Assembly (NCBI GenBank): GCA_000091205.1
Contig: AP006498.2
DNA: 64,000 nucleotides
Source: Cyanidioschyzon merolae
Taxonomy: Eukaryota
Strand: one strand, 5' to 3'
Shown: one piece after another, positions 1 through 64,000 of the stretch
Position numbering within the stretch: the stretch's first letter is position 1
Layout of the letters: every line of letters starts with the position of its first letter
The notes under the pieces: model-generated
Database searches by the model: none
Told to the model about the DNA's origin: nothing
Seen by the model: the letters and a program-made list of their open reading frames with translations, nothing else
Position numbers and translations under genes: made by a program

Positions 1-294
1 CTTTGATGCATACCTCTGGAGCATGATTCGCAGAGGTGTACTTTTTTGCAGGTCGTCGAGGTGGAGCATGTGGCGAGAGCCACATATTTGAGCGACCTCG
101 CACCGGGCGTGATCCAAGACACCATTCGGCTGATGCTCAAGCGTGCCTCGCGTACCCGACATGTCGTTGCTCACCTTCGTGATGCTGGTGTGCTTCTGTG
201 GGTAGCGCACTTGCGCCCGTTTGCGAAGCGTAGCGGACCTTGAGGACAAATGGCACGCTCCAGCAGCCATGCGCTTGCATAGGTCATGCATTCA

Positions 295-767
295 TCATGT
301 GCTGCTTTCCAAAGCAGCACCCAGGGCGGGGTCATCAAACACGTCGTGGAAATCCCAGAACTGTACATTCCAGCGGGGGTGGTAGCGTCGACACCAGCGC
401 TCAAACCCCTGGATATATGCGGGTCGCAGGTGCGCATCCAAAGCGTTCCGGAACGCTACCATGGACTCCTCGATGATCGAGGGGTCCATGAGAATGCTCC
501 CCGACAACGGATCCAGCATCACCTTGACCGGAACATGCTCATAACCCCAGAAAGGCAGTTTCGTCCCGATATCGCCGACCGCTGCCCATCGGAATGAAAA
601 CGGCACATGTCGCTGGAACGCTGCAGCGAAAGCGCGATTCCCGACTCGAGGCGACCCAAAAGTCACACTCATCACCAGATCCGATGACAGACGCAACGAC
701 TGTGAATTCTCAAAACACGTCATATCGAGGGCAGCGATGCTTGCCAGAGCCCCGCCGAGAGAGTGAC
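295..767 (-). CDS. Class-3 (fungal-type, DAGL-like) lipase, terminal exon. Contains the nucleophile elbow GHSLGGALASIAALD and the downstream TFGSPRVGN motif.
   Basis: The minus-strand translation upstream of ORF 295..723 reads ...F*GHSLGGALASIAALDMTCFEN.... The GHSLGG serine elbow therefore lies just 3' of an in-frame stop that ends the 769..2988 ORF. An AG acceptor at plus 768-769 fits an exon starting near 767. Confidence 0.6.
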
Positions 768-768
768 C

Positions 769-847
769 TCAAAAGATCACCGGTTTGTGGTTGCAAGATG
801 CACTATCCAAGGAGTTCATCGCACTACACGGTTGCGCTTCGCTCGCA

Positions 848-879
<32 letters not shown>

Positions 880-2988
880 AGCAGTTTCGCTTCGACACCG
901 CGCTGCGGTCTCTGTACCCGCTAAGCTCAGCTGCTGTTGCTGCTGCCCGTGTTCACAACCGCCATGAATATCCGCACTGGACACCTCGGGAAAGCGGTTC
1001 GATGGTTGCACGCGCCTATCCAGGCTGGTAGCGACACCACAAGTGGCATCGCCGCAGGTGCTGCTCAAGGGCGCGCAAGCCGCATCCACTGCAGTTGGTG
1101 CAGTGCTCGAGGGCTTCGCAACAAGCGGTTTCAGCGTCTCCATTAACTCTTCACGCACGGATAAATAGGCGTGCAAAAATCCACCGTGCACCATTGAAGG
1201 CACTCGTCGCCCTATGAGATACGAAAAATCGTCACCAGCCTGAGCGCGAAAATCACCAAAGCGCAGGGAACGGATCCCGCGTACGCTCAGCATATACTGC
1301 CACCATCGACGATGTGCAAAACGGCCTCCAGGATCCACACCGAGTTCCTGTGACAGGGCATCATCAAGACCGCGCTCTATATCCGAATCGTCCTTGGCAA
1401 AGGCCTCCACTGATGCCTGGTGCTTCCTAGTCGAATCTATTTCGCGCTTGCTATGTGTTGTGGGCGGTATTTGCGAACAAGTCGCAGCCGAGGTGCCGCT
1501 ACGCCCGGCAGCCAAGGCAGTGGTGCTTACAGCATTCGTCGTACGAGGCATTCGAGTTGTACCGTCGACAGTCGCTTTCGCCGGTGACTCCCGCAACGAC
1601 CCGCGTTGACCGTGTTTGCTGCAGGCGCTCAAGCGCCACGTATCCTGTATTTGCGGACATTCACGTGCATGCAGGTGCTCCTCGAGAGGAACCCGTCGGA
1701 CATTCATATCTGTGCGTAAATTTCTGGTGCTTTTGGTACCGCGAAAGCTCACCACAATCCTATCCGCCAAGTCAATGACGAGCACATGTACATCTGTAAC
1801 GGCGCTGGAGCTATGCCGCACGACTCGTGCTTGCAGGGGGTCCATTTCGCCCACACCATAATGACTGAACATCTCTGCATACATATGCGGGTCATGCCAC
1901 GGTCGATAGGACAGGTACGCCATGTTGAAGATCAAAACATGCGTCTCGAGGACAAGTGAGCGCGAGAGCCAGCTGTCTCCATTTCGCAGTGCTTCCTGCT
2001 CTGTCTGGTAGTAGAGGTTTGCTTTGCGCAGCTCTCGCTCTGCATCCAGTGCGTCCGCTGGCCACGGTGCCGCCTGGCTGGCGCTGTGCGCGGACAACTC
2101 CCACTCGGAGGAAACGCTCCTTTGTGGGGCTCGCTTTTCTTGATATGCAGCTGGGTCCGGAGCCAGCGCAACGATCCAGGGCAGCCAAACACCCAGCACT
2201 GTCGGAGGTAAATGCACATAGAGCAGGAGCACCGACCATGTAAAGAGCATCGCGAAGGCACCACCATTGAATCGTGCAATACCCAGCAACCGCAACGGTA
2301 CGCCATCGAGGGACGCGTTCGCGCCGGGTAATGGTACCAGGCCCACTGCGATGGTATCGTTTGCAATCAGGAATATATAGGATATCGCAGTAAAGACACG
2401 GTAGAAACGAGCACCCATTTGTTTGTGATGACAACAGGTATACGGCAGCTGCTGGAGCACTCGGAAGGTGCGGTAGAGCTCCATGGCAATCCAGCCATCG
2501 AGGAAAATGCGCATGGTAACCACGAGCGCAAACGTAAGCGAGTAGGCCACTTGTTGTTGGTGTCCACGCATAGCAAACTGAACCAACATGCCCGGCCAGG
2601 TGAGTCCTAACGTCGTTCGAGACCAGCCGCAAATGGCTGTCTCCACGGCGGCGATGATCAAACAGAGACCAAATACCACGCGGTTTCGTTCTAGAAACGT
2701 GTGGCGATCCTTAATATCACGATAGAGTCGTAGAATAGCCATGGCGTGTCCATAAAAACCAAATATCCAGAACCATTGCCAGACCAGGTCGGAGACATAG
2801 AGAATGGCGATCGTGGTGCCGCTCGCTTCTCCGATATCGTTCGTGCAATATTGCCTATCATATTCATCGTAAAGAAAATAAATAGACCTTGTAGGAAGCA
2901 GCTGCGCATTTCGAAGGTGCAACGGATCCATCCATACCGATAGAGACGCAAAAAGTAGACGATCGTGAAAGTAAGCTGGAGCACGCAA
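769..2988 (-). CDS. Class-3 lipase gene, main exon(s). Hydrophobic multi-TM N-terminal region followed by the lipase_3 motifs VVSFRGTKS and VHGGFLHAYLSVREEL. The 3' part (about 769-1050, which contains a (CTG)n run and encodes poly-Q/poly-A) is probably intronic.
   Basis: The VxFRGT and VHxGF motifs are spaced as in lipase_3. The GHSLGG motif expected about 25 aa later appears only after an in-frame stop at 769, which implies an intron from about 768 to about 1050. The ORF track start at 2988 is a TTG, not an ATG. Confidence 0.6.
849..886. repeat. (CTG)n microsatellite of about 12 units, lying inside the predicted lipase intron.
   Basis: Direct read: gctgctgctg... at 851-886. Confidence 0.9.
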
Positions 2989-3353
2989 AAGCAGTACACG
3001 ACGACGCGGTCAACGAGGTTGAGTGCCGGGAGTGCCGCTTCGAAACGGCGTGCAAACAGACTCATTGCTAGCGTGTAGGTGACGGAGAGCACGATTGCAC
3101 TGCATAAGTTGAGAGTTTGCCAAGTTACCTGCTTCGAGGATAGCGTCTCAAGGAGGAACTTGGCTTCCTTTGGATCGCTTCGAATCTGTGGTGGAGCAAA
3201 GAAACTCGACAAACGACTGCGGTGACGTGCACTGCTTCGACGTGTGCGCGTGCCTCGTTCCTGTCCATTGATGAGTTCGCTGCTGCCTCTTAGCGTGCTG
3301 TCTCCAAATGTCTCCGACTCGAACGAGGAGACGGAGGTACCACGATCAGCCAT
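2691..3353 (-). CDS. Probable 5' exon of the same transmembrane lipase gene. It starts at the first ATG (MADRGTSVSS...) and contains further TM-like segments. It joins the downstream frame through an unresolved short intron or frameshift near 2850-2950.
   Basis: ORF 2691..3368 is in a different frame from 769..2988 but is contiguous and hydrophobic. The 769..2988 ORF lacks an ATG start. Confidence 0.35.
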   Translation of the reverse strand: MADRGTSVSSFESETFGDSTLRGSSELINGQERGTRTRRSSARHRSRLSSFFAPPQIRSDPKEAKFLLETLSSKQVTWQTLNLCSAIVLSVTYTLAMSLFARRFEAALPALNLVDRVVVYCFCVLQLTFTIVYFLRLYRYGWIRCTFEMRSCFLQGLFIFFTMNMIGNIARTISEKRAAPRSPFSMSPTWSGNGSGYLVFMDTPWLFYDSIVILRIATRF

Positions 3354-4865
3354 GAGGGCAGCGTGCAAGCAGAATTAGAGTTGCATATTGTTCGGTACCC
3401 GTGCACTGCGGTGCAGAGTATACGGACCACGAAGCATGAATATGGCAAAGAAGGTTCGTTTTTATGTACGGAGCGGTGCGTATGCGCATCCGCTCACACA
3501 CGTTCACAAGCCCCAAGTCGGATAGCTGAGGATTCCCAAACTGCACTGTACTGCACTGCCGTTCTTGGTCGTTCGAATTCTCTCCATCCAGAAACGCATC
3601 CCATACGGACGCTCGAGACGCTCTCTGCTCACCAGCGCAACTCCATGAGGCTCCATTCCTGCTATGCGTATTCGTATGCTATGTTGATGTGTATAGCAGA
3701 AGGTCGAGATGTAGAAGCAATGTGCTGTATAGATCGTAGTCGAATAGAATGTTAGATACATATTCTCTACTGAACAGTGCAAGGAGGACTGCATTCCTCG
3801 TTCAGGTACGGTTCACCACAGTATTCAGATGGACGAGGAGCACTGGACGGAAGACGTATATGCGCGCGGTGCCGATAACCGACATTTTCAGAGACTGCGT
3901 GCAGTCAATGGTAGCAAACCGCAACCCGTTGATCACTTTATGGGAATCAAAAGCGACGATAGTGGACACCAAGGGCGTCCCTGTTTCTCACCAGCTTGTT
4001 CGTTTAGTGCTAAAAACACTGGGATAGAGTCGCAAAAGAAATGTCCGATTTCACCCGTGGCCATCTTCCACCGAAATCGCAGCGGCAGCATTCCCAGTCC
4101 GTTGCGCTCGGTATGAAGCGCAGGAGAGTCGGTTTGTTTTCCCGATTCTAGCGCGGAGTAGAGCTGGTTTCCATTCCCCCGTAAATTCCAAGGTTGAAAC
4201 CCATTGAAAGAGTGTTTTCTATTGTGGAAAGTAATGATCGCTCCGCTGGGCGAGTAAGTAGATCGTTCAGCAAACGGTGACACACCGCGGCGCATGTTGC
4301 CGATCTTCCGCAAGTCCTTCTCGCTTCGGGAAGGTCCTCAACTGACGGCCATCAGGGAGTGCGTTCATTTCCACCAGTAGAAATCCATGGGGAGGTATGA
4401 ACATGCAGGTCGGGGGTCCTTGAGGATTGCCATCGTCCCGTCTGTTAAACACCGTTTCTCGTTTATCTCCAGTCTTCTTCCGTTTCTTCGTCACCTGCTC
4501 TTCTTCGCTCGACGGTAGCTTCGAACAAGAAAATTTCGTTTGTTACTCGAACCTGGCGACACCGGGCTTCCAAAATCCCTAGTTGCACATCCATCGCCTT
4601 CAGCTGGATATTTTATTTTCTGAAATGAACCCAATTTCAACGCGTCTACTACAGAACGCAAAAAGGCATGTCACTAGGCGCACCTGCAGTTGGAACCGGA
4701 CTGCGTTGAGATGCTGAATAGGCGGCTTCGCATCGCTTGGGTGCGCGGCGCTGCCGTACTCGTACGTCACAAGGCAGAAAGACTGCGGACGACGCCCGAA
4801 ACATGCGACTGGAATCAAAATCTGGTGCCTTGTAACCGACTCGTAGGTATCGTGTAGCCTGGTTC

Positions 4866-6584
4866 ATGGCCCATAAACAGAAAGCTGGGTGTATTTCCGT
4901 GCTGAAGCGCGGTGTGGAAGCCGAGTTCGCAAAGCTCTTCCACGACGGCGACCTGGAAGCAGCCCGAACCGAGTTGAACGAGTCCGTTCGCGACCTCATC
5001 GTCTGGGAGCGTAACACCGTCTGGCGAGATATGTTGCTCCAGGAGCGTCGGCTTCGAGACACGCACGCCAAGCGAAGCGGCACCCGCGACTCGCCGTTTC
5101 GGGCGTTTCGAGTGGTTCCATTTCTCGTGGCGGTGGTGCTCTTTCTGGGCGTCCTCTTTGCACCGGCATCGCAGTTTATGTTTCTGCAGCGGGCGCTGGA
5201 AGAACGGGAAAATCAGGGTCACCCGATATCGGCAGCTGCCGCAGCTGCACGGAACGCAGCCGCCCAACGCTGCCTCGCGCTGGTCACGTTCGCGTCGGTA
5301 CTCTGGGCCACAGAGGCAGTGCCGCTATTCGTCACCTCGTTGGCAATGCCACTGCTTGCAGTCATTCTACGCGTATTCCTCGACGAGAAAGGTGAGCGGA
5401 CACTCGGACCGACCGAGGCTGCTCACAAGTCCATCACATCCATGAGCAGTCCCGTGCTCCTGCTCATTCTTGGCGGTTACAGTATTTCGGGAGCGCTCAG
5501 CAAGCATGCCATCGACAAGGCGGTAGCGATTGCAGTTTTGCGCCATGCGCGACGACCTCCAGAACTGCTGCTATTACTGATGCTTTTAGCGGTTTTCTTA
5601 TCGATGCTGGTATCGAATGTGGCGGCACCGGTATTGACGGTCGGTATTGTGACACCACTGCTACGCAGCTTGCCACCAGGGACTCCCTTTATCAAGTGTG
5701 CGCTGCTCGGTGTCGCCGCAGCTTGTAACGTAGGCGGCATGACCTCGCCGATCGCGTCTCCGCAGAATGCGATCGCGTTGGATGCCCTGCGCGGTGCCGC
5801 GTCCATCTCTTTTCGCCAATGGGTAGCGATAGCGCTGCCGCTTGCTCTGGTTACCGTATTTGTGATGCATGCGTACTTAATCGTTCGTTTTGGACGCGGC
5901 CCGATGCAAGCGTTTCCACTGATTCCTATGCATAGTCCGCTGAAATGGAAGGATACTGGGATGGCGCACTTGGTTGTCATTCTGACGGTTCTGGTCACTG
6001 TGGCGCTCTGGAGCAGCAAAACTGTTTCGGATCGATTCGGTGGGGACGGCATTGTTGCCCTCGTACCTGTGGTGGTGTTCATGGGCACTGGTCTTTTGAG
6101 CAAGGAGGATTTCAATGCGCTACCTTTTAATGTTATCTATTTGGTGTCCGGCGGCGTCGTGATGGGCGCTGCCGTTCGATCCAGCCGCTTGCTGGAGCTC
6201 GTGGCCGCATCCGTGCATTCCGCAGTGGTTGGCGCCGGCCTCTACAAGACCTATCTGACCTTTATGCTGATGACACTTCTTGTGGCGTGCATTATGAGCC
6301 ACACGGTTTCCAGTATCATTCTGAGTCCCGTTTTAGCCGAGCTTGGCGCAGCGCTTGGTCATCCACGGCTCATGGTGCTGGGAGGTGCACTGGCGTGTTC
6401 CTGTGCAATGGCACTGCCCGTGTCAAGCTTCCCGAACATGGCCGTGATCAGCGTCGAAGATGAGCTCGGGAATCCTTATTTAAGTGCTCGCGATTTCGTA
6501 TGGGTAGGCTTTCCTCTGACGTTGCTCGCGGGCGCAGCACTGGCGAGTCTCGGCTATGTGCTTTCGTTTTACGCTGGCCTGTGA
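4866..6584 (+). CDS. Anion permease of the ArsB/NhaD-DASS (SLC13-like) superfamily, 572 aa.
   Basis: ATG at 4866. About 12 hydrophobic segments. The family-typical motif [24 protein letters not shown] and an SPxxSPQN hairpin motif ([16 protein letters not shown]) are present. Confidence 0.6.
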
Positions 6585-6619
6585 GCGCCACGACCAGCTC
6601 GCTATCCTGCATATGCTGC

Positions 6620-7367
6620 GTTGCAGGATCCGCCTGATCTTTTTCTGCACGATTCGTCACGGGCGATATCGAATACGGACCAGGACGATCCGCTTTCAAG
6701 CGCCGATAGTGTACACACATGGCTACGCCATCGGCTTCGATCATCCCAGTGAATACCTTTTGCTTGCTGGCTTTGAGACGCTTGAAGTCGAAGATATTCA
6801 TCCAGTGCGTCTCCCCGTTTTCACCGGTGAACTCCTCCGTGCTGACATCGAACTCCGGGCTGATCTCTCTCATGATCCCGTAAAGGACGCCGGAGTCGAT
6901 TGTCACAAAATGTGACTTGATGTTGCACAACGGAACGACGTTGAAGCGCTTACCCATTAGGAAAGCATCCCGTCTCTCCGACTTTTCATTTTTTCCCCGA
7001 CTCAGCTGCTCTTCGGCGTTGCGTTCGAGTTCTCGGTTCCGAAACAAGAAACAGCTTAGGATGACGGGATAACATCTTTTTTTCATTTCTGATACATTTT
7101 CTACGGGATTGACTGGCCCAAAACTGCACGGTGCTCCTGTATAGCCGCACGGATTACAGAAGCTTCATTTGTGCTGCTGTGTGACGTCTTCTTGTCGACG
7201 AATTCGATCTCCTGTCCACTCTGGCGATCGTTCGTGATACAATTGATGATGCCCCACATCCCTTTGCGCGAGATGCCCGGGTAGAGCGCAAAGATAGATC
7301 GTACCACGAAGCGTTCGAGGTTCACGGTCAGATGGTTCTTCAGGTTCGTCAGGTACTTCATGGGCAC
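6620..7367 (-). pseudogene. Truncated Fanzor-like ORF fragments of copy 1 (ORF A 7101..7367 and ORF B 6620..7086). The RuvC domains are missing.
   Basis: The proteins are about 93% identical to the copy 2 ORFs 26371..26637 and 25244..26356. Similarity ends before the GADPEN RuvC-I block. Confidence 0.7.
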
Positions 7368-8768
7368 TTAGAACTAAATATTCGAGTCATGCCTGTATCG
7401 AGTACCGTTGAAGCGGTACTTGGGGCATTTTTCGTGGAGGGCATATACTCGCGCATTTCGCTTCTACGCTTCCCCCGTGCCAAACATCAAGTGACGAATA
7501 AAGGTCTTGTCGAAAAATTCTTCCGGAACCTCTTCTGTTTCCATGCCCGTCACGTCGCGATACATATCCCTCGCGATATGCATCAGTCCTACGGCAGCGT
7601 CTCATACACTCATAGAGTGCGCCTCGAAACGGGTTCTGATGGCCTCTTGGGGCTTTTCCCTGTGCGGTTCTTTGATGTGTTTCAGAAGACAGGCTTTCAC
7701 CAGCATCTCGTAATATGATCGTCTTTCTCGCATCCATTGACGTCGGGCATCCCGCTGTCGCTTCTTCGACCTGTCTCGTTCCGCTTTGCTCGGCTCTGGT
7801 TTTCATTTTTCTCCGGCAGCCGGCGACGCCGGGCCTCCAGCATCCTCCACTTCCATTTCCATTACTTTCCATTGCTATGATAAGAATGCACTTTGGAAGC
7901 GTCTACTGTAAACTACGAAAAATCACTTGACTAGAGTACTGTAAGGGCTGAAACACGAATGAATCGCAAGACTATACTTTGCTATGACGTCAACGCAAAT
8001 ACGACTTGAACCTAAAGTACAACAACAAGTTAGCGAATGATCAGGATCGCAATTCCCTTCAAAAGCGAGATACGCGTCGAGTCTGATGCCTTCCAGACAC
8101 AGACGTGAGCGTAACGACAGCATTAAATGGAACAAAGAATAGAAACTCACTACTAACTAGCAATCCGATAGGAATTTCGTTTCCCACTACGATCGACGTT
8201 AAAAGGGGGAAAAGCTTGCCGTATCTTCGAAGGTTGATCTTCGAGGTGGAAAGTCTCGCGAGCCGGACGAATCCCCAGTGCTTGTGCTTCGTGCTCCACC
8301 CAGAGTCAGGTGATTTGGCGAGATCTGAGCAACTAATCCACAACGCAGTTTATTCTCGAACTAGGGGCAGTTGATGTGCCTCTGGGCGTCGCCCTGGTCG
8401 CAGTGGACTCTTAGTATATTGCTGCGCGCTGCCGCAGACAGACGTACTGTCTGCGCAGCTTGCGGACTCCCAGAATGATGATGTACGCCGACTCCGTGTC
8501 GATTGCAACACATCTCGAGCCGACGCCCTCAGTGGTACGGAAAAACCGTTCTGTCTCCGTGCAGCACCCGCTTCAGCGGTATAAGCGCTACGGCGAGTGC
8601 TCACGGCAGGCAGTCGTCGCAGGATAGAACATACGAAACGACCAGCGTATCCCAGAGGAATTGTAAGTAATGGAACCTGGAAGTAGGGTGCAGCATGGTG
8701 GACGATCACATGAATCTTAAAGCCCATCCCGGATTTCGGACTCCTTGGTCCATGGAAACGTTTTGTCA
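6620..8768 (-). mobile_element. Fanzor/TnpB-like nuclease element, copy 1. It is 3'-truncated and keeps only the 5' module, the leader and the N-terminal half of the ORF. It abuts the stop codon of the transporter gene.
   Basis: Region 6620-8093 is about 97% identical to 25880-27350 of copy 2. Region 8093-8768 is homologous to the 5' module of the other copies (same GAGATCTGAGCAAC and ATGGAAC.TGGA blocks). Homology stops about 35 bp after the transporter stop at 6584. The 5' motif block ATAGCGCGGTCGATAC... is deleted. Confidence 0.7.
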
Positions 8769-8824
8769 TCATAAGAGCAGGAAATCGCTGACAGCGTTGA
8801 CGTAGCAGGCGCCACGCACGTGCA

Positions 8825-11197
8825 ATGCCGCTCGAGCGCGCCTGCAGCGCTTCTCCCGGTGCACAGGATGCGCTGGCGGATGCTCCAGCTCGTGTGCGAC
8901 TAGCTGGGAACGCTGCAGGTACGTCTAGACAGGCTCTTCTGCGAAGAGTTATGCCAGAGACTACCCGTTTATTTCGCGTAAAGCAGAGGTCTTGTGGTGC
9001 GAATTCGCTACCTTGTATCTTGCGCTCGTCACCGATAACGTTTGTTTTTCTACAGAGCGGCGGCGCTTTAACACAGGGAACTGCTCGCTCTGCGGGCGCT
9101 CGTGTAGCGTTCCGGCTCAGAGCGCGTGCCGCTCTGTCATCGCTTGCACAACCAGCGCGCCTTGCATGGACGTGCGCTGGGCAAAAACAGGTCCAGTTTC
9201 AAGCTACGTGCTCGCGAGTCGGGTTTCTGGGTCGGTTTCCGTCACGCAAGGCGATCTCGCAAGCAGCGCGTCGGTGCAGCAGGTTACGTATGGCGGGCGT
9301 TAGCGCTGACGGCCAAGCGCGCTTGCAGAGTCGACGCGAGCGTGCCATAGCCCTGCTCAAGCGGCTCAAAGAACTCGCGGTTCCGTTCTGGACCGAGCCG
9401 AGCAGTCGCAACGCCGCGTGGCGGTGGACACTGGGAACACTGGCGCTGGCGTTCGTCTGCACCCTCTATGCCGTTTCGTTGTCGTTCATTCAGCGCTTCT
9501 TCTGGAACGCGTTGAACGCGAAGGATGCGGTGAAGTATCAAAAATTCTTGGTTCTCTACGTTGCGGCACTCATCGCAGGGCCCCCGTTTCTGACGCTGTT
9601 CGAGTGGATGAGACAACGAACCGCCCTGGTGTGGCGTCGCTTCCTCACCGAGCGCCTTCTCGGCGGATACTTCCATGACCGCAAGTATTATACAATCAAT
9701 ATTCTGCGATTACAGAACAATGAGACCGTTCATGCAACGCCAGCGACGTCCGCAGGTGGCGTTCGTGTCGTGCAAGATGCTCTCGATAACGTCGACCAGC
9801 GAATTAGCGAGGACATTCGCGCGTTTACGGAACGTGCCGTTGGATTCGGATGCACCGTGGTGATCGCATTATTTGACTTTTTACTGTTCAGCGTGATTTT
9901 GTTCCGCATCCGCGCACAGCTGTTTCTGCTGCTTGTGCTGTACTCGACCATTGGGACGGCGGTGACGTTGTGGCTAGGCGGCCGACTCGTGCACCTGAAT
10001 TTCGCCCAGCTCCGACGAGAAGCAGATTTTCGGTACGCGCTTGTTCGCGTTAGAGAGAATGCCGAGTCGATCGCGTTCTACGGCGGCGAGGAACAGGAGC
10101 AGCGCGCAGTCTCGCGTCGGTTCCGGGCCCTCTTCGACAATATGATCCAACTGCTGCGATGGCAACGGAACGTGACCTTTGCAACGACCTGGTATCGCTA
10201 TCTGATCCAGGTGGTACCCGCTCTGGTCGTCAGTAGGGACTACTTTTCTGGTCGCATACCGCTAGGTGCATTGAGCCAAGCGTTTTTCAGCTACAATCAT
10301 GTGCTGAACGACTTGTCCCTGGTTGTGAATGAATTCGTCGGCCTTTCTGCGTTCGCTGCCGCAGTGAATCGGCTCTATGAATTGCACTGCGCTGTGGAGC
10401 CGCGGCTGCTCGCTGGTCAGCGCCACGAGCGAGACGCCGGGTCACAGGCCGACACGGAAGGCATCGTGACGCTGACAGGGAACGGCACGGCTGCTGGCGT
10501 CAAGCCAGCAGCTTTGCGTCTGGAGAAGCTGACGATCTACACACCCGAAGGCCGACGGCGGCTCGTTGACCAGCTGGATCTCATGCTTGAGGATGGCGCA
10601 CGCATCTTGCTCATGGGTGAGAGCGGCGTGGGCAAGTCGTCCACGGTGCGGGCAATCGCCGGCCTCTGGAAACGGGGCAGCGGCGTCGTGTACCGGCGCC
10701 CGCATCCGCGGAATACGCTTTTCGTTCCCCAGCGGCCGTATTTGATGTTGGGCACCCTCCGCGAGAATCTCTTTTATCCGCTGCATGGAGAGGATGCGGC
10801 CAACGTTGATGAGAAGACGATTCGGAACGTTCTGGTGCGCGTCAACCTGCCCGACCTTGTAGATCGATTAGGCGGACTCGACGTCGAAGCCGACTTTGCC
10901 GCCATTCTTTCGCTTGGCGAGCAACAACGGCTTGCATTTGCGCGCCTTTTACTGCAGCCGGAGCCTGTGCAGCTTGCGATTTTGGATGAATCAACCAGTG
11001 GCTTGGATGTCGAAAACGAACGCCGTCTCTATGAGCTCTTGCGGGAGATGGGTATTAGCGTGTTGAGTGTTGGGAATCGGCCGACGCTCATCCGGTACCA
11101 CAATCAAGTTATCCGGCTTTTTGCCAATGGCAGTTGGCAAATCGAATCGCCATCAGAGGCGGTAGAGCACCTCCTCGGCAGCAGCTTGCTTGATTAG
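8825..11197 (+). CDS. ABC transporter subfamily D (peroxisomal ALDP/PMP70-type half-transporter). The probable true start is the ATG at 9290 (MAGVSADGQ...).
   Basis: TMD followed by NBD architecture. The ABCD-diagnostic NAESIAFYGGEEQE (EAA-like) motif is present, along with Walker A GESGVGKSS, signature LSLGEQQRLAFARLL and Walker B ILDESTSGLD. The first about 155 aa of the ORF are low-complexity and overlap the mobile-element module. Confidence 0.8.
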   Translation: MPLERACSASPGAQDALADAPARVRLAGNAAGTSRQALLRRVMPETTRLFRVKQRSCGANSLPCILRSSPITFVFLQSGGALTQGTARSAGARVAFRLRARAALSSLAQPARLAWTCAGQKQVQFQATCSRVGFLGRFPSRKAISQAARRCSRLRMAGVSADGQARLQSRRERAIALLKRLKELAVPFWTEPSSRNAAWRWTLGTLALAFVCTLYAVSLSFIQRFFWNALNAKDAVKYQKFLVLYVAALIAGPPFLTLFEWMRQRTALVWRRFLTERLLGGYFHDRKYYTINILRLQNNETVHATPATSAGGVRVVQDALDNVDQRISEDIRAFTERAVGFGCTVVIALFDFLLFSVILFRIRAQLFLLLVLYSTIGTAVTLWLGGRLVHLNFAQLRREADFRYALVRVRENAESIAFYGGEEQEQRAVSRRFRALFDNMIQLLRWQRNVTFATTWYRYLIQVVPALVVSRDYFSGRIPLGALSQAFFSYNHVLNDLSLVVNEFVGLSAFAAAVNRLYELHCAVEPRLLAGQRHERDAGSQADTEGIVTLTGNGTAAGVKPAALRLEKLTIYTPEGRRRLVDQLDLMLEDGARILLMGESGVGKSSTVRAIAGLWKRGSGVVYRRPHPRNTLFVPQRPYLMLGTLRENLFYPLHGEDAANVDEKTIRNVLVRVNLPDLVDRLGGLDVEADFAAILSLGEQQRLAFARLLLQPEPVQLAILDESTSGLDVENERRLYELLREMGISVLSVGNRPTLIRYHNQVIRLFANGSWQIESPSEAVEHLLGSSLLD

Positions 11198-11685
11198 AGC
11201 CAACACCGGCTCGCCTGGCTTTTGCGAGTGTTTCTGGAGCGTATGCCGCAGCACGAACTGCGCTGTCGTCTGAGCACTGAAGCCGCAAAGCACGAAGGCT
11301 AGTCGTGCGCGTCTCGGCCTGGGCGCTGGGTTCGTTTGGCGCAAAGCTCTAAGGATGCTTTGCGCAAGACCAAGCGAGTTTTCGTTATATGAACGCGGGT
11401 CGTCAGCTGTGCACACCAGTTACACCCGTGCTTCGTACCCAGTGACATAAAGCTATCGCTGGCGCCGCGCGGAGCGAAGAAAATTACCAGACGCGATGGC
11501 TCGTTGGTTGCAAACCAAGGCGCCCCGCACGCAGTTCCGGTGCTCTTACCAGCAGGCTATGTGGCACCCGCGCAGTTCGTGTGAACGCCGCTCGGGCAGG
11601 TTGCGCTGGGCGCCGAGCGCTGGCCACACCATGGGACGCAAGGCAGCTGCTGCGGTAGCGAGGCATCACCCACCGGCTATGGAGC

Positions 11686-11925
11686 AACCGTACATGATCC
11701 CGCAGAATACAGATTGTTTGGCGCGCTTTTCTTGCTCACTTCGGCGCACGCTGATCAAATCAGGAACCGTACATGATCCCGCAGAATACAGATCTTTTGG
11801 CGCGCTTTTTTTCGCTCACTTCGGCGCACACTGATCAAATCAGGAACCGTAAATGATCCCGCAGAATACAGATCTTTTGGCGCGCTTTTTTTCGCTCACT
11901 TCGGCGCACGCTGATCCACTTTGCT
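11686..11925. repeat. Tandem minisatellite of about 79 bp x3 (CCGTACATGATCCCGCAGAATACAGAT...CGCACGCTGATCAAATCAGGAA).
   Basis: Three near-identical units are read directly, in the intergenic space between the ABCD and CAF-1 genes. Confidence 0.9.
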
Positions 11926-12188
11926 GCCGTCAAAAGCTTCGGAATGCCTCACAGAGCTACAGTCGTGCGCTTCCGACTGGATCAGCGTAGTCCGCACCCG
12001 TTGCCCCGTTACCGCTAGCGTTCGCGGACTGCTCGGTTTTCCATCCGTGACGTCTCTGGCGCGGCAATAGAATCCTCGAAGGCTGGCTGGCAGTCGTGTG
12101 TGCCAGGTCCGAGCGTGCTTGAGCGCCCGTTCCTGCTTGCCGAAACGGGTGCATACCGCGACAACGGCGAGCAGCGTGCGGAAAGGCG

Positions 12189-13760
12189 ATGCGAGCGCTG
12201 GTGCTCGAGCTCGAATGGCACGAGCAGCAGCGCGGTGTGTTTAGTGTCGACATCGCTGCAGATGGAACGATTGCGACAGGCGGCCAGGACAAGCGGGTAT
12301 CTCTCTGGCGTCTGGAGCCAGACTGGGAGCAGCTGCGTGCGCTCGCTGCCCAGCCACACGAGCCATCGAAGAAACAGCGGTACGCACTGGCGCAGGCGGC
12401 AGCTCAGTCGGTGCGTTTCCTGGACACACTGGAGGGACACGCCGCTGCCGTCTCCGTGGTACGCTTTGATCCCGTCGACTCGGGCCGACTAGTCTCAGGG
12501 GCGGACGACGGATACGCTGTCTTGTGGAAGTTCGACGCAGTGCAGGGCAAGTGGCGACTCGAAGCGACACTGCATGAGCACAACGACATGATCATGGACG
12601 TATCTTGGAGCGCGGATGGCAAGCTTCTGGCAACGGCGTCCGTCGATAATACGGTGGCTATCTGGAACACCACGGACTCGACTCGACCGCAGTTGTTGTT
12701 GTCGCTGCGCGAACATACGAATTATGTGCAGGGGGTATCCTGGGACCCGCTAGGGACCTACTTGTGCTCCATGGGCGCTGATCGCCTTCTACGGGTACAT
12801 GAGTGGTCGTCTGATCGCCGCCGGGTGATACGTTCGACAGCGGTTGGGAGCATGGTGCACAGTGATTCAACTGCGCATCCCTGCATGACCGCGGACGCCT
12901 CATGTCCGCCAAGCCATTCGGAAACGCAACAGATAACGCCTGTGCCATCCCATCCATTGGAGTCAGAACCGAGAAAACCTTCGTCCCGTCGTCTTTTTGA
13001 GAGCGAAGGGCTCATGCACTTCTTTCGGAGGCTCGCGTGGAGCCCCGACGGCAGCTTCCTCGTCTGCCCGGCGGGCATCGTCCCGGAGCCACGCGATGCT
13101 GCCCCGACTTGTTCGAGCAGAGACGCAGCGCCGCATCGGACCAAGGGCGCGCATGTGTTTGCGCGCTCGAACCTGTCGACACCGCTACTGCACCTCGGTG
13201 GACATGAAGAGTCGATTCTCGGGGCTCGCTTCTGTTCGCGGCGCTTCGCTCGTCGCCAGGATCCCACATTGGATGAGGACCTTGGTTGCTGGCGTTCGCG
13301 ATTGCCATACCGACTCGTTTTCGCCATTTACAGCGCGCGAGGTCTTTACATGTACGACTCGGAAACACCACATTCTTTTGCAGCGGTGCAAGGCCTCCAC
13401 TACGGTGCCGTGACTGACGTGGCGTGGTCCCCGGATGCATCATTTCTCCTGATGTCGTCGCTAGACGGCTTCCTCAGTCTGGTGTGGTTTGAGCGGGAAA
13501 CAGAACTTGGCAAGTTTTTTGAGGAATCGGGCGAGCTGCAGACTGGCAGCAGATCATCGCCTAGCACACCGTTGACAACTGGTTCTTGCAGCCTGGACGG
13601 GGGCCAGGGGTCCCATCGCAGCGCCGACCCAGTCATGCGATGCAACCGGGAACAGCCCATCGCCTCGACACTGGTATCGAGCGACGCCGACAGTGGCCAT
13701 GGTCGGAACACCGACCATTCGACGAAAGTCGGGGAACATGCTGTCAGCAGCACGACCTGA
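12189..13760 (+). CDS. CHAF1B: Chromatin assembly factor 1 subunit B (CAF-1 p60 / Cac2), a WD40 protein of 523 aa.
   Basis: The N-terminus (LELEWHEQQRGVFSVDIAADGTIATGGQDKRVSLWRL) and the block HTNYVQGVSWDPLGTYLCSMGADRLLRVH match the CAF1B/HIRA-family signature [29 protein letters not shown]. The length fits CAF-1 p60, not HIRA. Confidence 0.7.
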   Translation: MRALVLELEWHEQQRGVFSVDIAADGTIATGGQDKRVSLWRLEPDWEQLRALAAQPHEPSKKQRYALAQAAAQSVRFLDTLEGHAAAVSVVRFDPVDSGRLVSGADDGYAVLWKFDAVQGKWRLEATLHEHNDMIMDVSWSADGKLLATASVDNTVAIWNTTDSTRPQLLLSLREHTNYVQGVSWDPLGTYLCSMGADRLLRVHEWSSDRRRVIRSTAVGSMVHSDSTAHPCMTADASCPPSHSETQQITPVPSHPLESEPRKPSSRRLFESEGLMHFFRRLAWSPDGSFLVCPAGIVPEPRDAAPTCSSRDAAPHRTKGAHVFARSNLSTPLLHLGGHEESILGARFCSRRFARRQDPTLDEDLGCWRSRLPYRLVFAIYSARGLYMYDSETPHSFAAVQGLHYGAVTDVAWSPDASFLLMSSLDGFLSLVWFERETELGKFFEESGELQTGSRSSPSTPLTTGSCSLDGGQGSHRSADPVMRCNREQPIASTLVSSDADSGHGRNTDHSTKVGEHAVSSTT

Positions 13761-13963
13761 AGCGCATATTTCGTGCCCGTACGTACACCGTGCACGTTTT
13801 TTGCCGCTGGATGCACAGCACTGGGCACGTACATGCGCCGACGCTGTCGTGGCGTCTGTTTTGGGCTAGGCGGTGGCGCCTTCCAGCTGTCACGGCACGC
13901 TGTACACAATCCCGCAGGCAGATACAGCGTGCTGCGTACGACCGCTTGACACCGGCACCATAA

Positions 13964-14000
13964 CCAGCAGCAACAGCAGCAGCAGTAGTAGTACCAAAAT
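13964..14000. repeat. (CAG/CAA)n microsatellite.
   Basis: Direct read. Confidence 0.8.
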
Positions 14001-15724
14001 GTGCGACGGCGAGCATGCGCGGATAGAGCCATTCACGCAAAGACCGGGTGCTGCGCATCCCTTCGCCAAGCAAGCTGCCCGGGAAATCGTGCTCAAATTG
14101 GGATTCCCGGATCCTCAGGACCTGAACTGCTGCGTGTTCGTGTTATGCAAGAACAGCATGATTGAACGGTGCGTCACATCGTCGAAGTGCAAATGCCAGC
14201 GTCTGCGTCGAGTACAACTGCAGCGCATATCGTCGATGCAGAAGCACGGGAATCAGCGCACAGTACCCGGAGTGTGCCACTCTGAAATGACCATTCGAGG
14301 GCCGCCTCGCTATGGTGTTTTCTACCGACGCATGGGACAAGCGAGGAGAGGTTCACACCGATGCCGCGCTCGCAGTAGCTCTCGGGATTGCAGGCACTTG
14401 CTCCCGCAACGATGCGATGATGACTGCCCCGGAAGTACGCGCCTTGTCACTTTCATCGCTGTGCCAGGGCTGCGTCCGACGACCGATACTGGAACCCCGA
14501 GCAAATCCGCTGCAGAACTTTTTGCCTCGAGCACGACATGGACGACCGGGGTTCTCCATTATGCGCCTCTGCTCGCATCGGGTGACAGACGCTTCACGGA
14601 ACCTATAGGATCTGGTGCGCCATGAAGGCTGCTTACCCAGATGCTGATAGCAACTGCACTCTTGCTGATCCCCAGTTCGTTTCAACGATCTTGCCCCGTG
14701 GAATAAACCGGACTCCATGTCACTGGTGTCTTGAATGCGATGGCGGAGTCGCTTGCAAGGCGGGTTCCGTATCCGGGTTCCCGATTTCTGGAACGTTCAC
14801 TGCATTGAGAGAGAACGCCTGCCGCTTCGGAACACGCTGATAGAGTCCGCGTCTCTGACTGGTGGTCGAAGCCTGTCGAGCACCACGCAGCTCCAATACG
14901 CATCCACAGCATAACGGAGATAATTCGCACTTCTGATGCAGCGTAGGCCGATCTCGCGGCTACGCTGCATTCCCCAGGCCCATAAGCGACAATCTATGGA
15001 GTAAGCAATTCGTTGGTATCAACCAGGGACTAGCGCTGCCAGTTCCACAGCAATTTTCAACCCATTCCTCCGGAGGCGCAAGCGGCATCCAGTGCGTGCG
15101 TTCAGGAGTATCTGCGGACTCCCGCCCGGCTGCCTCGTCATCTCTTACCGAAATCCAGACCTCGAATGCGCCCTAGTATCGTCAGCAAGCGTTCCTGCGG
15201 CCCTAATGCCAATCCCTGATATGTCTGATGTGGATGTTCCCCGGAAACTCCCACAGAGATACGGTAATCACTTGTCTGGTTTCCGCCTAGAGTCGCGTAT
15301 CCAGCAGATACTCGGTAGGCAGCTCGGTCTCTCAACATCGGAGACTTGATCAATGTGCGCTCACTACCATTCATTATGGGGAAAGTGTCAGCTCCAATGC
15401 AGCAAGTATCCACGTGTCACTGAAAACTGCCTCTCGTTCCCTCGTCTGTAGACGCTTTCATGCCTTGTTCTCCAAACCGACTGGAGCAACGAATCCAACG
15501 CGAGTCGAGCGTCTTCGTGAACGTGGCAGAGTCACGGAACGAGTACGGGCGTCCGTAATCGACACGCAGCAACTGAGCGATTTTTCATTTGACAAAACGA
15601 TTTCATAGACCGGCGTTCCTCGAGTGGGCGCTGACAACAGGGCGCTGCCGCCGAAGATGGCGCGCATCGCTCGTGACACGCGGAGCGTGACATCCGTGAG
15701 CCATGCCTGCGCCTGCACGCGTTC

Positions 15725-16036
15725 GTGCGTACGCCCACCAGCAGCAGCAGCAGCGCTGTTTCGAACCTCAACCCTACCGTCGGAAGGATGCTTCGACTCC
15801 CGTCAAACCTGAAAAATGCAAAGGTTGTTGACTTAGTGGAGCGTGCGCGGGTCCAACTGGAGCAATTGGTACCGACGAGAGAACGGCTGGGAGCGCTGTC
15901 AGAGTGGTACTACCGCAAGTACTTCCTTCCGGGGAAGGCTACGCCCCTGGTGCACATTATGATTGTGGTTGGAACCATCGGATATTTGATTGAATACCCA
16001 CACCTTCGAAAGGAGCTTGAGCACGCGAACCACTGA
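15725..16036 (+). CDS. Possible small mitochondrial membrane protein. There is a weak resemblance to F-ATPase subunit g (ATP5MG/Atp20), with the motif ...LSEWYYRKYFLPGKATP... and a C-terminal GxxxG-like TM segment.
   Basis: Only the WYY[AR]K-x-LxP motif and the length (about 100 aa) match. The central region is shorter than in known subunit g proteins. Confidence 0.2.
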   Translation: MRTPTSSSSSAVSNLNPTVGRMLRLPSNLKNAKVVDLVERARVQLEQLVPTRERLGALSEWYYRKYFLPGKATPLVHIMIVVGTIGYLIEYPHLRKELEHANH

Positions 16037-17257
16037 GCATGCAAGATCGCTTGTGCAGGAGGCACGACGAGCCGCGCATGCGCACCAAACGAGGACGCTG
16101 ACCGAGACACGCACCGTTTCCGCGGGAGGTGGTGCTGCCCGCTGTACCAAGCTTGGAACGATTCCGATACCAGAGGGTCGTACGCTCTTTCAATTGAGGT
16201 ATCGTGTAGCGATCGCTTGTTGATAGACGCGCGGTTGTGTGGTCGAAAGGCCGGCTGGCTCGGGCGCCCCGAGCACCAAGCGCGCAACGCATCCTGTTGG
16301 CGGCGCCTGTTCTATGAACGAGCGTCGTTCGACTTTACGAAATAAACTGTGGAAAGTGACACGCTATCGACTCTGATCCTGAGCAAGCATAAGATACCAG
16401 AAACTAGAGGCACCCGTAGGCGTGTCGAGGCTCCTGTTCTGTGCACAGCGCAGCGAGTGCACGGACCGGGCGCGTCGCAGGCCTCGGCAGGTCGTGGTGA
16501 CCCTCAGTACGCCGCATGCTGTGCGGTGATGTGCTGGGTACGTACCGCCGTCGCTGCCGTTTTCACAATAGGGCAGAGCGTAGCCACTGGTGACATATCC
16601 ATCCGATTGCAAATGGCACTGTATGCGCTCAGCCGCAAGTCCCTGTGCCTGGTCGTGCGACAGCCGCATGTCCGCTGCTGCATCGATGGCAGGCACACGC
16701 CTGCCATCGATACCTCTTCAATGCATACGACCCGCAAAGCGTATGCGCGCCGAGTCCGTCCGGTGCGGCGCATCGCCGGAATCGAGTGCAATGCCGCTAC
16801 GTTCCAGCGGCAACGTGCCGGTCACCAGAGCCGCTGCTGATCGCGTGAGCTCCAAAAACAACTTCGAAACGATTCCGTGACTCTGGCACCGGATGCGGTG
16901 CAGTGCATGGAAACGCCCACTCGTCGTCTAACAGACAGTTCTAATGCTGTTGCATGCATCACCAGCGGCCGTCTGTGGCCACTAGCGGTCTCGAACGCGC
17001 GCAGGCTGTCGGCGAGTTCGGCCCGGCAGTACAACGCCTCGCCAAATCCCATATCAGATGACGCGACGCTACGGTCGCTCAAGGTTTGTATTCGACGGTA
17101 CGGAGCGGTGTCCCCGAGCCCGCCTCTTTTGCGCGCTGCTGGTTACGAAAGCGACACTGTACGTACGCCTGCAGCACCGCACCATAATCTCGGTGCTATT
17201 GCGACAGCAAAGCAGCCCCGGGGGTCAGAGTTGCCTTTCGCGAAGCGACACACACAC

Positions 17258-17330
17258 ATGCATGCATGCATGCATGCGGCACGCATTCCGGCACACGCAG
17301 ACGCACGCACGCGATCGATCGCGATCGATC
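17258..17330. repeat. (CATG)n and (GCGATCGATC)n simple repeats.
   Basis: Direct read: catgcatgcatgcatgcatgc followed by gcgatcgatcgcgatcgatc. Confidence 0.9.
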
Positions 17331-17459
17331 TCGTGCGTGCCCTGTGCGTCTCTGCGCTGGCGGAATCGTCTGCGCCGATTTCGGTACCATGCGCGCATCT
17401 GAGTCCAGTTGACGTAGACGCTTCGTTGAGCGGGCAAGCACAACCGCCACCGTCGAGCC

Positions 17460-18242
17460 ATGCGTTCCATTTTACGCACTTTTCGAAAAACCAGTGTTTT
17501 CTGGAGGCAGTTCTGGGCGTTCGACTGTGAGAAAGCGCTGAACGCTTCGTATGGGACCTGGATGCAGTCGCAAGCTCGGTTGCTGCCGACGCTAGTGCCG
17601 GTGCGCCGTCGCTTTGCGTCAAGCAGCTGGGGCCAACAAGGTTCCGAGACAAGCTCAGCAACCAACAGCGCTGGTAGCGATAGCGCGGCTTCTGTCGCGT
17701 CACAAACGAAACGCGACTTTCGGCCGCGCACTATTCTTCGCTCGCAGACTCCCGTGGGCGAGCTCATCCGAGGTCGCGGCGAACGCGTCTACCAAATCGC
17801 TGCCAACGATACCATGCAGAACGCGCTGAAGAAAATGTTCATCCATAACATCGGTTGTTTGCTTGTTGTTGAGCAACCACAACAGAACGACGAGGCGTGC
17901 AAGCCGGTCGGAATCATATCCGAACGCGACCTGACGCGCTTGCTGATTAGCCGTGGTTCAAGTGGCGCCGCCTCAGCGGGCCGAACAACAGCTGACCTAC
18001 TGTTGACCGTCAAAGTGCATGAGTTCATGACAAAGGCAAATGCGCTTATCTCCGTGACACCGGATACGGACCTGGCATCGGTGCTTGAGCTGATGGCGTC
18101 GCGTCGCCTGCGACACCTGCCGGTTGTGCGCGACGGCCAAGCTATCGGCATGGTCAGTATTGGGGATGTGGTTCGTCGGCTCATTGAGGAGTCACGAGAA
18201 GAAGCCGATGCACTCAAGGAATACATAGCGGGTACGTACTGA
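17460..18242 (+). CDS. CBS-pair domain protein, CBSX3-like (mitochondrial-type), 260 aa.
   Basis: The C-terminal block RHLPVVRDGQAIGMVSIGDVVRRLIEESREEADALKEYIAGTY is near-identical in pattern to plant CBSX3 (IRHIPVI.D.GMIGMVSIGDVVRAVV.EHREEL..LNAYIQGGY). There are two CBS repeats. The N-terminal 60 aa are basic and look like a presequence. Confidence 0.75.
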   Translation: MRSILRTFRKTSVFWRQFWAFDCEKALNASYGTWMQSQARLLPTLVPVRRRFASSSWGQQGSETSSATNSAGSDSAASVASQTKRDFRPRTILRSQTPVGELIRGRGERVYQIAANDTMQNALKKMFIHNIGCLLVVEQPQQNDEACKPVGIISERDLTRLLISRGSSGAASAGRTTADLLLTVKVHEFMTKANALISVTPDTDLASVLELMASRRLRHLPVVRDGQAIGMVSIGDVVRRLIEESREEADALKEYIAGTY

Positions 18243-18955
18243 TCGCGTAGCTGGTTGACGACGGCAGGATAGTGCTGATGCAGATCCCCGCGCAGCATCC
18301 AGACGCCGTGCTTTTCTAACGGTGCTCATGCGTGTCCACTGCGTTGCAACGTATGCACCATGCGTTATCCATCAGAACAGGTGACTATGCAAGAGAGATG
18401 CATCGGGTTTTGTTTGGCAGCTTGGGTCAGACACGCGCACGCGGGCACGTCCCAGCATGGATCCTATGGCCGCGCACGATTCGGTTGCATCCTGCAGCGG
18501 CTAACGCAGCAGCGCTTCTCGACGTCACGCAAGGCGTCGCCTGGCGGCGTATCGCCACGCGCACGATGTGATTGCATGCGACGGCTACCGCAGCTGCGAT
18601 GCGTGATGCGTGTGCATGTCACGTCCGTGCTTTGGTGGCGTTTTACGGAATCGCAGTAGGCGCTATCCTGGATGGTAAAGCAGTAGACCCGTTGCCGTGG
18701 AGCTGACGCCATGGACAACGCTCGAAGGCTAGCGCAGCATCATGTGATTACCTCAAGCGCAATTGCAGCTACAATGACGCACAGGGCGGTATCGACACCA
18801 GGCGTGTGCAACGGAACTGCACTGGGGTTGGTGGAGGTTCCGCTCCGCCCACGAGGATGCTTACTGGACGCTGGTAGTGAAGGCGGCGTTTGTCCCCAGT
18901 GGATCCCTTTACACTGTTCGAGCGCGAACAAGGCGACGCTCGGTCCGGCGGCCAT

Positions 18956-20281
18956 TCAAAGATCGCTTGTCTGCTGGCCACGGCGGTCTTGTTCGACCAG
19001 CCAGAGCTCTCTCAAAAAGGTGCACATCTCTGCATTGACGCGCTCGGGTGCATCGTCATGGGGACAATGTCCACAATCCTCAATGCAAATAAGACGCAGC
19101 TGCGTTGGTACTGGAACCCAGTTCGGGAACGCCGTACCCGGATGAAGCCCTCGATCGAAGGGAGTCCATGGATCGTCGCGGCCCCAGAGCACCAGCACTT
19201 GCTTCTCCGGCGATAGCTGTTGGAGGAGCTCTCGCGGCGTCGGGCCCGCGTCTCCGCGCAGGACGGCGGCGAAGACGTCACGAGCACCATCGTCATGTGC
19301 GGGCGCTCGCAGAATCTCTATGAGCTCTTCGGTGATGGCCTCGGCGTTTCGATAAATCTGGCGCAACGTCTGTCGTAAGGAAGCTGGTCTGCGAATACGC
19401 TCGAAGAGCCAGTAAACAAGCGGTGAACGGAAGAAAATGGTCGTGAAGAGCCACCACAAAGCCGCACCAATCGGCGATAGCTCGGAAAATCGAATACCCG
19501 TGAGACCGCCCGCGCAGTTCAAAAGCACGAGTCCAGCGAGGCGATCGCGCTGGCGCTCCTCTTTCGGGTAATGCTTCATCGTATCGATCGGGTTATCGGC
19601 GGCAACAATGGACGACGTGGTGACTTGGCGATGCTGAAGCATCACCCCGGTCATGAGCGCAATGAGACCGCCGATGCTATTGCCACAGATGACCCAGCGA
19701 TGGGGTGAATCATCATAGCGCCGATCCATTTCCCGAATAAAGTCGAGACAGAGGTCACGCCACAGCTCCAGTGAATATCCCTTGCAGGTCGCATCGACAT
19801 GCTCCGGCTCGTTCCTTCCATCGGACTTTAGGCTGGGCTTTTCGCTTGCCCCAAAGCCAAGCAGATCGAGAGCGAAGACTCGGTGACCCTCCTGCGCGAG
19901 CACCGGCTGATTTTTTCGAAAGTGCAACAGGTTTGCGCCGAACCCGTGGATCAATAAGACGTGAAACCGCGGCGCTTGCCCGTTATTAGCTTCTTCAACA
20001 CGGTAGTTGATGCGATACGTTTCTCTTGTCGGAGCGTAGGTCCACCAGAACGTTTCGTAGTGCCGTTGAACGCGGACAGCACCGTCGCCGGAAGCCGCCG
20101 CCGTCGTCGAGCACGCTGGGCTTGGGTCCTTGGTTCGCGACGGCTCCTGGGCCAGCGTCTGGACCAGTCTTCGGGTTAACGATGGGGAATTCGATCGACG
20201 ACGCCAGCGCACTTCAGAAGCCAGTCCAGAGTCGTCGCTCGGGGGCCTCACGCTGTGTGGCGCAAGCGCGTGCCGCGTCAC
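18956..20281 (-). CDS. Alpha/beta-fold hydrolase (abhydrolase_6, pheophytinase/CGI-58-like). The ORF begins at a GTG, so an upstream ATG-containing exon is probably missing.
   Basis: HVLLIHGFGANLLHF...FALDLLGFGASEKP, plus the nucleophile elbow ICGNSIGGLIAL (GxSxG). There is no in-frame ATG before the hydrolase core. Confidence 0.65.
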   Translation of the reverse strand: MTRHALAPHSVRPPSDDSGLASEVRWRRRSNSPSLTRRLVQTLAQEPSRTKDPSPACSTTAAASGDGAVRVQRHYETFWWTYAPTRETYRINYRVEEANNGQAPRFHVLLIHGFGANLLHFRKNQPVLAQEGHRVFALDLLGFGASEKPSLKSDGRNEPEHVDATCKGYSLELWRDLCLDFIREMDRRYDDSPHRWVICGNSIGGLIALMTGVMLQHRQVTTSSIVAADNPIDTMKHYPKEERQRDRLAGLVLLNCAGGLTGIRFSELSPIGAALWWLFTTIFFRSPLVYWLFERIRRPASLRQTLRQIYRNAEAITEELIEILRAPAHDDGARDVFAAVLRGDAGPTPRELLQQLSPEKQVLVLWGRDDPWTPFDRGLHPGTAFPNWVPVPTQLRLICIEDCGHCPHDDAPERVNAEMCTFLRELWLVEQDRRGQQTSDL

Positions 20282-22564
20282 TGGCGCAGAACACCGGGCT
20301 GGTGCCGGGGCTGGTGCGGTGCGCCCCAGTGCGCGATGACCGCCCCCAGCAGGGCATTAGCCCAATAAACCCAGGTTCACGTCGCTGCATACGAGACATG
20401 TACTGAATCGAAAAGCCTCCCTAGACTTTTCCCGTAGACCAGTAGCGTCTGCTGCGAGCACGTTGCAGGTAACGGTGTCTGAGCGGGTCAGGTCTGGAGA
20501 GATAACGAGCTTCTGATTGGCAAACGAACACGCGCCATGCCGCGCGCAAAGCCCTGGGCATCTAATCGAGACGAGGGTGTTTTCCAGAATATGTCCAATA
20601 AGATCCCACTTTACTTTCCATGGACAGAACGTAGCTCCTGACGAGGGATTCTCGTGCCTGGCAGCGGCCGACGTCTCCTTTCAATCGACAGAGCATTCGT
20701 ACAGACCAGGAGTGCGTGCAGTTGCACGATGAGGATCGGCATCAGCGATAGCGTTCCACCAGACACCATCCATACTTGCGCTTGGAGAAACTGGTCGATG
20801 CGTATGATGCGCTGAGCGCCGTGCATGCTGTGAGTATGTAGAGCGCCAGTGCGCGCGCAGTATGGAGGCGGAACCGCCTCGCCGTGCCACCGAATGCATC
20901 GGCTCGGAGATCCCGATATCAGTGGGTTCAGAGTGCAACCATGCGCACTGGACTTGATGGCAGTCGTGCGATACCCGTGTCAGCATAAGGAGGAACATTG
21001 AACTGCTCGAGATATTGCTGCTTTTCGTTTTTTCTTCAATTTTTTAGGATGCATCGCCTCGGCATTCGGGGTGCAGCCTTAAGGCGTTGTGCATTCAAAC
21101 GTAGGTTGAGGAATCTTGGTCGTTTTCTCGGAATGACGCATTGGAGTCAATGCCGATGGACATGATTACGTTACCGAAATCAACTTGATTCGCGACGCTC
21201 TCGACCGATCGTCCCTAAAATAACCGAGAACACTATCCAGTACACAGGAGCGAGCCTCCGCGATTCTCGATTCCTGATGCATAGCTAGTTCAAACGACCC
21301 GTACTTCAAGTTTTCGATATTTCTGTTTCATGGGAATTTGTGAGCACAGAGCTTTGCGTCGGCGGAACGGCTGGGGGAAAATATTCGACGTCTTTGCTTC
21401 ACGACGCGTTCACGAGCTCACGCCGAACGTTCACTGGACGCGTCACCTCAAATAATCGATGCCGTTCGAGAGACAAATCATGCTCGGTTTGCGGCCGGCG
21501 AAGATACTGCATTCGACAGCGGCATGATACCGCTCTCTAAGTATGTCACTTGTGCTTCCCTGTGTCTCTTCTTTTGTTGATGGAATAGGGTTTTGGACTC
21601 GGACTTGGGTAGTTGCAGCGATCGCTCCTAATGGAGCGTGCGTCGCCACGCTGGACAAGACGCGCGTGACTGCATCGGAATTTCTAGACTTTTGCAGATG
21701 CCTGGATTTTGCTTCCGATACATATTCAATCATGGACAGCATCGCATTCCACGAATCCTGCATCGAATGGAACAGCGTGCGCTTGCGCGTCCAGCGGTCA
21801 GCGTCTTCGCCGACGGGATCGCGGAGAAGATGCCCTTAATCCCCGGGTACGGGTACGGGTGCGGAAGCGGAGCAAGTCTTCAACTGGAGCTGTGTGTATC
21901 CGTCTAGTCTGCGTTCCAGGCGATGAAGCAAGCGTTCAAGCGCCACAGAATGGCGCGCGCTGAGATACAGGTATGATGGACAAACGGGAGCACCTGCGTA
22001 TATTTCATGGACACCGCTGCAATGAGCGCACCAAAGCTCTCTACAAAGAACATGAAAACGGCAAGCAAAATGCAGATCGCTAGTTCCGCTCATGGAAGAA
22101 CTTCGTTTATGACTGTTGAAAGCAGTAAAGTCGGAACTCTGTTGCCGCCATCATCATCCGTCGAGTGCCGACGCTGCAGCTGGAGGGACGACAGTGATCC
22201 GCGACTTTCAAGCCAAATACAAGCGGAAGCGAACGGGAACAGTTGCAGCAACATCCCGTCAAGGCTGCTGCTCATGGCTCTGGGACGAGATCCGACCATC
22301 ATGGGTCTGAAAACCCGTGTGACCGAAGTGCACCCGTCCCATGTTTCGAACATGGCTGCCGTGCAACACTGCTGTTTGGGAGCGCAGTGTCTGCTTTTTT
22401 TGGTTAATGGCAGCAAGCGCACATTCGCGATAAACCATGCTGGGCTCGTTCATCAGACATCATACAGAATATTCGCCACTATCCGTTTGCGGAGGATTCG
22501 CCAGGATCGCAGAACTGCGGTTCATTGATGCCGACCGAGTCGTCTCTATACAAATCGCGGCATT

Positions 22565-22850
22565 CTAAAATGCTCTTTGTCGAGTATAGCTCCATTTCAG
22601 GATTTCATTCGTATGCTGGATCATGACGGCATCCTAGCATGCTCTTTGTCGAGTATAGCTCCATTTCAGGATTTCATTCGTATGCTGGATCATGGCGGCA
22701 TTCTAGCATGCTCTTTGCCGAGTATAGCTCCGTTTCAAGGTTACAGCAGTTTGCTGGATCATGACGGCATTCTAGCATGCTCTTTGCCGAGTACAGCTCC
22801 GTTTCAGGATTTCATTAGTCTGCTGGATCATCGTCCGGATATATCATTCG
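22565..22850. repeat. Minisatellite of about 69 bp x4 (GCATGCTCTTTGTCGAGTATAGCTCCATTTCAGGATTTCATTCGTATGCTGGATCATGACGGCAT...).
   Basis: The GCATGCTCTTTG anchor recurs at 22637, 22707 and 22776. ORF 22577..22885 is merely the translation of this repeat. Confidence 0.85.
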
Positions 22851-24070
22851 GTCGTCAGCGTATTCCGCGGCTCCGTTCCGACTAGAGCAAGTGTGTGTCG
22901 CTGCGCTAGCGCAGCTTCTGCGCCGCACTCGTTGGCCCCCTTTTTCCTCATGCGCTTCCGAAAATCACTCATTGAGACGCTCAGAGAGTTTCAGTAGGAT
23001 CTTTGCGCATTCGGGCTCAAAATGCCTCACTACTAGCCACTGCTCGCTTGCGATTCCCTCTACCGTCCGATGCTGGTGGCAGCGCCTTGCACCACGGGAG
23101 TACCCGCAGTCCGTCGTCGTTTGCGCCAACGGTGCACGTTTCATACTGAGACCCACTTTCGACGCGCTCGGAGAAGCAGGACGACGATGTCTGCGTTCAA
23201 GCCGAGCAACCACAGCTCTGCGCTAATGCCGAGAGCCGGGCCGGACGCCGCAGCATGCGGAACGACACCATGCTGCGTCGCGCAGCGGCAGCACGAGTGT
23301 AAGAGCCAGCAGACACCGGTCAGGGACCTCGAGATATGCCTCCAAAGTGGCTACCAGGACCCGCTTCGGGAAATATGACTCCGTATGCGGCCGGAGCTGC
23401 AGCATGGGAGAACCGTAGCCAAATGACCGAACGATCGCTCGCTGTTTACAGGGGAAATTTGTTCGGAAGCCAACGAAGCAAACACGAGGTTTCAAATGAA
23501 AGGCGAACAAGCAATTGAAAAAGAAAACAGGTTACCGACTCCTTCCGCTGCCTTAGTCAACATGCCTGCACTTTGGAGCAGAAAACTGCAGATGATTCGG
23601 TGAAGCAGCGAGCGGCAACGTCGTCTCTACTCGCCCCGCGTATTCGACGTCGGCAGTGGCTACGGTTCGGATCCGTTCGGATTCAAACCGGCATCCATCA
23701 GCCGTTTACCTCCACGCTGCCGCATAGCGGACGACAAGCGCACTTTCGAGCATGCAGCTATTCACTGGCGCGCTGCGCTCACGGGCATCGGCGTGAAACG
23801 CATGCGGTGGCATCCATCGGCCACGAAGACGCGTACCTAAACCTCGCAGCAACTGGGATATGGGGCCGACAAGACGTTCCCTCACATGACTCCTTCGACT
23901 CGCAATGCAGAAACTTCACGCTGGGCTGGAGCAGGCCTCCAAAGCATGCCTCACATGGCGCTTGCAGAGCGGGATGCATACGCTGCTGTTTCCGCTACCT
24001 GGCTCGCTTAACGCATTCACTTGGCCGCAACATCCCTGAAAGCCGAATGCGGCGCCATGACGTGCATGCG

Positions 24071-24838
24071 CTACAAGGAAGCACGCCATGGCCGAGCCTG
24101 CGCCCCCAGAAAACCCGAAACGGATTCCACTCGATTCACCGCGGCAGTTTGAAGCGAACGCTCCCCATGAGTTTCCGGGCGATGTCGCTGTCTAACGAAC
24201 AGCGCCGTTGCATCCGCGTACACCCGTTCACGAGCGGTATCGCGACGAGCAGCCTCTAGCGGCCGCTGCAGCTGCAGTGCGCAGGTGTCCGTCGACTGGG
24301 CAAGTGCGCCAGCGTCCACGAGTCGTGACATGCCGTAGCACTTGCGCCGCGCCGGCTCCCTATCATGGACATAGGCCAACGCCAACACGTACGAGCCCAG
24401 TGGGACAATCTGCCGATAATTGACAACGAGCTGTGCCGTGACATACCCGTCCGGGTCCGAACGCGGGTTTGTCGCCATCCCGATGCTCGCGTCGAGGAGC
24501 GAGGCGATGGCGCCTCCGTGGACGCCTCCGCTCGGGCCCTGCAGGTTGCGACCCACGTACGCTGCGATAATCGCTCCGGGAACTGCCACTTTTGCCTCTG
24601 TTGAACTTTGATCCGATATGGAGCAAAAGCGAGCCTCTTTCTGTGACAAGTCATCGCAGACCGCTGCTGGCAACAGGTACGCTACTCGCTGTTGCAGCGC
24701 ATGCGACAAAAAGTCCGGGCGTTGTGCTCCTAACCAGCTGGCTCTCGGCACTTCGCGCAAACCATATCGCTCTTCCAGTCGACGGACAAAACATTTCCAC
24801 GCCTCAAGCGAGGGCAGTGTATCCTCCGTGAACGCCAT
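24071..24838 (-). CDS. Hotdog-fold acyl-CoA thioesterase (PaaI/THEM2 4HBT family), 255 aa.
   Basis: The ATG at 24838 is verified. The motif QGPSGGVHGGAIASLLDASIGMA is typical of PaaI-like thioesterases. Confidence 0.6.
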   Translation of the reverse strand: MAFTEDTLPSLEAWKCFVRRLEERYGLREVPRASWLGAQRPDFLSHALQQRVAYLLPAAVCDDLSQKEARFCSISDQSSTEAKVAVPGAIIAAYVGRNLQGPSGGVHGGAIASLLDASIGMATNPRSDPDGYVTAQLVVNYRQIVPLGSYVLALAYVHDREPARRKCYGMSRLVDAGALAQSTDTCALQLQRPLEAARRDTARERVYADATALFVRQRHRPETHGERSLQTAAVNRVESVSGFLGAQARPWRASL

Positions 24839-24949
24839 GGCGTCCAGTATGTCAGCTTCGAGAAGCGCAATGGCGCTGAATGAGTGCTTGCATCTGGAGC
24901 GTCGGGAACGCGGCGAGAACGTTCCGCGAACACACAGGGTAAATGGGTA

Positions 24950-27900
24950 CCGACGTGCAGACGTCTCCCAGTGTTTTTTGACCGGCCATCTACTACTGCC
25001 TCCAACTTATTCTCATCTAGTTTGACTTTGAGAGGTTGTCCAACAAAGTAGGCTCTCGACAGCTCGGGAGGTCTTTTTTCTCCATCACCACACATCTCCT
25101 GATATGGATAGCAGCATGAAAGTCACGATTCACAAACTCGATACATTTCTTGCCGCCGATGGTGGTTGTACTCAGTAATGGAAGGAGTCCTCGAACTTTC
25201 GCCCTCCATTCCATTTGCTCTGCAGTCAAGGCTCCGTACGTTTTTATATAACCTCAGGATTCCGCTGACACTTTTGCATCTCGACCCTCTGAAGTGTGCA
25301 CCGAAGCTCTTGGTGTATAAACGATGCTCGGAACTCATCTATGGGTACTGTGACAAATCGCCTCGCACACTCCGGGTACGTTCTTGGCGTTGCAGCTGGT
25401 GTGCTCTCTTTTTTCGACCCCCAGCGCCCTGCTCCGTATGCTACGACCAGCCTCTGACTTTCATCTCCTTTGAGGGCGCTCAACTCATTGAAAAAGTTCG
25501 CGAATGCACGCTGCTTCCCACAGTACAAGTTCAGACGCGGACGAGCCCGCCTGGGCATTGTATATTCTTTCCACAGCGCATTGCCATGAGCAACGCGAGT
25601 TTTGATGAATTCTCGAAAAGCTCGAAAGTCCGCTCCACGACTGGTAACATCGCGAATAGCTTCCAGGTGCTGTTTCGTGCCTGGATTCCATTTCTCAATT
25701 CTCTTCCTCGCACTCGTGAATCCCGATTCTCGATAGTATCTCGCCCTCGAGAACCTCAAAAGACGCATGTCTCTCTGGAAAAAGTTACCGTTGATACCAT
25801 ATTCCGCACGCTTGGGTACAGCGTTGGTTATTGTAGTCGCGTTCTCCGGGTCCGCGCCAACGACAAACTCGTTCTCCTGTACCTCCTGCGTCGCGGAATC
25901 CGCCTGATCGTTTTCTGCACGATTCGTCACAGGCGATATCGGAAACGGACCAGGAGGATCCGCTTTCAAGCGCCGATAGTGTACACACATGGCTACGCCA
26001 TCGGCTTCGATCATCCCAGTGAATACCTTTTGCTTGCTGGCTTTGAGACGCTTGAAGTCGAAGATATTCATCCAGTGCGTCTCCCGGTTTTCACCGGTGA
26101 ACTCCTCCCTGCTGACATCGAACTCCGGGCTGATCTCTCTCATGATCCCGTAAAGGACGCCGGAGTCGATTGCCACAAAATGTGACTTGATGTTGCACAA
26201 CGGAACGACGTTGAAGCGCTTACCCATTAGGAAAGCCTCCCGTCTCTCCGTCTCTTCATTTTTTCCCCGACTCAGCTGCTCTTCGGCGTTGCGTTCGAGT
26301 TCTCGGTTCCGAAACAAGAAACAGCTTAGGATGACGGGATAACATCTTTTTTTCATTTCTGATACATTTTCTACGGGATTGACTGGCCCAAAACTGCACG
26401 GTGCTCCTGTATAGCCGCACGGATTACAGAAGCTTCATTTGTGCTGCTGTGTGACGTCTTCTTGTCGACGAATTCGATCTCCTGTCCACTCTGGCGATCG
26501 TTCGTGGTACCATTGATGATGGCCCACATCCCTTTGCGCGAGATGCCCGGGTAGAGCGCAAAGATAGAGCGTACCACGAAGCGTTCGCGGTTCACGGTCA
26601 GATGGCTCTTCAGGTTCTTCAGGTACTTCATGGGCACTTAGAACTAAATATTCGAGTCATGCCTGTATCGAGTACCGTTGAAGCGGTACTTGGGGCATTT
26701 TTCGTGGAGGGCATGTACTCGCGCATTGCGCCTCTACGCTTTCCCCGTGCCAAACATCAAGCGACGAATAAAGGTCTTGTCGAAAAATTCTTCCGGAACC
26801 TCTTCTGTTTCCATGCCCGTCACGTCGCGATACATATCCCTCGCGAGATGCATCAGTCCTACGGCAGCGTCTCATACACTCATAGAGTGCGCCTCGAAAC
26901 GGGTTCTGATGGCCTCTTGGGGCTTTTCCCTGTGCGGTTCCTTGATGTGTTTCAGAAGACAGGCTTTCACCAGCATCTCGTAATATGATCGTCTTTCTCG
27001 CATCCATTGACGTCGGGCATCCCGCTGTCGCTTCTTCGACCTGTCTCGTTCCGCTTTGCTCGGCTCTGTTTTTCATTTTTCTCCGGCAGCCGGCGACGCC
27101 GGGCCTCCAGCATCCTCCACTTCCATTTCCATTACTTTCCAGTGCTATGATAAGAATGCACTTTGGAAGCGTCTACTGTAAACTACGAAAAATCACTTGA
27201 CTAGAGTACTGTAAGGGCTGAAACACGAATGAATCGCAAGACTATACTTTGCTATGACGTCAACGCAAATACGACTTGAACCTAAGGTACAACAACAAGT
27301 CAGCGAATGATCAGGATCGCAATTCCCTTCAAAAGCGAGATACGCGTCGAGTCTGATGCCTGCCAGATATGGAGATGCGGGTATCGACCGCGCTATATAG
27401 AAAAATAGGGAGAGATACTAGCCCCTAACCAGCAACTAGATAACAGTTTGCTCCCGCTCCACGGAAAGCATTGAAAGAGGGAAACGTTCTCCGTATTTAC
27501 GAAAGTTTATCGCCAAAGCGGAAGCGCCCTAGAGACGGACGAGTCAACGGTGATTGTACTTTGTAGGCATCTATAGTGCCGGGTGCTGAAGAGAGATCTG
27601 AGCAGAACGTCTGCAACGAAGATTACGCTGAGAAGAGCAGCGAACAGGATGCATCTAGACATCGCCCGAGACCCGATCGTCTCCGAGCATACCGCTTCGC
27701 GCTGCCGCAGGCAGTAGGCAGCAGGCCTTTCTGCACGGCTTTCCAGCTCCCAGAATGATCATGAATCCCGATGCCGTGTCGGGTGAACGATACCTCCAGC
27801 TGACGTCCTCAGTCATATGGCAATGCCTCGCAGTCTCTGTGCAGCATTCGAATCATCGGTATAGGCACTTTTGCTGACCATCAAGGCAACCTCGGTGCAC

Positions 27901-28045
27901 AATAGAACGTACGAAATAACCAGTACATCCGATAAAAAGTACAAGTCATGGAACTTGAAGGTAGCGTGCACCATGATGGATACGTTCACCGAATGCCAAT
28001 ATCTAATCACGGAATCAACGATGAATGGTCAATGTACGTTTTCTA
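24950..28045 (-). mobile_element. Fanzor/TnpB-like nuclease element, copy 2. It is full length and is the least damaged copy.
   Basis: The 3' end GTCTGCACGTCGG lies at about 24950. The three ORF segments are 25017..25229, 25244..26356 and 26371..26631. The 5' motif CCAGATATGGAGATGCGGGTATCGACCGCGCTAT lies at 27362-27395. The 5' module (GAGATCTGAGCAGAAC...ATGGAACTTGAAG) runs from 27590 to 28045. Confidence 0.75.
25017..26631 (-). pseudogene. Fanzor-like RuvC nuclease gene, in three segments. RuvC-I is [16 protein letters not shown] (Asp near 25852). The IDEFRAS block with Cys/His residues lies near 25336. RuvC-III is [13 protein letters not shown] (Asp near 25124). There is a single frameshift between 25229 and 25244, and a 10-bp gap relative to copy 3 between ORF A and ORF B.
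   Basis: The motif order and spacing are as in TnpB/Fanzor. The frameshift maps to GAGGTTATATAAAAAC, where the alternative frame continues as ...[19 protein letters not shown], matching copy 4 (...AIKKYGPLTEEQMETRAKL). The first ATG of ORF A is at 26631. Confidence 0.7.
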
Positions 28046-28513
28046 TCCAGCAAAAATATATCGGTAATAGGCGAGCGCTTCTGTAGCACTTGTGGCGGTA
28101 GTGAGGCGCACAGGGCTGAGCGCTCGCATGGGATGCACGCACTTGTCACACATCTGCTGGCGATGCCCTCAACCAACCAACCATCCAGCCAGCCAGCCAA
28201 GCAGGCGGGGGCAGCAGCGGGTGTTGTGCTTTCGTGCTGCCCGCGGTGCATAACTCACATACACCAGGGACGCTCGATCAAACTGCTCGTCTGGCTCACC
28301 GCGCCCAGACGCTGCAGTGACCAGAGTGCAACGCTTTCGGAGAGGTGTCGCACGGCAGACTCGGAGTTCGCTGCTCCTGCGGGCGACGACACCCGCCCGG
28401 GTGCTAGCGACGATACCGCTGCCGCAGCGCTATCCCGAATGATCATCACGACACCCGCATCTCCGTTCCTTACTTTTGTCCAGGGCATTAAAACCGAGGT
28501 TTACGTTCGATAG

Positions 28514-30352
28514 CTAGAGCTCTTTGGATCGACCAGAGTCTTGCACGATTCGATTCCAGAACGATGCGGCGGCAGCTGGCATTGCAGACCCCGCTGCATC
28601 GGTGACTTGGGCTGGTGCGTCTGGGGCCCTGGAGGGCGCCGCACGCTCCCTGTTGTCCGACACCTGAAGAGCGGCGGCATCCGTCGTTGGGGCAGTTCCG
28701 TCGCCTCCGGTGGAGCGCGTGCTGGGTGCCATCCAAACCGTCCCTCGATACGCCCGATCACGAGCTAGACCAGAGGCAAGTACATCCGCCATGGTGCGGT
28801 AGCGCGCTGTACCCGATGCGCTGGTTGTCTCCGTCTCCCCGAGGCGCGGGCGGTTCTGCAACATGTCCAAGAGGCGTTGTCGCTCCTGTTCTTCCTCTTC
28901 TCGTTGAATTTCGAGAAAACTGCGTCTTGACGGGCGTTGTTGTTGTTGGGCACGTTGCACCTGCGACTCAGCAGCACGTGCAGCGGCTCCGGCTAGCGAC
29001 AGGTGCGCGTTGCCAGCGCCAGTAGCGAGTGTCGATGCAGCGTTCGACGCCCATGGTGCAGGGCGTGCAACGCTCCCGCTACGATATCCTGGTCGATGCG
29101 ACCCGGCCTGCTGCTCAGCGGACGAACTCCTGGATCCAGTGTCTGAATGAACGCCTGGGTTCGTCACCAGCTTGTTCAACTGATCGAGCGCGTCCACTGA
29201 AGTCAATCGAACGTGAGAGTCCTGCGGCGCTAGTCTGGTCCGTAATTGTCGTTCTAGATACGCATGCTCTGGAGGTTCGATCTCTTTGCTGGCAGCTGAT
29301 GGCCACAACAACAACGTCGGGTTCGGATTCTCACGATCAGCGCCCGTCGCTGCTGCTCGATTACGGGCCTTTACCTGCTGCCATCCCTCGAGCTTGCTCG
29401 TGGTGCTGGCAGCGGCCTCGCTCGGAGCCAACGAAGCGTCTCCAAGCGAATGATCTCCCTGCTCTCCTGTTCTTAATGTGGCATCCGTGCTGTTTTTCTT
29501 CCTCCTGCGACGTCTTCGCGATCCAGCGGCTTGCTCTTGGGGCTCGTTAGCGCTTGTCGAGCCAGCTGCATCCGCTGCAACTGCTGCTAATGCATCTTTG
29601 GATGCCACGCTCTGGTTACTTGACGAAGCTGCCTCGGTGACCATCGCTGATGATACAACGGATCCGCGATCGGATACGCTCCGTGCCTCGCTGGTACCAG
29701 GGTCTGTCGATACCCCAGCAAAACCGGTATCCCGTGTACACTTCAGTGTAGATGATATGCTCTCAGAGTCATGTCCAGGGCGAACTGCAGCAGACTGCAG
29801 CGCTCTGGGCATTGCGTCAACCTCAGGGCTGCTGCGGACGGCTGGCCAAGGTCGCGAACTCCCCGCCGAGGGCGTTGCGATCCCTGGCTTTGGTTTCGTG
29901 CTCGAGACAGAGCCAGACGCTGGACCAGGCGCCGGTATGCTCTGGTCACGAACGCTGAGCGCTTCGACAGAGAGGTCTGGCGGCTGCCCTGGGGTTGCCT
30001 CACTGCCCAGCGGGGGCGCCTCGGCTGCGCTCCGAATCGTTGCATCTGTGGATAGCGCGGATGCAGTTCGACACTGCAAGTCCGCAGCAGTTCTCTGCAC
30101 CAGCGACCATAACACTCGGTTCATAGGCTGCGGCGAGGTTGACTCAGGCTGCTGGCTTATCGGTAGCCTTTCATCAAGAAATCCGTATCGCCACCATGCG
30201 ACGAGAAAAAGGGTTGGAAACGGGCCGCGTCTAGCTCCAGACGGATCTTGAAAGTACCATCGTGGCTGCGAATCATAGAGCACAGAGCTTACGGCCTGGT
30301 ACCAGAAGTTGGAGGCTCTCGAGTCGCCGCTCTCTAGCCCGTCGGCGTGCAT
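28514..30352 (-). CDS. GYF-domain protein, Ser/Ala/Arg-rich, about 612 aa from the first ATG.
   Basis: The N-terminal sequence NFWYQAVSSVLYDSQPRWYFQDPSGARRGPFPTLFLVAWWRYGFL matches the GYF consensus (W.Y.D..G..QGPF....M..W...GYF). The rest is low-complexity with an EEEQERQRL coiled segment. The ORF track start at 30361 is a TTG, and the ATG is at 30352. Confidence 0.5.
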   Translation of the reverse strand: MHADGLESGDSRASNFWYQAVSSVLYDSQPRWYFQDPSGARRGPFPTLFLVAWWRYGFLDERLPISQQPESTSPQPMNRVLWSLVQRTAADLQCRTASALSTDATIRSAAEAPPLGSEATPGQPPDLSVEALSVRDQSIPAPGPASGSVSSTKPKPGIATPSAGSSRPWPAVRSSPEVDAMPRALQSAAVRPGHDSESISSTLKCTRDTGFAGVSTDPGTSEARSVSDRGSVVSSAMVTEAASSSNQSVASKDALAAVAADAAGSTSANEPQEQAAGSRRRRRRKKNSTDATLRTGEQGDHSLGDASLAPSEAAASTTSKLEGWQQVKARNRAAATGADRENPNPTLLLWPSAASKEIEPPEHAYLERQLRTRLAPQDSHVRLTSVDALDQLNKLVTNPGVHSDTGSRSSSAEQQAGSHRPGYRSGSVARPAPWASNAASTLATGAGNAHLSLAGAAARAAESQVQRAQQQQRPSRRSFLEIQREEEEQERQRLLDMLQNRPRLGETETTSASGTARYRTMADVLASGLARDRAYRGTVWMAPSTRSTGGDGTAPTTDAAALQVSDNRERAAPSRAPDAPAQVTDAAGSAMPAAAASFWNRIVQDSGRSKEL

Positions 30353-31499
30353 CTCCGGCAACTCGAATAGACGCGAAACAACACCCTGCCCGTGCTTTGC
30401 ACTTCACTCGCTTCTGATGCTCTTCCAGATCAAGTAAAACGCGCGTTCAGAGACTCCCCCTTTGTTTTCCTGGTAAATCCCTTGCGTCAATCGCTGGTAC
30501 AGTGCCTCTCGCAAACCGTACGAGACGTCTTTCGAGCACAATCCGTGCCGAGTGCTTGCCAGCATGAAGCCGAATGCAGGTCGACAGCAGGTGTTCCGCG
30601 ACCTTGACTCCGTTACCGCGCTACCTAGGACCTTTTACAACAAGTACGTAACGGATGCTGTATACGAGAAAGACGATGCTCACGATCACCTGTGAGAAAA
30701 ACGCTCCAGGATAGCGCAAGTGGCTTGGAAAGCTCGCCGGGGCGCAGCTTTCGACGGCGTGAGACGCAACGCCGCGACATCGGCGCCCGGGCCTGTGTTT
30801 TTGCCCGACTTTTCGAGTCGATGCCTTGGGGCATCTGTTTTCGCGTGCAGCGGCAACTGGAGTCTTTGCGGGCATACAGTGCTATGTGCACCAGCGGCAA
30901 TGCCGCCCATGAGCACATATCGTGTAGGATGGTAGCAGTACGCACCCATTTGCGCTATAGAGACTGTGGGATGCTCGGTGGCGCTGGCCTAGGGCAAGGT
31001 GCACCCGTGCGCTCGGCAGCTTCCGGACCAGCACACCGTTTTCGTTTGTGTTGTGTTGTGCCTGCGAGGAGAACTCAATGAACGGAGTGCATCCTGTGGA
31101 TTCGAGAAAGATCTTGGAAAGACTCAGTGCTGTTCATGGTCACTAGAGAAAATGGACTTTAGTGGACAAGTAAGTCCGTCATTGTACGGTCAGCAGGTGG
31201 ACGAGGCACCACCCTCGCATCGTCCGTATACTGGACGGCGTGCTCCACGAAAAAACTGATTAAGAGCATTCGAGACGGTCGTTGCCTGTTGAATCTGTTC
31301 CAATCCATACGCGCTCTAAGAAATATTATCAATCATGACACAAAAAGGAAAGTTTCACCACCGGTGAGAGGATGAACAATGAAGAGAAAACTGTGGAATG
31401 AGACGAGCCTATGCTATGGAGAGAGCGCGTCGAACAATATACGAGCGATATCGTTCCGAAATGCGGACGCTTATTACAGAATCGACGGCCGCTCGTCTC

Positions 31500-31884
31500 A
31501 CTCAATGGGCCTCTATGCAAAACATTCTAGACCTGCATGTGGTAACGCAATGAGGCGCGAAGCGCTGTGCGGAACAACGTTACCGGCGAGCACGCGGATA
31601 GCGGCACCCGCGGCGGCGATGCAATTTCGGGATCGCCTGCGAATTATTACACGAACAGGGTCGTTGAGCATCTTGCTCATCATCGAAGCGTTCCTCGTGG
31701 CTGCCCGTTCACAAAGTCTTGGATGCTGCTCGTAGACAGCGTCGCCGTCCATCACTCTAAAGCGGTCGAGGAGTTCGTGGCTGAGACTGGCGTTGAGCTG
31801 CTCCTCGTGCCAGCCGATTCCCGCTGGCGCAAACCGGTCGAAGGCAGCTTCTCTGTTGTCGAGCGTTATTCTTACATTCGTTGA
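31500..31884 (+). pseudogene. Degenerate DDE(D) transposase C-terminal remnant, Tc1/mariner- or IS630-like.
   Basis: WMLLVDSVAVHHSKAVEEFVAETGVELLLVPADSRWRKPVEGSF follows the pattern h-DNA-x-pH-x-K-x-V-x-E-x-L-x-6-L-x-PpySPdLnPiE of mariner DDE_3 domains. Confidence 0.35.
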
Positions 31885-32164
31885 TCAATGGGCGAGCCAT
31901 TCACATCTATGACACGCTGCATCGACATGTCGTTCTATACTGCCTTTATCGGCCCGGAGCTGCTCTTTCACGCTTCTGCTCGTGCGCAGCGGAACGGAAG
32001 AGTGTGTTTCGGTCCATGGGCGTGCTCGCTACGGTTAAGGTGACGGAACGGGACTCGATGGCTTCTGGACACATACTCTGGATATGTGAGATTCAGAGCC
32101 TCCGCCAATTCAGTCGGTCTGCATTCCGAGGAAAGAAAGGATATAGAGTATAACGACCCCGTCC

Positions 32165-33460
32165 ATGCCATTTCGCGAAGTGAACGACAAGGCGATGAAG
32201 GATCTGGCCTCTATGGACAAGCACGAATCATTCGAGCAACTTTGCTCTGAGCATTTGTGGAGCTCGTACAGGCTTGCTCCATACCTGGCAAAAATGCGGG
32301 CAAGTTTAGATGGATTCCAGAGGACCGCTGTGTATCCATCTGCACGGATTTGGTGAAACTCGTGAAACCGGGACCTGAATCGAACGACGAGACTCATTTT
32401 CAACCATTCAATGTGGATGAAGAGAAAGGCAACCTATTGGGTGTGGATCCCGTGTCCGAACACATCATGGCCGTTGCCGTACCCGTAAACCAACAGTGCA
32501 GGGGCAAAGCCCTGAACGGAAACCAGACGACGATACGTAACTTGTTAAGGGCCCGGTATGATCGCGAGTCGGGCGTGATCGATACCAGGAGACCTACCGA
32601 CAAACGGAATGACAGTGCCAAAACCCCGAAGTCGACGCTCTGAGCACTGCATCGTGCAGAGCGGAATCCCCTGTTCGCCTCATTCAGAGTGAATATGAGC
32701 GTCGAAAACAGCTCATGCGGACGATGCTTGGTAAGAATACCCGAGAGCACGCTGTGGGTTGCCAACGATATCGGCTATGCGGGGGCGAGATGCATGTGTT
32801 CGAGAACTTGATCAATGTGCTTGGAAATGAAATGAACCGCAAGATGCGTCATTCGGTGGCAGCCCAAAGCGCTCAACGTACTGTGGCCCGCCAACGTAGC
32901 GCCTGTGCTCCCTCTACGAGCCCGCACAGCGCGTGCAGGATTCGATGCTGCACGATTCGCACCGATGCGTTCGGCACGACATCGGCACTATGGAGGCAAA
33001 TGTGCACACCGTGGTTAATAGACGTGGAGACGGGGACGAAACAGAGCCTGGATGCACGATGTGATGTACGGGAAGCTGACCGCAGGTCAGAGAGCGAAGC
33101 AATCGAAGGTGCGAGGCTTGCGATGCGGTGATTCCACCATCCCGACTACGTTCGAGAACGCGCTGCACCGAGACTTGAACGCCTCGATGACGACCCGGAA
33201 ATAGCATGCGCTTCGCGAGCGTCCAGCAGCTTTGTTTCGAGCGTTGCTTCGAGCGAATCGTTTTGTGCGCTGTATGGGTACTGTGTTGAAACGCACCAAA
33301 CGCACGATGAAGCGATTCGGCGGCCAGGGGAATCGACGTTGGATTCTGGCCTTGAGCACGGTACTGATATGGGACTGTTCGGCTATCCAGCAAGGCTGCC
33401 GCACCGACTTTATCAGTCCCGAAGGATTCAACTCAGCTAAGGATGAACGAAGATAGTGTT
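32165..33460 (+). pseudogene. Highly degenerate fifth Fanzor-like copy. RuvC-I is LLGVDPVSEHIMAVAVPVN, followed by TTIRNLLRARYDRESGV, then YRLCGGEMHVFENLINVLGNEMNRK and FGGQGNRRW.
   Basis: These blocks align to copy 2 as [56 protein letters not shown] and VVAYGAGRW. The fragments are spread over several frames, and no RuvC-III is recognisable. Confidence 0.45.
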
Positions 33461-34052
33461 CCATGACTCGATATGACGAATTACATCGTAGCCGCCGCAT
33501 GCTAGACTAGGAATGCGTTACGAAAGGCACAATATCTGCAATACTGGACTCGAGGTGGAAAGTTGTAGCGCTGGTGTGCGTCTATCACCGGACAAAGTGC
33601 TGTTCCTGGACGACGGCAGACGCAAGAGCATCTGCTGCCTCTGGCATCGTATTTCGGCGCGGTGGACTCGGGACCGGCTCCCCTGCAGACTCGACCAAGT
33701 TTCTGAACAAGAAATGGCATTTTATGCCTTTCATGAAACAGCGCCCTGCCGTCGGACTGTCATCTGGTTCTTCCTCGAGGCACCTCGAAGAAGCGTTCCC
33801 AGGACTAGAAAAAAGCATGCGCACAACCGAGTTGCGCTCAGATGCCTGTGTACACCAGGGTCGCTGACGAGCTGGACGTCCATGAACTGCACAGACTCGT
33901 CGAGTCATCGCAGCGGAACTCGAGTGGATCGCACCAACGAGGCTCTCACGAGCCACCGCGACGACTCTCTGTGATCAAAAAGGTGCTGCGATCGGTACGG
34001 AAGCAAGCGAGCAACTGCCTCCAGACGCTGCACCCAATCGTTTGCTCGCTGA

Positions 34053-35480
34053 TCAACTGTCTGATGTGTGTGGGAATCCTTCAATGAAACGTCGATAGAT
34101 GGCAAGCTTGTCGACGACCTCTCGCCACAGTGCGACTGGGCCCTCTGCACCCTGCGATACGGCCTGTGCTCGATACTCACCAAGACGCTTCGAGATATTC
34201 CAGGAGAACCGAGACCGTTCACGCCATGCAGTGCTTTTGCCAGCGCTCGTACTGGCGTCCAGGTCTCGTTCGGGTGACTCTGCAACAAAAGGCGGTGGAG
34301 GTACACGCGGACCTAAGATCAGCTCCGCCGACGCTGACGCTACGTACCATACGCCTTGGTGAACTTCTCTCTCGAGTTGGCCAGGTTCCCAGCCACAGTA
34401 ACCGCAGAAGAAACGAACTCGATCGGGGCGAGCAAGCGAACCGCGGCGCGCCAGTTCAGTAAGGCGACCAAGTCCACCGCAATAGACGCCCCCCGGCACA
34501 ATTTCGTACGCAACTTCGTCAGCTGCGCTCCCCGGCAGCTGCTGACGATCGTTCGATGCCAGCAGAGAGCTTTCATCATGGAGCACCAGCAGGGAATCGA
34601 GACCAACCGGGCCACCCAGGTAGAGCGCCTCTCTGCCAAAAACACGCCCCAGGTCGGTGCCCGCCAGAGAGCTAACGAATGATATGCGCTGGGCTGCGCG
34701 GCGGTTCATGATGACCCCCGTTGTACCGTCACTGCCGTGCTCCAGAACGAGAATCACTGTTTGTGCAAAGTACTGCTGTTCATTGAGGAAATGTTTCGGG
34801 GACGCAACCAGAATGTTGCCGGTTTCGATCGCAGTAACTGGATGCACCCAGCGCATGTCGATATCAGCACCAGTCCATTCCATGGAATTCATGCGAGGTG
34901 TCTCCTGCACACGCTGCGGTGAAGCGTGCAGTGCGTCCCCGGTCGAGGAGCTGGGGTCAAGCAGTTCGCCTGCTTTGCTTGCACGGTTCTCGGTCGCAGC
35001 GTTCTCAGGTGACTCAGCCGGTGCACTCCCTTCAGTTTCGACTGTACCGAATGCGTCACCGTATTCGAGCTCTCGCCGCAAGAGTTGCATTCGGAACGCG
35101 CGCCAGTCACGGAGACGCTCGCGAACGTGTGCCTCGTAACCTGCGTGGCGTCGCTGCGACCTCCTCCTCCTCCTCCTCGAGCTGTCAGGAGTGTTCGCGT
35201 CAGCACCAGCGCCGTGGTTATGATCCTGCTCTGGAGGCTCTCCAGTATTTGAGGCACACGCACGCACACGGAACGAGATAGGCACCGTTCTTGGACTAGA
35301 GACGCTCCCAGACGACCCGTAGCCGAGCCCCGAGCCTGACCATTGACAAACGGATAACCGTCGGTGCCTCTGGAGCGACTGCTGCTGGACCCTGGTCCGT
35401 TGTCCCCGACTGGAACAGTTACAAACTATCCAAGTCATGTACAGGTAGAGCCGGTTTGCCTGAAAGTTCGCAGCGTGCAC
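34053..35480 (-). CDS. YqgE/AlgH-family protein (DUF179, UPF0301) with a basic N-terminal extension. The ORF start is a GTG. The first ATG is at about 35438, or in an upstream exon.
   Basis: GNILVASPKHFLNEQQYFAQTVILVLEHGSDGTTGVIMNRRA...LYLGGPVGLDSLLVLHD...RFFCGYCGWEPGQLEREVHQGVWY matches the DUF179 consensus (LiA.P...d.nF.rsVill.eh...Ga.GlilNrp...GGPv.....lh...F.Gy.gW..gQLe.Ei..g.W). Confidence 0.6.
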   Translation of the reverse strand: MHAANFQANRLYLYMTWIVCNCSSRGQRTRVQQQSLQRHRRLSVCQWSGSGLGYGSSGSVSSPRTVPISFRVRACASNTGEPPEQDHNHGAGADANTPDSSRRRRRRSQRRHAGYEAHVRERLRDWRAFRMQLLRRELEYGDAFGTVETEGSAPAESPENAATENRASKAGELLDPSSSTGDALHASPQRVQETPRMNSMEWTGADIDMRWVHPVTAIETGNILVASPKHFLNEQQYFAQTVILVLEHGSDGTTGVIMNRRAAQRISFVSSLAGTDLGRVFGREALYLGGPVGLDSLLVLHDESSLLASNDRQQLPGSAADEVAYEIVPGGVYCGGLGRLTELARRGSLARPDRVRFFCGYCGWEPGQLEREVHQGVWYVASASAELILGPRVPPPPFVAESPERDLDASTSAGKSTAWRERSRFSWNISKRLGEYRAQAVSQGAEGPVALWREVVDKLAIYRRFIEGFPHTSDS

Positions 35481-35679
35481 GTATCAAAAGCGCTTCCGAA
35501 GAACGGAGGCAAGTGAGGCGGAAAGCGAGCACCATACCGGTGGCAGTTACGCTTCCGCATACGCGAATCGCAACCGCAGAACGGGCAGCAGCAACGGCAG
35601 GGCGTCGATGATCGGGACACGGCCGTTGCACCACCGGCGCTGGTGCGCATTCATCAGCCGTTGCGCCTCTCGCGCTGAA

Positions 35680-36310
35680 AAGACGCGTTTCCACGGATCA
35701 GGGGATCCCAGATTGCCGGATGGACGGGTATTGGCATTCGGGAATGCGTCCAGGATGCTGCAGCCTATCTCCAAGTTCCATTGCTTGTACTTCCTCTCGG
35801 AAATACTGGTTGTTCTGTGGGTTCTATCGTGAACAGAGTGCCTGCGTCGCTGCTCCCGCCGTAGCGTCTATATCGCTGGAGTGGATGCAGCACGGAGATA
35901 GAGCTGTGCTTTGTCGTACCACTGAGGGTATCTGTTTGAGGAACGCTTCACCTGAAACGGTGTCGGGATACATAGTGAGTTTGGGAGCCAGAAATCTGTC
36001 CAGACAAGCCTAGTGCCTGCGACAGCTCGAATTGATATTCTGGGCGTCCACTGCGACCCGGGCGACGCCCAGATGCAGCGGAACTGCCCCGAGTCTCAGA
36101 GTCAACTGCGTTGCGTACGAGTTGCTCAGATCTCGCTAGAGCACCGGGCACGGAGGAGAGCATGGAGCACGAGCCTGGCAGACTCGCGCGGCTTGCAGGA
36201 TCTGCTACCTATACGGTAAACTGTCGACAATATGGAAACATTTTCCCGCTTTTAACGTTTATCTCAGAGGACGAAAGAAATCGTTGTATCGTTGCTAGTT
36301 GGTGAATCGT
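35680..36310 (+). repeat. Left arm of a long inverted repeat of about 650 bp. It is about 98% identical to the reverse complement of 38850..39537, and equals the 5' module of the element.
   Basis: Sampled about 200-nt stretches have only 3-4 mismatches. The ORF track shows mirror-image ORF pairs (36013..36219+ versus 38982..39188-, and others). Confidence 0.85.
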
Positions 36311-36791
36311 TTTTGCTCTTTGTTTGCATAGCGCGGTCGATACGCGCACCTCCATATCTGGTAGTTACGAGATGCGACGCGCATCTCGCCGTTGAAGGGA
36401 AACGCTATCAGGATAATTAGCAAGGTGTTCGACCCTACAAGTTGTACTTGCGTTAAAGCCATCGCAAAGTGTATTCCCTAAATTCAGTTGTGTTCCACTC
36501 TCAAAATAGTATATTCATATGCGTTTTCGCAGCTTACAACAGAAACCTTCGAAGTGCCTTTTATTTCAAAAATAAAAAAGTTATGGAACTGGAATTTGAG
36601 GATCCCGGAGGGCCGGTGTCGCCGACTGCCGAAGAAAAATGAGAAGCAGAGCCGAGCAAACAGGAACTGGAAAAGACGAACAAGCAGAACGGGGAGGCCC
36701 GACGTCCGGAGTTGTACGAAAGACGACAGTACCACGAGATTGCGGAGTAAGCCGGATTTCCTAAACATATCATGGACCGTACAAGGAAAAG

Positions 36792-38700
36792 TTGCAAGAT
36801 GCCATCAGAACCCGTGTCGAGTCCTTCTCTAAGAGTGTTCGTAACGCTTCTTTAGTGCTGATGCATATGGCGAGGGAGATGTATTACGACGTTACAAACG
36901 TCAAAACAGTCGAGGTTCCGCAGGAATTTTTAGACAATACCTTCATTCATCACCTGAAGGTTGGCGCAGGGGAAGCATCGTGGGGAAATGCGCGAGTACA
37001 TGCCCTCCAGGAAAGTTACACTGAATACCGCTTCAAGGTTACTCAATACAGGGGTGACTCGCGTATCTACGAGTACGGGGCGATGAAGTACCCCACGAAC
37101 CCGAAGAACCATATGTTCATGGACCTCGAACGCTTCATGATACGCTCCGTCTTCGCACTCTGCCCGGGTCTCTTGCGCAAAGCGATATGGAACATTATCA
37201 ATAGCATCACGGACGATCGCCAGCATGAACAAGAGATGAAATTCGGTAACAAGAAGAAATCACACAGTAGAAAGAATGAAGACTCTGTGATCCGTGCGGC
37301 TCTACAGGAGCACTGTGCGGTACTGGGGCTGCCGAATCCAGCAGAAAAGGTATCAGAGTTAAAGAGAGTTAAAGAAAGATTTTATATCTTCTTCCTGCTG
37401 TATTTCGTGTTTCCGAACCGAGAGCTCGAACTCAAGGCGGATATGGAGCAAGGTGTGGAAGAGCATGACGAGTCGTAGAAACGGAAGGCTGCGCTTCTTG
37501 GCAAGCGCTTCAATGTCATTCCATTATGCGACGTCAAATCACATTTTGTGATCATCGACTGCAGAGTCCTTTACAGCATCATGAAGGAGATCCGTCTGGA
37601 GTTCAATCTAAGCAACAGGGGGTTTACGGGTGAAAATTGGGAGACGTGCTGCAAGAAGATCCTCGATTTCAAACGCCTCAAAACGAGCAAGAATAAGGTA
37701 CTCACAGGCATCATCGAAAGCGATGGAGTAGCGAAGTGTGTACACTGTCGGCGGTTGAAGGTTGATCGTACTGGTCCGTCTTCCTTGTCGCCCACGGCGG
37801 AGCATGAACATGAGAAACTGGAGGATCTTGCGACGCAGGGGGTGCATGAGAGCGACTTTGTCGTTGGCGCGGACCCTAAGAATACGAATCTCGTAACCGT
37901 CGCAGCACCCAAGCGTGCGGAGGATGTTAACGACGGCAACTTACGTCATAACGACGTGCGTCTTTTAAAGTTCTCGAAAGCGAGATATTACCTAGAATCG
38001 GGAAAAATGAATGCAAGGAAAATAATTGAGACATGGAATGCAGGAGTGAAAGAGTACCTGGAAGCTGTGATCCAGGTGACGAGCCGCGGTGCGGAGTTTC
38101 AAGCTTTTCGGGAATTCATGAAACCTCAAACTGCTCATCAACAGGAGCGGTGGAAAGCGTATATCAAGCTCTGGTGGGCACATCAGCGAATGAACCTGGA
38201 CGGAGGCAAGCAGCTTGCATTCACTAACTACATCAATCAGTTAAGCACCCTCTAGGAAGACAAGGGTCAAATGCTCGTAAGAGCGTACGGAGCAGGGCGC
38301 TGGATAACCAAAACGGGAGCATACCTGCTCCGTTGACGCAGGGAGTACAAGGAGTGAGCATACCGTTCTGTCACAATACCGATAGATAAGTTCCGAACGT
38401 CCTATATACACCATGAACTGGGGGTGTACACGTCATTTGGTCGAGATGCAAAAGTGCCACCGGAGCGCTGGGGATATAGACAAGTACGGAGCGCTGACGG
38501 AAGAGCAAAGGGAAGGGACACGGAGGGCACAAATTTGAGGTCTACTTGCACTGGTGTATATAACCGGCTGCGGCAAGAAACGGATGGATTTTGTGAATCG
38601 TGACTTTAATTCAGTCGTCAATAAAGAGAGCTGTGCGTCGATGGATACAAGACCCGCGGAGCTGGCGCGACCCAACTTTTTGGGGCAACCGCTCAGGGTT
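36792..38700 (+). pseudogene. Fanzor-like nuclease gene of copy 3. It has a frameshift between 37478 and 37548 and further shifts after 38255. RuvC-I is FVVGADPKNTNLVTVAAP. The RuvC-III equivalent is mutated (RDFNSVVNK instead of RDFHAAINI).
   Basis: It aligns block-for-block with copy 2. The N-terminal region (QDAIRTRVESFSKSVRNASLVLMHMAREMYYD...) is open here, whereas copies 1 and 2 carry four nonsense codons in the same region. Confidence 0.65.
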
Positions 38701-38849
38701 AAATTATATGAGAGAAACTGAAGCCAGGAACAGGCGGCCGGTCGAGAAAGGCTGTTAGACGTCTGCACGTCGGTTTATACACACGCACGGTATCGGCGTG
38801 ATGGACGGAACGGCACGTCTAACAACGGGAGAGCGAAAGCAAGTGATGT

Positions 38850-39537
38850 GCAGCTATAGCGATGATCCACATGGTTGAAAAGGAACAGAGACGCACGATC
38901 CACTAGCAACGATACAACGATTTCTTTCGTCCTCTAAGATAAACGTTAAAAGCGGGAAAATGTTTCCATATTGTCGACAGTTTACCGTATAGGTGGCAGA
39001 TCTTGCAAGCCGCGCGAGTCTGCCAGGCTCGTGCTCCATGCTCTCCTCCGTGCCCGGTGCTCTAGCGAGATCTGAGCAACTCGTACGCAACGCAGTTGAC
39101 TCTGAGACTCGGGGCAGTTCCGCTGCATCTGGGCGTCGCCCGGGTCGCAGTGGACGCCCAGAATATCAATTCGAGCTGTCGCAGGCACTAGGCTTGTCTG
39201 TACAGCTTTCTGGCTCCCAAACTCACTATGTATCCCGACACCGTTTCAGGTGAAGCGTTCCTCGAACAGACACCCTCAGTGGTACGACAAAGCACAGCTC
39301 TATCTCCGTGCTGCATCCACTCCAGCGATATAGACGCTACGGCGGGAGCAGCGACGCAGGCACTCTGCTCACGATAGAACCCACAGAACAACCAGTATTT
39401 CCGAGAGAAAGTACAAGCAATGGAACTTGGAGATAGGCTGCAGCATCCTGGACGCATTCCCGAATGCCAATACCCGTCCATCCGGCAATCTGGGATCCCC
39501 TGATCCATGGAAACGCGTTTCGGAAAAGCGAAAATCT
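38850..39537 (-). repeat. Right arm of the inverted repeat. It is a second, inverted copy of the 5' module placed immediately after the copy 3 tail. It may be the right TIR of a TIR-type transposon carrying the nuclease gene.
   Basis: See the left arm. The outer end CCATGGAAACGCGTTTCGG mirrors the left terminus. Confidence 0.8.
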
Positions 39538-40589
39538 ATTTGATAGGATTTGCGCGCGCGCGCGCGCATCATATCGCGCGCCATCATTTAACGATGCTCC
39601 GCTCTGAGCGCCTTGCTGCACACGAGCTGTCGTTCCGCACCAAATGCTCTATACCCATGGATAACTGGAGCAGCGATTATGAGTCGGATACAACAGTGGG
39701 CCTACAAAACATAGCCTTCCGAGTACTGAGTGTTCTGGGTATTGGGCTGTGGTTGCACTGCAAGGGACGTCGTCGGCGACGGCTCAGACGTGCTGCAAGC
39801 AACTCGCAAGGCCGCGAACAGGTAGCCGTAAGCTCCCACGACGCTCAATCATTTCCAAAATACGTTTCTGGGCAACAGATGGTTTCGAAAAGTTCCAGTG
39901 TCAAGCGTCAGGAGGGCACGCAGGGCTGCGACAAAGACGATAGCAGAATCGAAGGGGCGACGTCGCCTTGGTCACATGACGCGTGGCAACGGCTGCAGCT
40001 TGCCTGTCAGCGCGCCCAACAGCAGTGCATCTCGCTCGAGGACGAGCTGAAACGCGTTCTTCGCGAGCGAGAGGAACTCCAAGAGGCCCTCTCCATGGCA
40101 CGCGGCGCTCTGCAGCCCTGTGAGCAGAGCACGGGCTGCGCTGCACATGCAGCGCCTCTGCTTGCATCGTTACCGCCGCCGCGCAAGGCAGTGGACCAAA
40201 AGCCCAGCAAACCAGAGGCTCAACGAATGGCGGGTGCTACTGTAAACCTCGACGACGCTACGCAGCCGTGGCTAGAGCATACGACTCCGGTGCCGTCGGA
40301 CCAGTCGAGTCCGTTCCAACAGGACGAGGCGGCGTCCGGAGCCCATTCGCCTGCTGCTCGTTCTGGACCTGTGCTTCCGGACACGCTTGGTGGACTCAGG
40401 CTCGACCCTGTCGAAGTCGCTGCCGCCATGGCGCTCCGCCAGCGTGGATTTGGTGGAGGCCTGCTCAACGAGGCCTCCATCGATGACGTTCGACGACGAC
40501 TGGGTTTTGGTGGTAGTGCTCACTCGTGCAAAAACGCTGCACAAGCACCGACGCATGCTATGGACGCCTTCACGTACTATGGAGATTAA
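39507..40589 (+). CDS. Hypothetical protein with one TM segment, a coiled coil and a low-complexity tail. There is no recognisable family. The 5' part overlaps the repeat arm, so the true start is probably an internal ATG.
   Basis: This is a long ORF in GC-rich DNA. Only the coiled segment CISLEDELKRVLREREELQEAL looks protein-like. Confidence 0.2.
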   Translation: METRFGKAKIYLIGFARARAHHIARHHLTMLRSERLAAHELSFRTKCSIPMDNWSSDYESDTTVGLQNIAFRVLSVLGIGLWLHCKGRRRRRLRRAASNSQGREQVAVSSHDAQSFPKYVSGQQMVSKSSSVKRQEGTQGCDKDDSRIEGATSPWSHDAWQRLQLACQRAQQQCISLEDELKRVLREREELQEALSMARGALQPCEQSTGCAAHAAPLLASLPPPRKAVDQKPSKPEAQRMAGATVNLDDATQPWLEHTTPVPSDQSSPFQQDEAASGAHSPAARSGPVLPDTLGGLRLDPVEVAAAMALRQRGFGGGLLNEASIDDVRRRLGFGGSAHSCKNAAQAPTHAMDAFTYYGD

Positions 40590-40973
40590 AGCGCAGGGCT
40601 CATGTGCGCTCCACGAAGAGCATTCGCGGGCTTCCAGTGTGGAATCGTCCCAGTCGCCGTCCATGACACTTCACCACCGACTGAACGCTGCGATCCGCGC
40701 ACTATCCATCGAAAATTTCGACTGCATCCTTGAACTGCAAACTGTCCCCGAAAATACCAGCTCCTTTACAGTTATGGTTCCGAGCAACTGGTCAGCGGCT
40801 GCACCGAGTCGCCCTGCTAGGCACCGCATGCACGCGGAAGCAGATGCCGAGGATCAACGGTCTATCAGGCACCTTTGGCCGGTCGCCGGCCACGGGTGTA
40901 TGCGGTTTCCCCACTGCACCCGAAATGCCGAACGAGAACTGCTTCCCCAGCGCCACGGCACGTTGCAAGCGAC

Positions 40974-43199
40974 TCAGCGTTCCCGCGTTTCTGGTTCCAG
41001 ACCGCAGGGACTTGCCTCTTGGCGTCGTGCTCGCTCCCGCTGCAATAGCTGCCTCCCGATGACTTCGTTGTTCGCAGCAGCGGAAATAGTCTCCTCAGCG
41101 AACTCTAATGAGCGCGACAGGCCAAACCGATCAAGCAGACGTCCCCAGAGACGGAAATACGTTCCCAGCGCCGAAATCACTAAAGAGCATGGATAGAAAT
41201 AATTGAAAGCCTTACCAAATAGAGGAACAATATGCATAGAACCCATGAGCGTTTCAAACGCGGTAACTGGAACAGTCGACGAGTCTTGTCCCGAATGCCG
41301 CATCAGCTGCGGGTATTGATACAGGAGCAGCCTCGCGACAGCTTCTCGATTCTCGTGCAATAAGAAAATCAGGTGGTAGCAAAGAGGAAGCAGGAAACGA
41401 CTCATGAGCATCGCATTCAGACAAAGCATTTGACCATCGACGTATCCTGGTACCAGTTCATACCAACGGTAGATCTGCAGGTGGAACACAGCAAAGTACA
41501 CCAGCGAGGTCAGCGTGCAGACAAGGCTGAGTGCCATGGCTTGTACGCCCAACGGCGACAGCGGTAGACTATGAAGTGCCCGAGCGAAGGGAGAGAAGCT
41601 GCGCGGCGGCGTCAGCAGCACAGTCCAGATGGTCAGCTCGCTGAGACACACCGCACTTGCAACGATAAACAACACGACCGCCTGCACGCGGAGACAGAAC
41701 GGCTCGCCATACGCTCGCCAGCGCAAGGCCAGAGACCGTTGCATGCCGTCGATCCAACGTTTGGTACCGACAGCGGCATTCACGGAACGTTCGCATTCGG
41801 AGATATAGATCCGCTGGGGCGAGCCAGCTCCAGCACCAGTAGCATGCTTCGTCAGATGGGGCATGCTCGTCGCATCACCATTCGAAAGCGCTCGGTCGTG
41901 AACAATCCTCATGCTCCGTTCCGGAGACAAGTCTTCACCGGCGTCGTGAAACGAGCCCATACGGCTAGCGGTTGCTCCAGGTGATTCCCCTGCCCTGCAA
42001 GCGTACACCAGTGTAGACGGCATCCGGTCCACGTCGCTGGTCGATACGGATCCCGTGGAAAGCACTCCGGCACATGCTGAGCTCGCTGCAGCGCTCGAGC
42101 TACATCCCGCCGATCGCCACTGAAGCAAATCCTGCAGAAAGAGCGCTCGTTGCGAGATCCGTTGCCACAGGTACTCGATACGCCGGTACTCGAGCACTGC
42201 GCGACGCACCTCGACAAAGAGCGTCCCCAGGGATGCCGATTCCGCCATTCGGGTCGCTCGTGGGGTGGCCGAACTCCATGTTTTTTGTGGCTGCTGGCCT
42301 ATCTCTAGATCCGATGAATGCAGCGGTACCAAATTCAACAGCGTCTCTATACGAGAACAGAGCTCCTGTCGATAAGCGTGTGTCGCGGAGCGTGCATGTC
42401 CAGGCATATGTGATTGCTCCTGTGACTGCAAGGTCTGGTCATCGGTGCAGCCAATGCCTAGCACCGCTGCTTGCAGGCGGAGTCGACTCAAGCTCTGGAG
42501 TGTTTCAAGGTGCCGCGCATGAAGCTCAGCGATGCGGATCGCGTAGGCTCGGAGGCGACGTCGCGGATCGCTTCGTTCCCACAGGGTGCGCGGTAGCTCT
42601 ACGAGTCCGAAACCCAGAAAGATCATCAAGAGAAAGAGACCGAATGCATTATTCAAACCGATAATCGTGGCACGCCAGGTCTCCAGTTGCAGGCCGTGAT
42701 GCCGCGGAGAGCGCACCGCTGCAGCTAGGGCACTCAGCACGACAGCGAGCACAGCCAGGGCGATAAGCTGCGGGCGAAGCGCTTTGCGGACACGCTCTCG
42801 GAGCGGGAGGTGTTCCAGAGAAATGTTCGACTGAACTAGAGGCAGCAGAATCCAGCCAAGCACCAGTGAGGTCCAGTAGAGCGCCTGCCAGGTGGCCAGC
42901 AGCGCTGCCGGACTCAAGCTCGGTGGAGCACAGTTCCGCAGGTGCAGGGAGAGGTCCTCGCCACTTCGTTTGTTGAGGTACTCACAGCGACGGAAAAGCG
43001 TTTCCGCGAGATCAGCAGGTAACAGGATCAGTGCAAGAAACGAGAGAAACCACGCTAAGCCTACCGTCGTGTAAACGTACCACGGTGTACCAAGGCCAGG
43101 CAGCCGTGTCGGGTAACGGACCAGCAGGTACAGCGTCAAAAAAAGCACTGCTGGTGCTTCTGCAATGTAAAACAAGCTCGTACTCAACCACGGCTGCAT
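40974..43199 (-). CDS. LMBR1-like multi-pass membrane protein (LIMR/LMBRD2 family), 741 aa.
   Basis: The ATG at 43199 is verified. There are about 9 hydrophobic helices in two blocks, separated by a long hydrophilic coiled loop (RRRLRAYAIRIAELHARHLETLQSLSRLRLQ). This is the architecture of LMBR1-domain proteins. Confidence 0.45.
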   Translation of the reverse strand: MQPWLSTSLFYIAEAPAVLFLTLYLLVRYPTRLPGLGTPWYVYTTVGLAWFLSFLALILLPADLAETLFRRCEYLNKRSGEDLSLHLRNCAPPSLSPAALLATWQALYWTSLVLGWILLPLVQSNISLEHLPLRERVRKALRPQLIALAVLAVVLSALAAAVRSPRHHGLQLETWRATIIGLNNAFGLFLLMIFLGFGLVELPRTLWERSDPRRRLRAYAIRIAELHARHLETLQSLSRLRLQAAVLGIGCTDDQTLQSQEQSHMPGHARSATHAYRQELCSRIETLLNLVPLHSSDLEIGQQPQKTWSSATPRATRMAESASLGTLFVEVRRAVLEYRRIEYLWQRISQRALFLQDLLQWRSAGCSSSAAASSACAGVLSTGSVSTSDVDRMPSTLVYACRAGESPGATASRMGSFHDAGEDLSPERSMRIVHDRALSNGDATSMPHLTKHATGAGAGSPQRIYISECERSVNAAVGTKRWIDGMQRSLALRWRAYGEPFCLRVQAVVLFIVASAVCLSELTIWTVLLTPPRSFSPFARALHSLPLSPLGVQAMALSLVCTLTSLVYFAVFHLQIYRWYELVPGYVDGQMLCLNAMLMSRFLLPLCYHLIFLLHENREAVARLLLYQYPQLMRHSGQDSSTVPVTAFETLMGSMHIVPLFGKAFNYFYPCSLVISALGTYFRLWGRLLDRFGLSRSLEFAEETISAAANNEVIGRQLLQRERARRQEASPCGLEPETRER

Positions 43200-44235
43200 T
43201 CTGGACGAAAACGGGGCAGCAGTGCACAGAGCGGCACCCGCTGAACCGGGGTTAGAGGTGAGCGCTCCAGCCTTGCGGCTGCGAAGCTTTTTGGGTCCTG
43301 CTTCAAATGGAAGCGCCTAAACTTCTCAGTCTTTGGCAGTTAGAGGCTCACAGTAGTCCAGTGTATCCAGATGAAAGTGCAGCGATAGGTGTAACACCTA
43401 AAGGGTGCTTCTGAAAGGAAGCAAAGTTCGTACACAGACGTCGCTTCTAGGCATGGAGCACCACATCGAACGAGTGATTTGCGGGGTTGTTCCCGGGCGC
43501 TCAAGGCCGCGCCTCTCCGCGATACGACCGAGGATACCGAGGTGCGACGGAGCGGGTGTCGACGCTGGTGTAGGATTGGGTTCAGAAAATTATATCAGAT
43601 ATTGTTTAGGAGTATGTGTCTATTGTGATGTGCTTGATGATACTTGCATCCGGTGTTGCTACGGGGGAGTGGTTCGCGGCGGTGTCGCCGCTGGCGAATG
43701 CTGAGCTACCCGGTGCCTATTTCAGCTGCTGTTCAAGAGCATGCGTCAATCGTGGCGTGCTTCATTGTCTATGTATCGGGCGTAGCTGCGGGTTCAGTGT
43801 TGACGCTGAGGAGCGCGACGATCCCCAGCGTTTATCAGCTGCAACAGAAGAGACTGTGAGTGTTGCGTCGTGCTTGGCGGCACGTGTATCCGGTGCACCG
43901 CGAGAGGCCAGCGGCGTCGCACGCTCAGGTACGTGGTTTTCCGAGACACCACCTCCCTTTAAGTCGTGGTGCAAGCAGCAGCGCTCGGTGTTGAGAGCGC
44001 CTTGCCGCCTCTGCGATACTCAGTACAGGGCTCTGGTGAGTAGCGAGCGCTCAGCATCCTCGCAGTGCCCAGCTCAAACGCAACCAAGACAACTACTCCG
44101 CCCGAAAAGTCGTATCCGGTACGACTGCACATGAACGCCCATCTCTATATCAGAAACGAAAGGAAACGTCCATCATCGCAGTAGGAAGTGGAGCAGTCAG
44201 GCGCAGCTGTCAGCTTCACGAAAGCCCGTCAAAGC

Positions 44236-44264
44236 GCAGCAGCAGCAGCAGCAGCAGTAGCAGC
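44236..44264. repeat. (CAG)n microsatellite.
   Basis: Direct read. Confidence 0.85.
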
Positions 44265-44506
44265 GCCAGACAGAGAAGCGTTCAGCACCGGTCAATCAAG
44301 TACTGCTTCCCGTCTCTAAAGCGTCATGCAACAGACTAACATGCTCCCGAAAGCTGCGTACAACTTCCGCACGGACACCAAAGACCTAGACGAGTCTATT
44401 GAGTACGTCGCTTGGAAAGAGCGCTTTGAAATGTCGTTACCAGGTGTTGCCAGACTGGCCGCTCGGCAGGTTATCGCCGACGAGTCGTAACCCGTGTCCA
44501 CGAGGT

Positions 44507-44534
44507 GTTCGTTCGTTCGTTCGTTCGTTCGTTC
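44507..44534. repeat. (GTTC)7 microsatellite immediately upstream of the UTP13 start codon.
   Basis: Direct read. The ORF track start at 44505 is a GTG inside this repeat. Confidence 0.9.
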
Positions 44535-44543
44535 TCTGAAGGA

Positions 44544-47500
44544 ATGGATCGGAGCGAATTACATGCTAGCAGCTGCGCCTGGGAAATAACATACGCCCTC
44601 TCTAGTTTACACACAGGTGGCAAAGTCGTTCCGTGGCCCATCGAGCGCCACAGTCAAGAGGGCACCACAGCGACGCCGGAGCAGCAGCGACACAGCCGCG
44701 TTCCCGAGTTTCACTCGTGGGTAGGGTTACTCACCCAGAAAGCCAATCGAGCGCTTGGATGCATTCTAACTGCCGATCCGTGCGATGAAAGCGACGTCGA
44801 CCGGACTGCGTCAGCAGAAGAGGGCGCAGGGGAAGCGCCTCCCTGCTGTGCTTCTCTACTGCCAGTCGTTGCGCTCCGGACGCTACCGCGGACTAGGGAC
44901 CAGCTTCACGACACTACTCGTGCCGCTGGTTACATTGATGATGCCTTTGAAGACGACGACGATGATGATCTGGATGATGAGGCACTTACCGCAATGGCGT
45001 GTTCACCAGACGGCGATCAGGCTGTACTCGCAACCCGATCGGGTTACGCGTACCTCTTTCGTGAACTCTGTCGGTACCACGATCTCGCGGAAACGCACGT
45101 AGCGGCACGCAAGACCCCGGGAACTCGAAGCGAGCCACCGCGGATCGAGGAACCGTTCTGGACCTGGCTGCCGTTTGGTACGGATACCCAGGTGGTCGTA
45201 GCGTGCGAGTTCGATGCAACTGGTCAGTATTTGGCCGTTGCGAGCGCTGTTGGGGAAGTGCGACTCTATTATCTACCTACGAGGACAGTAGTCCAACGTT
45301 TCCGTTGCACCAAGGGGCACGGCATGGTGACTTGCTTACGTTTATTACGAGGTCACGAGGCCACAGATACGTCGATCGGGACGCGGTTAACCGCAATGCC
45401 AACGGACTCGGAGAAGGAGCAGCGAAACACTGAAGCAGTGCACGGCGCAGGGGCACCAGACGAACATGCGGTGACAGCCGCAGATGTCAGCGCTACAGCG
45501 TCGTTGCCGGCGGTTCCCGGCAGCATGACAGTCGACCGCTCGCAAGTCGATGTAGCCGGGGATCATCCGCAGGCTTTGCTTTCGTCGTCTCGTTCGCCGT
45601 TCAAAGGAAAGAAATCCACTACCGCTGCCTCCGAGCAGGTGCGGCAACGCGAGACCTGCGTTCCGCCGTCGCTCCCGAGGCCTTCGCTGCTGCTGGGTTG
45701 CGAGGACGGTACCATATGGGCACTGCCGGGATCACCGGGAGCGCGTCCTCGCTCCGTACACGAACACACGAGTGCGGTGCTGCACCTGCAGGTGCTCGGC
45801 GGCGACCAGCACGTGCATCCTTCACATCGTCGGGTCATCAGCGCAGGTCTGGATACGTATCTGCTCGAGTGGGATGAACGATTCGGACGACCGCACGGCG
45901 CCGTACCCGTAGGAGAGGCGATCACCGCGCTTCTACCGATTCACAGGGGAGTGCACCTTGGCGGCTGGTTGATCGCCACCATGAGTGGTGTCGTGTACCT
46001 GCTGCCGTTCAGCGGCGCTGATACACCAGACGCGCACGCACGACATCAACAAGTTGCGAATCGAACCGCACGTTTGGTGCCGTTGTTGCGCATGGAAAGC
46101 GGGTCTGTTCAGTTGATCGACTCGTCACCGCAAACCCAACCAGGTACGACGTTCCCGTCGAAATCGTCAGACGAGACGTCATCTACCGACACGGTAACGG
46201 TGCTCGGTTTCATGCCCTGGCCACGATCGCATGAAACATCCGGGGGCCTGGCGCAGCCTGCCGGAATAGAGCGGGTGCTCATCACGACCTCCGATCAATG
46301 CCTGCACTTGATCGAGCTCAGCGTGCACCACGACCGCCACGGCAACCGAGTCTGCCGTGCACATGTCGTCGCTTCGGTGATGACCAATTTGGATGAAGTG
46401 TACAGCCTCGCCCCGCTGCGCCTGCGTTCAGCGGGCTCACGGGCACCAGCACTGGCGTTTGCAACCAACGCCCATGCCATAGCCGTAGCCAGAATCATCG
46501 GCGTCGATCGTGTCGAGACACTGTGTTTCCAGCGCATGCTCAGGGGTCACTGCGACGCAGTGCTGGGCCTGTGTGTGCCTCCAGCACTGCCACCGACGTC
46601 CAAGGTGGGTCCACTTGCGTATGCACCGGATGCGACACTAGTATCCGTTTCGAAGGATACCACAGTGCGCCTCTGGGATGTCGATCGGGGTGTGTGCTGC
46701 GGTGTTGGACGCGGGCACACTGCAGCCCTCAGCGCTGTTACTTGTGGATGGATCCTGACACGTCATCGCTGGAGCCTCTGGATTGCCTCCGCGGGCGATG
46801 ATGGTGCGCTGAAACTGTGGACGCCTCCAGGATTACCATCGGTAGCGGATCATGATAATGATCATGCCCTAGCTACGCAAGGCATGCGACGGGATGCGCC
46901 GCTCGAGTGCTGGTGCACCGTTGCACACGCCCACGATGGCGAGATACACTGCCTGGCAACGGCACCAAATGCCCCGTATCTCGCTTCTGGGTCCCAGGAC
47001 AAGTCCGTGAAACTGTGGCGCATTAGCAGCGACCCCGATGGTAACGTTCAGGTTACCGCTTGGCGCATGCTCAGTGGCCATCGGCGGAGCGTTTGGGCTG
47101 TTTGCTTCGGGCACAATGAGCCGGTGCTTGCTTCAGCGTCTGCGGATCGCACAATTCGCGTGTGGTCGATAGCCGACGGCCAATGTTTGCGGCAGCTCGA
47201 AGCTGGCGGTGCTGCCTTTTCTAGCAGAGCGCCTAACCTTGGTTCATTTCTTTGCTGCAGCTTTTTGGCAGGCGATTCGCGAATCGTCGCCGGAAGTGCG
47301 GAAGGCGCCCTCTATCAATGGCACTGGCGTTCTGGTCAACTGCTTGGGGAAATCTATCGATGTCGATCGATGGAAGTGCCGCAGCGGAGCAGCAGCAGCA
47401 GCAGCATCCGTAGTAGAACGCACGAGAGCGCCCACCAGGATCGTCTGTGGTCGTTATTGGTGATCGAGCACGACCTTCGAGACACTCATCTCGAAAGCGC

Positions 47501-48194
47501 AAGCACCGACAGCAACAACTGCAGTCGATGCTCGCTTCTCGTAACCGGAGGCGCTGACGGGAGGATCCGCTGCTGGCGTGACGTGTCTGCCGAGGAGCGA
47601 GCGCGGCAGCTCGTGGAACAGGAAGCCAGGCTGCAGATGGACCAGGAGCTGCAAAGAGCGCTTGCCATGGGAAACTTCACCGAGGCACTCCGTGGCGCCA
47701 TACAACTCGAGCAGCCGCTGCGAGCTTTCCTCATTCTGGAGAAAATGGGGTCAGGAGCGTTTGCGCAGAGCCCGCTGCAGCATATCGCTGCTGTCGAAAC
47801 GGTTGTACGAGCGTTGCACGAGCCCTCCGAGGTAGGTCGTCTACTCGAGTATGCTCGCGAGTGGTGCGCGCAGCGGCGAACGGCGTTCACGGGTCATTTG
47901 CTGCTGCGAGCCGTCTTCCGCGTCCATTATCCACCGTATCGGTTACGTTCGCTGCTGCAGGCAGCTGGTTATAGAGCAGAAGCGATCGACAACCTGAAGC
48001 ACGCACTCATTGCGTACGCAGAACGCCAGGCTCGCGATCTACTCCGGATCCAGGATGCCTTGCAGTTACTTCCGTATGCGGAAGCACGCTCAGGATTACC
48101 GGAGCGGTTCACAGGTGATGGCACGGGGGAGGCATCAGCGGTTCCTGAGCGAGAGCTTGCGCGTGTCCCGGATCCGTACGGATGCGCAACGTAA
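44544..48194 (+). CDS. UTP13: U3 snoRNP / SSU processome protein UTP13 (transducin beta-like 3), with multiple WD40 repeats and a C-terminal Utp13 domain.
   Basis: WD repeats (e.g. LRGHCDAVLGLCV, SVSKDTTVRLWDV, ASGSQDKSVKLWRI, ASASADRTIRVWSI). The C-terminus (QELQRALAMGNFTEALRGAIQLEQPLRAFLILEKM...LLEYAREWCAQRRTAFTGHLLLRAV) matches the Utp13 domain of TBL3 (LLLALRLDQPHRLLQLL...LLSWSREWNTNSRHCHVAQAVLRVL). The first ATG is MDRSELH at 44544. Confidence 0.75.
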   Translation: MDRSELHASSCAWEITYALSSLHTGGKVVPWPIERHSQEGTTATPEQQRHSRVPEFHSWVGLLTQKANRALGCILTADPCDESDVDRTASAEEGAGEAPPCCASLLPVVALRTLPRTRDQLHDTTRAAGYIDDAFEDDDDDDLDDEALTAMACSPDGDQAVLATRSGYAYLFRELCRYHDLAETHVAARKTPGTRSEPPRIEEPFWTWLPFGTDTQVVVACEFDATGQYLAVASAVGEVRLYYLPTRTVVQRFRCTKGHGMVTCLRLLRGHEATDTSIGTRLTAMPTDSEKEQRNTEAVHGAGAPDEHAVTAADVSATASLPAVPGSMTVDRSQVDVAGDHPQALLSSSRSPFKGKKSTTAASEQVRQRETCVPPSLPRPSLLLGCEDGTIWALPGSPGARPRSVHEHTSAVLHLQVLGGDQHVHPSHRRVISAGLDTYLLEWDERFGRPHGAVPVGEAITALLPIHRGVHLGGWLIATMSGVVYLLPFSGADTPDAHARHQQVANRTARLVPLLRMESGSVQLIDSSPQTQPGTTFPSKSSDETSSTDTVTVLGFMPWPRSHETSGGLAQPAGIERVLITTSDQCLHLIELSVHHDRHGNRVCRAHVVASVMTNLDEVYSLAPLRLRSAGSRAPALAFATNAHAIAVARIIGVDRVETLCFQRMLRGHCDAVLGLCVPPALPPTSKVGPLAYAPDATLVSVSKDTTVRLWDVDRGVCCGVGRGHTAALSAVTCGWILTRHRWSLWIASAGDDGALKLWTPPGLPSVADHDNDHALATQGMRRDAPLECWCTVAHAHDGEIHCLATAPNAPYLASGSQDKSVKLWRISSDPDGNVQVTAWRMLSGHRRSVWAVCFGHNEPVLASASADRTIRVWSIADGQCLRQLEAGGAAFSSRAPNLGSFLCCSFLAGDSRIVAGSAEGALYQWHWRSGQLLGEIYRCRSMEVPQRSSSSSSIRSRTHESAHQDRLWSLLVIEHDLRDTHLESASTDSNNCSRCSLLVTGGADGRIRCWRDVSAEERARQLVEQEARLQMDQELQRALAMGNFTEALRGAIQLEQPLRAFLILEKMGSGAFAQSPLQHIAAVETVVRALHEPSEVGRLLEYAREWCAQRRTAFTGHLLLRAVFRVHYPPYRLRSLLQAAGYRAEAIDNLKHALIAYAERQARDLLRIQDALQLLPYAEARSGLPERFTGDGTGEASAVPERELARVPDPYGCAT

Positions 48195-49537
48195 AGTCTG
48201 GGCACGGGCGACGCTTGCCACAGCTGGTATCGTTGGGTAAATGTCAACGCAATGAAGGCTGCAACTTTTGAGGCAGTTCGCACATTTTTCAAGTCTGTTT
48301 GCTGTTCTCGACCGTGTTCAGCAAAGGGCATGTATCCAGTGGCGCGTAGAAACGTCGTAAGGATTTTTGCTATATGTAGGATTCGGTTGTGAAGAAAACG
48401 ACTTTTTGAGACAAGTCAGTCGCTCCAGGGCCAGCCCATGGATGAGTCTGGCGTCTCGTGGTCGCTATACGACCTGACATGTGCCATGAAAACAGCACGT
48501 ATCATTATGGATCTGCACGACGGTATCCTCGTCAATCCATACCAGTCTATACGACCTCTATGAAATACGAACAGAGACGCCGTAGGATGTGAAGTATCCG
48601 GACAATTCATGCGAACAGTCGTGAGGAGACGCAATGGGCCAAGAAACAGGTACGCTTCGACTGTGGATCGTAGCGTGCTGAACAACACGCCATCGATGTC
48701 GTACTGGAATGCGACTGGGTTTGACTATAGGGACGGGGATTCGTCTCACGTGATGAGCGTTTATTCGGTGAAAACCCTAGACTTGTGTATGGGTTCTCAG
48801 AGCGCGGCAAACCGCTGTTCGTGAAGAAGAGCCAGGCGAGTGTGCAGCTAGCCATGGCAAGGAGAGAGGGCATGGGACGCGCGCCTGGAGCAAGACACGG
48901 ATATGGTGCGGTTCAGCAAACAGGCAAGGTTGGGGCGCCTCATATGTACCCCAGAAACGAAATTCCTGGGCAATTGGTGAGCGATAACGATGTTCGATTC
49001 TTGGATTGACGGCGTCTAGGTGATTCGCTGGACCAGCGTAAACGTTGCCATATGAGCGGCATCGCGCTGACTCGAGCCCCAGTGGTGAAGCATGGTCGCT
49101 GTCGACAATGGGATAGGATCCGCATCCAGCACGTCTTTTCGCAGGCCGTGCTGACGATGCGAAGCGGTCTCCAGGTACGTCGCCGCAAGTTACGGGACCG
49201 TTGCACCGTTGCTGTGGTGTATCGAACGGTGGGAGTGCTTGTCGCATGACTAGCACCACCGCCACTACTACGATTATTATTACTACCACTACTGGGCGTA
49301 CTGGTGCGCCATCAGGCAAGCGAAAGCTGGTGCTGTCCCGTTCCTCGCCCAGAGGCTCCGTGCTTTCAAACATGGCAGCGGCATGCGTCGCTTCCTCTTT
49401 TTTCATGATTTACAGCAATTGCACGCTGTCATGTACGGGTCATTTCGAGCGCATCCGCTTCACGGGTCGTGCGCAACCCCGACGAGACGATAACGCTTGC
49501 TCGACGACGACGACGACGACGATGACAAGCACAATTT

Positions 49538-51139
49538 TCACTGCGGCAGCGGAGGCGGCGGCGGCGGCGGCTGATCCTCCTGTTCAGCGCCGGCAACGCT
49601 GTTCCCCGAAATCGGGAACTGATCTCCTGTAGTGACGCCGGTGGACCAGCGAGCAGCATCAGCGCCTCCGAACTGCGGTGTCCGAAGCGTACCTGTGAGG
49701 TCCTGGGAACCCCACGCGCCTGCAGCAAGATTTTGATATGCAGCGTACGGTGTGGCAGCAGCGACCGCTTCCCCAGCGTATCGCGGAGTATAGCCAGTTT
49801 GACCCTGGGCATACAGCGCTGTCGCACTGCCTGTGGCGATAGCGGGCGTCGAGAATGGCCCGGCGTACTGCGTGGTTCCAAAGGCCCCTGCCGCCCCAAC
49901 AGTCTGCGTCATGCCTCCGGGCAAGTTGCCGTAGATCGCCATTTGGAGTCGCTCTTGTTGATTTCTGCGTTGCTCGTAGGAAAGCAGAAGATAACTCAGA
50001 TCCTGGTTGAGCGCAATGGAGTGGCTCTCGGCCTCGTCGCGCAGGCAGGGCACCAGAGAGAGAATTTTCTCAATGAGCACGCGAAAGCTGCTCTGAACGA
50101 TTGCCTCTGGTGGGAGCACGCCCGTGCTCTCCAAGGTGAAATAAAAGGTTCGCTGGCCCTCGGCGTCTGAACCACGACTCAGAGTAATGAGCTGAAATGG
50201 ATTTTGACCAGCTTCCTCGAGTGCGAACTGCAGTTCGCGCAGGCAGTCGTTGCTGATCTCAATGCGACCCCGCAGATACGCCTCATCTTCAACGATTTCA
50301 ACATCGCCGGTGACGACATTCGCCTCGACTCGAAGCGCACCCCCGCCCATCTTGACGATGAGGCGCTTCTGTTCACTGGACAGCACCGCGTTTATGCGGC
50401 CCAAATCAAGGCGCACACTCGGGTCCATTCGGTACGAGGCTGCGGCAACAGGGGACCACTTGGCGTGCTCCCTGCCGGTTCCTTTCTTAGCGATGCAGCG
50501 CACATACAATCGCTGACCCCGACGAAGCTTACAGATAACGATGCCTGCGTCAGCGGAGGTGCGGTCCCTGCTAGAATCCGGCGCCAACTCCCAAGGCTGG
50601 TCGGGTCGGTGGATCGGCACCACTGCCCGCACGTATGCAGGTCCATCAAAGTAACGCGGGTCCATCTGCAGATGGCGAGACGTTACGTTCATTTCCTCGA
50701 GTTCGCCGTCCGGGGGACAGGTCACGTCGAGAATATACTCAACGCTGCACTTTTCGCAGTTCGTTGCTTCCATAGGGTTCCCCGATAGTGCTGCGATCCG
50801 AGACTGCGTGCAGTCGCAGTCACGGTTGTAGTTGAAATACTCCGCCGTGTCCGAACGCAGCGGAACCAGACCAAGACGGTGAGCTACGAACTCATCGTGC
50901 AGCGGACTATCGTTGACATATATGGTGACCAGATCGATGCTCATAGTTGGCACAGAAGCGATCATGGCGCGACGCAGCGCATTCGCAACGGAGATATCGG
51001 TATCGGAGAGCGTAAAGTCACACTCGGTTGCGGCCAAACGCGTCAAGCGCAGTTTAGGAAAGCGCTGCAGAGACGCCGACTCCGTAGACTCGGTACGCCC
51101 CGGTGCAAGGGCGCCATTCCCGGCACTGACACCGTTCAT
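49538..51139 (-). CDS. RPB3: DNA-directed RNA polymerase II subunit Rpb3, carrying an unusual C-terminal low-complexity extension (Tyr/Ala/Gly/Gln-rich, ending in a PPPPPPPLPQ stretch) of about 200 aa.
   Basis: The ATG at 51139 is verified. FTLSDTDISVANALRRAMIASVPTMSIDLVTIYVNDSPLHDEFVAHRLGLVPL matches the Rpb3/RpoA dimerisation domain. The zinc loop C-D-C...C-E-K-C-S-V matches the Rpb3 CxCx3CxxC motif (yeast CDKCSV). The protein is 533 aa, against about 270-320 aa in typical Rpb3. Confidence 0.75.
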   Translation of the reverse strand: MNGVSAGNGALAPGRTESTESASLQRFPKLRLTRLAATECDFTLSDTDISVANALRRAMIASVPTMSIDLVTIYVNDSPLHDEFVAHRLGLVPLRSDTAEYFNYNRDCDCTQSRIAALSGNPMEATNCEKCSVEYILDVTCPPDGELEEMNVTSRHLQMDPRYFDGPAYVRAVVPIHRPDQPWELAPDSSRDRTSADAGIVICKLRRGQRLYVRCIAKKGTGREHAKWSPVAAASYRMDPSVRLDLGRINAVLSSEQKRLIVKMGGGALRVEANVVTGDVEIVEDEAYLRGRIEISNDCLRELQFALEEAGQNPFQLITLSRGSDAEGQRTFYFTLESTGVLPPEAIVQSSFRVLIEKILSLVPCLRDEAESHSIALNQDLSYLLLSYEQRRNQQERLQMAIYGNLPGGMTQTVGAAGAFGTTQYAGPFSTPAIATGSATALYAQGQTGYTPRYAGEAVAAATPYAAYQNLAAGAWGSQDLTGTLRTPQFGGADAARWSTGVTTGDQFPISGNSVAGAEQEDQPPPPPPPLPQ

Positions 51140-51288
51140 CGTCTGGGATGGAGTGAGGTTTCCCCACTATTCCGCTGAAGAAGAGTCGAAGACGATCCGC
51201 ACGCGCGACGAAGTCGTCAGCGTCTTGCAGGAGTGCTATACGGGCGAGCGCGTTCGGGCTTCGAAGCCTCCACCACGACTACACGACC

Positions 51289-51320
51289 GCCACCACCACC
51301 ACCACCACCATCACCATCAC
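51289..51320. repeat. (CAC)n/(CAT)n microsatellite.
   Basis: Direct read. Confidence 0.85.
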
Positions 51321-51616
51321 CCCCGTGAGCACTGCAGTTGGAGGCGTGCGAGGCATCCGCGCGACGACGCCGATTCGATCTGTGGGCGGACTGGCGTATC
51401 CCCCGGCGAAGCGCACAATGATGTCGCGAGAACGACGCCAGTTCTGCACGCAGCATGGTTACAGGGATACCGCGGATACCCAGAAACGTTCCTTCGCCGT
51501 CTCTCCGTGGATACTGAAAAAACGGATCGTCTCGGTGCATCACTTGTTCGAGTCACCACTGGAATACGGCTGAATTGTACAGCTGGTCAGTACACACGCA
51601 CGCAAACACGCAACGT

Positions 51617-51720
51617 TGTTCGATACGTGATGATCCATGCATGCAGATTCCTCATTAGACGCGTTCGATACGTGATGATCCATGCATGCAGATTCCTCAT
51701 TAGACGCGTTCGAATGCACG
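51617..51720. repeat. Tandem duplication of 45 bp x2.2 (GTTCGATACGTGATGATCCATGCATGCAGATTCCTCATTAGACGC).
   Basis: Direct read. Confidence 0.9.
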
Positions 51721-52846
51721 CAGAGGCATGGACACGTATGCACGCGTGCAGCCGAGCATGCAGCGATAGAGCGTCGATCCTGCCGCAGCGGCCGCGCATT
51801 CCCATCATCGATGCCTGCGCAAAGCTATCTCCATGTCGTGTACGGTTGATAACTGAGCACTTCCGAAATTTCAAGCTATCAGGGCTCTGATCCGGTACAT
51901 GGGTGAGACCGCGACGCGACGCAAGAAATCCTCGTGAACAGGCGGTTTTCGCTGACGGTCATCATAGGATTCCGGATATCAACTCGAACGAGGCACGGAG
52001 CGTCTTCGCCTTCATTCGATGTATCCTGGGCATGCAGGTCTCCCGGAAAATAACCAGGGTCGCAACAGCCATCACAGATCAGTCCATTGTGGAAGCGAAC
52101 GCATAGGCATTGCTCCTTGCATCGGATCTGTTAGGATTCGCGCGAGAACTGTCAGGGCCGTGCGCTACTTCTCCATCGAATTGCAGTCGTTTTTGCGCAT
52201 AACTCCGGAGCAACTGGGGATTTCTTAGTTCATCATCCAGCAAAATGAAGCGAATACAGTTTCTTCTTTCTCCGTTATGTGTTGAGCAGCCTGACCGAGC
52301 TCATGCGACGCACAGAATCCGCGCGGGGCACTTCTGGACCTCCCCTGAAGGCCCTGAGCAGTGACAGGCATGATGCTCGTCGGCGTCTCCAGGTACAAGT
52401 GGGCGTCGTGCGATAGCTTCGCGATTTCGGAGAGCGTTTTTTGGACGCTGGCATGGACAGAGACGACATCAGACCGAGGCAAGGCGGATTTCCATTTGTA
52501 CGATCTGTAACGGGACAATGTACCTCGGAAGTGTATTGGCTAAGGATTTCGCTTCTTTCCTGATGAAAAGCCATTGTTTACCTCGAAAAAGTATGCGCTG
52601 GTAGCGCGGACGCAATAATACTAGCGCATCCAGCAAAGGGTCGAGAAACCATTTGAGAGGCGCTTCATTCACATGCCTCCTGAAATGAAGCAAAGGCCGA
52701 GTCGTCTCGGTACCTGCAATAGCGCCAAAGCGCTGCAGCACAACCGCGACACATGCCGCGGCCGAGGCGGCGACTATACCAGCAGCATTCCGAAACCCAT
52801 CCTATGGGTTTGCGGTCAGGTCATAACCCATTTTCAAGTGAATTCC

Positions 52847-54007
52847 TCAACCGGCTGTCTGCGCCATGCGTATGAGTGCCATGCATTTCGCAGCGAATGC
52901 TTCCAGGTGCAGAATGGCCTTGCTGCCCATGCACGCCCGATATTCGTACTCCGCAGCCCAGAAACACAATTGCTGGCCTAGCGCAACGGGCACTCGTTCC
53001 AATAGCCTTCGTAGAACCATGGAAAGAATAATGTCGACTGGGATGCAGTGCGTCAACAGATCGTAGTACAAGGCTCGGACTCGTAATAAACTCGGCGGCG
53101 TTTGCTCCTTGCGGATCTGGTCAGCGATTTCATCACAAATGCTTCGCCAGTCCGGCTCTGGGAGCGCCGAGCCCTTCCGTCCCGCCTTGCTGGTCCAGTA
53201 GGAAGCCTCTAGTGACAGCAGGGCTGAGCGAAGGTTGCCATCACTTGCCCGAATGGCGTGATCAAGAAGCGCTTCGGGCGGCGATTCCGCGGAATGCACC
53301 ATACGCTGCCATACCTGCCTCAGCACCGTTCGCAACTCAGTTTCAGAGGGTGCGCGCACCCGAATCCCCAGACAGCGCGAACGAAGAGGTTCTAACACTC
53401 GTGTTGCCGAGTCGGCAATCAGCACAAGACGACACGTTTGCGCATACTTTTCCATCGTACGCCTTAGAGCCTGTTGTGCCTCCCGTGTGAGGCGATCGAC
53501 GTCGTGCAGAACCACTACCTTGTACGGAAGCCGTTTGGAAGCTGTTTCCGTTGAAGTACCACCTTCCACCATGGCATCCTGTTCCGCAGAACTCAGCAGC
53601 GGCCTGCTGCCCGCGATTTCTTTAATCACGGCCTGTACAAGGAGGCGGTCACTATATCCGACGTCACTGGGATTCAGCTCGATATGGTAGGCGGAGCTCA
53701 CAGTGGTGTACTCCAGGGAGCGCGGAGGATCACCGACGCGCACAAGCCGGTGCTCTACGTGACTGTGATCGACTGCGATACCGTAAAGTTCCCGAAGTAG
53801 GAGACGAACTCGAGTACGCTTTCCCGACCCTGCTGGTCCGTAGAAGAGCAGGTGAGGCAGGTGTGCTGGCGACTCGGACAGGCGCCGAAGCCGTTCGTTT
53901 AACTCCTTGTGCACGACACAGGCCTCGAAAGTGGTTGGTCGACAACGATCAACCCAGAGAAGCCCGGCATACTCTGCGTGGTGTTCGTCTACGTCAACAT
54001 TCTCCAT
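52847..54007 (-). CDS. RFC3: Replication factor C small subunit (human RFC3 / yeast Rfc5 orthologue).
   Basis: LWVDRCRPTTFEACVVHKELNERLRRLSESPAHLPHLLFYGPAGSGKRTRVRLLLRELYG matches human RFC3 (LWVDKYRPCSL...[27 protein letters not shown]). The blocks YHIELNPSDVGYSDR and LRRTMEKYAQTCRLVL also match RFC3. The first ATG (MENVDVDEH) is at 54007, and the track start at 54031 is a TTG. Confidence 0.8.
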   Translation of the reverse strand: MENVDVDEHHAEYAGLLWVDRCRPTTFEACVVHKELNERLRRLSESPAHLPHLLFYGPAGSGKRTRVRLLLRELYGIAVDHSHVEHRLVRVGDPPRSLEYTTVSSAYHIELNPSDVGYSDRLLVQAVIKEIAGSRPLLSSAEQDAMVEGGTSTETASKRLPYKVVVLHDVDRLTREAQQALRRTMEKYAQTCRLVLIADSATRVLEPLRSRCLGIRVRAPSETELRTVLRQVWQRMVHSAESPPEALLDHAIRASDGNLRSALLSLEASYWTSKAGRKGSALPEPDWRSICDEIADQIRKEQTPPSLLRVRALYYDLLTHCIPVDIILSMVLRRLLERVPVALGQQLCFWAAEYEYRACMGSKAILHLEAFAAKCMALIRMAQTAG

Positions 54008-55095
54008 CTCACGCGCCTCGTTCGCCTTCAAGCTAGGTAAGCGAGATGGAGCGCAGTATCGATGATGCTGCTGAAGCGCGCGCGCACGCGTGCCCTTGTG
54101 GTGATGGACCAGATCTCGCCGCAGCCTGCGGGAAACTCCCGCCTGCGATGTTGCCTATTTGTCACGATTTGACGCACGGGAAATGCTACCCAGGGCAACC
54201 ATAACCTCAGGTTTCCAACTCTGCCTCCACTTTCATGTATAGCCAAGATGGAACGGTTGCGCTCTCGCCAAGACACGATTCAGCCCGCAGCGAAGCGAGA
54301 CCGTGATTCCGTTGATAGCTGATCCTCTGCTTTTTTATACCAGTATCGTGTTCAGTAGCTGGTTTCTACTGAACCCTGTCGACTATGAAATCAATCCGCC
54401 TGGAATAAACCCAGAAAATCTCGTGCAGCGCGAGTTTTTGCCATCGTGAATGTGACGCGCCAAATAGCGCGTGCCTCGCAAAAAGAACTGAGCGCTGCGT
54501 TCCGCGCGTTGCGGATCAACGCGCACGATAACGCAGTACGCGTTTCCTTCATGTAGACACGGAGCGCCAGCCCTCGAGCGGGCCGCTCCCGACGTTCATT
54601 CTGCAGTGAGAGGAATGCCACATTCTAAAAGTGCCCTGCAAAGCAGTCCAAGTCCAGAACTGCATCAAATGCTCGATGGTTTCCGTCGATGAGTCACCAC
54701 TGCAGATCCCAAATCAATACGCCTCACAGCCCGTAGCGCATACCTTTAAACAGCAAGCACCTTCACCACGTTGCACTGCACCCTCGATACGCTCATCGAT
54801 ATGAGACGCCCACCAGGCTCGATGCATCAACGATGCAGGCGCGTGAAGTCGTTAACGAAGGAACGATCAGCGCACCCGATACCGCTTGTAACTCCTGAGC
54901 AGCGCCCGCCGTGCTGCAGATGCGCGAATCACAGGCGCCGTGGCCCAATCGGCCGTTCGTCTGCGAAGCAATGGCGGATTGCCGAAAGACTGCCGCATCG
55001 TCGCTCATTTGGGGGGACAATTGGTGGCAGCGCGTACGAGTGAAGACAACACACGGGTATCTGCTGAACGCTTGAAACTCGCTTTATTCGAACTT

Positions 55096-58065
55096 ATGGA
55101 GTCAGAGCTTCCTTGTATAGTGGTTGGTGGCGGTGTTGCTGGTCTTGGAGCGGCTTGGGCGCTTCACGATGCTGGACACCGCGTGTGCGTGCTGGAGGCG
55201 GATCCGACGCACCTCGGAGGGCACGCCTACACCATGGAAGTGCCTGTCTCGGGCTCCAGCCAAATACCTATAGATGTTGGCTTCATTGTGTATAACACTG
55301 AAGCGTACCCGAACTTGGTCGCCTGGTTCGACGCGCTGGGCGTAGAGACGGAGCCTTCGGACATGTCGTTCTCCGTGTCAGTACCTCGCGGAGCAACCGG
55401 CGGCGCTCGTCTGGAGTGGTCGAGTGATAGTCTCTGGACTTTATTCGGCGATAGGCGCAACGTGTTATGTCTGCAGTTTTACGGCATGTTGCGGGATCTG
55501 CTGCGATTCAATAAGGAGGCTATTGCGCTTCTGGAGACACTACCGCTAGAGCTCACGCTCGAACAGTTCCTGGCACAGGGACGTTATTCTGACGCATTCA
55601 GGGACTGGTACCTGACGCCAATGGTTGCTGCCGTATGGTCGAGCTCCCCCAGTGAAGTGCTGCATTTTCCTGCGCGATCCATCCTGGCATTCTTCCGGAA
55701 CCATGGATTCCTCCGGATCTTTGGGCGTCCACAATGGCGCACCGTTCGCGGCCGCAGTCAGGCCTACACCAGCCGAGTGATGCAGGCCTTAACCAGTCCA
55801 TCACAGGCCAATGGTGTGGTATCTGAAGTTCGACTGGGCGCGCGCGTGACCCGCGTGCTTGAACGAAAACAGGATAAGGCTGTCGTCGTCGTCGAGCTAG
55901 AGGATGGTCAAGTTGTGCGCGGCTCTAGAGTAATCTTCGCCACGCACGCTGACGAAACATTGCGACTGCTCGCAGAATGGGCGACACCGGAGGAACGCGC
56001 CTTTCTATCCGCCTTCGAATACGTCGAAAACGAGATTGTCATCCACCGCGACGCGCGCTTCATGCCCCAACGACGTAGTCTGTGGAGCTCGTGGAACTTT
56101 GTCCCACAGGAGGACGGCCGCGCACAAGTGGAGGCAGCGTCAACATGCAAGGTCCAGGTCACGTACTTGCTCAATCGTTTACAGAATCTGCCGAAAGACG
56201 TGCCGCCTCTGTTCGAGACACTCAACCCAGCATTTCCGCCCGAAGAGGAGCTGGTACTCGCTCGTCTGCGTCTTGCGCATCCGATGCTGACGCGGGAAGC
56301 GGTTCTTGCCCAGACTCAGTATCGCGAATCGCTTCTGCGAGACGGTTGCAAACGAGATATTTATTTCGCAGGGGCGTACTGCGGCTACGGCTTCCACGAG
56401 GACGCCCTGACATCCGGCCTGGAAGTGGCACAGTGCATCACAGAGCTGCCGATGCGATCGCTGCTAAAGCAAACCGCGTCGCCAGCTGACAACAAGCACC
56501 GGCGAGCGTTGAACAATCACCAGGGTGCATTACCCCCGGCACGTGTATCTCTCTCCGGCACCGTTGGTCGAGCAGTTCACGCAAACGTGCTCAGCTATCT
56601 CCAACGCTCAATACGTTACGGTTCACTCATTGTGGTCCTGCCTGACGGTACAGAGCATGTTTGTGGCACGCTCAAAGTTAGCGCATCGGATAACCCGCAC
56701 CTTCACCGTTTACTGGTTACATACGGGCTGAACGAGTCGCCCGTGCGCGTGCATATCCGACGATACGACTTTTTTTGGCGCGTTGTCTCCGGTGCCGATA
56801 TCGGGTTCGCCGAGGCCTTCATCGCCGGCGACTGTGATGTCGGCGGCTGGACGTCGCGACACGGCGCTGTGTACACCTGCGCTGGCACCGAGCTAGTGCG
56901 TCTGTTCAAGTTGTTTATCCTGAATCGGGACGAGGGAGCGCTTTCTCCCGCCAAACTCGGTCTCGCAGCGCGCCTAGGCATGTGGTATAACGCAGCCCTG
57001 CACCTTGTATGGCGACGGAATACCCTCCGAGGCAGTCAGAAGAACATTGAATCGCATTATGATTTAAGCAATGACTTGTTTGCTACATTTCTAGGCGATC
57101 TCTGGGTATACTCTTGCGCGCTGTGGGCGCGTCCCGATATGGATTTGGACGAAGCCCAGCGAGCCAAACTGCAGCGCATCATCGAGAAACTCCGCCTCGA
57201 TACCGCGGAGTCTGTGCTGGAGATTGGTTGCGGCTGGGGTGCGCTCGCGATAGAGATTGCCCGCCAGTATCCCAGGGTGCGTGTGTTGGGCATTACGCTC
57301 TCCAGAGAACAGCTGCGGCACGCGCAGGCGTGGGCGGCTCGCGTTGGTGTCGCTGATCGTGTCACTTTCCGTCTGGAGGATTATCGAACGCTGACCCGAA
57401 TGCCAAAAGAGGAAGTGGCGCGTGGCGACGCCGCACAAGCTGGGCGCCCGGTGGATTCGCGTAATGGCCTGATGAAGACGGCAGCCGTCGGGGGCCACGG
57501 ACGCCACGACCTCACCTTCGACCGGATAGTCAGCATCGAGATGCTTGAAGCGGTAGGGCATGAATTCCTCGGGGACTTTTTCGCCGCATGTGATCGCCTC
57601 TTGTCACCGAGTGGACTTGTTGTGGTGCAAGTCATTACAACGCCGGAAGTGCGTTACGAAAGCTACCGCAAGTCATCGGACTTTATCAACAAGCATATCT
57701 TCCCCGGCAGCTGTTGCCCTTCGTTCCATGCGCTGGTTCATGCCTGTGCAGTGGCTGCACCAGCGCTCAGCGTAGTCGATGTCGAGAGCATTGGTGTTCA
57801 CTACGCACCAACGCTGGCGTCTTGGCAGCAGCGTTTCATGGAAAACCTTGGTCGAGTTCGCCAGCTAGGATTCTCTGAGGCATTTATACGCAAGTTTCTC
57901 TACTATTTGAGTTACTGCGAGGCGGGCTTTGCGACTCGGACGTTAGATGATCTGCAAATCGTCTTTTCGCGCCCTGGAAACGTACTGAGCCTGGGGGGCG
58001 AGCCCCGAGTCTCCACCGTAGCCAGGTACCGAGAGCGCGGCGCGCTCGACAGCTCAACGAGCTAG
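55096..58065 (+). CDS. FAD-dependent amine-oxidase-like domain fused to a cyclopropane-fatty-acyl-phospholipid synthase (CFAS, SAM-dependent methyltransferase) domain. This is the plant-type cyclopropane synthase architecture.
   Basis: The N-terminal Rossmann motif is CIVVGGGVAGLGAAWAL. The C-terminal half has the CFAS hallmarks VLEIGCGWGALAIEIARQYPRVRVLGITLSREQLRHAQ and FDRIVSIEMLEAVGHE. The ORF track start at 54940 is a GTG, and the first ATG is at 55096. Confidence 0.75.
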   Translation: MESELPCIVVGGGVAGLGAAWALHDAGHRVCVLEADPTHLGGHAYTMEVPVSGSSQIPIDVGFIVYNTEAYPNLVAWFDALGVETEPSDMSFSVSVPRGATGGARLEWSSDSLWTLFGDRRNVLCLQFYGMLRDLLRFNKEAIALLETLPLELTLEQFLAQGRYSDAFRDWYLTPMVAAVWSSSPSEVLHFPARSILAFFRNHGFLRIFGRPQWRTVRGRSQAYTSRVMQALTSPSQANGVVSEVRLGARVTRVLERKQDKAVVVVELEDGQVVRGSRVIFATHADETLRLLAEWATPEERAFLSAFEYVENEIVIHRDARFMPQRRSLWSSWNFVPQEDGRAQVEAASTCKVQVTYLLNRLQNLPKDVPPLFETLNPAFPPEEELVLARLRLAHPMLTREAVLAQTQYRESLLRDGCKRDIYFAGAYCGYGFHEDALTSGLEVAQCITELPMRSLLKQTASPADNKHRRALNNHQGALPPARVSLSGTVGRAVHANVLSYLQRSIRYGSLIVVLPDGTEHVCGTLKVSASDNPHLHRLLVTYGLNESPVRVHIRRYDFFWRVVSGADIGFAEAFIAGDCDVGGWTSRHGAVYTCAGTELVRLFKLFILNRDEGALSPAKLGLAARLGMWYNAALHLVWRRNTLRGSQKNIESHYDLSNDLFATFLGDLWVYSCALWARPDMDLDEAQRAKLQRIIEKLRLDTAESVLEIGCGWGALAIEIARQYPRVRVLGITLSREQLRHAQAWAARVGVADRVTFRLEDYRTLTRMPKEEVARGDAAQAGRPVDSRNGLMKTAAVGGHGRHDLTFDRIVSIEMLEAVGHEFLGDFFAACDRLLSPSGLVVVQVITTPEVRYESYRKSSDFINKHIFPGSCCPSFHALVHACAVAAPALSVVDVESIGVHYAPTLASWQQRFMENLGRVRQLGFSEAFIRKFLYYLSYCEAGFATRTLDDLQIVFSRPGNVLSLGGEPRVSTVARYRERGALDSSTS

Positions 58066-58585
58066 TGTGCCGGTGTCGTTCGCAACACTCTGTCCGACGA
58101 GGTCCAGCGTAGTGACCCATGCGTGAGCCGCGAGACGCTGTGTAGCACGCCGGTACGCATGGCGGGAGTCAGGCGTTCGGACTTGCGCACATGTCAAGTG
58201 CAGTCTCCGCGATACGCGTAATGCAGTCCTGGGGATGCACGCGTGCTCACGGTATGGAGGGCTGGTCTGACTGCAGCGCGCCCTGACAGTCTTGTTCCGC
58301 AGCACAGTACCTGAACTCGGATGGGAGGCTGCAACTTGGCGCTCTCTCACTCCTTTGATGAGATAGCGTATTCGCAAGCCAATGTATCGTTTTCGTGAAC
58401 AACTCGATTCTGGAGGCTACGGCAGCCGGGCATGCGCATACGAAGGATTCGTGTGCAGCTTGGGGCGCTTTTGGCTCGATCGCTGGCACCGCAGCGCAGT
58501 GTCGAGCGCGGTACCGCCTGCATGCATTCGTACACACGTACGCTGTACATACTTGGAATGAAAATGCAATATTTCCCGAAAGTGT

Positions 58586-59929
58586 TTACATGTGCGACGC
58601 GGGCACCTCATGTGGGCGAGCGCGCCGTCCCCGCGGTCGACGCATTACGAGTCGCACAGGCCGCAACAGAACACGCACCAGCGCCCGCAACAAGTTGACC
58701 AGATATATGCCTGGCTGCGCAATAGCAACGATAAGCGCAATGAGCCGCGCAAGCAATGTTTGCGTGCCCTGCGGATGCGGATAGAACGGAAATCCCCGAA
58801 AGTACAGTTTTGCGGCTTCGTAATGAATAGCAACCATCGCCTGCAGGGTTATCAGCGGATATACGAGCAGGCAGAGGACCATATTCATTGCGGTCAACTC
58901 AACCCGATGTAGTTTCAAACTGGCACCAAAAAACTTTTGGAATCCGCTTGGGGATGCGGATGCATCTCCGTTCGCTGTCGGTTGCCGCTGCAGGAGCTCA
59001 ACGAAGACTCGCAGCTGCCGGCACCCTGGCTGAGAGAATAACCATCTGTACTCGATGCCCTCCATCGCAATAAACGGTGAAACATGGAATTCCTTCGGAT
59101 GCACGACACTGATCACAAAGCACGGCGAGGAGGGCGTGCCCCCGTTCAGCGACGCACCGCTATCGACTCGCGACATGGGTCGCGGGCACCATCGCCAAGC
59201 CGAGGCGGAAGAAGTGCCCGTGGAGGCCGCCGCCGCCACCTCCTGCGAAGAGGCCCCTTCGACTGCCGCTGCCGTTGTTGTCACCGAGGAGCACGCGTGC
59301 CGCTTCTCGTTGCCAGCGAGTTTGTGATAACGATCGCCATCGGTTGCCGGCTGGATACAATCCTCGTTTTCGTCGTCTGGTGGCATCTGGGCTGCATCGT
59401 TGAGACTATTCGTCCGCGAAAACGGTGGCCATGCAACTGAAGAATATTCTCTCGCACGAAGCACATATGCATGCTGTTCAAACCATGGGATATTATTCAC
59501 CTCAGCCACAATGTATTCGACATTTTTCCCGTCTTCGTCGAGAATATAATAGAAGGATACCGGGTTGAAGGCGATGCCGAGGTAAGTGAGGTGCGTCAGC
59601 AAACAAACCCGTCCTTTGGGGGCACTTTCAAGGCGCAGTTCACGCTGCACATAGCGCCGCACAGCAACAGCGAGTAGTTCCGCTTCAGAACCAGCTCCAA
59701 GTGCTGACTTTTCAGGGCCCAGCTCTCGCAGGTGGTGCTTGCTGCGAAACCATGCCACTGCTGGCAACCAGCGCCTTGCACTAAAAAGCGGCCACCAAGG
59801 AAACCGCCAACGCTCCCTCGCCAACTCGTCCAAGTCCAAATAAACCATAAAAAGTGCATAGGAGAACTGGTACGCAGCCGGGTAGCGCCGTGAGTGCGTG
59901 ACGCTCCCACAGTAGAGCGCGGAACGCAT
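58586..59929 (-). CDS. DUF1365-family protein, the bacterial partner of the CFAS/amine-oxidase operon. It carries a low-complexity insertion. The ORF extends upstream to 60337, but that extra region is a translated (CAG)n run.
   Basis: MRSALYCGSVTHSRRYPAAYQFSYALFMVYLDLDEL...GRVCLLTHLTYLGIAFNPVSFYYILDEDGKNVEYIVAEVNNIPWFEQHAYVL matches the DUF1365 consensus (G.V.H.R..P..H.F.Y..f...lDLDEL ... LLT.lr.lGy.FNPvsfyyc...l.a.vaEV.NTP.gErh.Yvl). It is convergent with the CFAS gene, with 520 bp between them. Confidence 0.65.
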   Translation of the reverse strand: MRSALYCGSVTHSRRYPAAYQFSYALFMVYLDLDELARERWRFPWWPLFSARRWLPAVAWFRSKHHLRELGPEKSALGAGSEAELLAVAVRRYVQRELRLESAPKGRVCLLTHLTYLGIAFNPVSFYYILDEDGKNVEYIVAEVNNIPWFEQHAYVLRAREYSSVAWPPFSRTNSLNDAAQMPPDDENEDCIQPATDGDRYHKLAGNEKRHACSSVTTTAAAVEGASSQEVAAAASTGTSSASAWRWCPRPMSRVDSGASLNGGTPSSPCFVISVVHPKEFHVSPFIAMEGIEYRWLFSQPGCRQLRVFVELLQRQPTANGDASASPSGFQKFFGASLKLHRVELTAMNMVLCLLVYPLITLQAMVAIHYEAAKLYFRGFPFYPHPQGTQTLLARLIALIVAIAQPGIYLVNLLRALVRVLLRPVRLVMRRPRGRRARPHEVPASHM

Positions 59930-60163
59930 CGCAGCGCGCCCGGCAACGACCGACGATCGAGTCGCCCGCCAAAACGCTGTCAACGTGGATTTACTGCAGT
60001 ACCAAAACACTTGGAAGAAAGAACGAAGCACGTACGTACGCACGTAAACAAAATAGCCCTTGGCTTCGATACCAACGCGTATCACTGCAGAAGCGCCCCG
60101 GCAGACATGCGCTGAGAGGCATCCGGCATCTACGGTGTACCGCCGCCGCTGCGAGTACGCCGG

Positions 60164-60194
<31 letters not shown>

Positions 60195-60195
60195 C
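60164..60195. repeat. (CAG)n microsatellite.
   Basis: Direct read. Confidence 0.85.
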
Positions 60196-60329
60196 CGCGC
60201 CATCCGCAGGGCAGCGTACGGAGCGGCAGGCACTGGTGCGATCGCTGTCCAATGATGGGCAGTTTCTCGAAGACGAAACGTTCACGTGGACCATGGATCC
60301 CAGATTGTGGGGTAGATATTCGCGCTGGG

Positions 60330-60660
60330 GAAAGCATCCACGAATCTGTACTCTGCCTTCAAGTTCGGTTCCTTACTCTTGCTCTAGGATATTCTGGTGG
60401 TTTTGTACGTAATATCGAGCGTCGAGTGCCTGCTCTGAGTATCCACGAAACTGTACTCTGCCTTCAAGTTCGGTTACTTACTCTTGCTCTAGGATATTCT
60501 GGTGGTTTTGTACGTAATATCGAGCGTCGAGTGCCTGCTCTGAGCATCCACGAATCTGTACTCTGCCTTCAAGTTCGATTACTTACTCTTGCTCTAGGAT
60601 ATTCTGGTGGTTTCGTACGTAATATCGAGCGTCGAGTGCCTGCTCTGAGCATCCGCCGGA
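60330..60660. repeat. Tandem repeat of about 108 bp x3, derived from the 5' part of the element module (…CAAGTTCGGTTCCTTACTCTTGCTCTAGGATATTCTGGTGGTTTTGTACGTAATATCGAGCGTCGAGTGCCTGC…).
   Basis: The unit anchors ATCCACGAA(T/A)CTGTACTCTGCC recur at 60335, 60440 and 60545. The unit is homologous to the single-copy stretch CAAGTTCCATTGCTTGTACTTCCTCTCGG...GAACAGAGTGCCTGC of the copy 3 left arm. ORF 60252..60800, with three repeated peptides, is an artefact. Confidence 0.85.
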
Positions 60661-61709
60661 GCGGTTATATATCGCTGGTGCAGATGCATCATAGAGACGG
60701 AAATGCTCTGCCGTACCACTGGGGGTGTCGGCTCGAGGTATCTTTAAATCAGCACGGAATCGGAGTACGTAATCATTCGGGGAGTCAGCAAGCTGCGTAG
60801 ACATACCTACTGCCTGAGGCAGCACGGCGCGGTATACGAAGATACTACGGCAAGCAGGGCGACGCCGAGACGCAGCATACCCGCTCCTGGTCCCAGAATG
60901 AACTGCGTTGTGGACGAGTTGCTCAGCTCTTGCTCCAGCGCTAGGCATTGGGCGGGCCTGACGTACGAGCTTGAGAGACATGTCCGGCTCGCGGTGCCTA
61001 CCGCCGAAAAGGTAAACTTTCGAAACTATGCGAACCTTCTCCCCCTTTTTCAAAGTTTATCGTGGAGGGCGAGACAAATCGGTATCTCGTTGCTAGTCTG
61101 TGGATAGTTTCTATACTATTTTCTAGATAGCGCTGTCGATACGCGCACCTCCATATCTGGCAGGCATGATGTACGATGCTCATGTCGCTGTTGGAAGGAA
61201 ACGCGATCTTGATATTTCGCTTGTTGCTCTAACGGACAAGCTGTATGTGCGCTGATGTCGTAGCAAAGTCTAGCTTTTCAGTTCCATTGTGTTTCGACCC
61301 CCAAGTCTGTGTACTCAAATGCTTTTTCGCGGTTTACAGCAGAATTGTTCGAACAGCGTTCTTTTTCAAAAACATAAAAAAGGAAAGTTCTGGAAATCGA
61401 AGTGGAGGATCCTGGAGACGCAGTATCGCCGGCTGCCAGAAAAAACAAAAAACAGTGCCGAGCAAAGACGAACAAGATAAGACCATGAAGCAAAAAGGGG
61501 TGGGGTGGTCCGACGTCAGGATCTGCGCGAACGACGACAGAACGACGAGACGTTCGTGAAAGCGTGTCTTCTTGGCCATACCAAGGATCCGTACAAGCAA
61601 AAGTTGCAAGAGGCCACAAGAAACCGTGTCGAGTCGCAATCGATGAGTGTTATATAGGCGTCGTCAGGAGAAATGCATTTAGTGAAGGACATAAATCGCG
61701 ATGTGACGG

Positions 61710-63586
61710 ATGTCAAAACAGTCTAGGCTCCGGAGGATTTTTCAGCGAAAGCTTTATTCATCATCTGATGGTTTGCACAGGGAAACGTCGAGGAGAAATG
61801 AGCATGTGCACGCTCTCCACGAAAATTACGCCAAATGCCGCTTGAAGGGTGCTCGATACAAGGCTGACTCGCGTATTTACGAACACGGGACGATGAAGCA
61901 CCTCACGAACCTGGAGAATCGCGTGATCGTGAAACCCGAACGCTCCATGATACGCCCCATCTTTGCGCTGTACCCGGGCCCGTCTCGCAAAGGGATACGG
62001 GCCATCGTCGGTGGCATCACGATCGATAGTAGGCATGCGTGGGAGATCGAGTTTGTCGAAAAGAAGACATCACGCAGAAGAAAGAATGAAGGTTCTGTAA
62101 TCCGTGCGGCTACTCGAGAGCATCGTGCGGTCTTGGGGCTAGTCGACCCAGCAGAAAAGGTATCAGGATCGAAAGAAGATGAAGAAAGATGGGATCACCT
62201 CATGCTGCGCTATTTCGTGTTTTTCGGACCGAGAACTCGAACGCAAGGCCGAAAATGAGCAGGGTGTGGATGCAAATGAAGCGTCGGAGACGCGGAAGGC
62301 TGAGCTTCTGGAGAAGCGCTTCAACGTCGTTCTGTTATGCGAGATCAAGTCACATTTTGTGACAGTCGACTCCAGAGCCCTTGACGGCATCATGCAGGAG
62401 ATCAGTTCGGGGTTAGGTGTCAGCACGAACGAGGTTACGGGCGAAAACCGGGAAACTCATTGAAGGAGTATCATCGATTTCAAACTTCTCAAAACGAGCA
62501 AGAAAAAGGAATTTACGGGGATGTTCGAAAGCGATGGGGTATCCATATGTCGACACTATCGGCGCTTGAAGGCAGACCGTCCAGTTCGGCCCTCGGCTTC
62601 GTCCTCGGCGAACCATGAAGAAAACAAGGAGGCGGATCCTGCGACGCAGGAGGTGGAGGAGAACGACTTTATGGTTGGCGCGGCGAAGCATAAAGATGGG
62701 ATGGAGGCGGGTCCTTCGCCGCAGGACATAGAGGATACCGACTTGTCGCTGGCGCAGACCCCGGAAACACAAAGATCATAACTATCGCTGTGTCCATGCG
62801 TGCGGAAGATGGTAACGAGGGTAACTTACGTCGGAGAGACATGCGTCTGTGGAGGTTCTCGAGAGCAAGAGACTAAAGAGAATCCGGTATAATGAATGCG
62901 AGGAAGAACATCGAGATGTGGAATGCAGGAATGAAAGAGCACCTGGAAACTATGAGCCAGGTGACGAGCCGCGGAGCGGACTTGAAATCTTTTCTGAAAT
63001 CCATGGAGGTTCGCGTTGCTCATTGGGAGGCGCTGTGAAAAGAATATACAAAACCCCGGTGGGCTCGTCTGCGTATGAATCTGTACAGTGGAAGCAGCGG
63101 GCATTCGCGAATTTTTTCAATGAGTTGAGCGCCTTGAAGGAGGATGAAAGTCAGAGGCTCGTAGTAGCATACGGAGCAGGACGATGGAAGACCCAACAAG
63201 GGACTACGCCAGCTCCAACGACGAGAATGTATAACGGGTGTGCAAGGCGTTTCGCTACGATACCTGTAGATGGATTCCGAACGTCCTCTACACACCATGA
63301 ACTGGGCTGTACACTTCAGAGGGCAGAGGTGGAAAAGTGCCAGCGGAGCCCTGAGGCTATAAAAAAGTACGGACCGCTGACGGAAGAGCAAATGGAAACG
63401 AGGGCGAAACTTCGAGGATTGCTTGCACTAGTGCGTACAAGCGGCGACAAGAAATGTATGGAGTTTGTTAACCGAGACTTTCACGCCGCTATCAATATAA
63501 GGAGATGCGCGGTGATCGAAAGAAGACCCCCCAGAGTTGACAAGAGAGAATTTTGTGGGGGAGCCTCTCAAAGTGGAATTATATGA
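61710..63586 (+). pseudogene. Fanzor-like nuclease gene of copy 4. RuvC-I Asp is lost (FMVGAAKHKD against FVVGADPEN). The C-terminal part is intact, with RTSSTHHELGC and [13 protein letters not shown] (Asp near 63479). At least three frameshifts are present.
   Basis: Alignment to copies 2 and 3 is block by block. Confidence 0.7.
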
Positions 63587-64000
63587 GAAAAAGTTGGAAC
63601 CAGTAGTAGGTAGCCGGTCCAAAAATACTGGGAGGCGTCTGCGCGTCAGCCGGAGACCTCTTGTCTAGGGCGCGGGTCACTCGCCACTACTGAACACCGC
63701 TGGCGGCAACGTTCTTCTTTTGAAAGGCGTTTGCTTTGCTTTGTCAAATAGCATGGATGTGGTCGCTGTACTGTACATACCCATTTTTCTCGGATTTCGG
63801 ACGCGCTGGATGGACGCCTTTTCAAGTTCGATTTCTGTTTTATGCATCCACGATTCCTTGGGTAGCATGTCGGCACCGTTTGCACCGCGAGCGTGCCCGC
63901 AGACCTAAGCGCGCCTTTCCATTCTCTCGTGCACGCGGGCGGGTAGCTAGAGACCAGTTCAGTAATCGTGAAGTGAAAGAAAGCCTCGTCGGAGAACTTT

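Follow-up and report, generated by a model that had tools for sequence, protein, structure and literature searches.

Ectopic (interlocus) gene conversion between dispersed repeats has been described for Ty elements of yeast, for human Alu and L1, and for duplicated genes. The closest described counterpart of the repeat analysed here is CMe-1A, a Fanzor1-carrying element of Cyanidioschyzon merolae that is present in ~150 copies, ~80% identical to their consensus (Bao & Jurka 2013, Mobile DNA 4:12, PMC3627910). CMe-1A is ~3 kb long and lacks TIRs, its TSDs being undetermined, and its 5′ 635 bp are 95% identical to a separate element, TE-N2_CMe, of which ~70 solo copies exist in C. merolae (Bao & Jurka 2013, PMC3627910); both names are those of Repbase. 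The motif given for Fanzor1 is D-X(125-275)-[TS][TS]-X-X-[C4 zinc finger]-X(5-50)-RD (Bao & Jurka 2013, PMC3627910).

Self-comparison of a C. merolae window of 64,000 nt (the whole stretch of DNA that was analysed) revealed four copies of a ~3-kb repeat, which are listed below with a solo 5′ module, the two parts of copy 1 and the host gene beside it:

6585-8760, minus strand: copy 1, a CMe-1A pseudogene, 3′-truncated
8122-8760, minus strand: 5′ non-coding module of copy 1 (TE-N2_CMe-like, ~640 nt)
6585-8121, minus strand: body of copy 1, a Fanzor1 pseudogene (located by tblastn of P0001 and P0049, alignments and the sequence)
4866-6584, plus strand: host gene for a Pho91-type phosphate transporter, 572 aa, identical to C. 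merolae 10D XP_005537731.1
24949-~28040, minus strand: copy 2, a CMe-1A pseudogene of full length (~3.1 kb)
35683-38775, plus strand: copy 3, a CMe-1A pseudogene that belongs to another lineage and shares ~72% identity with copies 1 and 2
38880-39518, minus strand: solo 5′ module, inverted relative to copy 3 and 97-98% identical to the module of copy 3
~60279-63728, plus strand: copy 4, a CMe-1A pseudogene with at least four frameshifts

The element begins with a ~640-nt non-coding module that is found solo as well; the body behind it contains one Fanzor1 ORF, and there is a conserved 3′ terminal block, GGCCGGTC ... GACGTCTGCACGTCGGT. In the body of copy 1 the ancestral ATG was probably the one at 7862. 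The module of copy 4 carries a tandem expansion of 3x105 nt (60333-60654), and TIRs are absent from copies 2 and 4. The solo module lies just beyond copy 3 and forms an inverted repeat of the first ~620 nt of that copy. In L008, an intact environmental copy, no module adjoins the body, and in L006 the module is inverted. RNAalifold on six module copies gave no support for a conserved RNA fold of the 5′ module (covariation term +0.3), and Rfam had no match in the whole window, in which no omega-RNA was identified. A DIRS-like element, which we had suspected from the 639-nt inverted repeat around copy 3, was dropped after the homologue search and in view of the CMe-1A description. Judged by its host, its length of ~3 kb, its solo-occurring 5′ module, the lack of TIRs and its single Fanzor1 ORF, the repeat is CMe-1A, an assignment that matches it to the published description rather than by direct alignment to the Repbase consensus. 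The window copies, ~70-80% alike and mostly decayed, show no difference from CMe-1A at the level of the family.

As far as profile homology and a predicted fold can tell, the repeat encodes a member of the Fanzor1 (TnpB-like, RuvC) family of RNA-guided nucleases. The reconstructed consensus protein matched 61 database proteins, and the intact relatives among them are 593-752 aa long and 30-61% identical. When this consensus was searched against the PDB with phmmer, nothing was returned; only a profile, built from 9 intact homologues, succeeded among the PDB sequences, matching SpuFz1 of Spizellomyces punctatus (PDB 8GKH, 8gkh_P) with E = 5.2e-11 at profile positions 258-588. The fold was tested on an intact relative, P0049, and not on the pseudogenes themselves. 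Its AF2 model (pLDDT 70.4, pTM 0.61), in which residues ~70-225 have a pLDDT of 73-94 apart from one dip to 60 at 171-180, was matched by Foldseek over its full length to the PDB structures of SpuFz, PpFz and GtFz (E 1e-13 to 3e-10; 684-807 alignment columns, TM 0.47-0.67); the next match after the Fanzor1 structures was Cas12f, at E ~0.02. Pfam was uninformative in this respect: it recognized no family in the individual ORF fragments and gave only sub-threshold Cas12f1-like_TNB matches for the intact homologues, and the precomputed database label PF26935/DUF8286 says nothing further.

The likeness to Fanzor1 comprises profile homology over the C-terminal ~330 positions, the full-length fold match of P0049 and the motifs DPG ... 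DEFRTS ... NRDxNAAxNI. Intact relatives carry DPG ... DEFRT[ST] ... NRD at compatible spacing, with fewer than four Cys in the segment between. The C. merolae lineage differs from SpuFz1, PpFz and GtFz in that sequence identity to them is only 13-15%, and from the solved Fanzor1 proteins in a zinc-finger region that is poor in Cys and His. A further difference is that copies 1 and 2 are pseudogenes. Copy 2 retains the D and RD of the motif and reads RAS for RTS before the zinc finger, the first T/S being lost, whereas copy 1 lacks the nuclease half, being truncated upstream of the RuvC-I motif GADPG, that is, before the first D.

Copies 1 and 2 lie in the same orientation on one chromosome, 19.27 kb apart, and their unique flanks are unrelated. 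An earlier note on this DNA had already described the unrelated flanks and the 3′ truncation of copy 1; the latter falls at 6585, where it abuts the stop codon (6582-6584) of the Pho91 gene. The host ORFs in the window are long and intron-free, which, like the G+C content of ~55%, fits C. merolae, a red alga. The earlier note had also put the identity of the two copies at about 97%. This figure does not describe the copies as wholes, for which BLAST gave 87.8%, nor their 5′ modules (~65%) or the last 97 nt before the truncation (83.5%), and it holds only for an internal tract of 1,405 nt with 98.3% identity. The distribution of differences between copies 1 and 2 is as follows:

5′ module plus the first 30 nt of the body: 213/607 differences, 35% divergence
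Tract, copy 1 8091 to 6687 (= copy 2 25957-27361): 24/1405 differences, no indel, 1.7% divergence
Copy 1 6686 to the truncation point: 16/97 differences, 16.5% divergence

Sliding comparison of the two copies gave 55-71% identity in the 5′ module, 95-100% from ~8090 to ~6690 of copy 1, and 62-84% before the truncation. The tract, given here at its maximal extent (minus strand, copy 2 offset by +19270), differs in divergence from its two flanks within the body with p = 5e-10 and 3e-10 (Fisher tests). The low-identity 3′ flank that supports one boundary is only 97 nt long, and the 5′ boundary is just 30 nt away from the module/body junction, on the body side, 10 positions differing in these first 30 nt of the body; exchange of a separately mobile 5′ module could mimic this 5′ boundary. 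Elsewhere in the window, other pairs of copies are 60-82% identical per 100-nt interval, and database proteins reach at most 76% identity to any of the window copies. The near-identity of copies 1 and 2 is, on this comparison of 4 of the ~150 genomic CMe-1A copies, all 4 from the window, exceptional for the family. A database search for intact members of the lineage of copies 1 and 2 found no protein more than 70% identical to the conceptual translation of copy 2. Local homogenisation was seen in two cases, namely this tract and the 98% identical inverted 5′ modules that flank copy 3.

The tract holds a series of lesions in the Fanzor1 reading frame, which together with the two ORFs they leave behind are:

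7805-7803 (copy 2 27075-27073, copy 3 36640-36642): fifth in-frame TGA, downstream of the probable ancestral ATG at 7862
7604-7602 (copy 2 26872-26874), minus strand: shared in-frame TGA; Arg codon in copy 3
7466-7464 (copy 2 26734-26736), minus strand: shared in-frame TAG
7376-7374 (within copy 2 26638-26646), minus strand: shared in-frame TAG, replacing an invariant Tyr after an invariant Ile
7370-7368 (within copy 2 26638-26646), minus strand: shared in-frame TAA; Tyr in copy 3
7117-7119, minus strand: 1-nt deletion in a G-run (GGGG to GGG), the same in copy 2
7083/7084, minus strand: in-frame 9-nt deletion, the same in copy 2
7083-7119 (copy 2 26353-26389), minus strand: ORF A/ORF B junction
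7101-7367, minus strand: ORF A, 88 aa, a stretch from within the N-terminal half of Fanzor1
6448-7086, minus strand: ORF B of copy 1, 212 aa

Four of these stops had been noticed before (R to TGA, SW to TAG-R, Y to TAG and Y to TAA relative to copy 3), as had the break between ORF A and ORF B and the ATGs at 7361 and 26631. Our reading agrees: the stops occupy the same codons, those of copy 2 sitting at the positions of copy 1 +19270, the junction is identical in both copies, and the coordinates of the ATGs are right. That all the lesions are shared is expected and no coincidence, because the tract that holds them is 98.3% identical without indels. The comparison with copy 3 has to be narrowed. 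Copy 3 is open only between 36792 and 37475 and is itself a pseudogene: it has TAG codons at 37476-37478 and 38253-38255, has lost 1 nt near 36777 and shifts frame again later on. Nor does it carry a 10-bp duplication at the junction, as had been proposed; there is no insertion, the longer form of the junction being found also in copy 4 and in the intact environmental copy L008. Since these have the same length as copy 3, the apparent duplication reflects deletions (1 + 9 nt) in copies 1 and 2. The frame of ORF B upstream of its ATG reads GPVNPVENVSE, which is ancestral protein sequence, so that the single-base deletion is the sole frame-breaking lesion at the junction. ORF A is no independent gene, and searching for exact matches to its products brought up no record. 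In copy 1, ORF B derives from Fanzor1 as far as 6585, beyond which it runs antisense through the 3′ end of Pho91. Copy 2 has additional frameshifts near 25247 and 25092.

A metagenome scan returned only orthologues of the two loci and one relative of 62% identity. The orthologues, 98.6-99.2% identical, represent the copy 1 locus (L004 and L007) and the copy 2 locus (L001-L003). Both L004 and L007 cross the tract of copy 1 into unique flank and repeat its mosaic with every lesion, and L004 spans both tract boundaries. L001-L003 begin inside the tract, at positions corresponding to copy 2 26052-26207 and thus past the lesions on their 3′ side, and have the alleles specific to copy 2 at the 3′ tract boundary; what they confirm is only the copy 2 locus and that boundary. 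One further sequence, L005, joins a module of the copy 2 type to the flank of copy 1. It is probably a chimeric assembly, the alternative being real variation in the extent of the tract. In two of the environmental orthologues A7 has become A8 directly after the ATG of ORF B, which places this ATG out of frame.

Ectopic gene conversion is recognised by a near-identical internal tract between diverged ends and unrelated flanks, and this is the combination found here: a high-identity segment, homologous sides of lower identity (33-35% divergence 5′, 16.5% 3′) and unrelated unique flanks. We therefore weighed most heavily, with a probability of about 0.8, the reading that copies 1 and 2 are old, diverged pseudogenes between which ~1.4 kb was moved by ectopic gene conversion. 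The two copies would have inserted and decayed independently. One lineage would first have gained the five nonsense codons and both deletions (1 nt and 9 nt), all in the part of the gene for the Fanzor1 N-terminal half; ectopic, non-reciprocal homologous recombination between the direct-orientation copies would then have copied ~1.4 kb of one into the other (copy 1 6687-8091 = copy 2 25957-27361), all the lesions travelling with the converted DNA, with the 5′ modules, and what lies beyond the tract on its 3′ side, staying original and far more diverged. From the pattern of identity we infer that both loci already held a copy, that the transfer had one direction and that it was conversion rather than another form of recombination. 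Homologous recombination is known to be efficient in C. merolae (PMC3764038). Since essential-looking genes lie between copies 1 and 2, which are in direct orientation and 19 kb apart, only non-crossover outcomes would be expected to survive. As in the conversion cases of Ty, Alu and L1, there is an internal tract of high identity with diverged homologous sides and unaffected flanks, in repeats of the same orientation and chromosome; unlike them, the C. merolae loci are known from their sequence alone. The CMe-1A paper does not mention a 1.4-kb near-identical tract between two diverged copies. The idea that a dead element had been copied, raised in the earlier note, would in this way hold in substance, though probably as an internal ~1.4-kb transfer between pre-existing copies and not as duplication of an element.

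Both tracts would have drifted neutrally after the conversion. Indeed, substitutions accumulated since are 18 nonsynonymous and 3 synonymous (9/8/4 by codon position), and within ORF A and ORF B alone 12 nonsynonymous and 1 synonymous, so constraint on the tracts over this time is absent. A check of the dN/dS type between subfamilies gave nearly flat codon-position counts and has little power, as the four window copies diverged mostly neutrally.

Lack of constraint bears on a quite different reading, also put forward in the earlier note, in which copies 1 and 2 represent a short but functional subfamily whose coding sequence begins with the ATG of MKYL(T/K)NLK, a programmed frameshift or a tiny intron linking ORF A to ORF B. 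Upstream, the frame of ORF B stays open as far as 7164 and so shares 7164-7101 with the end of ORF A, the deletion site U UUG GGC formally fits X XXY YYZ, and frame-joining GT..AG pairs of 29-62 nt exist. However, intact homologues of 30-40% identity conserve the ~180 N-terminal residues that precede MKY, and P0049, itself an intact homologue, aligns full length to solved Fanzor1 structures with its N-terminal region confidently modelled. The Met of MKY is not conserved, being I, K or T in other members, and the position is preceded by an invariant I-Y (NIY in most members), where copies 1 and 2 read NI*F*VPMKY. At the junction, L006, the intact L008 and copies 3 and 4 are all colinear, and the bases that look extra there encode conserved residues; the GT..AG pairs are chance candidates whose removal would delete residues conserved in relatives, and very few introns exist in C. 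merolae. As for a -1 frameshift, a slippery pattern with Y = G departs from the canonical sites, in functional relatives the run is GGGG and there is a single frame, and the site has five stops upstream and no constraint downstream. Copy 1, moreover, lacks the RuvC/zinc-finger half and copy 2 has its two further frameshifts, the substitutions run against a coding role over the whole tract (18:3) and within ORF A and ORF B (12 to 1), and the A7/A8 polymorphism of the orthologues falls right after the ATG of ORF B. With neither the MKYL start nor an intron or frameshift at the junction upheld, we regard a functional short subfamily as scarcely credible.

Other explanations accept that the sequences are dead and differ over how they came to be alike. 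Plain copying of a dead element, by trans-mobilisation or segmental duplication, with ends replaced or diverged later or with a module acquired separately at each locus, would account for lesions common to both copies between unrelated flanks. It gains from the separate mobility of the 5′ module (the solo copy at 38880-39518; ~70 solo copies, PMC3627910), from the missing and inverted modules of L008 and L006, and from the 5′ switch in identity lying only 30 nt from the module/body junction. But copying of the body should leave uniform similarity, while the body shows 10 differences in its first 30 nt, 16 in its last 97 nt and 1.7% between; plain copying needs at least two extra recombination events, as against one conversion, and we consider it rather unlikely. 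The mosaic might also owe its existence to an assembly that wrote one repeat copy into two places of the reference. Assemblers can go wrong over 1.4-kb repeats that are 98% identical, L001-L003 break inside the tract and L005 looks chimeric, but the two tracts differ at 24 sites, the independent L004 and L007 span the tract of copy 1 with its unique flank (L004 with both boundaries), and L001-L003 hold copy-2-specific alleles at the 3′ boundary, which leaves an artefact next to no chance. It is very improbable, finally, that the local homogenisation is more than incidental, in that breaks made by an active Fanzor1 with its omega-RNA, supplied by an intact copy at another place in the genome, were repaired from ectopic copies, the nuclease driving the concerted evolution of its dead relatives; an internal tract that spares both ends of the element is not what TnpB-style homing predicts.

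The element family was already known in C. merolae, and the case is an ordinary one that matters little beyond annotation. The regions 6585-8760 and 24949-28040 should be entered as pseudogenes of CMe-1A (Fanzor1), with no gene models that invoke introns or alternative starts, and ORF B of copy 1, which runs partly antisense through Pho91, should receive no gene call. The dating of transposable elements calls for caution here: the 98% identity of the tract makes copies 1 and 2 look young, and their ends show them to be old. Read as gene conversion, the two copies would be a small and clear-cut illustration of the interlocus process in C. merolae.

Homology between copy 1, a pseudogene of the Fanzor1-encoding transposon CMe-1A, and the other copies reaches its limit at position 6585, which adjoins the TGA stop codon (6582-6584) of Pho91, a host phosphate transporter gene convergent with copy 1. 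Since this homology extends up to the base next to the stop, the transposon relic must house the 3′ UTR and terminator of Pho91. In copy 1, the mechanically called 'ORF B' runs on antisense into Pho91. The same flank is found in the metagenome contig L005, where positions 1-2096 pass from a 5′ non-coding module of the copy 2 type, through the tract shared by copies 1 and 2, into the copy 1 flank with Pho91. Either L005 is a chimera that was assembled across the 1.4-kb repeat, or it stems from a strain whose conversion tract runs on through the module.

An inverted solo module (38880-39518) sits ~100 nt past the 3′ end of copy 3, so that copy 3 looks as if it were flanked by 639-nt terminal inverted repeats. 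It is 97-98% identical to the 5′ module of copy 3 (35683-36321), whereas modules from different copies are a mere 55-75% alike. The pair is a second instance of either recent duplication or local homogenisation. In the 5′ module of copy 4 (window 60333-60654) a 105-nt unit is present three times in tandem, at 96% identity, and the copy 3 module holds a 65% match to this unit (35745-35856). Tandem repeats were also seen outside the transposon copies, at window 22554-22898 and 11648-11886, with periods of 69 nt and ~80 nt, respectively.

Two environmental copies bear on the order of module and body:

L008, 1507-1687: module match
L008, 2675-5347: body
L006, 134-293: module match, inverted relative to the body
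L006, 424-2928: body

In L008 the module does not adjoin the body, and the match ~1 kb upstream is weak. Given this detachment, and the inversion in L006, the 'module + body' layout of CMe-1A is variable rather than fixed. L008 carries the longest ORF among the environmental copies (752 aa), which starts at a GTG according to the gene caller. Just 3′ of the probable start codon lies an A-run whose length differs among copies (L008 ~2935-3000; copy 1, window 7800-7862), and in L008 its length places the 752-aa ORF in another frame than the upstream ATG. The 'intact' L008 copy may be N-terminally damaged too, or the A-run length may be a sequencing error.

At the other end of the element, homology of copies 2 (~24949) and 3 (~38775) stops right after a conserved terminal block, which is closed by a small hairpin, GACGTCTGCACGTCGGT. 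Copy 4 (63650-63728), L008 (5347-5416) and L006 (~2885-2930) have in common ~80-90 nt of extra 3′ sequence. The 3′ end may exist in two variants, or a candidate omega-RNA region may lie there.

For C. merolae, the listing of Bao & Jurka (PMC3627910) holds a single Fanzor1 family. Within the window we found two further features:

31567-31884, + strand: ORF with a DDE_3 transposase match (Pfam, E = 1.4e-6, just above cut-off)
32257-33294, + strand: fifth Fanzor1 relic, highly diverged (~30% identity to residues 483-702 of P0049, an intact Fanzor1 homologue)

The relic, which contains a RuvC-I-like motif, 'GVDPVSEH', lies directly 3′ of the ORF with the DDE_3 match and on the same strand. Together, 31567-33294 (+) looks like a decayed Mariner/IS630-type element with Fanzor1 as cargo, separate from CMe-1A.

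Follow-up and report, generated by a model that had tools for sequence, protein, structure and literature searches.

Decayed Fanzor1-encoding repeats in a 64-kb stretch of the Cyanidioschyzon merolae 10D genome fit the description of the CMe-1A family

A Fanzor1 family of the red alga Cyanidioschyzon merolae was named CMe-1A by Bao and Jurka (2013, Mobile DNA 4:12; PMC3627910). It comprises about 150 copies of about 3 kb that are about 80% identical to the consensus, lacks TIRs, and has undetermined TSDs; its 5′ 635 bp are 95% identical to TE-N2_CMe, and, according to these authors, some of the genomic copies are intact. A 3.2-kb repeat with 253 copies, amounting to about 5% of the C. merolae genome, was reported in the genome paper of Nozaki et al. 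(2007; PMC1955436). This repeat is transcribed and carries a truncated ORF resembling WSV486 of WSSV, and the WSSV genome is among the listed carriers of Fanzor1 (PMC3627910). For SpuFz1 of Spizellomyces punctatus (PDB 8GKH; Saito et al., 2023), the residues D383, N385, E541 and D606 have been described, of which D383, E541 and D606 are catalytic (PMC10432273). SpuFz1 elements have inverted repeats of 30 nt and a proven omega-RNA with a 75-nt scaffold and a guide of 14–15 nt. Fanzor1 genes borne by Mariner/Tc1 elements are also known (Bao and Jurka, 2013). Our literature search yielded no link between Fanzor and red algae beyond Bao and Jurka and one unrelated preprint, and C. merolae is not mentioned by Saito et al. 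(2023).

The stretch of DNA analyzed here, which is 64 kb long and is called the window in the following, belongs to C. merolae 10D: four of its ORFs are exact matches to BAM81695, BAM81697, BAM81704 and BAM81706 on the 908,485-bp chromosome. The Fanzor1-type copies sit among nuclear genes of the alga, and the host genes in the window are long, uninterrupted ORFs. A preliminary description of the locus had assumed a host with spliced genes and a new lineage of effectors. Neither assumption is supported, because introns occur in just 0.5% of the C. merolae genes (PMC1955436, Table 2) and because the family is already known, the repeat having been reported in 2007 (PMC1955436) and the family described in 2013 (PMC3627910). 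Like CMe-1A, the window copies are found in C. merolae, are about 3 kb long, occur in several copies that are about 70–90% alike, and have no TIRs and no determinable TSDs; in addition, their 5′ ~635 bp are shared with a separate ORF-less element, as in TE-N2_CMe. The 3.2-kb WSV486-like repeat fits the window element as well. From the species, the size, the behavior of the copies and the shared 635-bp 5′ module, all matched to the published description, we infer that the window copies are CMe-1A. No conflicting feature was found in this comparison by description; some genomic copies are intact according to the paper, whereas all four window copies are pseudogenes. Taken together, we consider it about 93% probable that the flagged locus (copy 2) and its three paralogues are decayed Fanzor1-encoding interspersed repeats of C. 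merolae 10D that fit the CMe-1A description.

The copies were located by a BLASTN search of the window with positions 24001–29000 as query, and terminal motifs were then used to refine their ends. Four homologous copies of an approximately 3.1-kb element were found (Table 1; all E = 0, far beyond chance), with identities of 71–88% among them. The family HMM matched translated pieces of all four (best piece 25247–26434, E = 8e-126) and also a divergent relic, in agreement with the earlier report of a recurrent element and a remnant at 32.2–33.5 kb. The extent given at that time needs correction for copy 2, whose coding part spans about 27072–24949 instead of 26.6–25.0 kb. Copy 1 is truncated just ahead of RuvC-I and adjoins the stop codon of a Pho91-like gene (6584). 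Copy 3 contains five in-frame stop codons and a frameshift in the tblastn-aligned frames. Copy 4 is the sole window copy with both ends and includes a 105-bp tandem repeat of 3.1 units (60333–60654). The ends of the family had been called defined, but the canonical 3′ tail is absent from copies 2 and 3. At copy 2, the motif TTTTTGCTGGATAGAAAACG marks the 5′ end (28034–28056), and the 3′ end stops at ...GCACGTCGG. A 639-nt inverted repeat around copy 3 was considered as a pair of TIRs and rejected, its right arm being a separate, neighboring ORF-less copy in inverted orientation that has no counterpart at the other copies. Altogether, every Fanzor1 copy in the window is a dead pseudogene.

Table 1. 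Positions of the Fanzor1-related features in the 64-kb window.
Feature	Position	Strand	Remarks
Copy 1	6585-8771 (BLASTN 6585-8702)	-	88% identical to copy 2; 3′-truncated just upstream of RuvC-I
Copy 2 (flagged locus)	24949-28056 (BLASTN 24949-28001)	-	CMe-1A-type Fanzor1 pseudogene
Copy 2, 5′ non-coding module	27420-28056	-	Homologue of the ORF-less TE-N2_CMe-type element of ~635 bp
Copy 2, degraded Fanzor1 coding region	24949-27072	-	Longest intact piece is the 370-aa ORF 25244-26356
Copy 2, RuvC-I Asp codon	25850-25852	-	D169 of the 370-aa ORF, GADPEN; motif aligns with the SpuFz1 DPN motif
Copy 2, Glu codon	25334-25336	-	E341, IDEFRAS; corresponds by arithmetic to the catalytic E541 of SpuFz1
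Copy 2, RuvC-III Asp codon	25122-25124	-	In ORF 25017-25229 (-)
Decayed DDE_3 (Tc1/mariner-type) transposase relic	31426-31944	+	tblastn E = 5e-15; Pfam DDE_3 E = 1.6e-6, 28.5 bits (cut-off 28.6)
Divergent fifth Fanzor1 relic	32251-33128	+	Family HMM E = 4.5e-9 and 2.6e-8; LLGVDPVSEHI, IRTDAFGTT
Copy 3	35683-38774 (BLASTN 35729-38774)	+	71% identity; pseudogene, canonical 3′ tail absent
Inverted ORF-less 5′-module copy (TE-N2_CMe type)	38902-39518	-	Shares 98% identity with the copy 3 5′ end
Copy 4	60261-63733 (BLASTN 60557-63647)	+	71-77% identity; pseudogene, many stops and frameshifts
Copy 4, canonical conserved 3′ non-coding tail	63630-63733	+	nhmmer E = 7e-26; ends in a terminal hairpin
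Further DDE_3 relics	3797-4353; 21594-21788; 48638-48856		

The element consists of a non-coding 5′ leader of about 1.1 kb, a single intronless ORF and a 3′ tail. The first ~635 bp of the leader also occur on their own as an ORF-less element (TE-N2_CMe), and the ORF-less copy of this module measures 617–639 bp. The intronless ORF encodes a Fanzor1 protein of about 640–750 aa, the product reconstructed from the window having about 640 aa, and complete copies end in a conserved non-coding 3′ tail of about 100 nt with a terminal hairpin. No transposase is encoded by the element. The 5′ leader was considered as a decayed DDE_3 gene, but tblastn gave no match inside the elements.

Two explanations of how such elements move were weighed. 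CMe-1A could be a non-autonomous derivative of a DDE_3 Tc1/mariner-type transposon that carried a transposase and a Fanzor1 gene, and could be, or have been, mobilized in trans by DDE_3 transposases. Three relatives of the family (P0055, P0064 and P0085, with 42, 42 and 30% identity in the family alignment) each lie directly downstream of a DDE_3 transposase gene, and in P0055 both genes are enclosed by imperfect TIRs of about 30 nt. The window itself retains this arrangement: the divergent Fanzor1 relic follows immediately after the DDE_3 relic at 31.4 kb, with order and orientation as in the transposase-linked sister lineage, to which the Fanzor1 relic is closest (P0046, 33% identity, E = 1.4e-13), and three more DDE_3 relics are present in the window. 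However, neither TIRs nor TA or other TSDs were detected for CMe-1A, either in the flanks of the window copies or by Bao and Jurka (PMC3627910), the ends of CMe-1A are unlike the TIRs of the sister elements, and the DDE_3 relics in the CMe loci are not consistently adjacent to the elements. We consider an origin of this kind unlikely. Around the relic pair at 31.4–33.1 kb, no convincing TIRs were seen.

The absence of TIRs and TSDs would also be in line with rolling-circle elements of the Helitron2 type, which carry hairpins at their ends and are inserted behind TTTT (PMC3627910). The Fanzor1 elements CRe-1, 2 and 3 of Chlamydomonas are of this type, and CMe-1A and TE-N2_CMe could belong to it as well. 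The CMe-1A 5′ end is a T-run that is usually preceded by A, a hairpin lies about 10–25 nt from the 3′ end, and ...TTGCTRG with a subsequent T is seen at some 3′ ends and where the ORF-less copy ends. Yet the authors who defined Helitron2 left CMe-1A unclassified in the same paper (PMC3627910), many 3′ ends are not CTRR, and the 3′ boundary is approximate. A similarity of the internal ~635 site to the 3′ tail, hinted at by a MAFFT alignment, was rejected because nhmmer gave no match. We regard this assignment as improbable.

Copy 2 had been judged almost intact and recently active, and it had accordingly been proposed as a near-intact OMEGA/Fanzor system of a new lineage and a directly usable candidate for an editing effector. 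All of the D/E/D motifs are indeed present in this copy, and no other intact stretch in the window is as long as its 370-aa ORF. Its N-terminal 182 codons, however, contain four stop codons, and another one follows NPEVI, so that at least five premature stop codons are present, together with at least three frameshifts (26356/26374, 25229/25244 and near 25095). Its nearest paralogue is only 88% identical and the others about 71%, its 3′ tail is missing, and the family was published in 2013. The sequence contradicts this proposal, which is very improbable.

The nature of the encoded protein was clarified by profile and fold searches. A search of the PDB with the family profile gave three matches, all of them Fanzor1 structures, namely those of Fz1 from Parasitella parasitica (9cf0, E = 2e-18), SpuFz (8gkh, E = 6.7e-14) and GtFz1 (9cer, E = 8.5e-6). 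The DPG, DEF-TS and NRD blocks of the profile align to the corresponding Fanzor motifs. As the closest intact relative, P0001, which has 69% identity to the window consensus in the family alignment, was modeled with AlphaFold2 in place of a window copy, and the model had a pLDDT of 76.9 and a pTM of 0.73. In Foldseek, its best match was SpuFz (9cez/8gkh, E of about 1e-16, target TM 0.72, about 760 columns), and PpFz and GtFz were found as well, whereas Cas12, Fanzor2 and TnpB were matched only with E > 1e-3. Single-sequence searches did not reveal the relationship: neither the ORF pieces nor the 634-aa consensus had a relevant Pfam match and, in particular, none to OrfB_IS605 or OrfB_Zn_ribbon, Pfam gave no match for the intact relatives (the set searched did not contain PF26935/DUF8286), and phmmer of a single sequence against the PDB returned only noise. 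The relationship to Fanzor1 is, therefore, visible by profiles and structure only. The profile matches, the fold search with the model of the relative and the alignment of the D/E/D motifs with those that hold the catalytic residues of SpuFz1 show the protein to be a member of the TnpB/Cas12 superfamily, within its Fanzor1 branch, so that a Fanzor-type RuvC nuclease in a multi-copy eukaryotic element had been correctly recognized. That it is instead a Fanzor2 or a TnpB of bacterial type (IS200/IS605 or IS607), gained by horizontal transfer or seen through contamination, is barely credible: the RuvC motifs are common to the whole superfamily and a distant relative (P0087) has a marginal Cas12f1-like_TNB match (E = 0.023), but the family profile matches Fanzor1 structures exclusively, Fanzor2 (9b0l) and TnpB (8h1j) reach only about 1e-2 in the fold search compared with 1e-16 for Fanzor1, the protein of about 640–750 aa has a large N-terminal region (TnpB and Fanzor2 have about 400–500 aa), the copies neither contain nor adjoin an ORF for TnpA or a serine recombinase, and nuclear genes of C. 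merolae surround them.

The catalytic motifs were followed across the family. In copy 2, the RuvC-I and VPIDEFRAS blocks are located in the 370-aa ORF, and the RuvC-III block in the neighboring ORF, as had been stated, and the earlier numbering of D169 and E341 is exact. The RuvC-I motif reads GADPEN in copy 2, GADPKN in copy 3 and GADPGN in copy 4, and its Asp (D358) is invariant in the alignment of 21 family members. The Glu (E530) is nearly invariant and aligns with LDEYKTS of 8gkh; the claim for this motif applies to copy 2 and to the family at large, but not to copies 3 (IDKF, E to K) and 4 (VDGF, E to G), where it is mutated. The RuvC-III motif NRDFHAAI[HN]I is present in copies 2 and 4, aligns to NRD of 8gkh and 9cf0, and contains the nearly invariant R598 and D599. 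Judged from these alignments, the repeat family retains the RuvC D/E/D triad. A zinc finger had been proposed to follow the Glu motif, but the Cys and His residues are not conserved across the family, and the C4 zinc finger that Bao and Jurka include in the Fanzor1 motif, located past the Glu block and ahead of RD, is not recognizable, as conserved CxxC pairs were not found there. Most relatives (P0075–P0085) have no Cys in this region, and CPTCH occurs in the distant P0087 alone. We read this absence as a clade-specific loss, as the other defining features of the Fanzor1 protein are present. Because the canonical C4 zinc finger is not conserved in the clade, the nuclease competence even of the intact members is only putative.

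Across 31 independent, non-redundant copies, the 3′ tail of about 100 nt is conserved, and the sequence diverges beyond it. Its position and conservation make it a candidate scaffold of an omega-RNA. Most copies of the tail are predicted to form a terminal hairpin, with z values below −2 in 14 of 28. RNAalifold, applied to the tail, predicted five pairs, that is, almost no consensus structure, and no covariation; a column scan gave many chance helices, and for two hand-drawn structures the counts of covarying pairs were not above those of shuffled controls. The tail of copy 4 alone folds no better than shuffled sequences (z = −0.13), and an Rfam search of 24.5–28.5 kb gave no match. By analogy to SpuFz1 and GtFz1 (Saito et al., 2023), transcription of the 3′ tail of an intact copy would give an omega-RNA to which the encoded protein binds, about 15–20 nt of flanking DNA just past the 3′ end of the element would serve as the guide, and the RNA-protein complex would cut matching DNA beside a TAM, which would help the element to persist or spread. 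No copy in the window is capable of guided cleavage.

Intact relatives exist elsewhere. In hot-spring metagenomes, long open frames with all three motifs were found (L001, L013, L021, L006 and L071), and the dN/dS values of the intact relatives, 0.29–0.50, show at the level of sequence comparison that these proteins of related hot-spring algae evolve under purifying selection. It is possible, and we propose it only tentatively, that the intact members of the Cyanidioschyzon clade, in the metagenomes and, according to Bao and Jurka, in strain 10D, are active RNA-guided endonucleases that derive their omega-RNA from the ~100-nt 3′ tail and operate without a canonical zinc finger.

Among the known systems, SpuFz1 is the best structural match, and its DPx, DE[YF]xTS and NRD motifs align with those of the family, although the sequence identity is only about 15%. 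Both are single-ORF elements in which conserved non-coding sequence follows the ORF, and both have abundant ORF-less relatives (“ghosts” in S. punctatus). In contrast to the SpuFz1 elements, CMe-1A has no TIRs and only a candidate RNA, and the conserved zinc-finger cysteines are absent. The nearest relatives outside the Cyanidioschyzon group are Mariner/Tc1-borne Fanzor1 genes, here from metagenomes (L082–L085, L088 and L089). They share their gene order with the 31.4–33.1 kb relic, whereas the CMe-1A copies have neither a transposase nor TIRs. With TnpB of ISDra2 and its OMEGA system, the family has in common the RuvC fold, the triad and an ORF that reaches the conserved region at the element end, where TnpB elements encode the omega-RNA; it differs in the eukaryotic host, the much larger N-terminal region and the lack of TnpA, the structural match is weak (8h1j, E = 0.019), and a Pfam OrfB match is missing.

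The re-discovery of a catalogued Fanzor1 family in a model red alga, with dead copies in the window, has little weight as such. Nevertheless, the family occupies about 5% of a genome that is among the smallest of free-living eukaryotes, and the present analysis adds the purifying selection acting on intact metagenomic relatives, the conservation of the 3′ tail, and a sister lineage linked to a transposase, of which the window contains a relic. The intact metagenomic ORFs, the tail and this lineage with its relic are starting points for questions about the omega-RNA and the family's origin. As the host is a thermo-acidophile, an intact member could provide a Fanzor that tolerates heat for use in editing. 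If the intact members are active, they would represent a Fanzor adapted to a host of acid springs of 42–56 °C, and the ORF-less TE-N2-type elements might supply extra guides, comparable to the “ghost” elements of S. punctatus.

A BLASTN comparison of the flagged region with the window revealed three more copies besides the flagged one, in agreement with the multi-copy repeat proposed in the preliminary description. The family HMM matched translated sequence from each of the four copies (E = 8e-126 for the best piece) as well as a relic near 32 kb, where a remnant had indeed been suspected, and joining the frames of the consensus of the four-copy alignment yielded a protein of about 634 aa. The three motifs lie exactly where they had been placed, and the numbering D169/E341, which refers to the 370-aa ORF of copy 2, is correct.

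Fanzor1-related features in the window (the ends of copies 1 to 4 were refined by terminal motifs)
Feature	BLASTN match	Extent	Strand	Remarks
Copy 1	6585-8702	6585-8771	-	88% identical, 3'-truncated
Copy 2 (flagged)	24949-28001	24949-28056	-	
DDE_3 transposase remnant, decayed		31426-31944	+	tblastn E = 5e-15; Pfam DDE_3 E = 1.6e-6, 28.5 bits (cut-off 28.6)
Divergent fifth Fanzor1 relic		32251-33128	+	family HMM match
Copy 3	35729-38774	35683-38774	+	71% identical
ORF-less copy of 5' module, ~620 bp		38902-39518	-	inverted, ~130 bp after copy 3
Copy 4	60557-63647	60261-63733	+	71-77% identical

At 6582-6585, copy 1 is cut exactly 1 base past the stop codon of a Pho91-like phosphate transporter gene, an ORF at 4866-6584 that is identical to BAM81695.1, and the fragment forms the immediate 3' flank of this gene. 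The 5' module of copy 4 contains a 105-bp unit repeated 3.1 times (60333-60654, 96% matches), which creates a spurious 182-aa ORF (60252-60800), and a (GCA)n microsatellite of 10.7 units is located just upstream (60164-60195). A 639-nt, 97%-complementary inverted repeat around copy 3 was rejected as a TIR; it consists of the 5' module of copy 3 and the separate inverted ORF-less copy. The latter is 98% identical to the 5' end of copy 3 (35683-36299, +), whereas the other copies differ by about 30%, suggesting local duplication or gene conversion.

Pfam and PDB searches with single sequences gave no relevant match. A large protein collection contained 88 relatives, nearly all of them unnamed hot-spring metagenome proteins, the best of which, P0001 (752 aa), is 60% identical over 99% of the query in BLASTP and 69% identical in an alignment of 21 sequences (A1). 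The most conserved blocks in A1 are GxDPGxNI, DEFRTS, and NRDxNAAxNI. In the PDB, the A1 profile matched nothing but three sets of Fanzor1 entries, those of Parasitella parasitica (E = 2e-18), Spizellomyces punctatus (E = 6.7e-14), and Guillardia theta (E = 8.5e-6), and the three blocks align with their counterparts in these proteins. Once the MBP-fusion offset is subtracted, the DPN, DEYKTS, and NRD motifs of the 8gkh chain correspond to the active-site residues D383/N385/E541/D606 of SpuFz1 (Saito et al., 2023, PMC10432273). The structure of P0001 was predicted with AlphaFold2 (pLDDT 76.9, pTM 0.73); in a fold search, the model is closest to SpuFz (E~1e-16, target TM 0.72), followed by PpFz and GtFz, with Cas12 variants, Fanzor2, and TnpB found only at E>1e-3. 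Taken together, the profile matches, the alignment of active-site motifs, and the predicted fold make the assignment to Fanzor1 sound. The Fanzor-type RuvC nuclease had thus been recognized, but the C4 zinc finger, a defining Fanzor1 feature, is not conserved in this clade in A1. Likewise, the host is a eukaryote, as stated, but the appeal to its spliced genes is wrong, because C. merolae is almost intronless (introns in 0.5% of the genes; PMC1955436).

The element is not new. Four host ORFs in the window are identical to proteins of C. merolae 10D, and for C. merolae the paper in which Fanzor received its name described a single Fanzor1 family, CMe-1A, comprising about 150 copies of about 3 kb, each about 80% identical to the consensus and some still intact, with no TIRs, undeterminable TSDs, and an unknown TE class; its 5' 635 bp are 95% identical to the ORF-less TE-N2_CMe, which has about 70 copies (Bao and Jurka, 2013, PMC3627910). 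The window copies agree with this published description in every point, which removes the claim of novelty. An earlier report described a 3.2-kb transcribed repeat with 253 copies, about 5% of the genome, whose truncated ORF resembles WSV486 of WSSV (Nozaki et al., 2007, PMC1955436); the WSSV genome is on the list of Fanzor1 carriers (PMC3627910).

All copies in the window are pseudogenes, so that neither near-intactness nor recent activity is supported. Copy 2, described as almost intact, has four stops within the first 182 codons, another one after ...NPEVI, and frameshifts at 26356/26374, at 25229/25244, and near 25095. In copy 3, five stops interrupt the frames aligned by tblastn, and there is one frameshift as well as an E-to-K change in the Glu motif. 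Stops and frameshifts are numerous in copy 4, which also shows an E-to-G change in this motif and a duplication just before RuvC-I, and copy 1 stops before RuvC-I. An acidic unit of about 25 aa just upstream of RuvC-I (..ATQEVQDNDF.VDA.KHE..K.A..) is prone to tandem duplication, with one extra unit in copy 4 (~62600-62750) and about three in P0001 (residues ~373-471), where the stretch is disordered in the model (pLDDT<50).

Intact relatives were found among 80 related loci from hot-spring metagenomes, in five of which the three motifs are all present within long open frames. Apart from the near-identical pair L001/L013 (99% identical, dN/dS 0.97), dN/dS among these five loci is 0.29-0.50, which shows that the protein has been under selection.

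The consensus of the 5' end of the element is TTTTTTCGATGACAAAACGTTTACATGGACCATGGATCC, in most cases after an A, and neither TIRs nor TSDs were seen at the element ends. At the 3' end, copy 4 and most metagenomic copies are about 100 nt longer than copies 2 and 3. This 3' tail, present within the window only in copy 4 (63630-63733, nhmmer E = 7e-26), is conserved to about ...GAA[AC]G[GA]CGTTTG; about 10 weakly conserved G/T-rich bases come next, and then unrelated flanks. In five independent copies (L031, L037/L039, L063, L024/L032, and L003/L051), TTTYCAGKRGT directly follows ...CGTTTG in the 3' flank; either the element is about 11 nt longer in this subgroup, or the copies reside within a repeated target. 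Copies 2 and 3 share with three metagenomic loci (L054, L055, and L058) a different short ending in place of the tail, GTACCCAT..GTATCG.CG-like (24900-24949, 38774-38830; L054:2189-2240); these copies may form a subfamily whose 3' end differs, or they may have a truncation in common. For most copies, a hairpin is predicted in the last ~30 nt of the tail (z<-2 in 14 of 28), in two versions that are each well paired, CGTTCGA-CTT-TCGAACG or AACGTTTTTC-TTTT-GAAAGACGTT. Formal tests demonstrated no covariation in the tail, and the folding of the copy 4 tail on its own is unremarkable. In SpuFz1 and GtFz1, the omega-RNA scaffold is encoded at the corresponding position, and the guide is read from the flank (PMC10432273). 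From its position, we infer that the tail is a candidate omega-RNA scaffold with the guide in the flank. One metagenomic locus (L008:882-1041) carries the conserved tail without a Fanzor ORF upstream, an ORF-less, tail-only element that calls to mind the 'ghost' elements of S. punctatus.

Outside the Cyanidioschyzon group, P0055, P0064, and P0085 are the nearest relatives (42, 42, and 30% identical in A1), and the gene for each of them comes directly after one for a DDE_3 (Tc1/mariner-type) transposase. P0055 and its transposase gene lie between imperfect TIRs of about 30 nt, with a conserved spacer of ~150-180 nt from the Fanzor stop codon to the right TIR. In the window, the decayed DDE_3 remnant lies directly upstream of the divergent Fanzor1 relic, the same order as in six intact metagenomic relatives (L082-L085, L088, and L089), and the closest match of this relic is P0046 (33% identity, E = 1.4e-13), a near relative of P0055. 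Region 31426-33128 resembles what is left of a composite transposon, other than CMe-1A, that carried both transposase and Fanzor1, suggesting that the transposase-less CMe-1A descended from, or co-existed with, such a composite. However, the CMe-1A ends are unlike DDE transposon ends. That CMe-1A is Helitron2-like, in line with the T-run at its 5' end and the 3' hairpin, is possible but weak. Three more weak DDE_3-like remnants (3797-4353, 21594-21788, and 48638-48856, all +; tblastn E 1.6e-5 to 4e-4), none of which adjoins a Fanzor relic, may belong to the 'eight class II elements' mentioned in the genome paper.

Thus, the repeat is confirmed and its reading as Fanzor1 is right, whereas the claims of novelty and activity fail. 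The conserved 3' tail, the selection on intact relatives, and the transposase-linked sister lineage with its relic in the window are leads rather than discoveries.

Follow-up and report, generated by a model that had tools for sequence, protein, structure and literature searches.

The sequence studied was a 64-kb window of Cyanidioschyzon merolae 10D, called the window below. On its plus strand, positions 31007-33485 were found to contain remnants of a transposase gene followed by remnants of a Fanzor1 nuclease gene, bounded by two decayed terminal inverted repeats (TIRs). Related relics, L015 and L019, were found on two Cyanidiales-type contigs. The features of the locus are as follows.

31007..31037, + strand: decayed left terminal inverted repeat, GTGCGCTCGG...CAGCACACC; weak, putative
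31087..31890, + strand: IS630/Tc1-type DD34E transposase pseudogene, disrupted by several stops and by two or more frame changes, recognised by profile matches
31891..32337, + strand: spacer after loss of the N-terminal half (~330 aa) of Fanzor1, without a match to HMM positions 1-331
32338..33201, + strand: Fanzor1 pseudogene, RuvC half, in three reading frames, recognised by collinear HMM matches
33202..33455, + strand: non-coding 3' tail, ~70% DNA identity to L015 and L019
33456..33485, + strand: decayed right terminal inverted repeat, GTGTTCCATGACTCGATATGACGAATTACA; homology with L019 stops here

The best-preserved third of the transposase pseudogene (~31087-31890) is an ORF at 31567-31884. 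From the sequence alone it had been read as a DDE_3 C-terminal remnant, and profile searches confirmed this. It matched Pfam DDE_3 marginally (E=1.4e-6; 28.7 bits, cutoff 28.6) and the NCBIfam IS630 model NF033545 at E=2.8e-6, and a lineage-specific HMM made from 13 full-length relatives matched 31645-31872 with E=5.8e-16. The NF033545 score of 27 bits is far below the cutoff of 100 because the ORF is only a fragment; full-length relatives of the same transposase lineage reached 111-131 bits against this cutoff and matched DDE_3 at E=1e-22 to 1e-28. A word-indexed homolog search with the DDE fragment returned the self-match only, while exhaustive phmmer recovered 36 relatives at E<=1e-3. Exactly 34 residues lie between the second Asp (31735-31737) and the Glu (31840-31842), and the columns of these two residues are invariant or nearly so among the relatives. 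For the first catalytic Asp (DETSFG motif) the candidate is IDGRSS near 31480, which lies in another frame and is not secure; L019 covers the motif region. The identity given to the remnant in the sequence-only reading therefore stood, but its size did not. The relic is larger and includes decayed N-terminal remnants at 31090-31164 and 31286-31414, interrupted by stop codons, which were recovered with the better-preserved homolog L019 as a bridge (joint E=1.2e-5). They are all that the window shows where full-length relatives have an N-terminal HTH (HTH_Tnp_Tc3_2, HTH_23). Pfam search with three-frame translations of 30700-33650 gave nothing beyond the DDE_3 match. Other DDE relics of the same lineage are present in the window at 3755-4271, 21597-21758 and 48734-48847, and an HMM search detected no nuclease remnant at any of these three.

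A decayed nuclease in the same orientation had also been noticed, and it was verified by three collinear plus-strand HMM matches in three frames. The solo-family HMM matched 32422-32622 (E=5e-6), 32760-33035 (E=2e-6) and 33064-33201 (E=0.04), and an HMM of DDE-linked Fanzors matched 32338-32622 (E=7e-8), 32628-33044 (E=1e-8) and 33085-33192 (E=0.017), all for a search of the window in 2,080 reading-frame pieces. The RuvC-I Asp (GVDP) is kept at 32446-32448 and the RuvC-III Asp (RD of HRDLNA) at 33172-33174. At 32967-32969 an Ala stands in place of the invariant Glu of DEFRT (DAFGTTS, with the TTS kept), so the relic nuclease is catalytically dead. The motifs LLGVDPVSEH, RARYDRESG and YRLCGG..FENLIN align at the places given for them in the earlier reading, while FGGQGNRRW (33310-33336) was a false match. 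It is not AYGAGRW, which the HMM puts at ~32860 (VAAQSAQR), and it sits downstream of RuvC-III, inside the non-coding 3' tail. Similarly, nuclease homology stops at 33201 and not at 33460, and ~450 bp instead of ~300 bp separate the DDE ORF from the start of nuclease homology. About 0.55-0.8 kb, corresponding to the N-terminal half of Fanzor1, is deleted from the relic; RuvC-I lies ~550 nt beyond the DDE end in the window, ~450 nt beyond it in L015 and ~490 nt beyond it in L019, compared with ~1,225 nt in the intact locus L018. No paralog of 31300-33600 was found within the window by blastn or tblastx.

To place the nuclease clade, a profile of 24 diverse members was compared with solved proteins, and it matched the Fanzor1 of Parasitella parasitica (9cf0, E=6.3e-17), Spizellomyces punctatus (8gkh, E=4.7e-10) and Guillardia theta (9cer, E=6.4e-4). 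This diverse profile was needed, as single ORFs (phmmer) and a shallow profile gave no match among PDB sequences. D314 and E486 (DEFRT[ST]) are invariant in 24/24 members and D555 (NRD) in 22/22. The published Fanzor1 motif has a C4 zinc ribbon between [TS][TS] and RD (PMC3627910). Conserved CxxC pairs were not found there in any of the 24 members, and the stretch shows no more than a single His column (62%) and a single Cys column (50%). Judged from these alignments, the whole clade, including the published CMe-1A-type proteins, is a zinc-ribbon-less branch of Fanzor1. With the zinc ribbon absent, membership in Fanzor1 rests on profile homology to the solved Fanzor1 proteins. The precomputed Pfam family of the Fanzor copies and full-length homologs is PF26935/DUF8286; a local Pfam search with the good copies and the homologs gave no match, and this family is not in that Pfam copy. 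The clade had no sequence-level match to the TnpB models in Pfam, and an AlphaFold2 model of P0012 on a shallow alignment had a mean pLDDT of 37. One Fanzor1 family is listed for C. merolae by Bao and Jurka (PMC3627910).

Homology among the window, L015 and L019 starts at the left TIR remnant, which can be aligned, though weakly, to the left TIRs found in intact elements (5'-GTTAYACTC...GTTACAC). The right remnant could be aligned to its counterparts in intact elements, e.g. GTGTTCCACAATTCATTTTCATGAGTATA of L021. Inverted-repeat search of the relic gave no convincing TIR alone, and one 14-nt arm pair of 79% was present near the ends. A target-site duplication was unreadable in the relic, and TA was not unambiguous in any intact copy. 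The 3' tail showed tblastx matches to L015 and L019 on both strands and is therefore without coding signal; its fold z-score of +0.66 indicates no residual structure. In intact relatives, a non-coding tail of 185-225 nt runs from the nuclease stop to the right TIR. Against shuffles, three of four such tails gave fold z-scores of -3.0, -2.8 and -3.3, and that of L021 gave -0.15. No Rfam family matched in the relic or in the intact elements. In characterised Fanzor/TnpB elements, the scaffold of the guide (omega) RNA is encoded where the relic has its tail.

The window, L015 and L019 are collinear at ~70% DNA identity with a nearly constant offset from ~31046 to 33497, and share the same deleted DDE-to-nuclease architecture. 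Sharing of this deletion indicates that an already-deleted derivative either spread or came by inheritance from an old Cyanidiales invasion. L019 is in a lineage related to Cyanidiococcus, and its flanking gene encodes an ABC1 kinase that shares 82% identity with a protein of Cyanidiococcus yangmingshanensis. L019 was also considered as the orthologous locus in another species, and this was rejected since its right flank holds the ABC1 kinase and not the DUF179 gene of the window. The contig of L015 is almost wholly relic and has no identifiable host flank.

Analysis of 80 metagenome loci encoding relatives of the window transposase revealed live tandem elements. Among the loci with at least 1.5 kb of downstream sequence, 40/44 carry the nuclease downstream on the same strand, as do 36/39 of those with at least 2 kb. 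A single intact nuclease ORF of 586-802 aa is present in 26/80 loci. The nuclease is absent in 4/44 informative loci, so transposase-only forms exist as well. In L018, an intact 302-aa transposase is followed 10 nt later on the same contig by a Fanzor1 homolog, which matches the CMe-1A HMM at E=1.2e-119; the contig ends at HMM position 510, inside the Fanzor gene. Whole elements delimited by independent insertions are 3.0-3.6 kb long and have ~30-bp TIRs around both genes, clear in four intact subfamilies. The ends were set by paired insertions, in which L044 648-3628 equals L042 59-3039 at 100% identity, and L021 pairs with L023, L080 with L082 and L055 with L058. Several live relatives adjoin D5-like and C962R-like primase genes on giant-virus-like contigs. 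These two primases are hallmarks of large DNA viruses. Intact copies joining a DDE transposase and the nuclease within shared TIRs were thus found in metagenomes; for C. merolae the search covered the 64-kb window, where no intact tandem element was present.

On this evidence, 31007-33485 (+) is very probably the fossil of a single composite cut-and-paste DNA transposon of the IS630/Tc1-mariner superfamily with Fanzor1. The earlier suggestion that the DDE fragment is a relic of the carrier of the nuclease is supported by the intact DDE+Fanzor1 tandems (40/44 loci) and by the architecture common to the window, L015 and L019. The C. merolae copy is dead, as its transposase is broken by stops and frameshifts, Fanzor1 has lost its N-terminal half, the DEFRT Glu has become Ala and the TIRs are barely recognisable. 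The relic itself is without function.

The other four Fanzor copies of the window match CMe-1A, to which they were assigned by its published description and not by the CMe-1A consensus sequence. CMe-1A is a C. merolae Fanzor1 element of ~3 kb with ~150 copies, no TIRs and an unknown transposase (PMC3627910). The four copies are likewise ~3 kb long without TIRs, and have a TE-N2_CMe-like 5' leader of 750 bp, matching the 635-bp TE-N2_CMe. Tc1/IS630-type TIRs were looked for on them and rejected; the motif occurred 3 times against 5.7 expected by chance, and never at an element end. The relic resembles CMe-1A in belonging to the same Fanzor1 clade (Pfam DUF8286) of the same genome. It departs from CMe-1A in its transposase gene and TIR remnants, and also in its nuclease, which stands closer to the DDE-linked Fanzors. 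Detection of the remnant by the solo-family HMM (E ~1e-6) and the match of the motifs noticed earlier to CMe-1A proteins would fit a fifth CMe-1A copy, heavily decayed and 5'-truncated, which a DDE transposon fragment happens to adjoin. Such an origin is nevertheless highly unlikely. The summed blastx bits of the relic nuclease were 122, 104, 93 and 78 against DDE-linked Fanzors, the best being the L021 Fanzor, and 62-67 against CMe-1A. Over 223 columns it is 33% identical to L020 and 24-27% to CMe-1A members, whereas a copy of CMe-1A would be expected to show ~80% identity to its family. The 750-bp leader was not found at the relic, blastn and tblastx showed no similarity of the relic to the leader or body of the four copies, and all four lack an adjacent DDE remnant by the lineage HMM. 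To call the relic a fifth copy, as had been done, is misleading in view of the blastx scores, since it represents a sister lineage and another element family. The alternative offered at the same time, an older lineage of the same family, agrees with the higher scores against DDE-linked Fanzors.

Even less probable is that an IS630-like transposon landed beside or inside an unrelated, older Fanzor relic and that the two never formed one element. Debris of both kinds is abundant, as the 64-kb window contains four DDE relics as well as five Fanzor loci, and the DDE piece fills the place of the missing N-terminal half of the nuclease. Chance juxtaposition is, however, already largely refuted by the same junction and spacing, collinear in L015 and L019, of which L019 lies in a different genomic context. 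The live relatives of the transposase lineage carry the nuclease within one TIR pair in 40/44 cases, and the relic nuclease groups with the DDE-linked Fanzors. The least credible explanation is a domesticated, functional locus, in which the 105-aa DDE ORF and the nuclease ORFs of 128 and 138 aa would be expressed host genes under selection. The locus is indeed fixed and ~99% identical across many independent metagenome assemblies, and the relic can be aligned at ~70% across Cyanidiales lineages. Against this, the window, L015 and L019 differ in where their frames are broken, and tblastx is equally strong on both strands, which marks a DNA-level and not a coding signal. An invariant nuclease residue is lost (Glu to Ala), the transposase has no readable N-terminus, and none of these ORFs is among the proteins with an NCBI source. 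Elsewhere in the window, at 6.5-27.3 kb, an apparent 19-kb difference was seen in locus L004.

The fossil composite transposon has known counterparts. Mariner/Tc1-type Fanzor1 elements were described as PUl-1 of Pythium ultimum and PGv-1 of Phaeocystis globosa virus (Bao and Jurka 2013, PMC3627910), and Fanzor1c was associated with Mariner/Tc1 (Jiang et al. 2023, PMC10530073). The premise of the sequence-only reading, that eukaryotic TnpB-like nucleases ride in other DNA transposons, was thus already published (PMC3627910, PMC10530073). As Mariner-type elements encoding Fanzor1 are known (Bao and Jurka 2013, PMC3627910), the relic is a new dead member and is not new in kind. Like PUl-1 and PGv-1, the tandem elements unite a Tc1/mariner-superfamily transposase and Fanzor1 in one TIR-bounded element, of a kind that is often virus-borne. 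Compared by description only, they differ from both in a compact IS630-type transposase of ~300 aa that scores above the NCBIfam IS630 cutoff and in the window copy being dead, and from PGv-1 in having no third (GIY-YIG) gene. With bacterial IS630 they share HTH and DDE_3 domains, DD34E spacing, a transposase of ~300 aa and short TIRs. Classical IS630 elements are not known to encode more than the transposase; here a Fanzor1 passenger is present, and eukaryotes and large DNA viruses serve as hosts. TnpB is established as an RNA-guided RuvC nuclease which takes its guide RNA from the end of the element, as cited in PMC10690162. By analogy, the tandem may resemble IS200/IS605 and IS607 (TnpA + TnpB) in pairing a transposase with a predicted RNA-guided RuvC nuclease. 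The transposase here is of DDE type, unlike the Y1 or serine recombinase of those elements, which have prokaryotic hosts.

The live form is a unit of 3.0-3.6 kb with ~30-bp TIRs (5'-GTTAYACTC...GAGTRTA-3'), encoding a DD34E transposase of ~300 aa and directly downstream, on the same strand, a Fanzor1 of 590-800 aa, followed by ~200 nt of non-coding 3' tail. As a member of the IS630 family, the transposase would excise and reinsert the whole unit. Fanzor1, if it behaves like the characterised TnpB/Fanzor systems, would bind an RNA derived from the element's 3' tail and right end and cleave DNA that matches the sequence beside the element, which may favour retention or spread of the element.

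Compact tandems of an IS630-type transposase and Fanzor1 with ~30-bp TIRs are widespread in environmental eukaryote and giant-virus sequence. They supply dozens of small complete elements (e.g. L044 648-3628 and L021 440-4055) in which co-operation of a DDE transposase and a putatively RNA-guided nuclease can be tested. In C. merolae, the relic joins two items that were listed separately, the class II transposase relics and the Fanzor1 repeat CMe-1A. Eight 'bacterial-like' class II transposase relics are reported genome-wide in the literature on this alga, and four DDE relics of one transposase lineage are present in the 64-kb window alone. In a crude NJ tree, CMe-1A was sister to the DDE-linked L018, L020, L021 and L024 and lay within the wider DDE-linked radiation, and it appears from these sequences to be nested among transposase-linked Fanzors. 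This placement and the live tandems on giant-virus-like contigs hint at a tentative reading, which we regard as possible and not as probable, that the relic is a fossil of the founding invasion behind CMe-1A, the dominant repeat of C. merolae. A Fanzor1-bearing IS630-type transposon, possibly delivered by a giant virus, would have entered an ancestor of Cyanidioschyzon and Cyanidiococcus. An internally deleted derivative would have spread or been inherited across lineages, and in one branch the loss of the transposase and of the Tc1-type ends would then have given rise to the ~150 copies of CMe-1A. If this is true, CMe-1A must move by another route.

Five long ORFs of the window match exactly GenBank proteins among BAM81695-BAM81710 (C. 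merolae 10D), and the surroundings of the flagged region are host genes of an intron-poor eukaryote. The region (31007-33485, plus strand, here the relic) contains nothing but short broken ORFs between the two following genes, and the locus is fixed, with ~99% identity, across many environmental C. merolae assemblies.
28514-30361, minus strand: GYF-like gene on one side
34053-35480, minus strand: AlgH/DUF179 gene on the other side

The sequence-only reading had proposed a DDE transposase fragment upstream of an eroded nuclease copy, and profile searches confirmed the fragment. ORF 31567-31884 was matched by Pfam DDE_3 (E=1.4e-6, profile positions 76-131 of 146; 28.7 bits, barely at the cutoff of 28.6) and by the NCBIfam IS630 model (E=2.8e-6). 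A word-indexed search returned nothing beyond this locus in other assemblies, while exhaustive phmmer of 1.8 billion representatives retrieved 36 relatives of 32-52% identity, not counting P0122, a protein from the same locus. These include full-length proteins of ~300 aa with HTH and DDE_3 domains, which pass the IS630 cutoff of 100 bits (111-131 bits) and match Sleeping Beauty and Mos1 weakly. A lineage HMM of 13 relatives matched window 31645-31872 with E=5.8e-16, and the similarity is plain to the eye (LLVDSVAVHHS...LVPADSRWRKPVEGSFSVVER against LLDNVAFHHS...YVPPYSPWFNPIEGAFSIAKR). Between the second Asp and the Glu there are 34 residues, the DD34E pattern. Decayed N-terminal pieces were recognised at 31090-31164 and 31286-31414 through a better-preserved homolog on metagenome contig L019, and therefore the transposase pseudogene extends over ~31087-31890.

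The lineage HMM also marked relics of this IS630-type transposase lineage at three other places, and none of the three has a nuclease remnant beside it.
3755-4271, plus strand: transposase relic, E=2.6e-13
21597-21758, plus strand: transposase relic, E=7.7e-5
48734-48847, plus strand: transposase relic, E=7.6e-6
With the flagged one, four relics of one lineage are thus present in 64 kb, whereas the count of class II elements in the C. merolae genome paper was just eight genome-wide.

When the Fanzor-like family HMM was run against all 2,080 stop-to-stop pieces of the window, the flagged region gave three collinear matches, with no match to HMM positions 1-300 among the pieces upstream of them.
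32422-32622, plus strand: nuclease remnant, piece 1, E=5e-6
32760-33035, plus strand: nuclease remnant, piece 2, E=2e-6
33064-33201, plus strand: nuclease remnant, piece 3, E=0.04
The Asp is retained both in RuvC-I (GVDP) and in RuvC-III (HRDLNA), and the Glu of DEFRT, invariant in the clade, is replaced by Ala. Three of the four nuclease motifs noticed earlier align as proposed and the fourth, FGGQGNRRW (33310-33336), does not; situated past RuvC-III, it is ruled out as the AYGAGRW motif, whose position aligns to VAAQSAQR near 32860.

The window carries four clear copies of the nuclease family.
~8000-6562, minus strand: copy c1, truncated
27270-24949, minus strand: copy c2
36488-38774, plus strand: copy c3
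61245-63650, plus strand: copy c4
They have 222 homologs from JGI and ENA metagenomes (one also in MetaClust), on which the precomputed family is PF26935/DUF8286. No match to Fanzor came from Pfam, from PDB searches with single sequences or from a shallow profile, and an AlphaFold model was unusable. A profile of 24 diverse members matched the solved Fanzor1 proteins of Parasitella (E=6e-17), Spizellomyces (E=5e-10) and Guillardia (E=6e-4); the first two alignments span the RuvC-I region as well as the DEFRTS...NRD region, and that of Guillardia is limited to the RuvC-I side (profile 295-480). The C4 zinc ribbon, part of the published Fanzor/TnpB motif (PMC3627910), is absent from the whole clade in the 24-member alignment, in CMe-1A and transposase-linked members alike, and one His and one Cys, each partly conserved, lie between DEFRT[ST] and NRD (c4 ~63250-63500). 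Bao and Jurka had previously listed one C. merolae Fanzor1 family, CMe-1A, with about 150 copies of ~3 kb without TIRs, and TE-N2_CMe, which equals its 5' 635 bp (PMC3627910). The four solo copies fit this description of CMe-1A.

Four metagenome contigs (L015-L017 and L019) show the arrangement of the relic, with a DDE fragment and, after it, weak Fanzor remnants in collinear order. Their alignment to the window runs from ~31046 to 33497, with 69-76% DNA identity and an offset that hardly changes. The distance from the DDE end to RuvC-I is ~450-550 nt in the window, L015 and L019 against ~1,225 nt in L018, which carries an intact transposase; therefore the first three have a common deletion of the N-terminal half of Fanzor. 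The copy on L019 adjoins an ABC1 kinase gene whose product shares 82% identity with a protein of Cyanidiococcus yangmingshanensis, and that of the window adjoins the DUF179 gene, so another Cyanidiales lineage carries the same deleted derivative in a different place; L015 offers no host flank for such a comparison. Homology among the three starts near 31007-31030 and ends near 33485, giving a length of ~2.48 kb, and both ends show weak alignment to intact-element TIRs.

Intact elements combine both genes. L018 possesses an intact 302-aa transposase (93-1001) followed after 10 nt by an ORF with a Fanzor HMM match of E=1.2e-119, within which the contig stops. Scanning the transposase alignment against metagenome contigs yielded 80 loci with GC from 21% to 65%. 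Where the contig continues for 1.5 kb or more past the transposase, a same-strand nuclease follows at 40 of 44 loci, and where it continues for 2 kb or more, at 36 of 39; at 26 loci the nuclease is an intact single ORF of 586-802 aa. At L053, L084, L090 and L093 no Fanzor was detected despite at least 1.5 kb downstream of a same-lineage transposase, which means that the element also occurs with the transposase alone. In the independent insertion pairs L044/L042, L021/L023, L080/L082 and L055/L058 the element is common and the flanks are not; L044 648-3628 and L042 59-3039 are 100% identical over 2,981 bp. The bounds are inverted repeats of ~30 bp, GTTAYACTC...GAGTRTA, with transposase and Fanzor1 both inside. 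The tandem in L018, the nuclease at 40 of 44 loci and the shared TIRs support the suggestion that the DDE fragment belonged to the carrier, and with high confidence the transposase and nuclease of the relic formed one element.

Live tandem elements at L073 3-4730, L037 4595-7915 and L089 3324-5558 adjoin genes of large-DNA-virus type, namely a Herpes_ori_bp-type helicase, D5_N primase-helicase, C962R-type AEP primase and DUF5672, and many of the hosts are probably giant viruses. Neighbours on longer contigs include D5-like and C962R-like primases; from these, several hosts are large DNA viruses.

The relic nuclease is closer to Fanzors downstream of a transposase (122, 104, 93 and 78 bits) than to CMe-1A proteins (62-67 bits). 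In a crude, midpoint-rooted neighbour-joining tree of 223 columns, CMe-1A is sister to the transposase-linked L018/L020/L021/L024, inside a wider transposase-linked radiation. This placement suggests, short of proof, that CMe-1A lost its transposase. The window copies of CMe-1A carry no Tc1/IS630-type TIR motif, and the lineage HMM found no DDE remnant next to them.

Other features of these copies were also observed. Copy c3 is bracketed by a 617-bp inverted repeat of 98.4% identity (35683-36299 and 38902-39518). Its right arm resembles a TE-N2_CMe-type copy in reverse orientation, and its left arm is the 5' leader, 66-70% identical among all four copies, with these counterparts:
8704-7949: CMe-1A 5' leader
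28001-27219: CMe-1A 5' leader
60544-61272: CMe-1A 5' leader
An ORF at the upstream edge of the c4 leader (60252-60800) encodes three tandem ~39-aa repeats, SIHE[ST]VLCLQVR[FL]LTLALGYSGGFVRNIERRVPAL (about 60330-60700), implying a DNA tandem repeat of ~117 bp; an array of this sort may also exist at L001 15659-16013, where three 38-aa ORFs follow one another. Copies c1 (6562-8097) and c2 (25854-27366) form direct repeats ~19 kb apart with 90-95% protein identity. In two ENA metagenome contigs, L004 and L005, window 2471-8097 is joined directly to 25854-35806 through this repeat, and therefore a 19-kb segment with ABC transporter, CAF1B and hydrolase genes is missing there. Either recombination between the repeats has produced a true indel polymorphism, or the assembler has collapsed the sequence.

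Gene order, common TIRs, family memberships and the decay of the relic are directly observed; as to mechanism, the IS630-type enzyme would move the element by cut-and-paste, and Fanzor1 would take its guide RNA from the 3' tail of the element. Better folding than in shuffled controls (z about -3) was seen for the 3' tail in three intact elements out of four; the remaining element and the relic show none, and no Rfam family matches the relic or the intact elements. The sequence-only reading was largely right in its observation, and its interpretation is supported: elements of this kind, Mariner/Tc1-type transposons with Fanzor1, are already published, and the relic is a dead one.

Follow-up and report, generated by a model that had tools for sequence, protein, structure and literature searches.

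The near-identical inverted repeats that bracket the third copy of a Fanzor1 element in a 64,000-nucleotide stretch of DNA (the window) from chromosome 16 of the red alga Cyanidioschyzon merolae 10D are most probably two separate, old TE-N2_CMe units, which flank the dead element and have been homogenised by ectopic gene conversion, rather than the termini of a transposon. The assignment to strain 10D is confirmed by four host proteins in the window that match it exactly. The family itself has been described: CMe-1A is a roughly 3-kb Fanzor1 element with about 150 old copies and neither terminal inverted repeats (TIRs) nor target-site duplications (TSDs), and its 5′ 635 bp constitute a separate repeat of about 70 copies called TE-N2_CMe (Bao & Jurka 2013, Mobile DNA 4:12, PMC3627910; names as in Repbase). 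The elements in our data are 3.1–3.3 kb long, and the size and architecture of copy 3 fit this publication, which identifies it as an old, dead CMe-1A copy; likewise, the 5′ module of about 650 nt matches the published description of TE-N2_CMe. The agreement extends to the organism, the Fanzor1 protein, the lack of TIRs or recognisable TSDs, old copies that are about 70–80% alike, and a 5′ segment of about 635–650 bp that also occurs as a separate repeat. The locus is an ordinary and largely known feature. That publication is silent on a CMe-1A copy enclosed by inverted TE-N2 units, on conversion among copies, on alternative 5′ leaders and on any polarity with respect to host genes.

A repeat scan returned a single inverted pair, 35683–36321 and 38880–39518 (639 nt, 97% complementary), with 2,558 nt between the arms. 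Global alignment and a list of differing sites refine this to an ungapped tract of 617 nt, in which positions 35683–36299 (plus strand) pair with the reverse complement of 38902–39518 (minus strand) with ten mismatches, comprising eight transitions and two transversions. This corresponds to 98.4% identity, or roughly 3.2 mismatches per 200 nt. A preliminary description of the window had reported inverted repeats of about 650 bp and 98% identity around copy 3, with 3–4 mismatches per 200 nt, and these values hold; its coordinates (35680–36310 and 38850–39537) give the correct location but are slightly too wide, and the outer-end sequences that it gave are close to those observed, which are AAGACGCGTTTCCACGG (left arm) and GAAACGCGTTTCCATGG (right arm). 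At the 3′ edge of the tract identity falls in a sharp step from 98.4% to 54%, with only 13 of the 24 nt directly beyond the tract matching (11 mismatches; Fisher p = 4e-12 versus the tract). The arms also differ in the 15 nt located 5′ of the tract, where each carries a different 5′ T-run segment.

This high-identity tract is internal to two TE-N2_CMe-type units, both of which align end to end with an nhmmer profile that was built solely from metagenome copies and hence is independent of the window arms. Specifically, the left unit, which is fused to copy 3 as its 5′ module, has a plus-strand envelope of 35659–36331 (aligned 35668–36325, profile positions 11–658), and the right unit, on the minus strand, has an envelope of 39539–38871 (aligned 39527–38878, profile positions 11–656). 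The 3′ boundary of the right unit (...GTCTCTGTTCCTTTTC) coincides with that of solo copies at metagenome loci L015, L032, L043 and L056. By its sequence, the right arm represents an entire solo copy of TE-N2 in reverse orientation, situated about 100 nt past the last recognisable sequence of the element. An earlier suggestion that a solo module had inserted head-to-head was right about the solo unit, but the orientation is tail-to-tail, with the 3′ ends facing each other. The right unit appears to have existed before the conversion, as suggested by 15 nt on the 5′ side and about 24–65 nt on the 3′ side that lie outside the tract, the 3′ difference being statistically clear.

Comparison with other modules reveals how unusual the similarity of the arms is. 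The module occurs once, in sense orientation, 5′ of each of the other three copies in the window, as the preliminary description had claimed: at 8769–8124 for copy 1 and 28046–27394 for copy 2 (both minus strand), and at 60270–61129 for copy 4, where it carries an internal tandem of three 105-nt units. These remaining module pairs are 55–79% identical per 100-nt window, and among 23 non-redundant modules pairwise identity has a median of 69% and a maximum of 91%. Because of this spread, the 98.4% identity of the arms lies far outside the family distribution, which upholds the earlier statement that they are much closer to each other than to other modules.

The module and the nuclease also occur apart. 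Solo modules without a nuclease are present at L015, L032, L043, L056 and L007, and many nuclease cores lack a module; frequent occurrence of this kind had been named in advance as a sign that the module is a separate repeat that clusters with the nuclease rather than a TIR of it. The module exhibits no 3-nt periodicity (phase ratio 1.07–1.23 versus 1.26–1.64 in an ORF control), its copies share no common reading frame, and Rfam yields no match in positions 35000–40000. The flanks of five solo units and of copy 3 reveal neither a TSD nor common flanking words. TE-N2 may be a retroposon on the opposite strand, with the T-run as a poly(A) tail and short copies as 5′-truncated forms, but most of the ‘short’ copies represent a diverged subfamily rather than truncations, and the expected TSDs are not seen. 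A guide-RNA (omega/fRNA) gene would be expected as a conserved, structured RNA next to the ORF, at the element end that borders the target; the module does not fit this, as it lies 5′ of the ORF, is Rfam-negative and occurs without a nuclease. It is instead the 3′ tail of about 100 nt that forms the conserved, structured part of this family.

The gene between the two units (36583–38773, plus strand), delimited by tblastn with the intact relative P0001 and by motif coordinates, is a decayed Fanzor1 gene. RuvC-I is represented by VVGADPKN (37860–37883), an AYGAGRW motif is located at 38283–38303, and RuvC-III reads NRDFNSVVN (38596–38622), in which RD is kept and the residues that follow are degenerate, as had been noted. 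The tblastn alignment falls into two frames with five in-frame stops and 47–56% identity, indicating at least one frameshift. All four copies in the window are pseudogenes. The description of copy 3 as the most decayed is apt for its amino-acid identity, which at 47% for residues 44–667 of P0001 is the lowest over most of the protein, but copy 4 exceeds it in stops (seven) and frameshifts.

The characteristic Fanzor motifs GADPxN, VDEFRTS(Y)THHExGC...C and NRDFNAAINIR are found in the four-copy consensus and in the intact relatives P0001, P0037, P0039 and P0042, as is the C-terminal TnpB/Fanzor signature D...[TS][TS]-x-x-Zn finger...RD, although only two Cys and two His residues are visible in the zinc-finger stretch. 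When an AF2 model of a relative was compared with the PDB by using Foldseek, the top seven matches were solely SpuFz, GtFz and PpFz (E 2.7e-8 to 2.8e-5, 635–774 columns); the model is poor (mean pLDDT 54, TM about 0.2) and served for ranking alone. Motifs, fold ranking and the published description place the copy 3 nuclease in the Fanzor1 family. Searches of Pfam and of PDB sequences with single ORFs, a reconstructed 724-aa consensus and a nine-sequence profile gave no match, and the precomputed label PF26935 corresponds to DUF8286 and nothing further.

The ends of the nuclease ‘core’ carry structures of their own. A 5′ hairpin, GCGCG-gtcgata-CGCGC (36331–36347, plus strand), opens the core at the position where module-less cores start, and its stem seems, by eye, to co-vary between copies (GCGCTCggtGAGCGC, GCGCTCActGAGCGC). 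The last family-wide motif of copy 3 is GACGTCTGCACGTCGG (38758–38773), which is also where copy 2 homology stops, and it is followed by a spacer without detectable family homology (38774–38870) that separates the element from the right unit. Elsewhere in the family, a conserved, hairpin-rich tail of about 100 nt follows the ORF. A profile of this tail built from metagenome copies matches copy 4 alone (63634–63743), with copies 2 and 3 not matched, and RNAalifold predicts only four pairs in the tail with no covariation, because hairpin registers differ between subtypes. The copy 3 spacer was considered as the 3′ tail of that element; it gives no hit with the tail profile from metagenome copies and may be a diverged or alternative tail.

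This combination of terminal hairpins is reminiscent of IS200/IS605-type TnpB and Helitron2 elements, which have hairpins at both ends and no TIR or TSD, although neither TnpA nor a Rep/helicase partner was detected here. Guide RNAs of TnpB and Fanzor proteins are normally encoded after the ORF, where the 3′ tail of this family sits.

Both units lie beside host genes. The left unit has its T-rich end 237 nt from the 5′ end of an AlgH/DUF179-like gene (34053–35438, minus strand; Pfam DUF179; exact match to the 10D protein BAM81702, annotated ‘unknown transcriptional regulator’), which faces it. On the other side, the T-rich end of the right unit is 68 nt from the 5′ end of a host ORF of 331 aa (39594–40589, plus strand) when counted from its second ATG (360 aa from 39507, inside the arm), an orthologue of which was called in wild-strain contigs L083–L087. 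This polarity is family-wide: in 16 of 19 cases, both arms included, a host ORF has its 5′ end no more than 600 nt from the T-rich end of TE-N2 and facing it (binomial p = 0.004).

We propose that the two TE-N2 units arrived independently, one of them fused to copy 3, and that each came to lie with its T-rich end next to one gene start of the divergent host pair. As each would follow the usual polarity beside a divergent gene pair, the units would be inverted relative to each other. Ectopic (non-allelic) conversion between units 2.6 kb apart would then have overwritten 617 nt of one of them, and such conversion probably still recurs in the population. This would explain how arms of 98.4% identity, against a family norm of about 69%, have different unit termini, and the inverted repeat would be a side effect of homologous recombination between adjacent repeats. 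The preliminary description had offered recent gene conversion or recent transposition; conversion is supported, and transposition is less likely, since each unit has markedly different termini of its own, although a recently active TE-N2 subfamily may exist elsewhere in the 10D genome.

Contigs from wild strains, which are 98.4–99.3% identical to 10D, tie each arm to its unique flank. Two of them, L088 and L096, cover the left arm completely and continue into the core, and L087 reaches 531 nt into the right arm. These are short-read metagenome assemblies, most of which end inside an arm, and the contigs for the left arm derive from other samples than those for the right. The inner junction of the right arm (38774–38902) is seen in the 10D assembly alone, with no wild-strain contig over it on record in look-ups with internal ORFs. 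Across strains, the left and right arms show no fixed difference at any site, at least in contigs that are possibly chimeric inside the repeat, and sites 35764, 35810, 35817 and 35833 carry the same two alleles in both arms, a sharing that chimeric short-read contigs could mimic. Of the ten mismatches between the 10D arms, seven are private to the 10D left arm.

Mosaic similarity is also observed elsewhere in the family. For example, the cores of copies 1 and 2 are 95–100% identical and their modules 52–73%, and two L075 cores that are 78% identical overall reach 95.9% over the 3′ 1 kb. Gene targeting in C. merolae relies on homologous recombination, which is very efficient in this alga. Intrachromosomal conversion is known to cause concerted evolution of inverted repeats, as in primate Y palindrome arms, plastid inverted repeats and nearby yeast paralogues. 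The present locus resembles these in that the arms are closer than expected for copies of this age and the tract has sharp edges; in contigs that are possibly chimeric, differences also seem lineage specific and polymorphisms common to both arms. In contrast, the tract is much smaller (617 bp) and the partners are transposon-derived repeats, not genes.

The explanation that best survives beside conversion, though an unlikely one, is a single recent copying event with no earlier right unit, either a template-switch inverted duplication or a fresh transposition of TE-N2 from the left unit or a young master. It is compatible with the 98.4% identity, and strain-specific arm differences are expected if the event slightly predates strain divergence. 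However, the termini of the right unit fit the TE-N2 profile and not the left unit (3′ end 13/24, and another 5′ T-run), whereas a fresh copy would have identical termini and a random segmental duplication would bring no TE-N2 termini of its own. Furthermore, polymorphisms across the arms in wild strains, if not products of chimeric contigs, need repeated exchange, and no other young TE-N2 pair was seen among the 23 non-redundant units.

A broader reading, to which we give little credence, is that TE-N2 and the Fanzor1 core are separately mobile and repeatedly joined, in either orientation and promoter-proximal, and that near-identical tracts would reflect the repair of breaks made by active Fanzor1 copies guided to family sequences. 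The patchy tracts in question are the two copy 3 arms, the cores of copies 1 and 2 and the L075 3′ ends. If true, a eukaryotic transposon family would be homing, or being homogenised, through the action of its nuclease.

It is very unlikely that selection keeps the arms alike as promoter or regulatory modules of the two flanking host genes. Their position 68–237 nt from host gene starts and the family-wide polarity are what such a function would predict, but other TE-N2 units likewise placed by host genes are only about 69% alike, and purifying selection would not produce a sharp step from 98% to 54% or polymorphisms common to both arms. Column conservation over the 23 units is, by rough estimate rather than computation, near neutral decay.

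There is even less reason to regard the module as the terminal repeat of a TIR transposon that carries the nuclease as cargo, with copy 3 alone intact and the right TIR lost from the others, as the preliminary description had suggested. The attraction of this model is that one long, near-identical inverted pair brackets a nuclease gene, with the family 5′ terminus at the outer end of both arms, and that elements such as Mariner, Sola and MuDR are known to carry Fanzor1 genes as cargo (PMC3627910); a Tc1/mariner DDE_3 relic also adjoins another Fanzor relic at 31.6–33.1 kb. However, no near-identical inverted module lies downstream of any other window copy or at any of 81 wild-relative loci, including the non-redundant metagenome copies. 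The homology of copy 3 stops at the 3′ motif of copy 2 and about 104 nt without family homology precede the right arm, whose own complete TE-N2 3′ end points inward. In addition, the arms differ at their own termini and the family is published as lacking TIRs (PMC3627910). No TSD was found at either candidate boundary: the left flank ends in ...GTTGCGCC and the right flank begins with TCTATTTGATAGG, with no common direct repeat. The two longest ORFs between the arms carry no transposase domain, and no TIRs were found between the element's own 5′ and 3′ ends.

Downstream inverted modules at L007 and L010 are at best 70–81% identical, and a larger TIR-bounded transposon there was ruled out, since in L007 host genes (ATP synthase beta and a Nop10-like gene) occupy the interval between the element and the module. 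Long-TIR cut-and-paste DNA transposons with Fanzor1 as cargo, such as elements of the Mariner/Tc1 type or SPu-1 with its 33-bp TIRs and TA TSD, similarly hold a Fanzor1 gene between inverted repeats. Unlike these, the present inverted repeat occurs at one locus only, has no TSD or transposase, and its right arm abuts no recognisable element 3′ terminus and has its own 3′ end inward. The DDE_3 relic (31567–31884), the sole one found, belongs to a different, unique locus.

Finally, there is a negligible chance that the repeat was collapsed or made chimeric during assembly of the reference. Long near-identical inverted repeats are classic sites of misassembly, but the arms differ at ten sites and have different unique flanks, and the 10D genome is a finished, Sanger-based sequence. 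Among independent metagenome contigs, L088 and L096 run from the AlgH-like flank through the left arm to the core, and L082–L087 connect the right arm with the LMBR1/360-aa ORF flank.

Conversion between neighbouring TE-N2 units matters little alone, beyond removing the misreading of this locus as a Fanzor element with 650-bp TIRs. What the locus offers is a clean and probable case of ectopic conversion between adjacent repeats, one that can be dated, in an algal genome that is very compact and proficient in recombination. If borne out, the apparently separate recent histories of TE-N2 and the core, the fixed polarity of TE-N2 beside host gene starts and the conserved, hairpin-rich 3′ tail could help to classify the CMe-1A/TE-N2 family, and the same three observations could help to locate its guide RNA.

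The open reading frame landscape of the window is eukaryotic, and four host ORFs match C. merolae 10D proteins exactly (BAM81695, 81700, 81702 and 81704), while another (58586–60337) falls in one 90% cluster with BAM81710. The locus tag CYME_CMP presumably denotes chromosome 16. Four copies of one element of ~3.1 kb are present, each of which opens with a module of ~650 nt in sense orientation, as the preliminary description had it for copies 1, 2 and 4: copy 1 (8770 to 6585, minus strand, 3′ half missing), copy 2 (28046 to ~24949, minus strand), copy 3 (35683 to ~38773, plus strand) and copy 4 (60270 to ~63785, plus strand). All four are pseudogenes. Their consensus restores a protein of ~724 amino acids with GADPx...C...C and NRDFxAAINIR motifs, for which sequence searches of Pfam and PDB gave no match. 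A large protein search returned 45 relatives; almost all come from JGI metagenomes, and intact forms of 676–752 amino acids are among them. When the predicted fold of one relative (a low-confidence AF2 model) was compared using Foldseek, the seven significant matches were to solved Fanzor1 nucleases only (SpuFz, GtFz and PpFz).

The literature settles the identity of the element as CMe-1A, a ~3-kb Fanzor1 element of C. merolae with about 150 copies at about 80% identity to their consensus and with no target-site duplications (TSDs) that could be determined (Bao & Jurka 2013, PMC3627910). From the published description of TE-N2_CMe, the module therefore matches that unit, by description; both the element and the occurrence of its 5′ module as a separate repeat had been reported before. 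Within the module of copy 4, 60333–60654 is an internal tandem duplication (3 × 105 nt, copies 96% identical). The Fanzor1 ORF carries a 75–78-nt (25–26 amino acid) tandem repeat just upstream of RuvC-I, at 11146–11450 in L001 (one of the metagenome contig loci from wild Cyanidioschyzon-like algae numbered in our analysis) and at profile positions 2194–2273 in most loci; its copy number differs among copies, from 1 to 5. Thioesterase gene CMP034C (BAM81700) has its start codon within ~10 nt of the 3′ end of copy 2 (24838–24949), and the element end must therefore supply the 5′ untranslated and promoter region of this gene. Weak extra relics at 20744–20929 and 4477–4714 are a TE-N2 fragment (E = 1e-10) and an element 5′-leader fragment (E = 5e-12).

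Nucleotide profiles from the window copies were used to scan 80 metagenome loci encoding relatives, together with L001. Across these 81 loci, many cores (the nuclease part that follows the module) begin at profile position ~720–746 without a module, including some with another common leader (gcgatgcgaacacgcatgtgccaaggcggggtgtcggacacgtgtccttcatcgatcgg...) upstream (L006, L012, L022, L024, L027, L035, L068, L069, L079 and L080). Solo modules distant from any core are at L043 16299–16942, L015 8694–9329 and L007 13800–13224. Elsewhere the module lies in inverted orientation immediately 5′ of a core (L003, L017, L040, L044, L055, L061/L066 and L072), abutting it at differing core positions (profile 721, 744, 773 and 809), or follows the core 3′ end in direct orientation (L015 and L017). 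Solo units have in common a T-rich 5′ boundary, TTTTTTTTCGATGACAAAACGTTT, and a 3′ boundary, ...TCTGTTC(T/C)TTTTTC(TA). The family has a modular 5′ region, and the module often occurs without a nuclease gene, which counts against the preliminary reading of it as part of the nuclease element. The module lacks codon periodicity and a reading frame common to copies, has no match in Rfam, and by a rough estimate, not a computed one, its columns are about as conserved as under neutral decay from a master copy.

Two further structures accompany the core. At its start (36331–36347 in copy 3, and equivalents), a hairpin has stems that vary among copies (GCGCG/CGCGC, GCGCTC/GAGCGC and GCGCTCA/TGAGCGC) with pairing that appears, by eye, to be kept; it recalls the hairpins located subterminally in IS200/IS605 and Helitron2 elements. 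After the ORF, a conserved, hairpin-rich tail of ~100 nt (GGCGTCTGCACGTCAG TTGGAGACGTTTTGTCTAGGGCG..CGCCACTACTGTACACC..CGTCGTTCGACTTTCGAACGGCGT) is present in copy 4 (63634–63732) and at the 3′ ends of about 45 metagenome copies, and is undetectable in copies 2 and 3. Its terminal hairpin shows, by eye, compensatory changes between two subtypes; RNAalifold gave no consensus structure for the tail, which is the expected place of a candidate Fanzor guide-RNA scaffold.

A repeat search of 34000–41000 found only one inverted pair, 35683–36321 and 38880–39518, whose 639-nt arms are 97% complementary and 2558 nt apart. Global alignment and a site list define an ungapped tract, 35683–36299 against the reverse complement of 38902–39518, with 10 mismatches in 617 nt (98.4% identity), which site by site are eight transitions and two transversions. 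All other module pairs in the window show 55–79% identity per 100-nt window, and 23 non-redundant modules drawn from the window and related contigs have a median pairwise identity of 69% and a maximum of 91%. The near-identical inverted repeats reported around copy 3 are therefore real and far beyond chance, and the arms are indeed more alike than the modules of other copies.

A TE-N2 profile for which metagenome copies alone were used aligns essentially end to end with both units: the left unit, which opens copy 3, at 35668–36325 (profile positions 11–658), and the right unit, downstream of copy 3, at 39527–38878 (positions 11–656). The right unit is therefore a complete solo TE-N2 rather than a truncated element, which supports the solo-module reading offered in the preliminary description. 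With its 3′ end directed inward, at that of copy 3, the right unit stands tail-to-tail to the element. Homology to the rest of the family is last seen in copy 3 at GACGTCTGCACGTCGG (38758–38773), the same end point as in copy 2.

Recent gene conversion between the arms, also raised earlier, is supported by the limits of the 617-nt tract, which lies within both TE-N2 units. The 24 nt next to it on the 3′ side also belong to TE-N2 and match the family profile, yet the arms share only 13 positions there (11 mismatches in 24 versus 10 in 617; Fisher p = 4e-12), and the 15 nt on its 5′ side also differ (left, TCTCGCGCTGAAAAG; right, TTTTCCGA--AA). A conversion tract between two already present, diverged TE-N2 copies would leave two such different sets of termini; fresh transposition or plain duplication would not. 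The proposal of a transposon with ~650-bp terminal inverted repeats (35680–39537) and the nuclease as cargo is not supported, given no TSD at either candidate boundary of copy 3, no transposase between the arms, ~100 nt without detectable family homology between 38773 and the right unit, and, at the inverted downstream module of L007, arms only 70–81% identical around host genes (ATP synthase beta and Nop10-like).

Orthologous wild-strain contigs, 98.4–99.3% identical to 10D, tie both arms to their unique flanking sequence: L088 and L096 span the entire left arm, from the AlgH-like gene on one side to the core on the other, with the same orientation as in 10D, and L087 extends from the side of the LMBR1/360-aa ORF 531 nt into the right arm. 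When 10D and the wild strains are taken together, no fixed difference separates the left arm from the right, and seven of the ten mismatches in 10D are confined to its left arm. Four sites (35764, 35810, 35817 and 35833) carry the same two alleles in both arms, in short-read contigs that are possibly chimeric in the repeat. With that caveat, the lack of fixed sites and the alleles common to both arms would be a signature of concerted evolution.

Orthologous contigs of wild strains also conserve a strongly diverged second Fanzor relic (32257–33120; LLGVDPVSEH...RARYDRESG), 373 nt downstream of a Tc1/mariner-type transposase relic (31567–31884; Pfam DDE_3, E = 1.4e-6, 28.7 bits against a cut-off of 28.6). 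This pair, which has no other occurrence among the loci examined, may be what is left of a Mariner element with a Fanzor1 gene as cargo; only one Fanzor1 family is listed for C. merolae (Bao & Jurka 2013, PMC3627910). Tandem repeats at 22554–22898 (69-nt unit, about five copies) and 11648–11886 (~80-nt unit, three copies) are unrelated to the inverted pair.

Patchy near-identity is found at other linked copies. Copies 1 and 2, which lie in direct orientation at a distance of 19 kb, have cores that are 95–100% identical (6585–8070 versus 25852–27340), whereas their modules are only 52–73% identical; the high-identity tract begins about 40 nt inside the core (GGCATCAGACTCGACGCG), and this mosaic is probably another conversion or a partial duplication. 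Linked copies in wild relatives are likewise patchy: two cores in L075 are 78% identical overall and 95.9% over their 3′ 1 kb (1458–2478 versus 7147–8171), and a pair in L073 is 90% identical at the contig end (1606–1820 versus 5958–6172). Efficient homologous recombination, on which gene targeting in C. merolae relies, is a known trait of this alga. The inverted pair at copy 3 is most likely another product of a known process, ectopic gene conversion between nearby repeats; an origin of the conversion tracts in DNA breaks by still-active Fanzor1 copies is very improbable.

The inverted orientation of the arms agrees with a polarity of the family. Of the non-redundant TE-N2 units, 19 have a host ORF ≤600 nt from the T-rich end, and for 16 of these the ORF is divergent, its 5′ end facing the unit (binomial p = 0.004); the 16 have T-rich ends at 35659, 39539, 8786 and 60254 in the window, or lie in L013, L014, L032, L039, L043, L056, L060, L063, L067, L070, L074 and L078. 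The two host genes flanking copy 3 are divergent, with 237 nt between the AlgH-like gene (minus strand) and the left unit and 68 nt between the 331/360-aa ORF (plus strand) and the right one. Each unit follows the family polarity, and the two are therefore inverted relative to each other. This polarity suggests either promoter-proximal insertion of TE-N2 in a fixed orientation or promoter activity of the unit.

What the first reader, a model, noticed from the sequence alone, without database searches (positions are those of the whole stretch)
54940..60337. Bacterial-style cyclopropane-lipid gene neighbourhood in a eukaryote: FAD-oxidase::CFAS fusion next to DUF1365
In many bacteria, an amine-oxidase-like flavoprotein, DUF1365 and a cyclopropane-fatty-acid synthase are encoded in one operon. 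Here the oxidase and CFAS are fused into one 990-aa protein (55096-58065, +), as in plant cyclopropane synthases. A DUF1365 gene lies 520 bp away, convergently (58586-59929, -). The DUF1365 has picked up a Ser/Ala/Thr-rich low-complexity insertion and a (CAG)n run at its 5' end, so it has been shaped as a eukaryotic gene rather than being contamination. Retention of the three-component neighbourhood suggests en-bloc horizontal acquisition from bacteria, followed by rearrangement, and a functional link between DUF1365 and cyclopropane or oxidised lipid synthesis.
Basis: partly seen in the sequence, partly recalled or inferred. Interest (0 to 1): 0.7.

Follow-up and report, generated by a model that had tools for sequence, protein, structure and literature searches.

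The report
Red-alga furan-fatty-acid-type gene pair
Two neighbouring, already annotated genes of the red alga Cyanidioschyzon merolae encode the eukaryotic versions of the three bacterial enzymes that make furan fatty acids; they have stayed side by side in every hot-spring red alga examined, which makes this easily engineered alga a good place to test how eukaryotes make these antioxidant lipids.

Summary
The window is Cyanidioschyzon merolae 10D. The 989-aa FAD-oxidase::CFAS-like fusion (55096-58065, +) and the 447-aa DUF1365 protein (58586-59929, -) are identical to BAM81709.1 and BAM81710.1, and they lie tail to tail, 520 bp apart.

The triad matches the bacterial ufaD-ufaO-ufaM furan-fatty-acid (FuFA) operon (Lemke 2020). 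The Arabidopsis homologues were already named UFAMD1 and UFAO1 in 2024. So the link between DUF1365 and a CFAS-like enzyme is known, and it points to furan lipids rather than cyclopropane lipids.

New findings here:
- The convergent pair is conserved in six cyanidiophyte genomes whose flanking genes differ.
- Both Galdieria species also carry, next to the pair, the cluster's second methyltransferase.
- Cafeteria shows loose linkage. Porphyridium, Chondrus, Phaeodactylum and Chrysoparadoxa show none.
- Natural OX::DUF1365 and MT::DUF1365 fusions exist.
- The methyltransferase carries an E-E-A-Q active-site signature. It shares this with 71 of 72 operon-linked bacterial enzymes and with plant or Agrobacterium enzymes that gave no cyclopropane product. 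Proven cyclopropane synthases differ.

Rough trees place both genes inside red-algal clades, so there was no recent transfer. An ancient bacterial-cluster origin is plausible but unproven. The (GCA)n run lies 235 bp upstream of the start codon, not in the coding sequence. This is a new member of a known kind, of moderate interest.

The parts
55096..58065 (+). CDS of the 989-aa UfaD-like::UfaM-like fusion protein (BAM81709.1, annotated 'probable mycolic acid methyl transferase')
   Evidence: Pfam Amino_oxidase/NAD_binding_8 plus CMAS. Identical to BAM81709.1. Orthologues show 71% identity in Cyanidiococcus, 56% in Cyanidium, about 40% in Galdieria and Porphyridium, and 36% in plants.
55096..56445 (+). 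FAD-dependent amine-oxidase/desaturase-type domain (aa 1-450). The GGGxxG dinucleotide-binding motif sits at aa 11-16, directly after the start codon, leaving no room for a transit peptide.
   Evidence: Pfam NAD_binding_8 at aa 9-81 and Amino_oxidase at aa 14-289. 34-40% identity to the first gene of the bacterial OX-DUF1365-MT operons. Closest solved structure is LkcE, E 1e-21 over aa 6-446.
56740..58065 (+). CFAS-like part (aa 549-989): CFAS N-terminal domain plus SAM methyltransferase domain. It has the VLEIGCGWG motif and the active-site signature E815/E818/A819/Q845.
   Evidence: NCBIfam CFAS models align from aa 549 but score far below their equivalog cut-offs. E. coli CFAS 6bqc matches at E 6e-44, with C139, E239, I268 and Y317 conserved and H266 replaced by Q.
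58066..58585 (.). 520-bp spacer between the two convergent stop codons. It must hold both 3' ends.
   Evidence: No nucleotide conservation with relatives. The same spacer is only 26 bp in Cyanidium and 25 bp in G. partita.
58586..59929 (-). CDS of the 447-aa DUF1365 (UfaO-like) protein (BAM81710.1, 'hypothetical protein, conserved')
59135..59452 (-). Lineage-specific, disordered S/A/P/T-rich insertion (about aa 160-265) in a loop of the DUF1365 barrel
   Evidence: Alignment A1, composition, pLDDT below 50 for aa 170-264. Present in the Cyanidioschyzon and Cyanidium lineage only.
58676..58906 (-). Two C-terminal hydrophobic helices of the DUF1365 protein (aa 342-370 and 390-418). The second lies in a C-terminal extension that is present in the red algae and Chrysoparadoxa and absent from the bacteria compared. 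They are a probable membrane or lipid-droplet anchor.
   Evidence: Hydropathy scan. Predicted helices H347-377 and H392-421. The bacterial sequences end shortly after the conserved HP motif.
60164..60195 (.). (GCA)10.7 triplet run, read as (TGC)n on the gene's strand, 235-266 nt upstream of the DUF1365 start codon. It lies in the 5' flank or UTR and is not coding.
   Evidence: TRF, sequence. The N-terminal ORF extension is not conserved. The annotated protein is 447 aa.

Best explanation
The two genes are the C. merolae members of the eukaryotic UfaD::UfaM fusion plus UfaO (DUF1365) set. This is a three-activity pathway that modifies a monounsaturated acyl chain already esterified in a membrane lipid.

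By homology with the pathway worked out in Rhodobacter and Rhodopseudomonas, the steps would be:
1. The C-terminal CFAS-like domain uses S-adenosylmethionine to methylate a cis double bond, giving a methyl-branched trans-olefin.
2. The N-terminal FAD domain desaturates it, with O2, to a conjugated methyl-diene.
3. The DUF1365 protein, a lipid-binding beta-barrel with hydrophobic C-terminal helices, inserts an O2-derived oxygen and closes the furan ring.

The product would be a methylated furan fatty acid, a scavenger of singlet oxygen and radicals, made on cytosol-facing ER or lipid-droplet membranes, since neither protein has an N-terminal extension.

Shown here: domain content, active-site signature, operon, fusion and neighbourhood evidence, and vertical inheritance in red algae. 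Inferred: the chemistry, the substrate, the product and the location.

The tail-to-tail gene pair has been kept throughout Cyanidiophyceae. It is most simply read as a retained remnant of a linked, ultimately bacterial-type, gene set.
For: - Domains.
- Bacterial operon: OX -> DUF1365 -> MT in nearly all of the 80 genomes whose contigs reach far enough, with 34-49% identity to the algal domains. The extended cluster is MT2-DUF1295-lipocalin-desaturase-OX-DUF1365-MT.
- Rosetta-stone fusions: OX::MT across eukaryotes, OX::DUF1365 in bacteria (P0109, P0116) and (OX-like)::MT::DUF1365 (P0060).
- Conserved convergent pair in C. merolae, Cyanidiococcus, a JGI relative, Cyanidium, G. partita and G. 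sulphuraria, while the flanking genes differ between Galdieria and the others.
- Both Galdieria species add a CNMT-like MT2 that is 48-50% identical to the bacterial cluster's MT2.
- MT signature E-E-A-Q equals 71/72 operon MTs and 23/30 eukaryotic fusions. It also equals GhCPS3, AT3G23510/30 and the Agrobacterium enzyme. GhCPS3 and the Agrobacterium enzyme gave no cyclopropane acid on heterologous expression, and none was found in Arabidopsis tissues. Proven cyclopropane synthases read GEHH (E. coli, Lactobacillus, CmaA1/2, MmaA2, PcaA) or EEHQ (SfCPS, GhCPS1/2).
- In Chlamydomonas, CFA1, CFA2 and the DUF1365 gene are all SAK1-dependent singlet-oxygen-induced genes (PMC4067076).
- Arabidopsis UFAMD1 and UFAO1 co-localise on lipid droplets.
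- DUF1365 model: calycin-like barrel, nearest to an ether-ring-forming spirocyclase.
Against: - No lipid data. No paper in the searchable library reports furan or cyclopropane acids in Cyanidiophyceae.
- The role of the plant homologues was still called 'putative' in 2026.
- I could not align directly to the characterised UfaM, UfaD and UfaO sequences, only to operon homologues.
- In R. sphaeroides the operon-linked MT (RSP1089) is dispensable and UfaM is encoded elsewhere. 'Operon MT = UfaM' is therefore proven only for R. palustris.
- Proteins of the same architecture (SfCPS, GhCPS1/2) do make cyclopropane acids. They share the H266->Q change, so that change alone does not exclude ring formation.
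- The negative results for GhCPS3 and the Agrobacterium enzyme come from heterologous hosts.
- From my own recollection, not checked here: bacterial UfaM acts on cis-vaccenate, whereas C. merolae mainly has oleate and linoleate.
- A tail-to-tail arrangement gives no shared promoter.
Confidence: 0.6

Rival explanations
1. The fusion is a plant-type cyclopropane fatty acid synthase, as in Sterculia and cotton. Its product is a cyclopropane (or, after oxidation, cyclopropene) acyl chain, and DUF1365 is an accessory or downstream modifier.
For: Same two-domain architecture as SfCPS and GhCPS1/2, which make dihydrosterculate. Best solved match is E. coli CFAS at E 6e-44, with C139, E239, I268 and Y317 conserved. 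The proven plant cyclopropane synthases also carry Q at the H266 position.
Against: The residue after E239 is A and the SAM motif is VLEIGCGWG, as in GhCPS3, the Arabidopsis proteins and the Agrobacterium enzyme. GhCPS3 and the Agrobacterium enzyme gave no cyclopropane acid on expression, and none was found in Arabidopsis tissues. SfCPS and GhCPS1/2 have H and VLDIGCGWG. NCBIfam CFAS equivalog scores are far below cut-off, 231 against 600 and 211 against 400. The oxidase domain is not needed for cyclopropanation in cotton, so that chemistry explains neither the conserved oxidase nor DUF1365. The bacterial triad is shown to make furan acids.
Confidence: 0.2
2. The triad makes another methyl-branched or oxygenated lipid that is not a furan, for example a methyl-branched, hydroxy- or epoxy-acyl chain, or a modified non-acyl lipid. 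The algal enzymes would have diverged in substrate from the bacterial ones.
For: Only 33-49% identity to bacterial homologues. The MT shares the SIE...VQ pattern with MmaA4/Hma, which resolves the carbocation with water rather than by ring closure. From recollection, the acyl pool differs from that of the bacteria. Yu et al. suggested 'other cyclopropanated products' for the GhCPS3 clade.
Against: All three activities are retained together across eukaryotes. They are fused in several combinations. They are co-induced by singlet oxygen in Chlamydomonas. This fits conservation of the whole three-step pathway.
Confidence: 0.15
3. The neighbourhood reflects a recent horizontal transfer from bacteria into this alga, or bacterial contamination of the assembly.
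For: Cyanidiophyceae are known for bacterial gene acquisitions. The nearest non-algal DUF1365 hits are gammaproteobacterial.
Against: The proteins are identical to those of the finished C. merolae 10D genome and are flanked by eukaryotic housekeeping genes. The pair is present in six cyanidiophyte genomes. NJ trees support a Cyanidiaceae clade at bootstrap 100 and a red-algal DUF1365 clade at 78-87, with no bacterial sequence inside. The fusion is shared with plants, green algae and stramenopiles.
Confidence: 0.03
4. The adjacency is a chance or neutral leftover with no functional meaning.
For: The genes converge, so they cannot share a promoter. They are unlinked in Porphyridium, Chondrus, Phaeodactylum and Chrysoparadoxa. 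By gene identifiers they are also unlinked in Arabidopsis and not adjacent in Chlamydomonas.
Against: Same orientation and adjacency in Galdieria and in the Cyanidioschyzon and Cyanidium lineage, although the other genes within about 10 kb differ. A third pathway-type gene is adjacent in Galdieria. Cafeteria shows independent loose linkage at 5 kb.
Confidence: 0.1

Closest known systems
Rhodopseudomonas palustris ufaD-ufaO-ufaM operon (RPA2571-2569) and Rhodobacter sphaeroides UfaD/UfaO (RSP1091/1090) plus UfaM (RSP2144): the bacterial methylated furan fatty acid pathway (Lemke et al. 2020, PMC7380195)
   Same: The same three protein families: an amine-oxidase-type FAD enzyme, DUF1365 and a CFAS-like SAM methyltransferase. 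They are genomically linked. The algal MT carries the E-E-A-Q signature found in 71/72 operon-linked bacterial MTs.
   Different: In the alga the oxidase and MT are one polypeptide, in the order UfaD-like then UfaM-like. DUF1365 is a separate, convergent gene rather than lying between them. DUF1365 has a roughly 100-aa disordered insert and an extra C-terminal hydrophobic helix. The product is not known. No ChrR/sigma-E regulation applies.
Arabidopsis AtUFAMD1 (AT3G23510) and AtUFAO1 (AT1G30130), lipid-droplet proteins proposed to make furan fatty acids (Omata et al. 2024, PMC10940516; still 'putative' in PMC13247531)
   Same: Same fusion architecture and a separate DUF1365 protein. Same E-E-A-Q and VLEIGCGWG motifs. 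About 36% identity to plant fusions.
   Different: The plant genes are on different chromosomes. In Cyanidiophyceae the two genes are immediate neighbours. In Galdieria the LIME1/FufM-like methyltransferase type is adjacent as well.
Plant cyclopropane synthases SfCPS (Sterculia foetida) and GhCPS1/2 (cotton) (Yu et al. 2011, PMC3132707)
   Same: N-terminal FAD oxidase fused to a C-terminal CFAS-like domain. Q at the position of E. coli H266.
   Different: The proven cyclopropane synthases read VEH and VLDIGCGWG, where the alga and the non-producing GhCPS3/Arabidopsis clade read LEA/IEA and VLEIGCGWG. No DUF1365 partner has been described for them.
Escherichia coli cyclopropane fatty acyl phospholipid synthase (PDB 6bqc)
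   Same: Best solved match for the C-terminal half (E 6e-44). N-domain plus catalytic domain. SAM motif, C139, E239, I268 and Y317 are conserved.
   Different: G236->E, H240->A, H266->Q. A 38-residue insertion lies in the MT domain. NCBIfam equivalog cut-offs are not reached. E. coli CFAS has no fused oxidase.
Chlamydomonas SAK1-dependent singlet-oxygen regulon (CFA1, CFA2, DUF1365 gene Cre06.g269300) (Wakao et al. 2014, PMC4067076)
   Same: The same gene families are co-induced in a eukaryotic alga, in parallel with the bacterial sigma-E response.
   Different: The Chlamydomonas genes are not adjacent. Expression data for the C. merolae pair were not available here.

Membership tests
UfaD/UfaM/UfaO furan fatty acid pathway | All three components present: amine-oxidase-type FAD enzyme, CFAS-like SAM methyltransferase, DUF1365 protein | tested here: met
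   Pfam hits
UfaD/UfaM/UfaO furan fatty acid pathway | Genomic or physical coupling of the three components (operon, fusion or neighbourhood) | tested here: met
   Operon in the 80 bacterial loci. Fusions. Conserved neighbourhood in 6 cyanidiophytes.
UfaD/UfaM/UfaO furan fatty acid pathway | Sequence orthology to the experimentally characterised R. sphaeroides and R. palustris proteins | tested here: inconclusive
   Those sequences could not be fetched. The algal domains are 33-49% identical to operon homologues from other bacteria. The literature gives 26-38% identity between the Arabidopsis orthologues and UfaM, UfaD and UfaO.
UfaD/UfaM/UfaO furan fatty acid pathway | Product is a methylated furan acyl chain whose ring oxygen comes from O2 | not testable with these tools
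   Needs lipid analysis. No report found.
UfaD/UfaM/UfaO furan fatty acid pathway | Induction by singlet oxygen or photo-oxidative stress | not testable with these tools
   Known for Rhodobacter and Chlamydomonas. No C. merolae expression data were accessible.
Canonical bacterial cyclopropane fatty acid synthase (E. coli Cfa type) | SAM-binding motif and two-domain CFAS layout | tested here: met
   VLEIGCGWG motif. NCBIfam models align from aa 549.
Canonical bacterial cyclopropane fatty acid synthase (E. coli Cfa type) | Full bicarbonate-site residue set C139, E239, H266, I268, Y317 | tested here: not met
   H266 is Q. The neighbouring G236 is E and H240 is A.
Canonical bacterial cyclopropane fatty acid synthase (E. 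coli Cfa type) | Score above NCBIfam equivalog cut-off | tested here: not met
   231 against 600 (NF053839) and 211 against 400 (NF008686).
Plant-type cyclopropane synthase (SfCPS/GhCPS1/2) | N-terminal FAD oxidase fused to a C-terminal CFAS-like domain | tested here: met
Plant-type cyclopropane synthase (SfCPS/GhCPS1/2) | Motifs of the enzymes proven to make cyclopropane acids (VEH after the conserved Glu; VLDIGCGWG) | tested here: not met
   The window has LEA and VLEIGCGWG, like GhCPS3, AT3G23510 and the Agrobacterium enzyme. These motifs are a correlation across the few enzymes tested, not an established determinant.
DUF1365 (PF07103) | Pfam gathering score and conserved core motifs (FNPVSFYY, NxPWxE, FHVSPF) | tested here: met
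   202 bits against a cut-off of 25.

The most novel reading that the evidence does not exclude
The cyanidiophyte pair, and the three-gene, four-domain set in Galdieria (MT2 <- -> UfaD::UfaM -> <- UfaO), is a surviving piece of a bacterial furan-fatty-acid gene cluster taken up before red algae diversified. It would have stayed physically linked through the whole history of the class. That would make it an ancient eukaryotic metabolic gene cluster of bacterial origin, producing furan fatty acids as a defence against singlet oxygen. It would also be the first genetic handle on the algal source of the furan fatty acids that move up food chains.
Probability: 0.3. Interest if true: 0.6.

Novelty: new member of a known kind. 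Interest (0 to 1): 0.4.

Why it matters
Furan fatty acids are potent radical and singlet-oxygen scavengers. By my own recollection they are found in plants, algae and fish, with fish obtaining them from algae. The only proven biosynthetic route is bacterial, and the role of the plant homologues was still called putative in 2026.

C. merolae 10D is described as genetically tractable and has a very small genome. Here the whole candidate pathway sits in one 4.8-kb locus made of two intron-free genes. A single deletion followed by lipid analysis could show whether eukaryotes use the UfaM/UfaD/UfaO route.

The conserved linkage in Cyanidiophyceae, the extra methyltransferase in Galdieria and the natural fusions add independent comparative evidence that DUF1365 works with the oxidase-methyltransferase fusion in eukaryotes.

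The E-E-A-Q versus E-E-H-Q/G-E-H-H pattern suggests a testable residue-level difference between olefin-forming and ring-forming enzymes of this family.

Tried and rejected
- I first suspected a trypanosomatid because of the long intron-free ORFs at 56% GC. Mixed gene orientation and the homologue list ruled that out, and the organism was then fixed as C. merolae 10D.
- tRNA scan of the window: none.
- Rfam on 54-64 kb: none.
- NCBIfam has no model for DUF1365.
- No solved DUF1365 structure by sequence.
- I tested whether the convergent downstream genes in Porphyridium and Phaeodactylum are diverged DUF1365. A profile search found nothing.
- Chrysoparadoxa and Chondrus DUF1365 genes have no oxidase or MT neighbour within about 10 kb or the contig end.
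- Literature searches linking Cyanidiophyceae to furan or cyclopropane acids, or naming the C. merolae gene, found nothing. The red-algal HGT paper PMC9812998 does not mention these genes.
- I first read H266->Q as evidence against cyclopropane formation. The alignment in Yu et al.'s supplement showed that the proven plant cyclopropane synthases also have Q. I now rely only on the position after E239 and the SAM motif, and treat both as weak.
- The 583-aa ORF version of DUF1365, which some gene callers use, was rejected because its extension is not conserved.
- The trees are neighbour-joining on corrected p-distances. The bacterial sample was chosen by similarity to the algal DUF1365. They cannot identify a donor or settle deep branching. 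The eukaryote-wide clades have bootstraps of only 21-61.

Full report
**What is in the sequence.** Between 54.9 and 60.4 kb the window holds two long convergent ORFs. From the ATG at 55096, the plus-strand ORF gives a 989-aa protein. It has an N-terminal dinucleotide-binding/amine-oxidase domain (NAD_binding_8 at aa 9-81, Amino_oxidase at aa 14-289). Its C-terminal half matches the mycolic-acid/cyclopropane synthase family (CMAS) at E 5e-74. From the ATG at 59929, the minus-strand ORF gives a 447-aa DUF1365 protein (E 1e-59), matched in two stretches because of an internal insertion. The two stop codons are 520 bp apart.

Both translations are identical, residue for residue, to Cyanidioschyzon merolae 10D BAM81709.1 ('probable mycolic acid methyl transferase') and BAM81710.1 ('hypothetical protein, conserved'). 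These accessions are consecutive and lie on a 908-kb chromosome record. The window is therefore C. merolae, a nearly intron-free red alga. Upstream lie ordinary eukaryotic genes: RFC subunit, Rpb3-like and Utp13-like.

**Details of the observation.** The S/A/P/T-rich insertion in DUF1365 is real. It covers about aa 160-265 and is predicted disordered (pLDDT below 50 for aa 170-264). It sits in a loop of the conserved core. It occurs in C. merolae, a close metagenomic relative and Cyanidium, but not in Galdieria, Porphyridium or bacteria. The triplet run is (GCA)10.7 at 60164-60195. This is 235-266 nt upstream of the start codon shared with relatives (MRSALYCG). It is a 5'-flank or UTR feature, not part of the protein. 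The red-algal and Chrysoparadoxa DUF1365 proteins also carry a C-terminal extension absent from the bacteria compared; in C. merolae it holds a second hydrophobic helix. Neither protein has an N-terminal extension that could be a transit peptide, because the FAD motif and the DUF1365 core begin at the first residues.

**What the triad is.** I fetched 80 bacterial loci that encode a DUF1365 relative and mapped homologues of the three algal domains. Wherever the contig reaches far enough, the arrangement is nearly always the same. The order is oxidase, then DUF1365, then CFAS-like methyltransferase, co-directional and abutting or overlapping. Identity to the algal domains is 34-40% (oxidase), 34-49% (DUF1365) and 33-42% (methyltransferase). 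A second, more distant methyltransferase (MT2) usually lies about 3.5 kb upstream. In one locus the full cluster reads MT2, DUF1295, lipocalin, fatty-acid desaturase, oxidase, DUF1365, MT.

This is the operon characterised by Lemke et al. (PMC7380195). UfaM methylates cis-vaccenate on phospholipid to 11Me-12t-18:1. UfaD, an FAD enzyme, desaturates it to the 10t,12t diene. UfaO, which contains DUF1365, uses O2 to form the furan fatty acid 9M5. In R. palustris the contiguous genes RPA2571-2570-2569 are necessary and sufficient. Omata et al. (PMC10940516) pointed out that Arabidopsis AT3G23510 is a UfaD::UfaM fusion and AT1G30130 a UfaO homologue. Both are on lipid droplets. A 2026 review still calls their role putative.

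In Chlamydomonas, CFA1, CFA2 and the DUF1365 gene are all SAK1-dependent singlet-oxygen-induced genes (PMC4067076).

**Furan or cyclopropane?** The C-terminal half is most similar to E. coli CFAS among solved structures (E 6e-44). It keeps C139, E239, I268 and Y317 of the bicarbonate site, but H266 is Q. It falls far below the NCBIfam equivalog cut-offs for CFAS.

Four columns are informative, at E. coli positions G236, E239, H240 and H266. The window reads E-E-A-Q. So do 71 of 72 operon-linked bacterial MTs and 23 of 30 eukaryotic fusions. E. coli and Lactobacillus CFAS read G-E-H-H, and the bacterial MT2 class reads E-E-H-H. CmaA1 and MmaA2 also have G...H. The non-cyclopropanating hydroxymycolate synthase MmaA4 has E...Q.

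The supplementary alignment of Yu et al. (PMC3132707) provides a control. The proven plant cyclopropane synthases SfCPS and GhCPS1/2 also have Q at the H266 position, so Q does not exclude ring formation. They do read VEH and VLDIGCGWG. GhCPS3, AT3G23510/30 and the Agrobacterium operon enzyme read (I/L/F)EA and VLEIGCGWG, like the alga. GhCPS3 and the Agrobacterium enzyme gave no cyclopropane acid on expression, and no cyclopropane acids were found in Arabidopsis tissues. This places the algal enzyme with the widespread, non-cyclopropane-producing class. The correlation rests on few enzymes and on negative heterologous results, so I treat it as supportive, not decisive.

**Synteny.** The same arrangement, fusion (+) then DUF1365 (-) tail to tail, occurs in six genomes:
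- Cyanidiococcus yangmingshanensis.
- A JGI metagenomic relative.
- Cyanidium caldarium, with a 26-bp spacer.
- Galdieria partita, with a 25-bp spacer.
- G. sulphuraria.
- C. merolae, the window itself.

Flanking genes are shared among the Cyanidioschyzon-type genomes (RFC upstream; Sec6 and VTT downstream in the relatives and Cyanidium). They are different in Galdieria. The pair has thus outlasted the surrounding synteny.

In both Galdieria species a further gene lies immediately upstream, transcribed divergently. It encodes a coclaurine-N-methyltransferase-like CMAS protein (best PDB hit 6gkv, E 1e-58). It is 48-50% identical to the MT2 of the bacterial clusters and 91% conserved between the two Galdieria species. 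No such gene is in the C. merolae window.

Outside the class, Cafeteria has DUF1365 5 kb upstream of the fusion, transcribed divergently, with one small gene between. Porphyridium, Phaeodactylum, Chrysoparadoxa and Chondrus show no linkage.

Natural fusions complete the picture. OX::DUF1365 occurs in a bacterial context (P0109, P0116). A 1,153-aa protein carries CMAS and DUF1365 domains behind an oxidase-like N-terminus (P0060).

**Origin.** The fusion is not special to this alga. Full-length homologues occur in red algae, chlorophytes, streptophytes, diatoms and other stramenopiles, Corallochytrium and others. Neighbour-joining trees with 100 bootstraps gave these results:
- The C. merolae sequences fall in a Cyanidiaceae clade (bootstrap 99-100) in all three domains.
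- Red-algal DUF1365 sequences form a clade (bootstrap 78-87) beside a stramenopile clade.
- The 35 eukaryotic or metagenomic fusion oxidase domains form one clade (bootstrap 61).
- No bacterial sequence falls within the red-algal groups.

Recent transfer and contamination are therefore excluded. An old origin from a bacterial cluster remains plausible. The family is overwhelmingly bacterial, the operon is bacterial, and up to four cluster components are still adjacent in Galdieria. However, my trees are distance-based and the bacterial sample was picked by similarity to the query, so deep nodes are weak. The bacterial order (DUF1365 between oxidase and MT) cannot be turned into the algal one by a single inversion. 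Secondary clustering cannot be ruled out.

**Verdict.** The architecture, the bacterial parallel and the functional coupling hold. The chemistry is more likely furan than cyclopropane. The coupling is already in the literature. The 'horizontal acquisition' is at best ancient and shared with many eukaryotes.

Three things appear to be new:
- The conserved gene pair across Cyanidiophyceae.
- The three-gene set in Galdieria.
- The residue signature.

I rate this as a new member of a known kind, with moderate interest. Its main value is that it offers a compact, genetically tractable locus for proving the eukaryotic furan-fatty-acid pathway.

Noticed in passing
window 60540-63650; other copies at 6599-8708 (-), 24952-27970 (-), 35746-38771 (+), 38902-39455 (-): A dispersed repeat of about 2-3 kb, with 70-77% identity between copies, occurs at least four times in the 64-kb window. 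One copy sits where relatives have Sec6 directly after DUF1365; no Sec6 or VTT gene is in the window. Its ORFs have no Pfam match, and the copy at 60.5-63.7 kb has no Rfam match. Its nature is unknown.
   Followed up: partly
window 60333-60654: A 105-bp unit repeated 3.1 times at 96% identity, at the edge of the dispersed repeat and about 400 bp upstream of the DUF1365 start. The spurious 583-aa ORF begins inside it.
   Followed up: no
L002 8742-9916 (-) and L091 6765-7922 (-): In both Galdieria species a coclaurine-N-methyltransferase-like CMAS gene lies divergently next to the fusion gene. It is 48-50% identical to the second methyltransferase of the bacterial clusters. It may be the FufM/LIME1-type enzyme for dimethyl furan acids.
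   Followed up: partly
L087 3345-4893 (-) and 10001-14357 (+): In the heterotrophic stramenopile Cafeteria roenbergensis the DUF1365 gene (three exons) lies 5 kb upstream of the fusion gene, transcribed divergently, with one small gene between.
   Followed up: partly
L086 6738-8099 (-): In Phaeodactylum a cytochrome-b5/fatty-acid-desaturase gene lies divergently upstream of the fusion gene. A FA_desaturase gene is also part of the extended bacterial cluster in L014. This may be coincidence.
   Followed up: no
L088 171-3632 (protein P0060); L090 9409-11598 (protein P0109): Natural fusions link all three activities. One is a 1,153-aa protein with CMAS and DUF1365 domains behind an oxidase-like N-terminus, from a metagenome. 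The others are bacterial oxidase::DUF1365 proteins followed by a further co-directional gene that is cut by the contig end and was not identified.
   Followed up: partly
proteins P0081, P0082 (Agarophyton, Gracilaria) and many ~950-aa metagenomic relatives: Florideophyte homologues keep the oxidase domain (39% identity). It is followed by about 470 residues with no Pfam match and no similarity to the methyltransferase domain. Some fungal homologues carry a Cox11 domain instead.
   Followed up: partly
MT-domain alignment, column of E. coli H266: The three diatoms, Rhizochromulina and the unplaced PLAT4238 sequence have E at the position where other fusions have Q and canonical CFAS has H.
   Followed up: no
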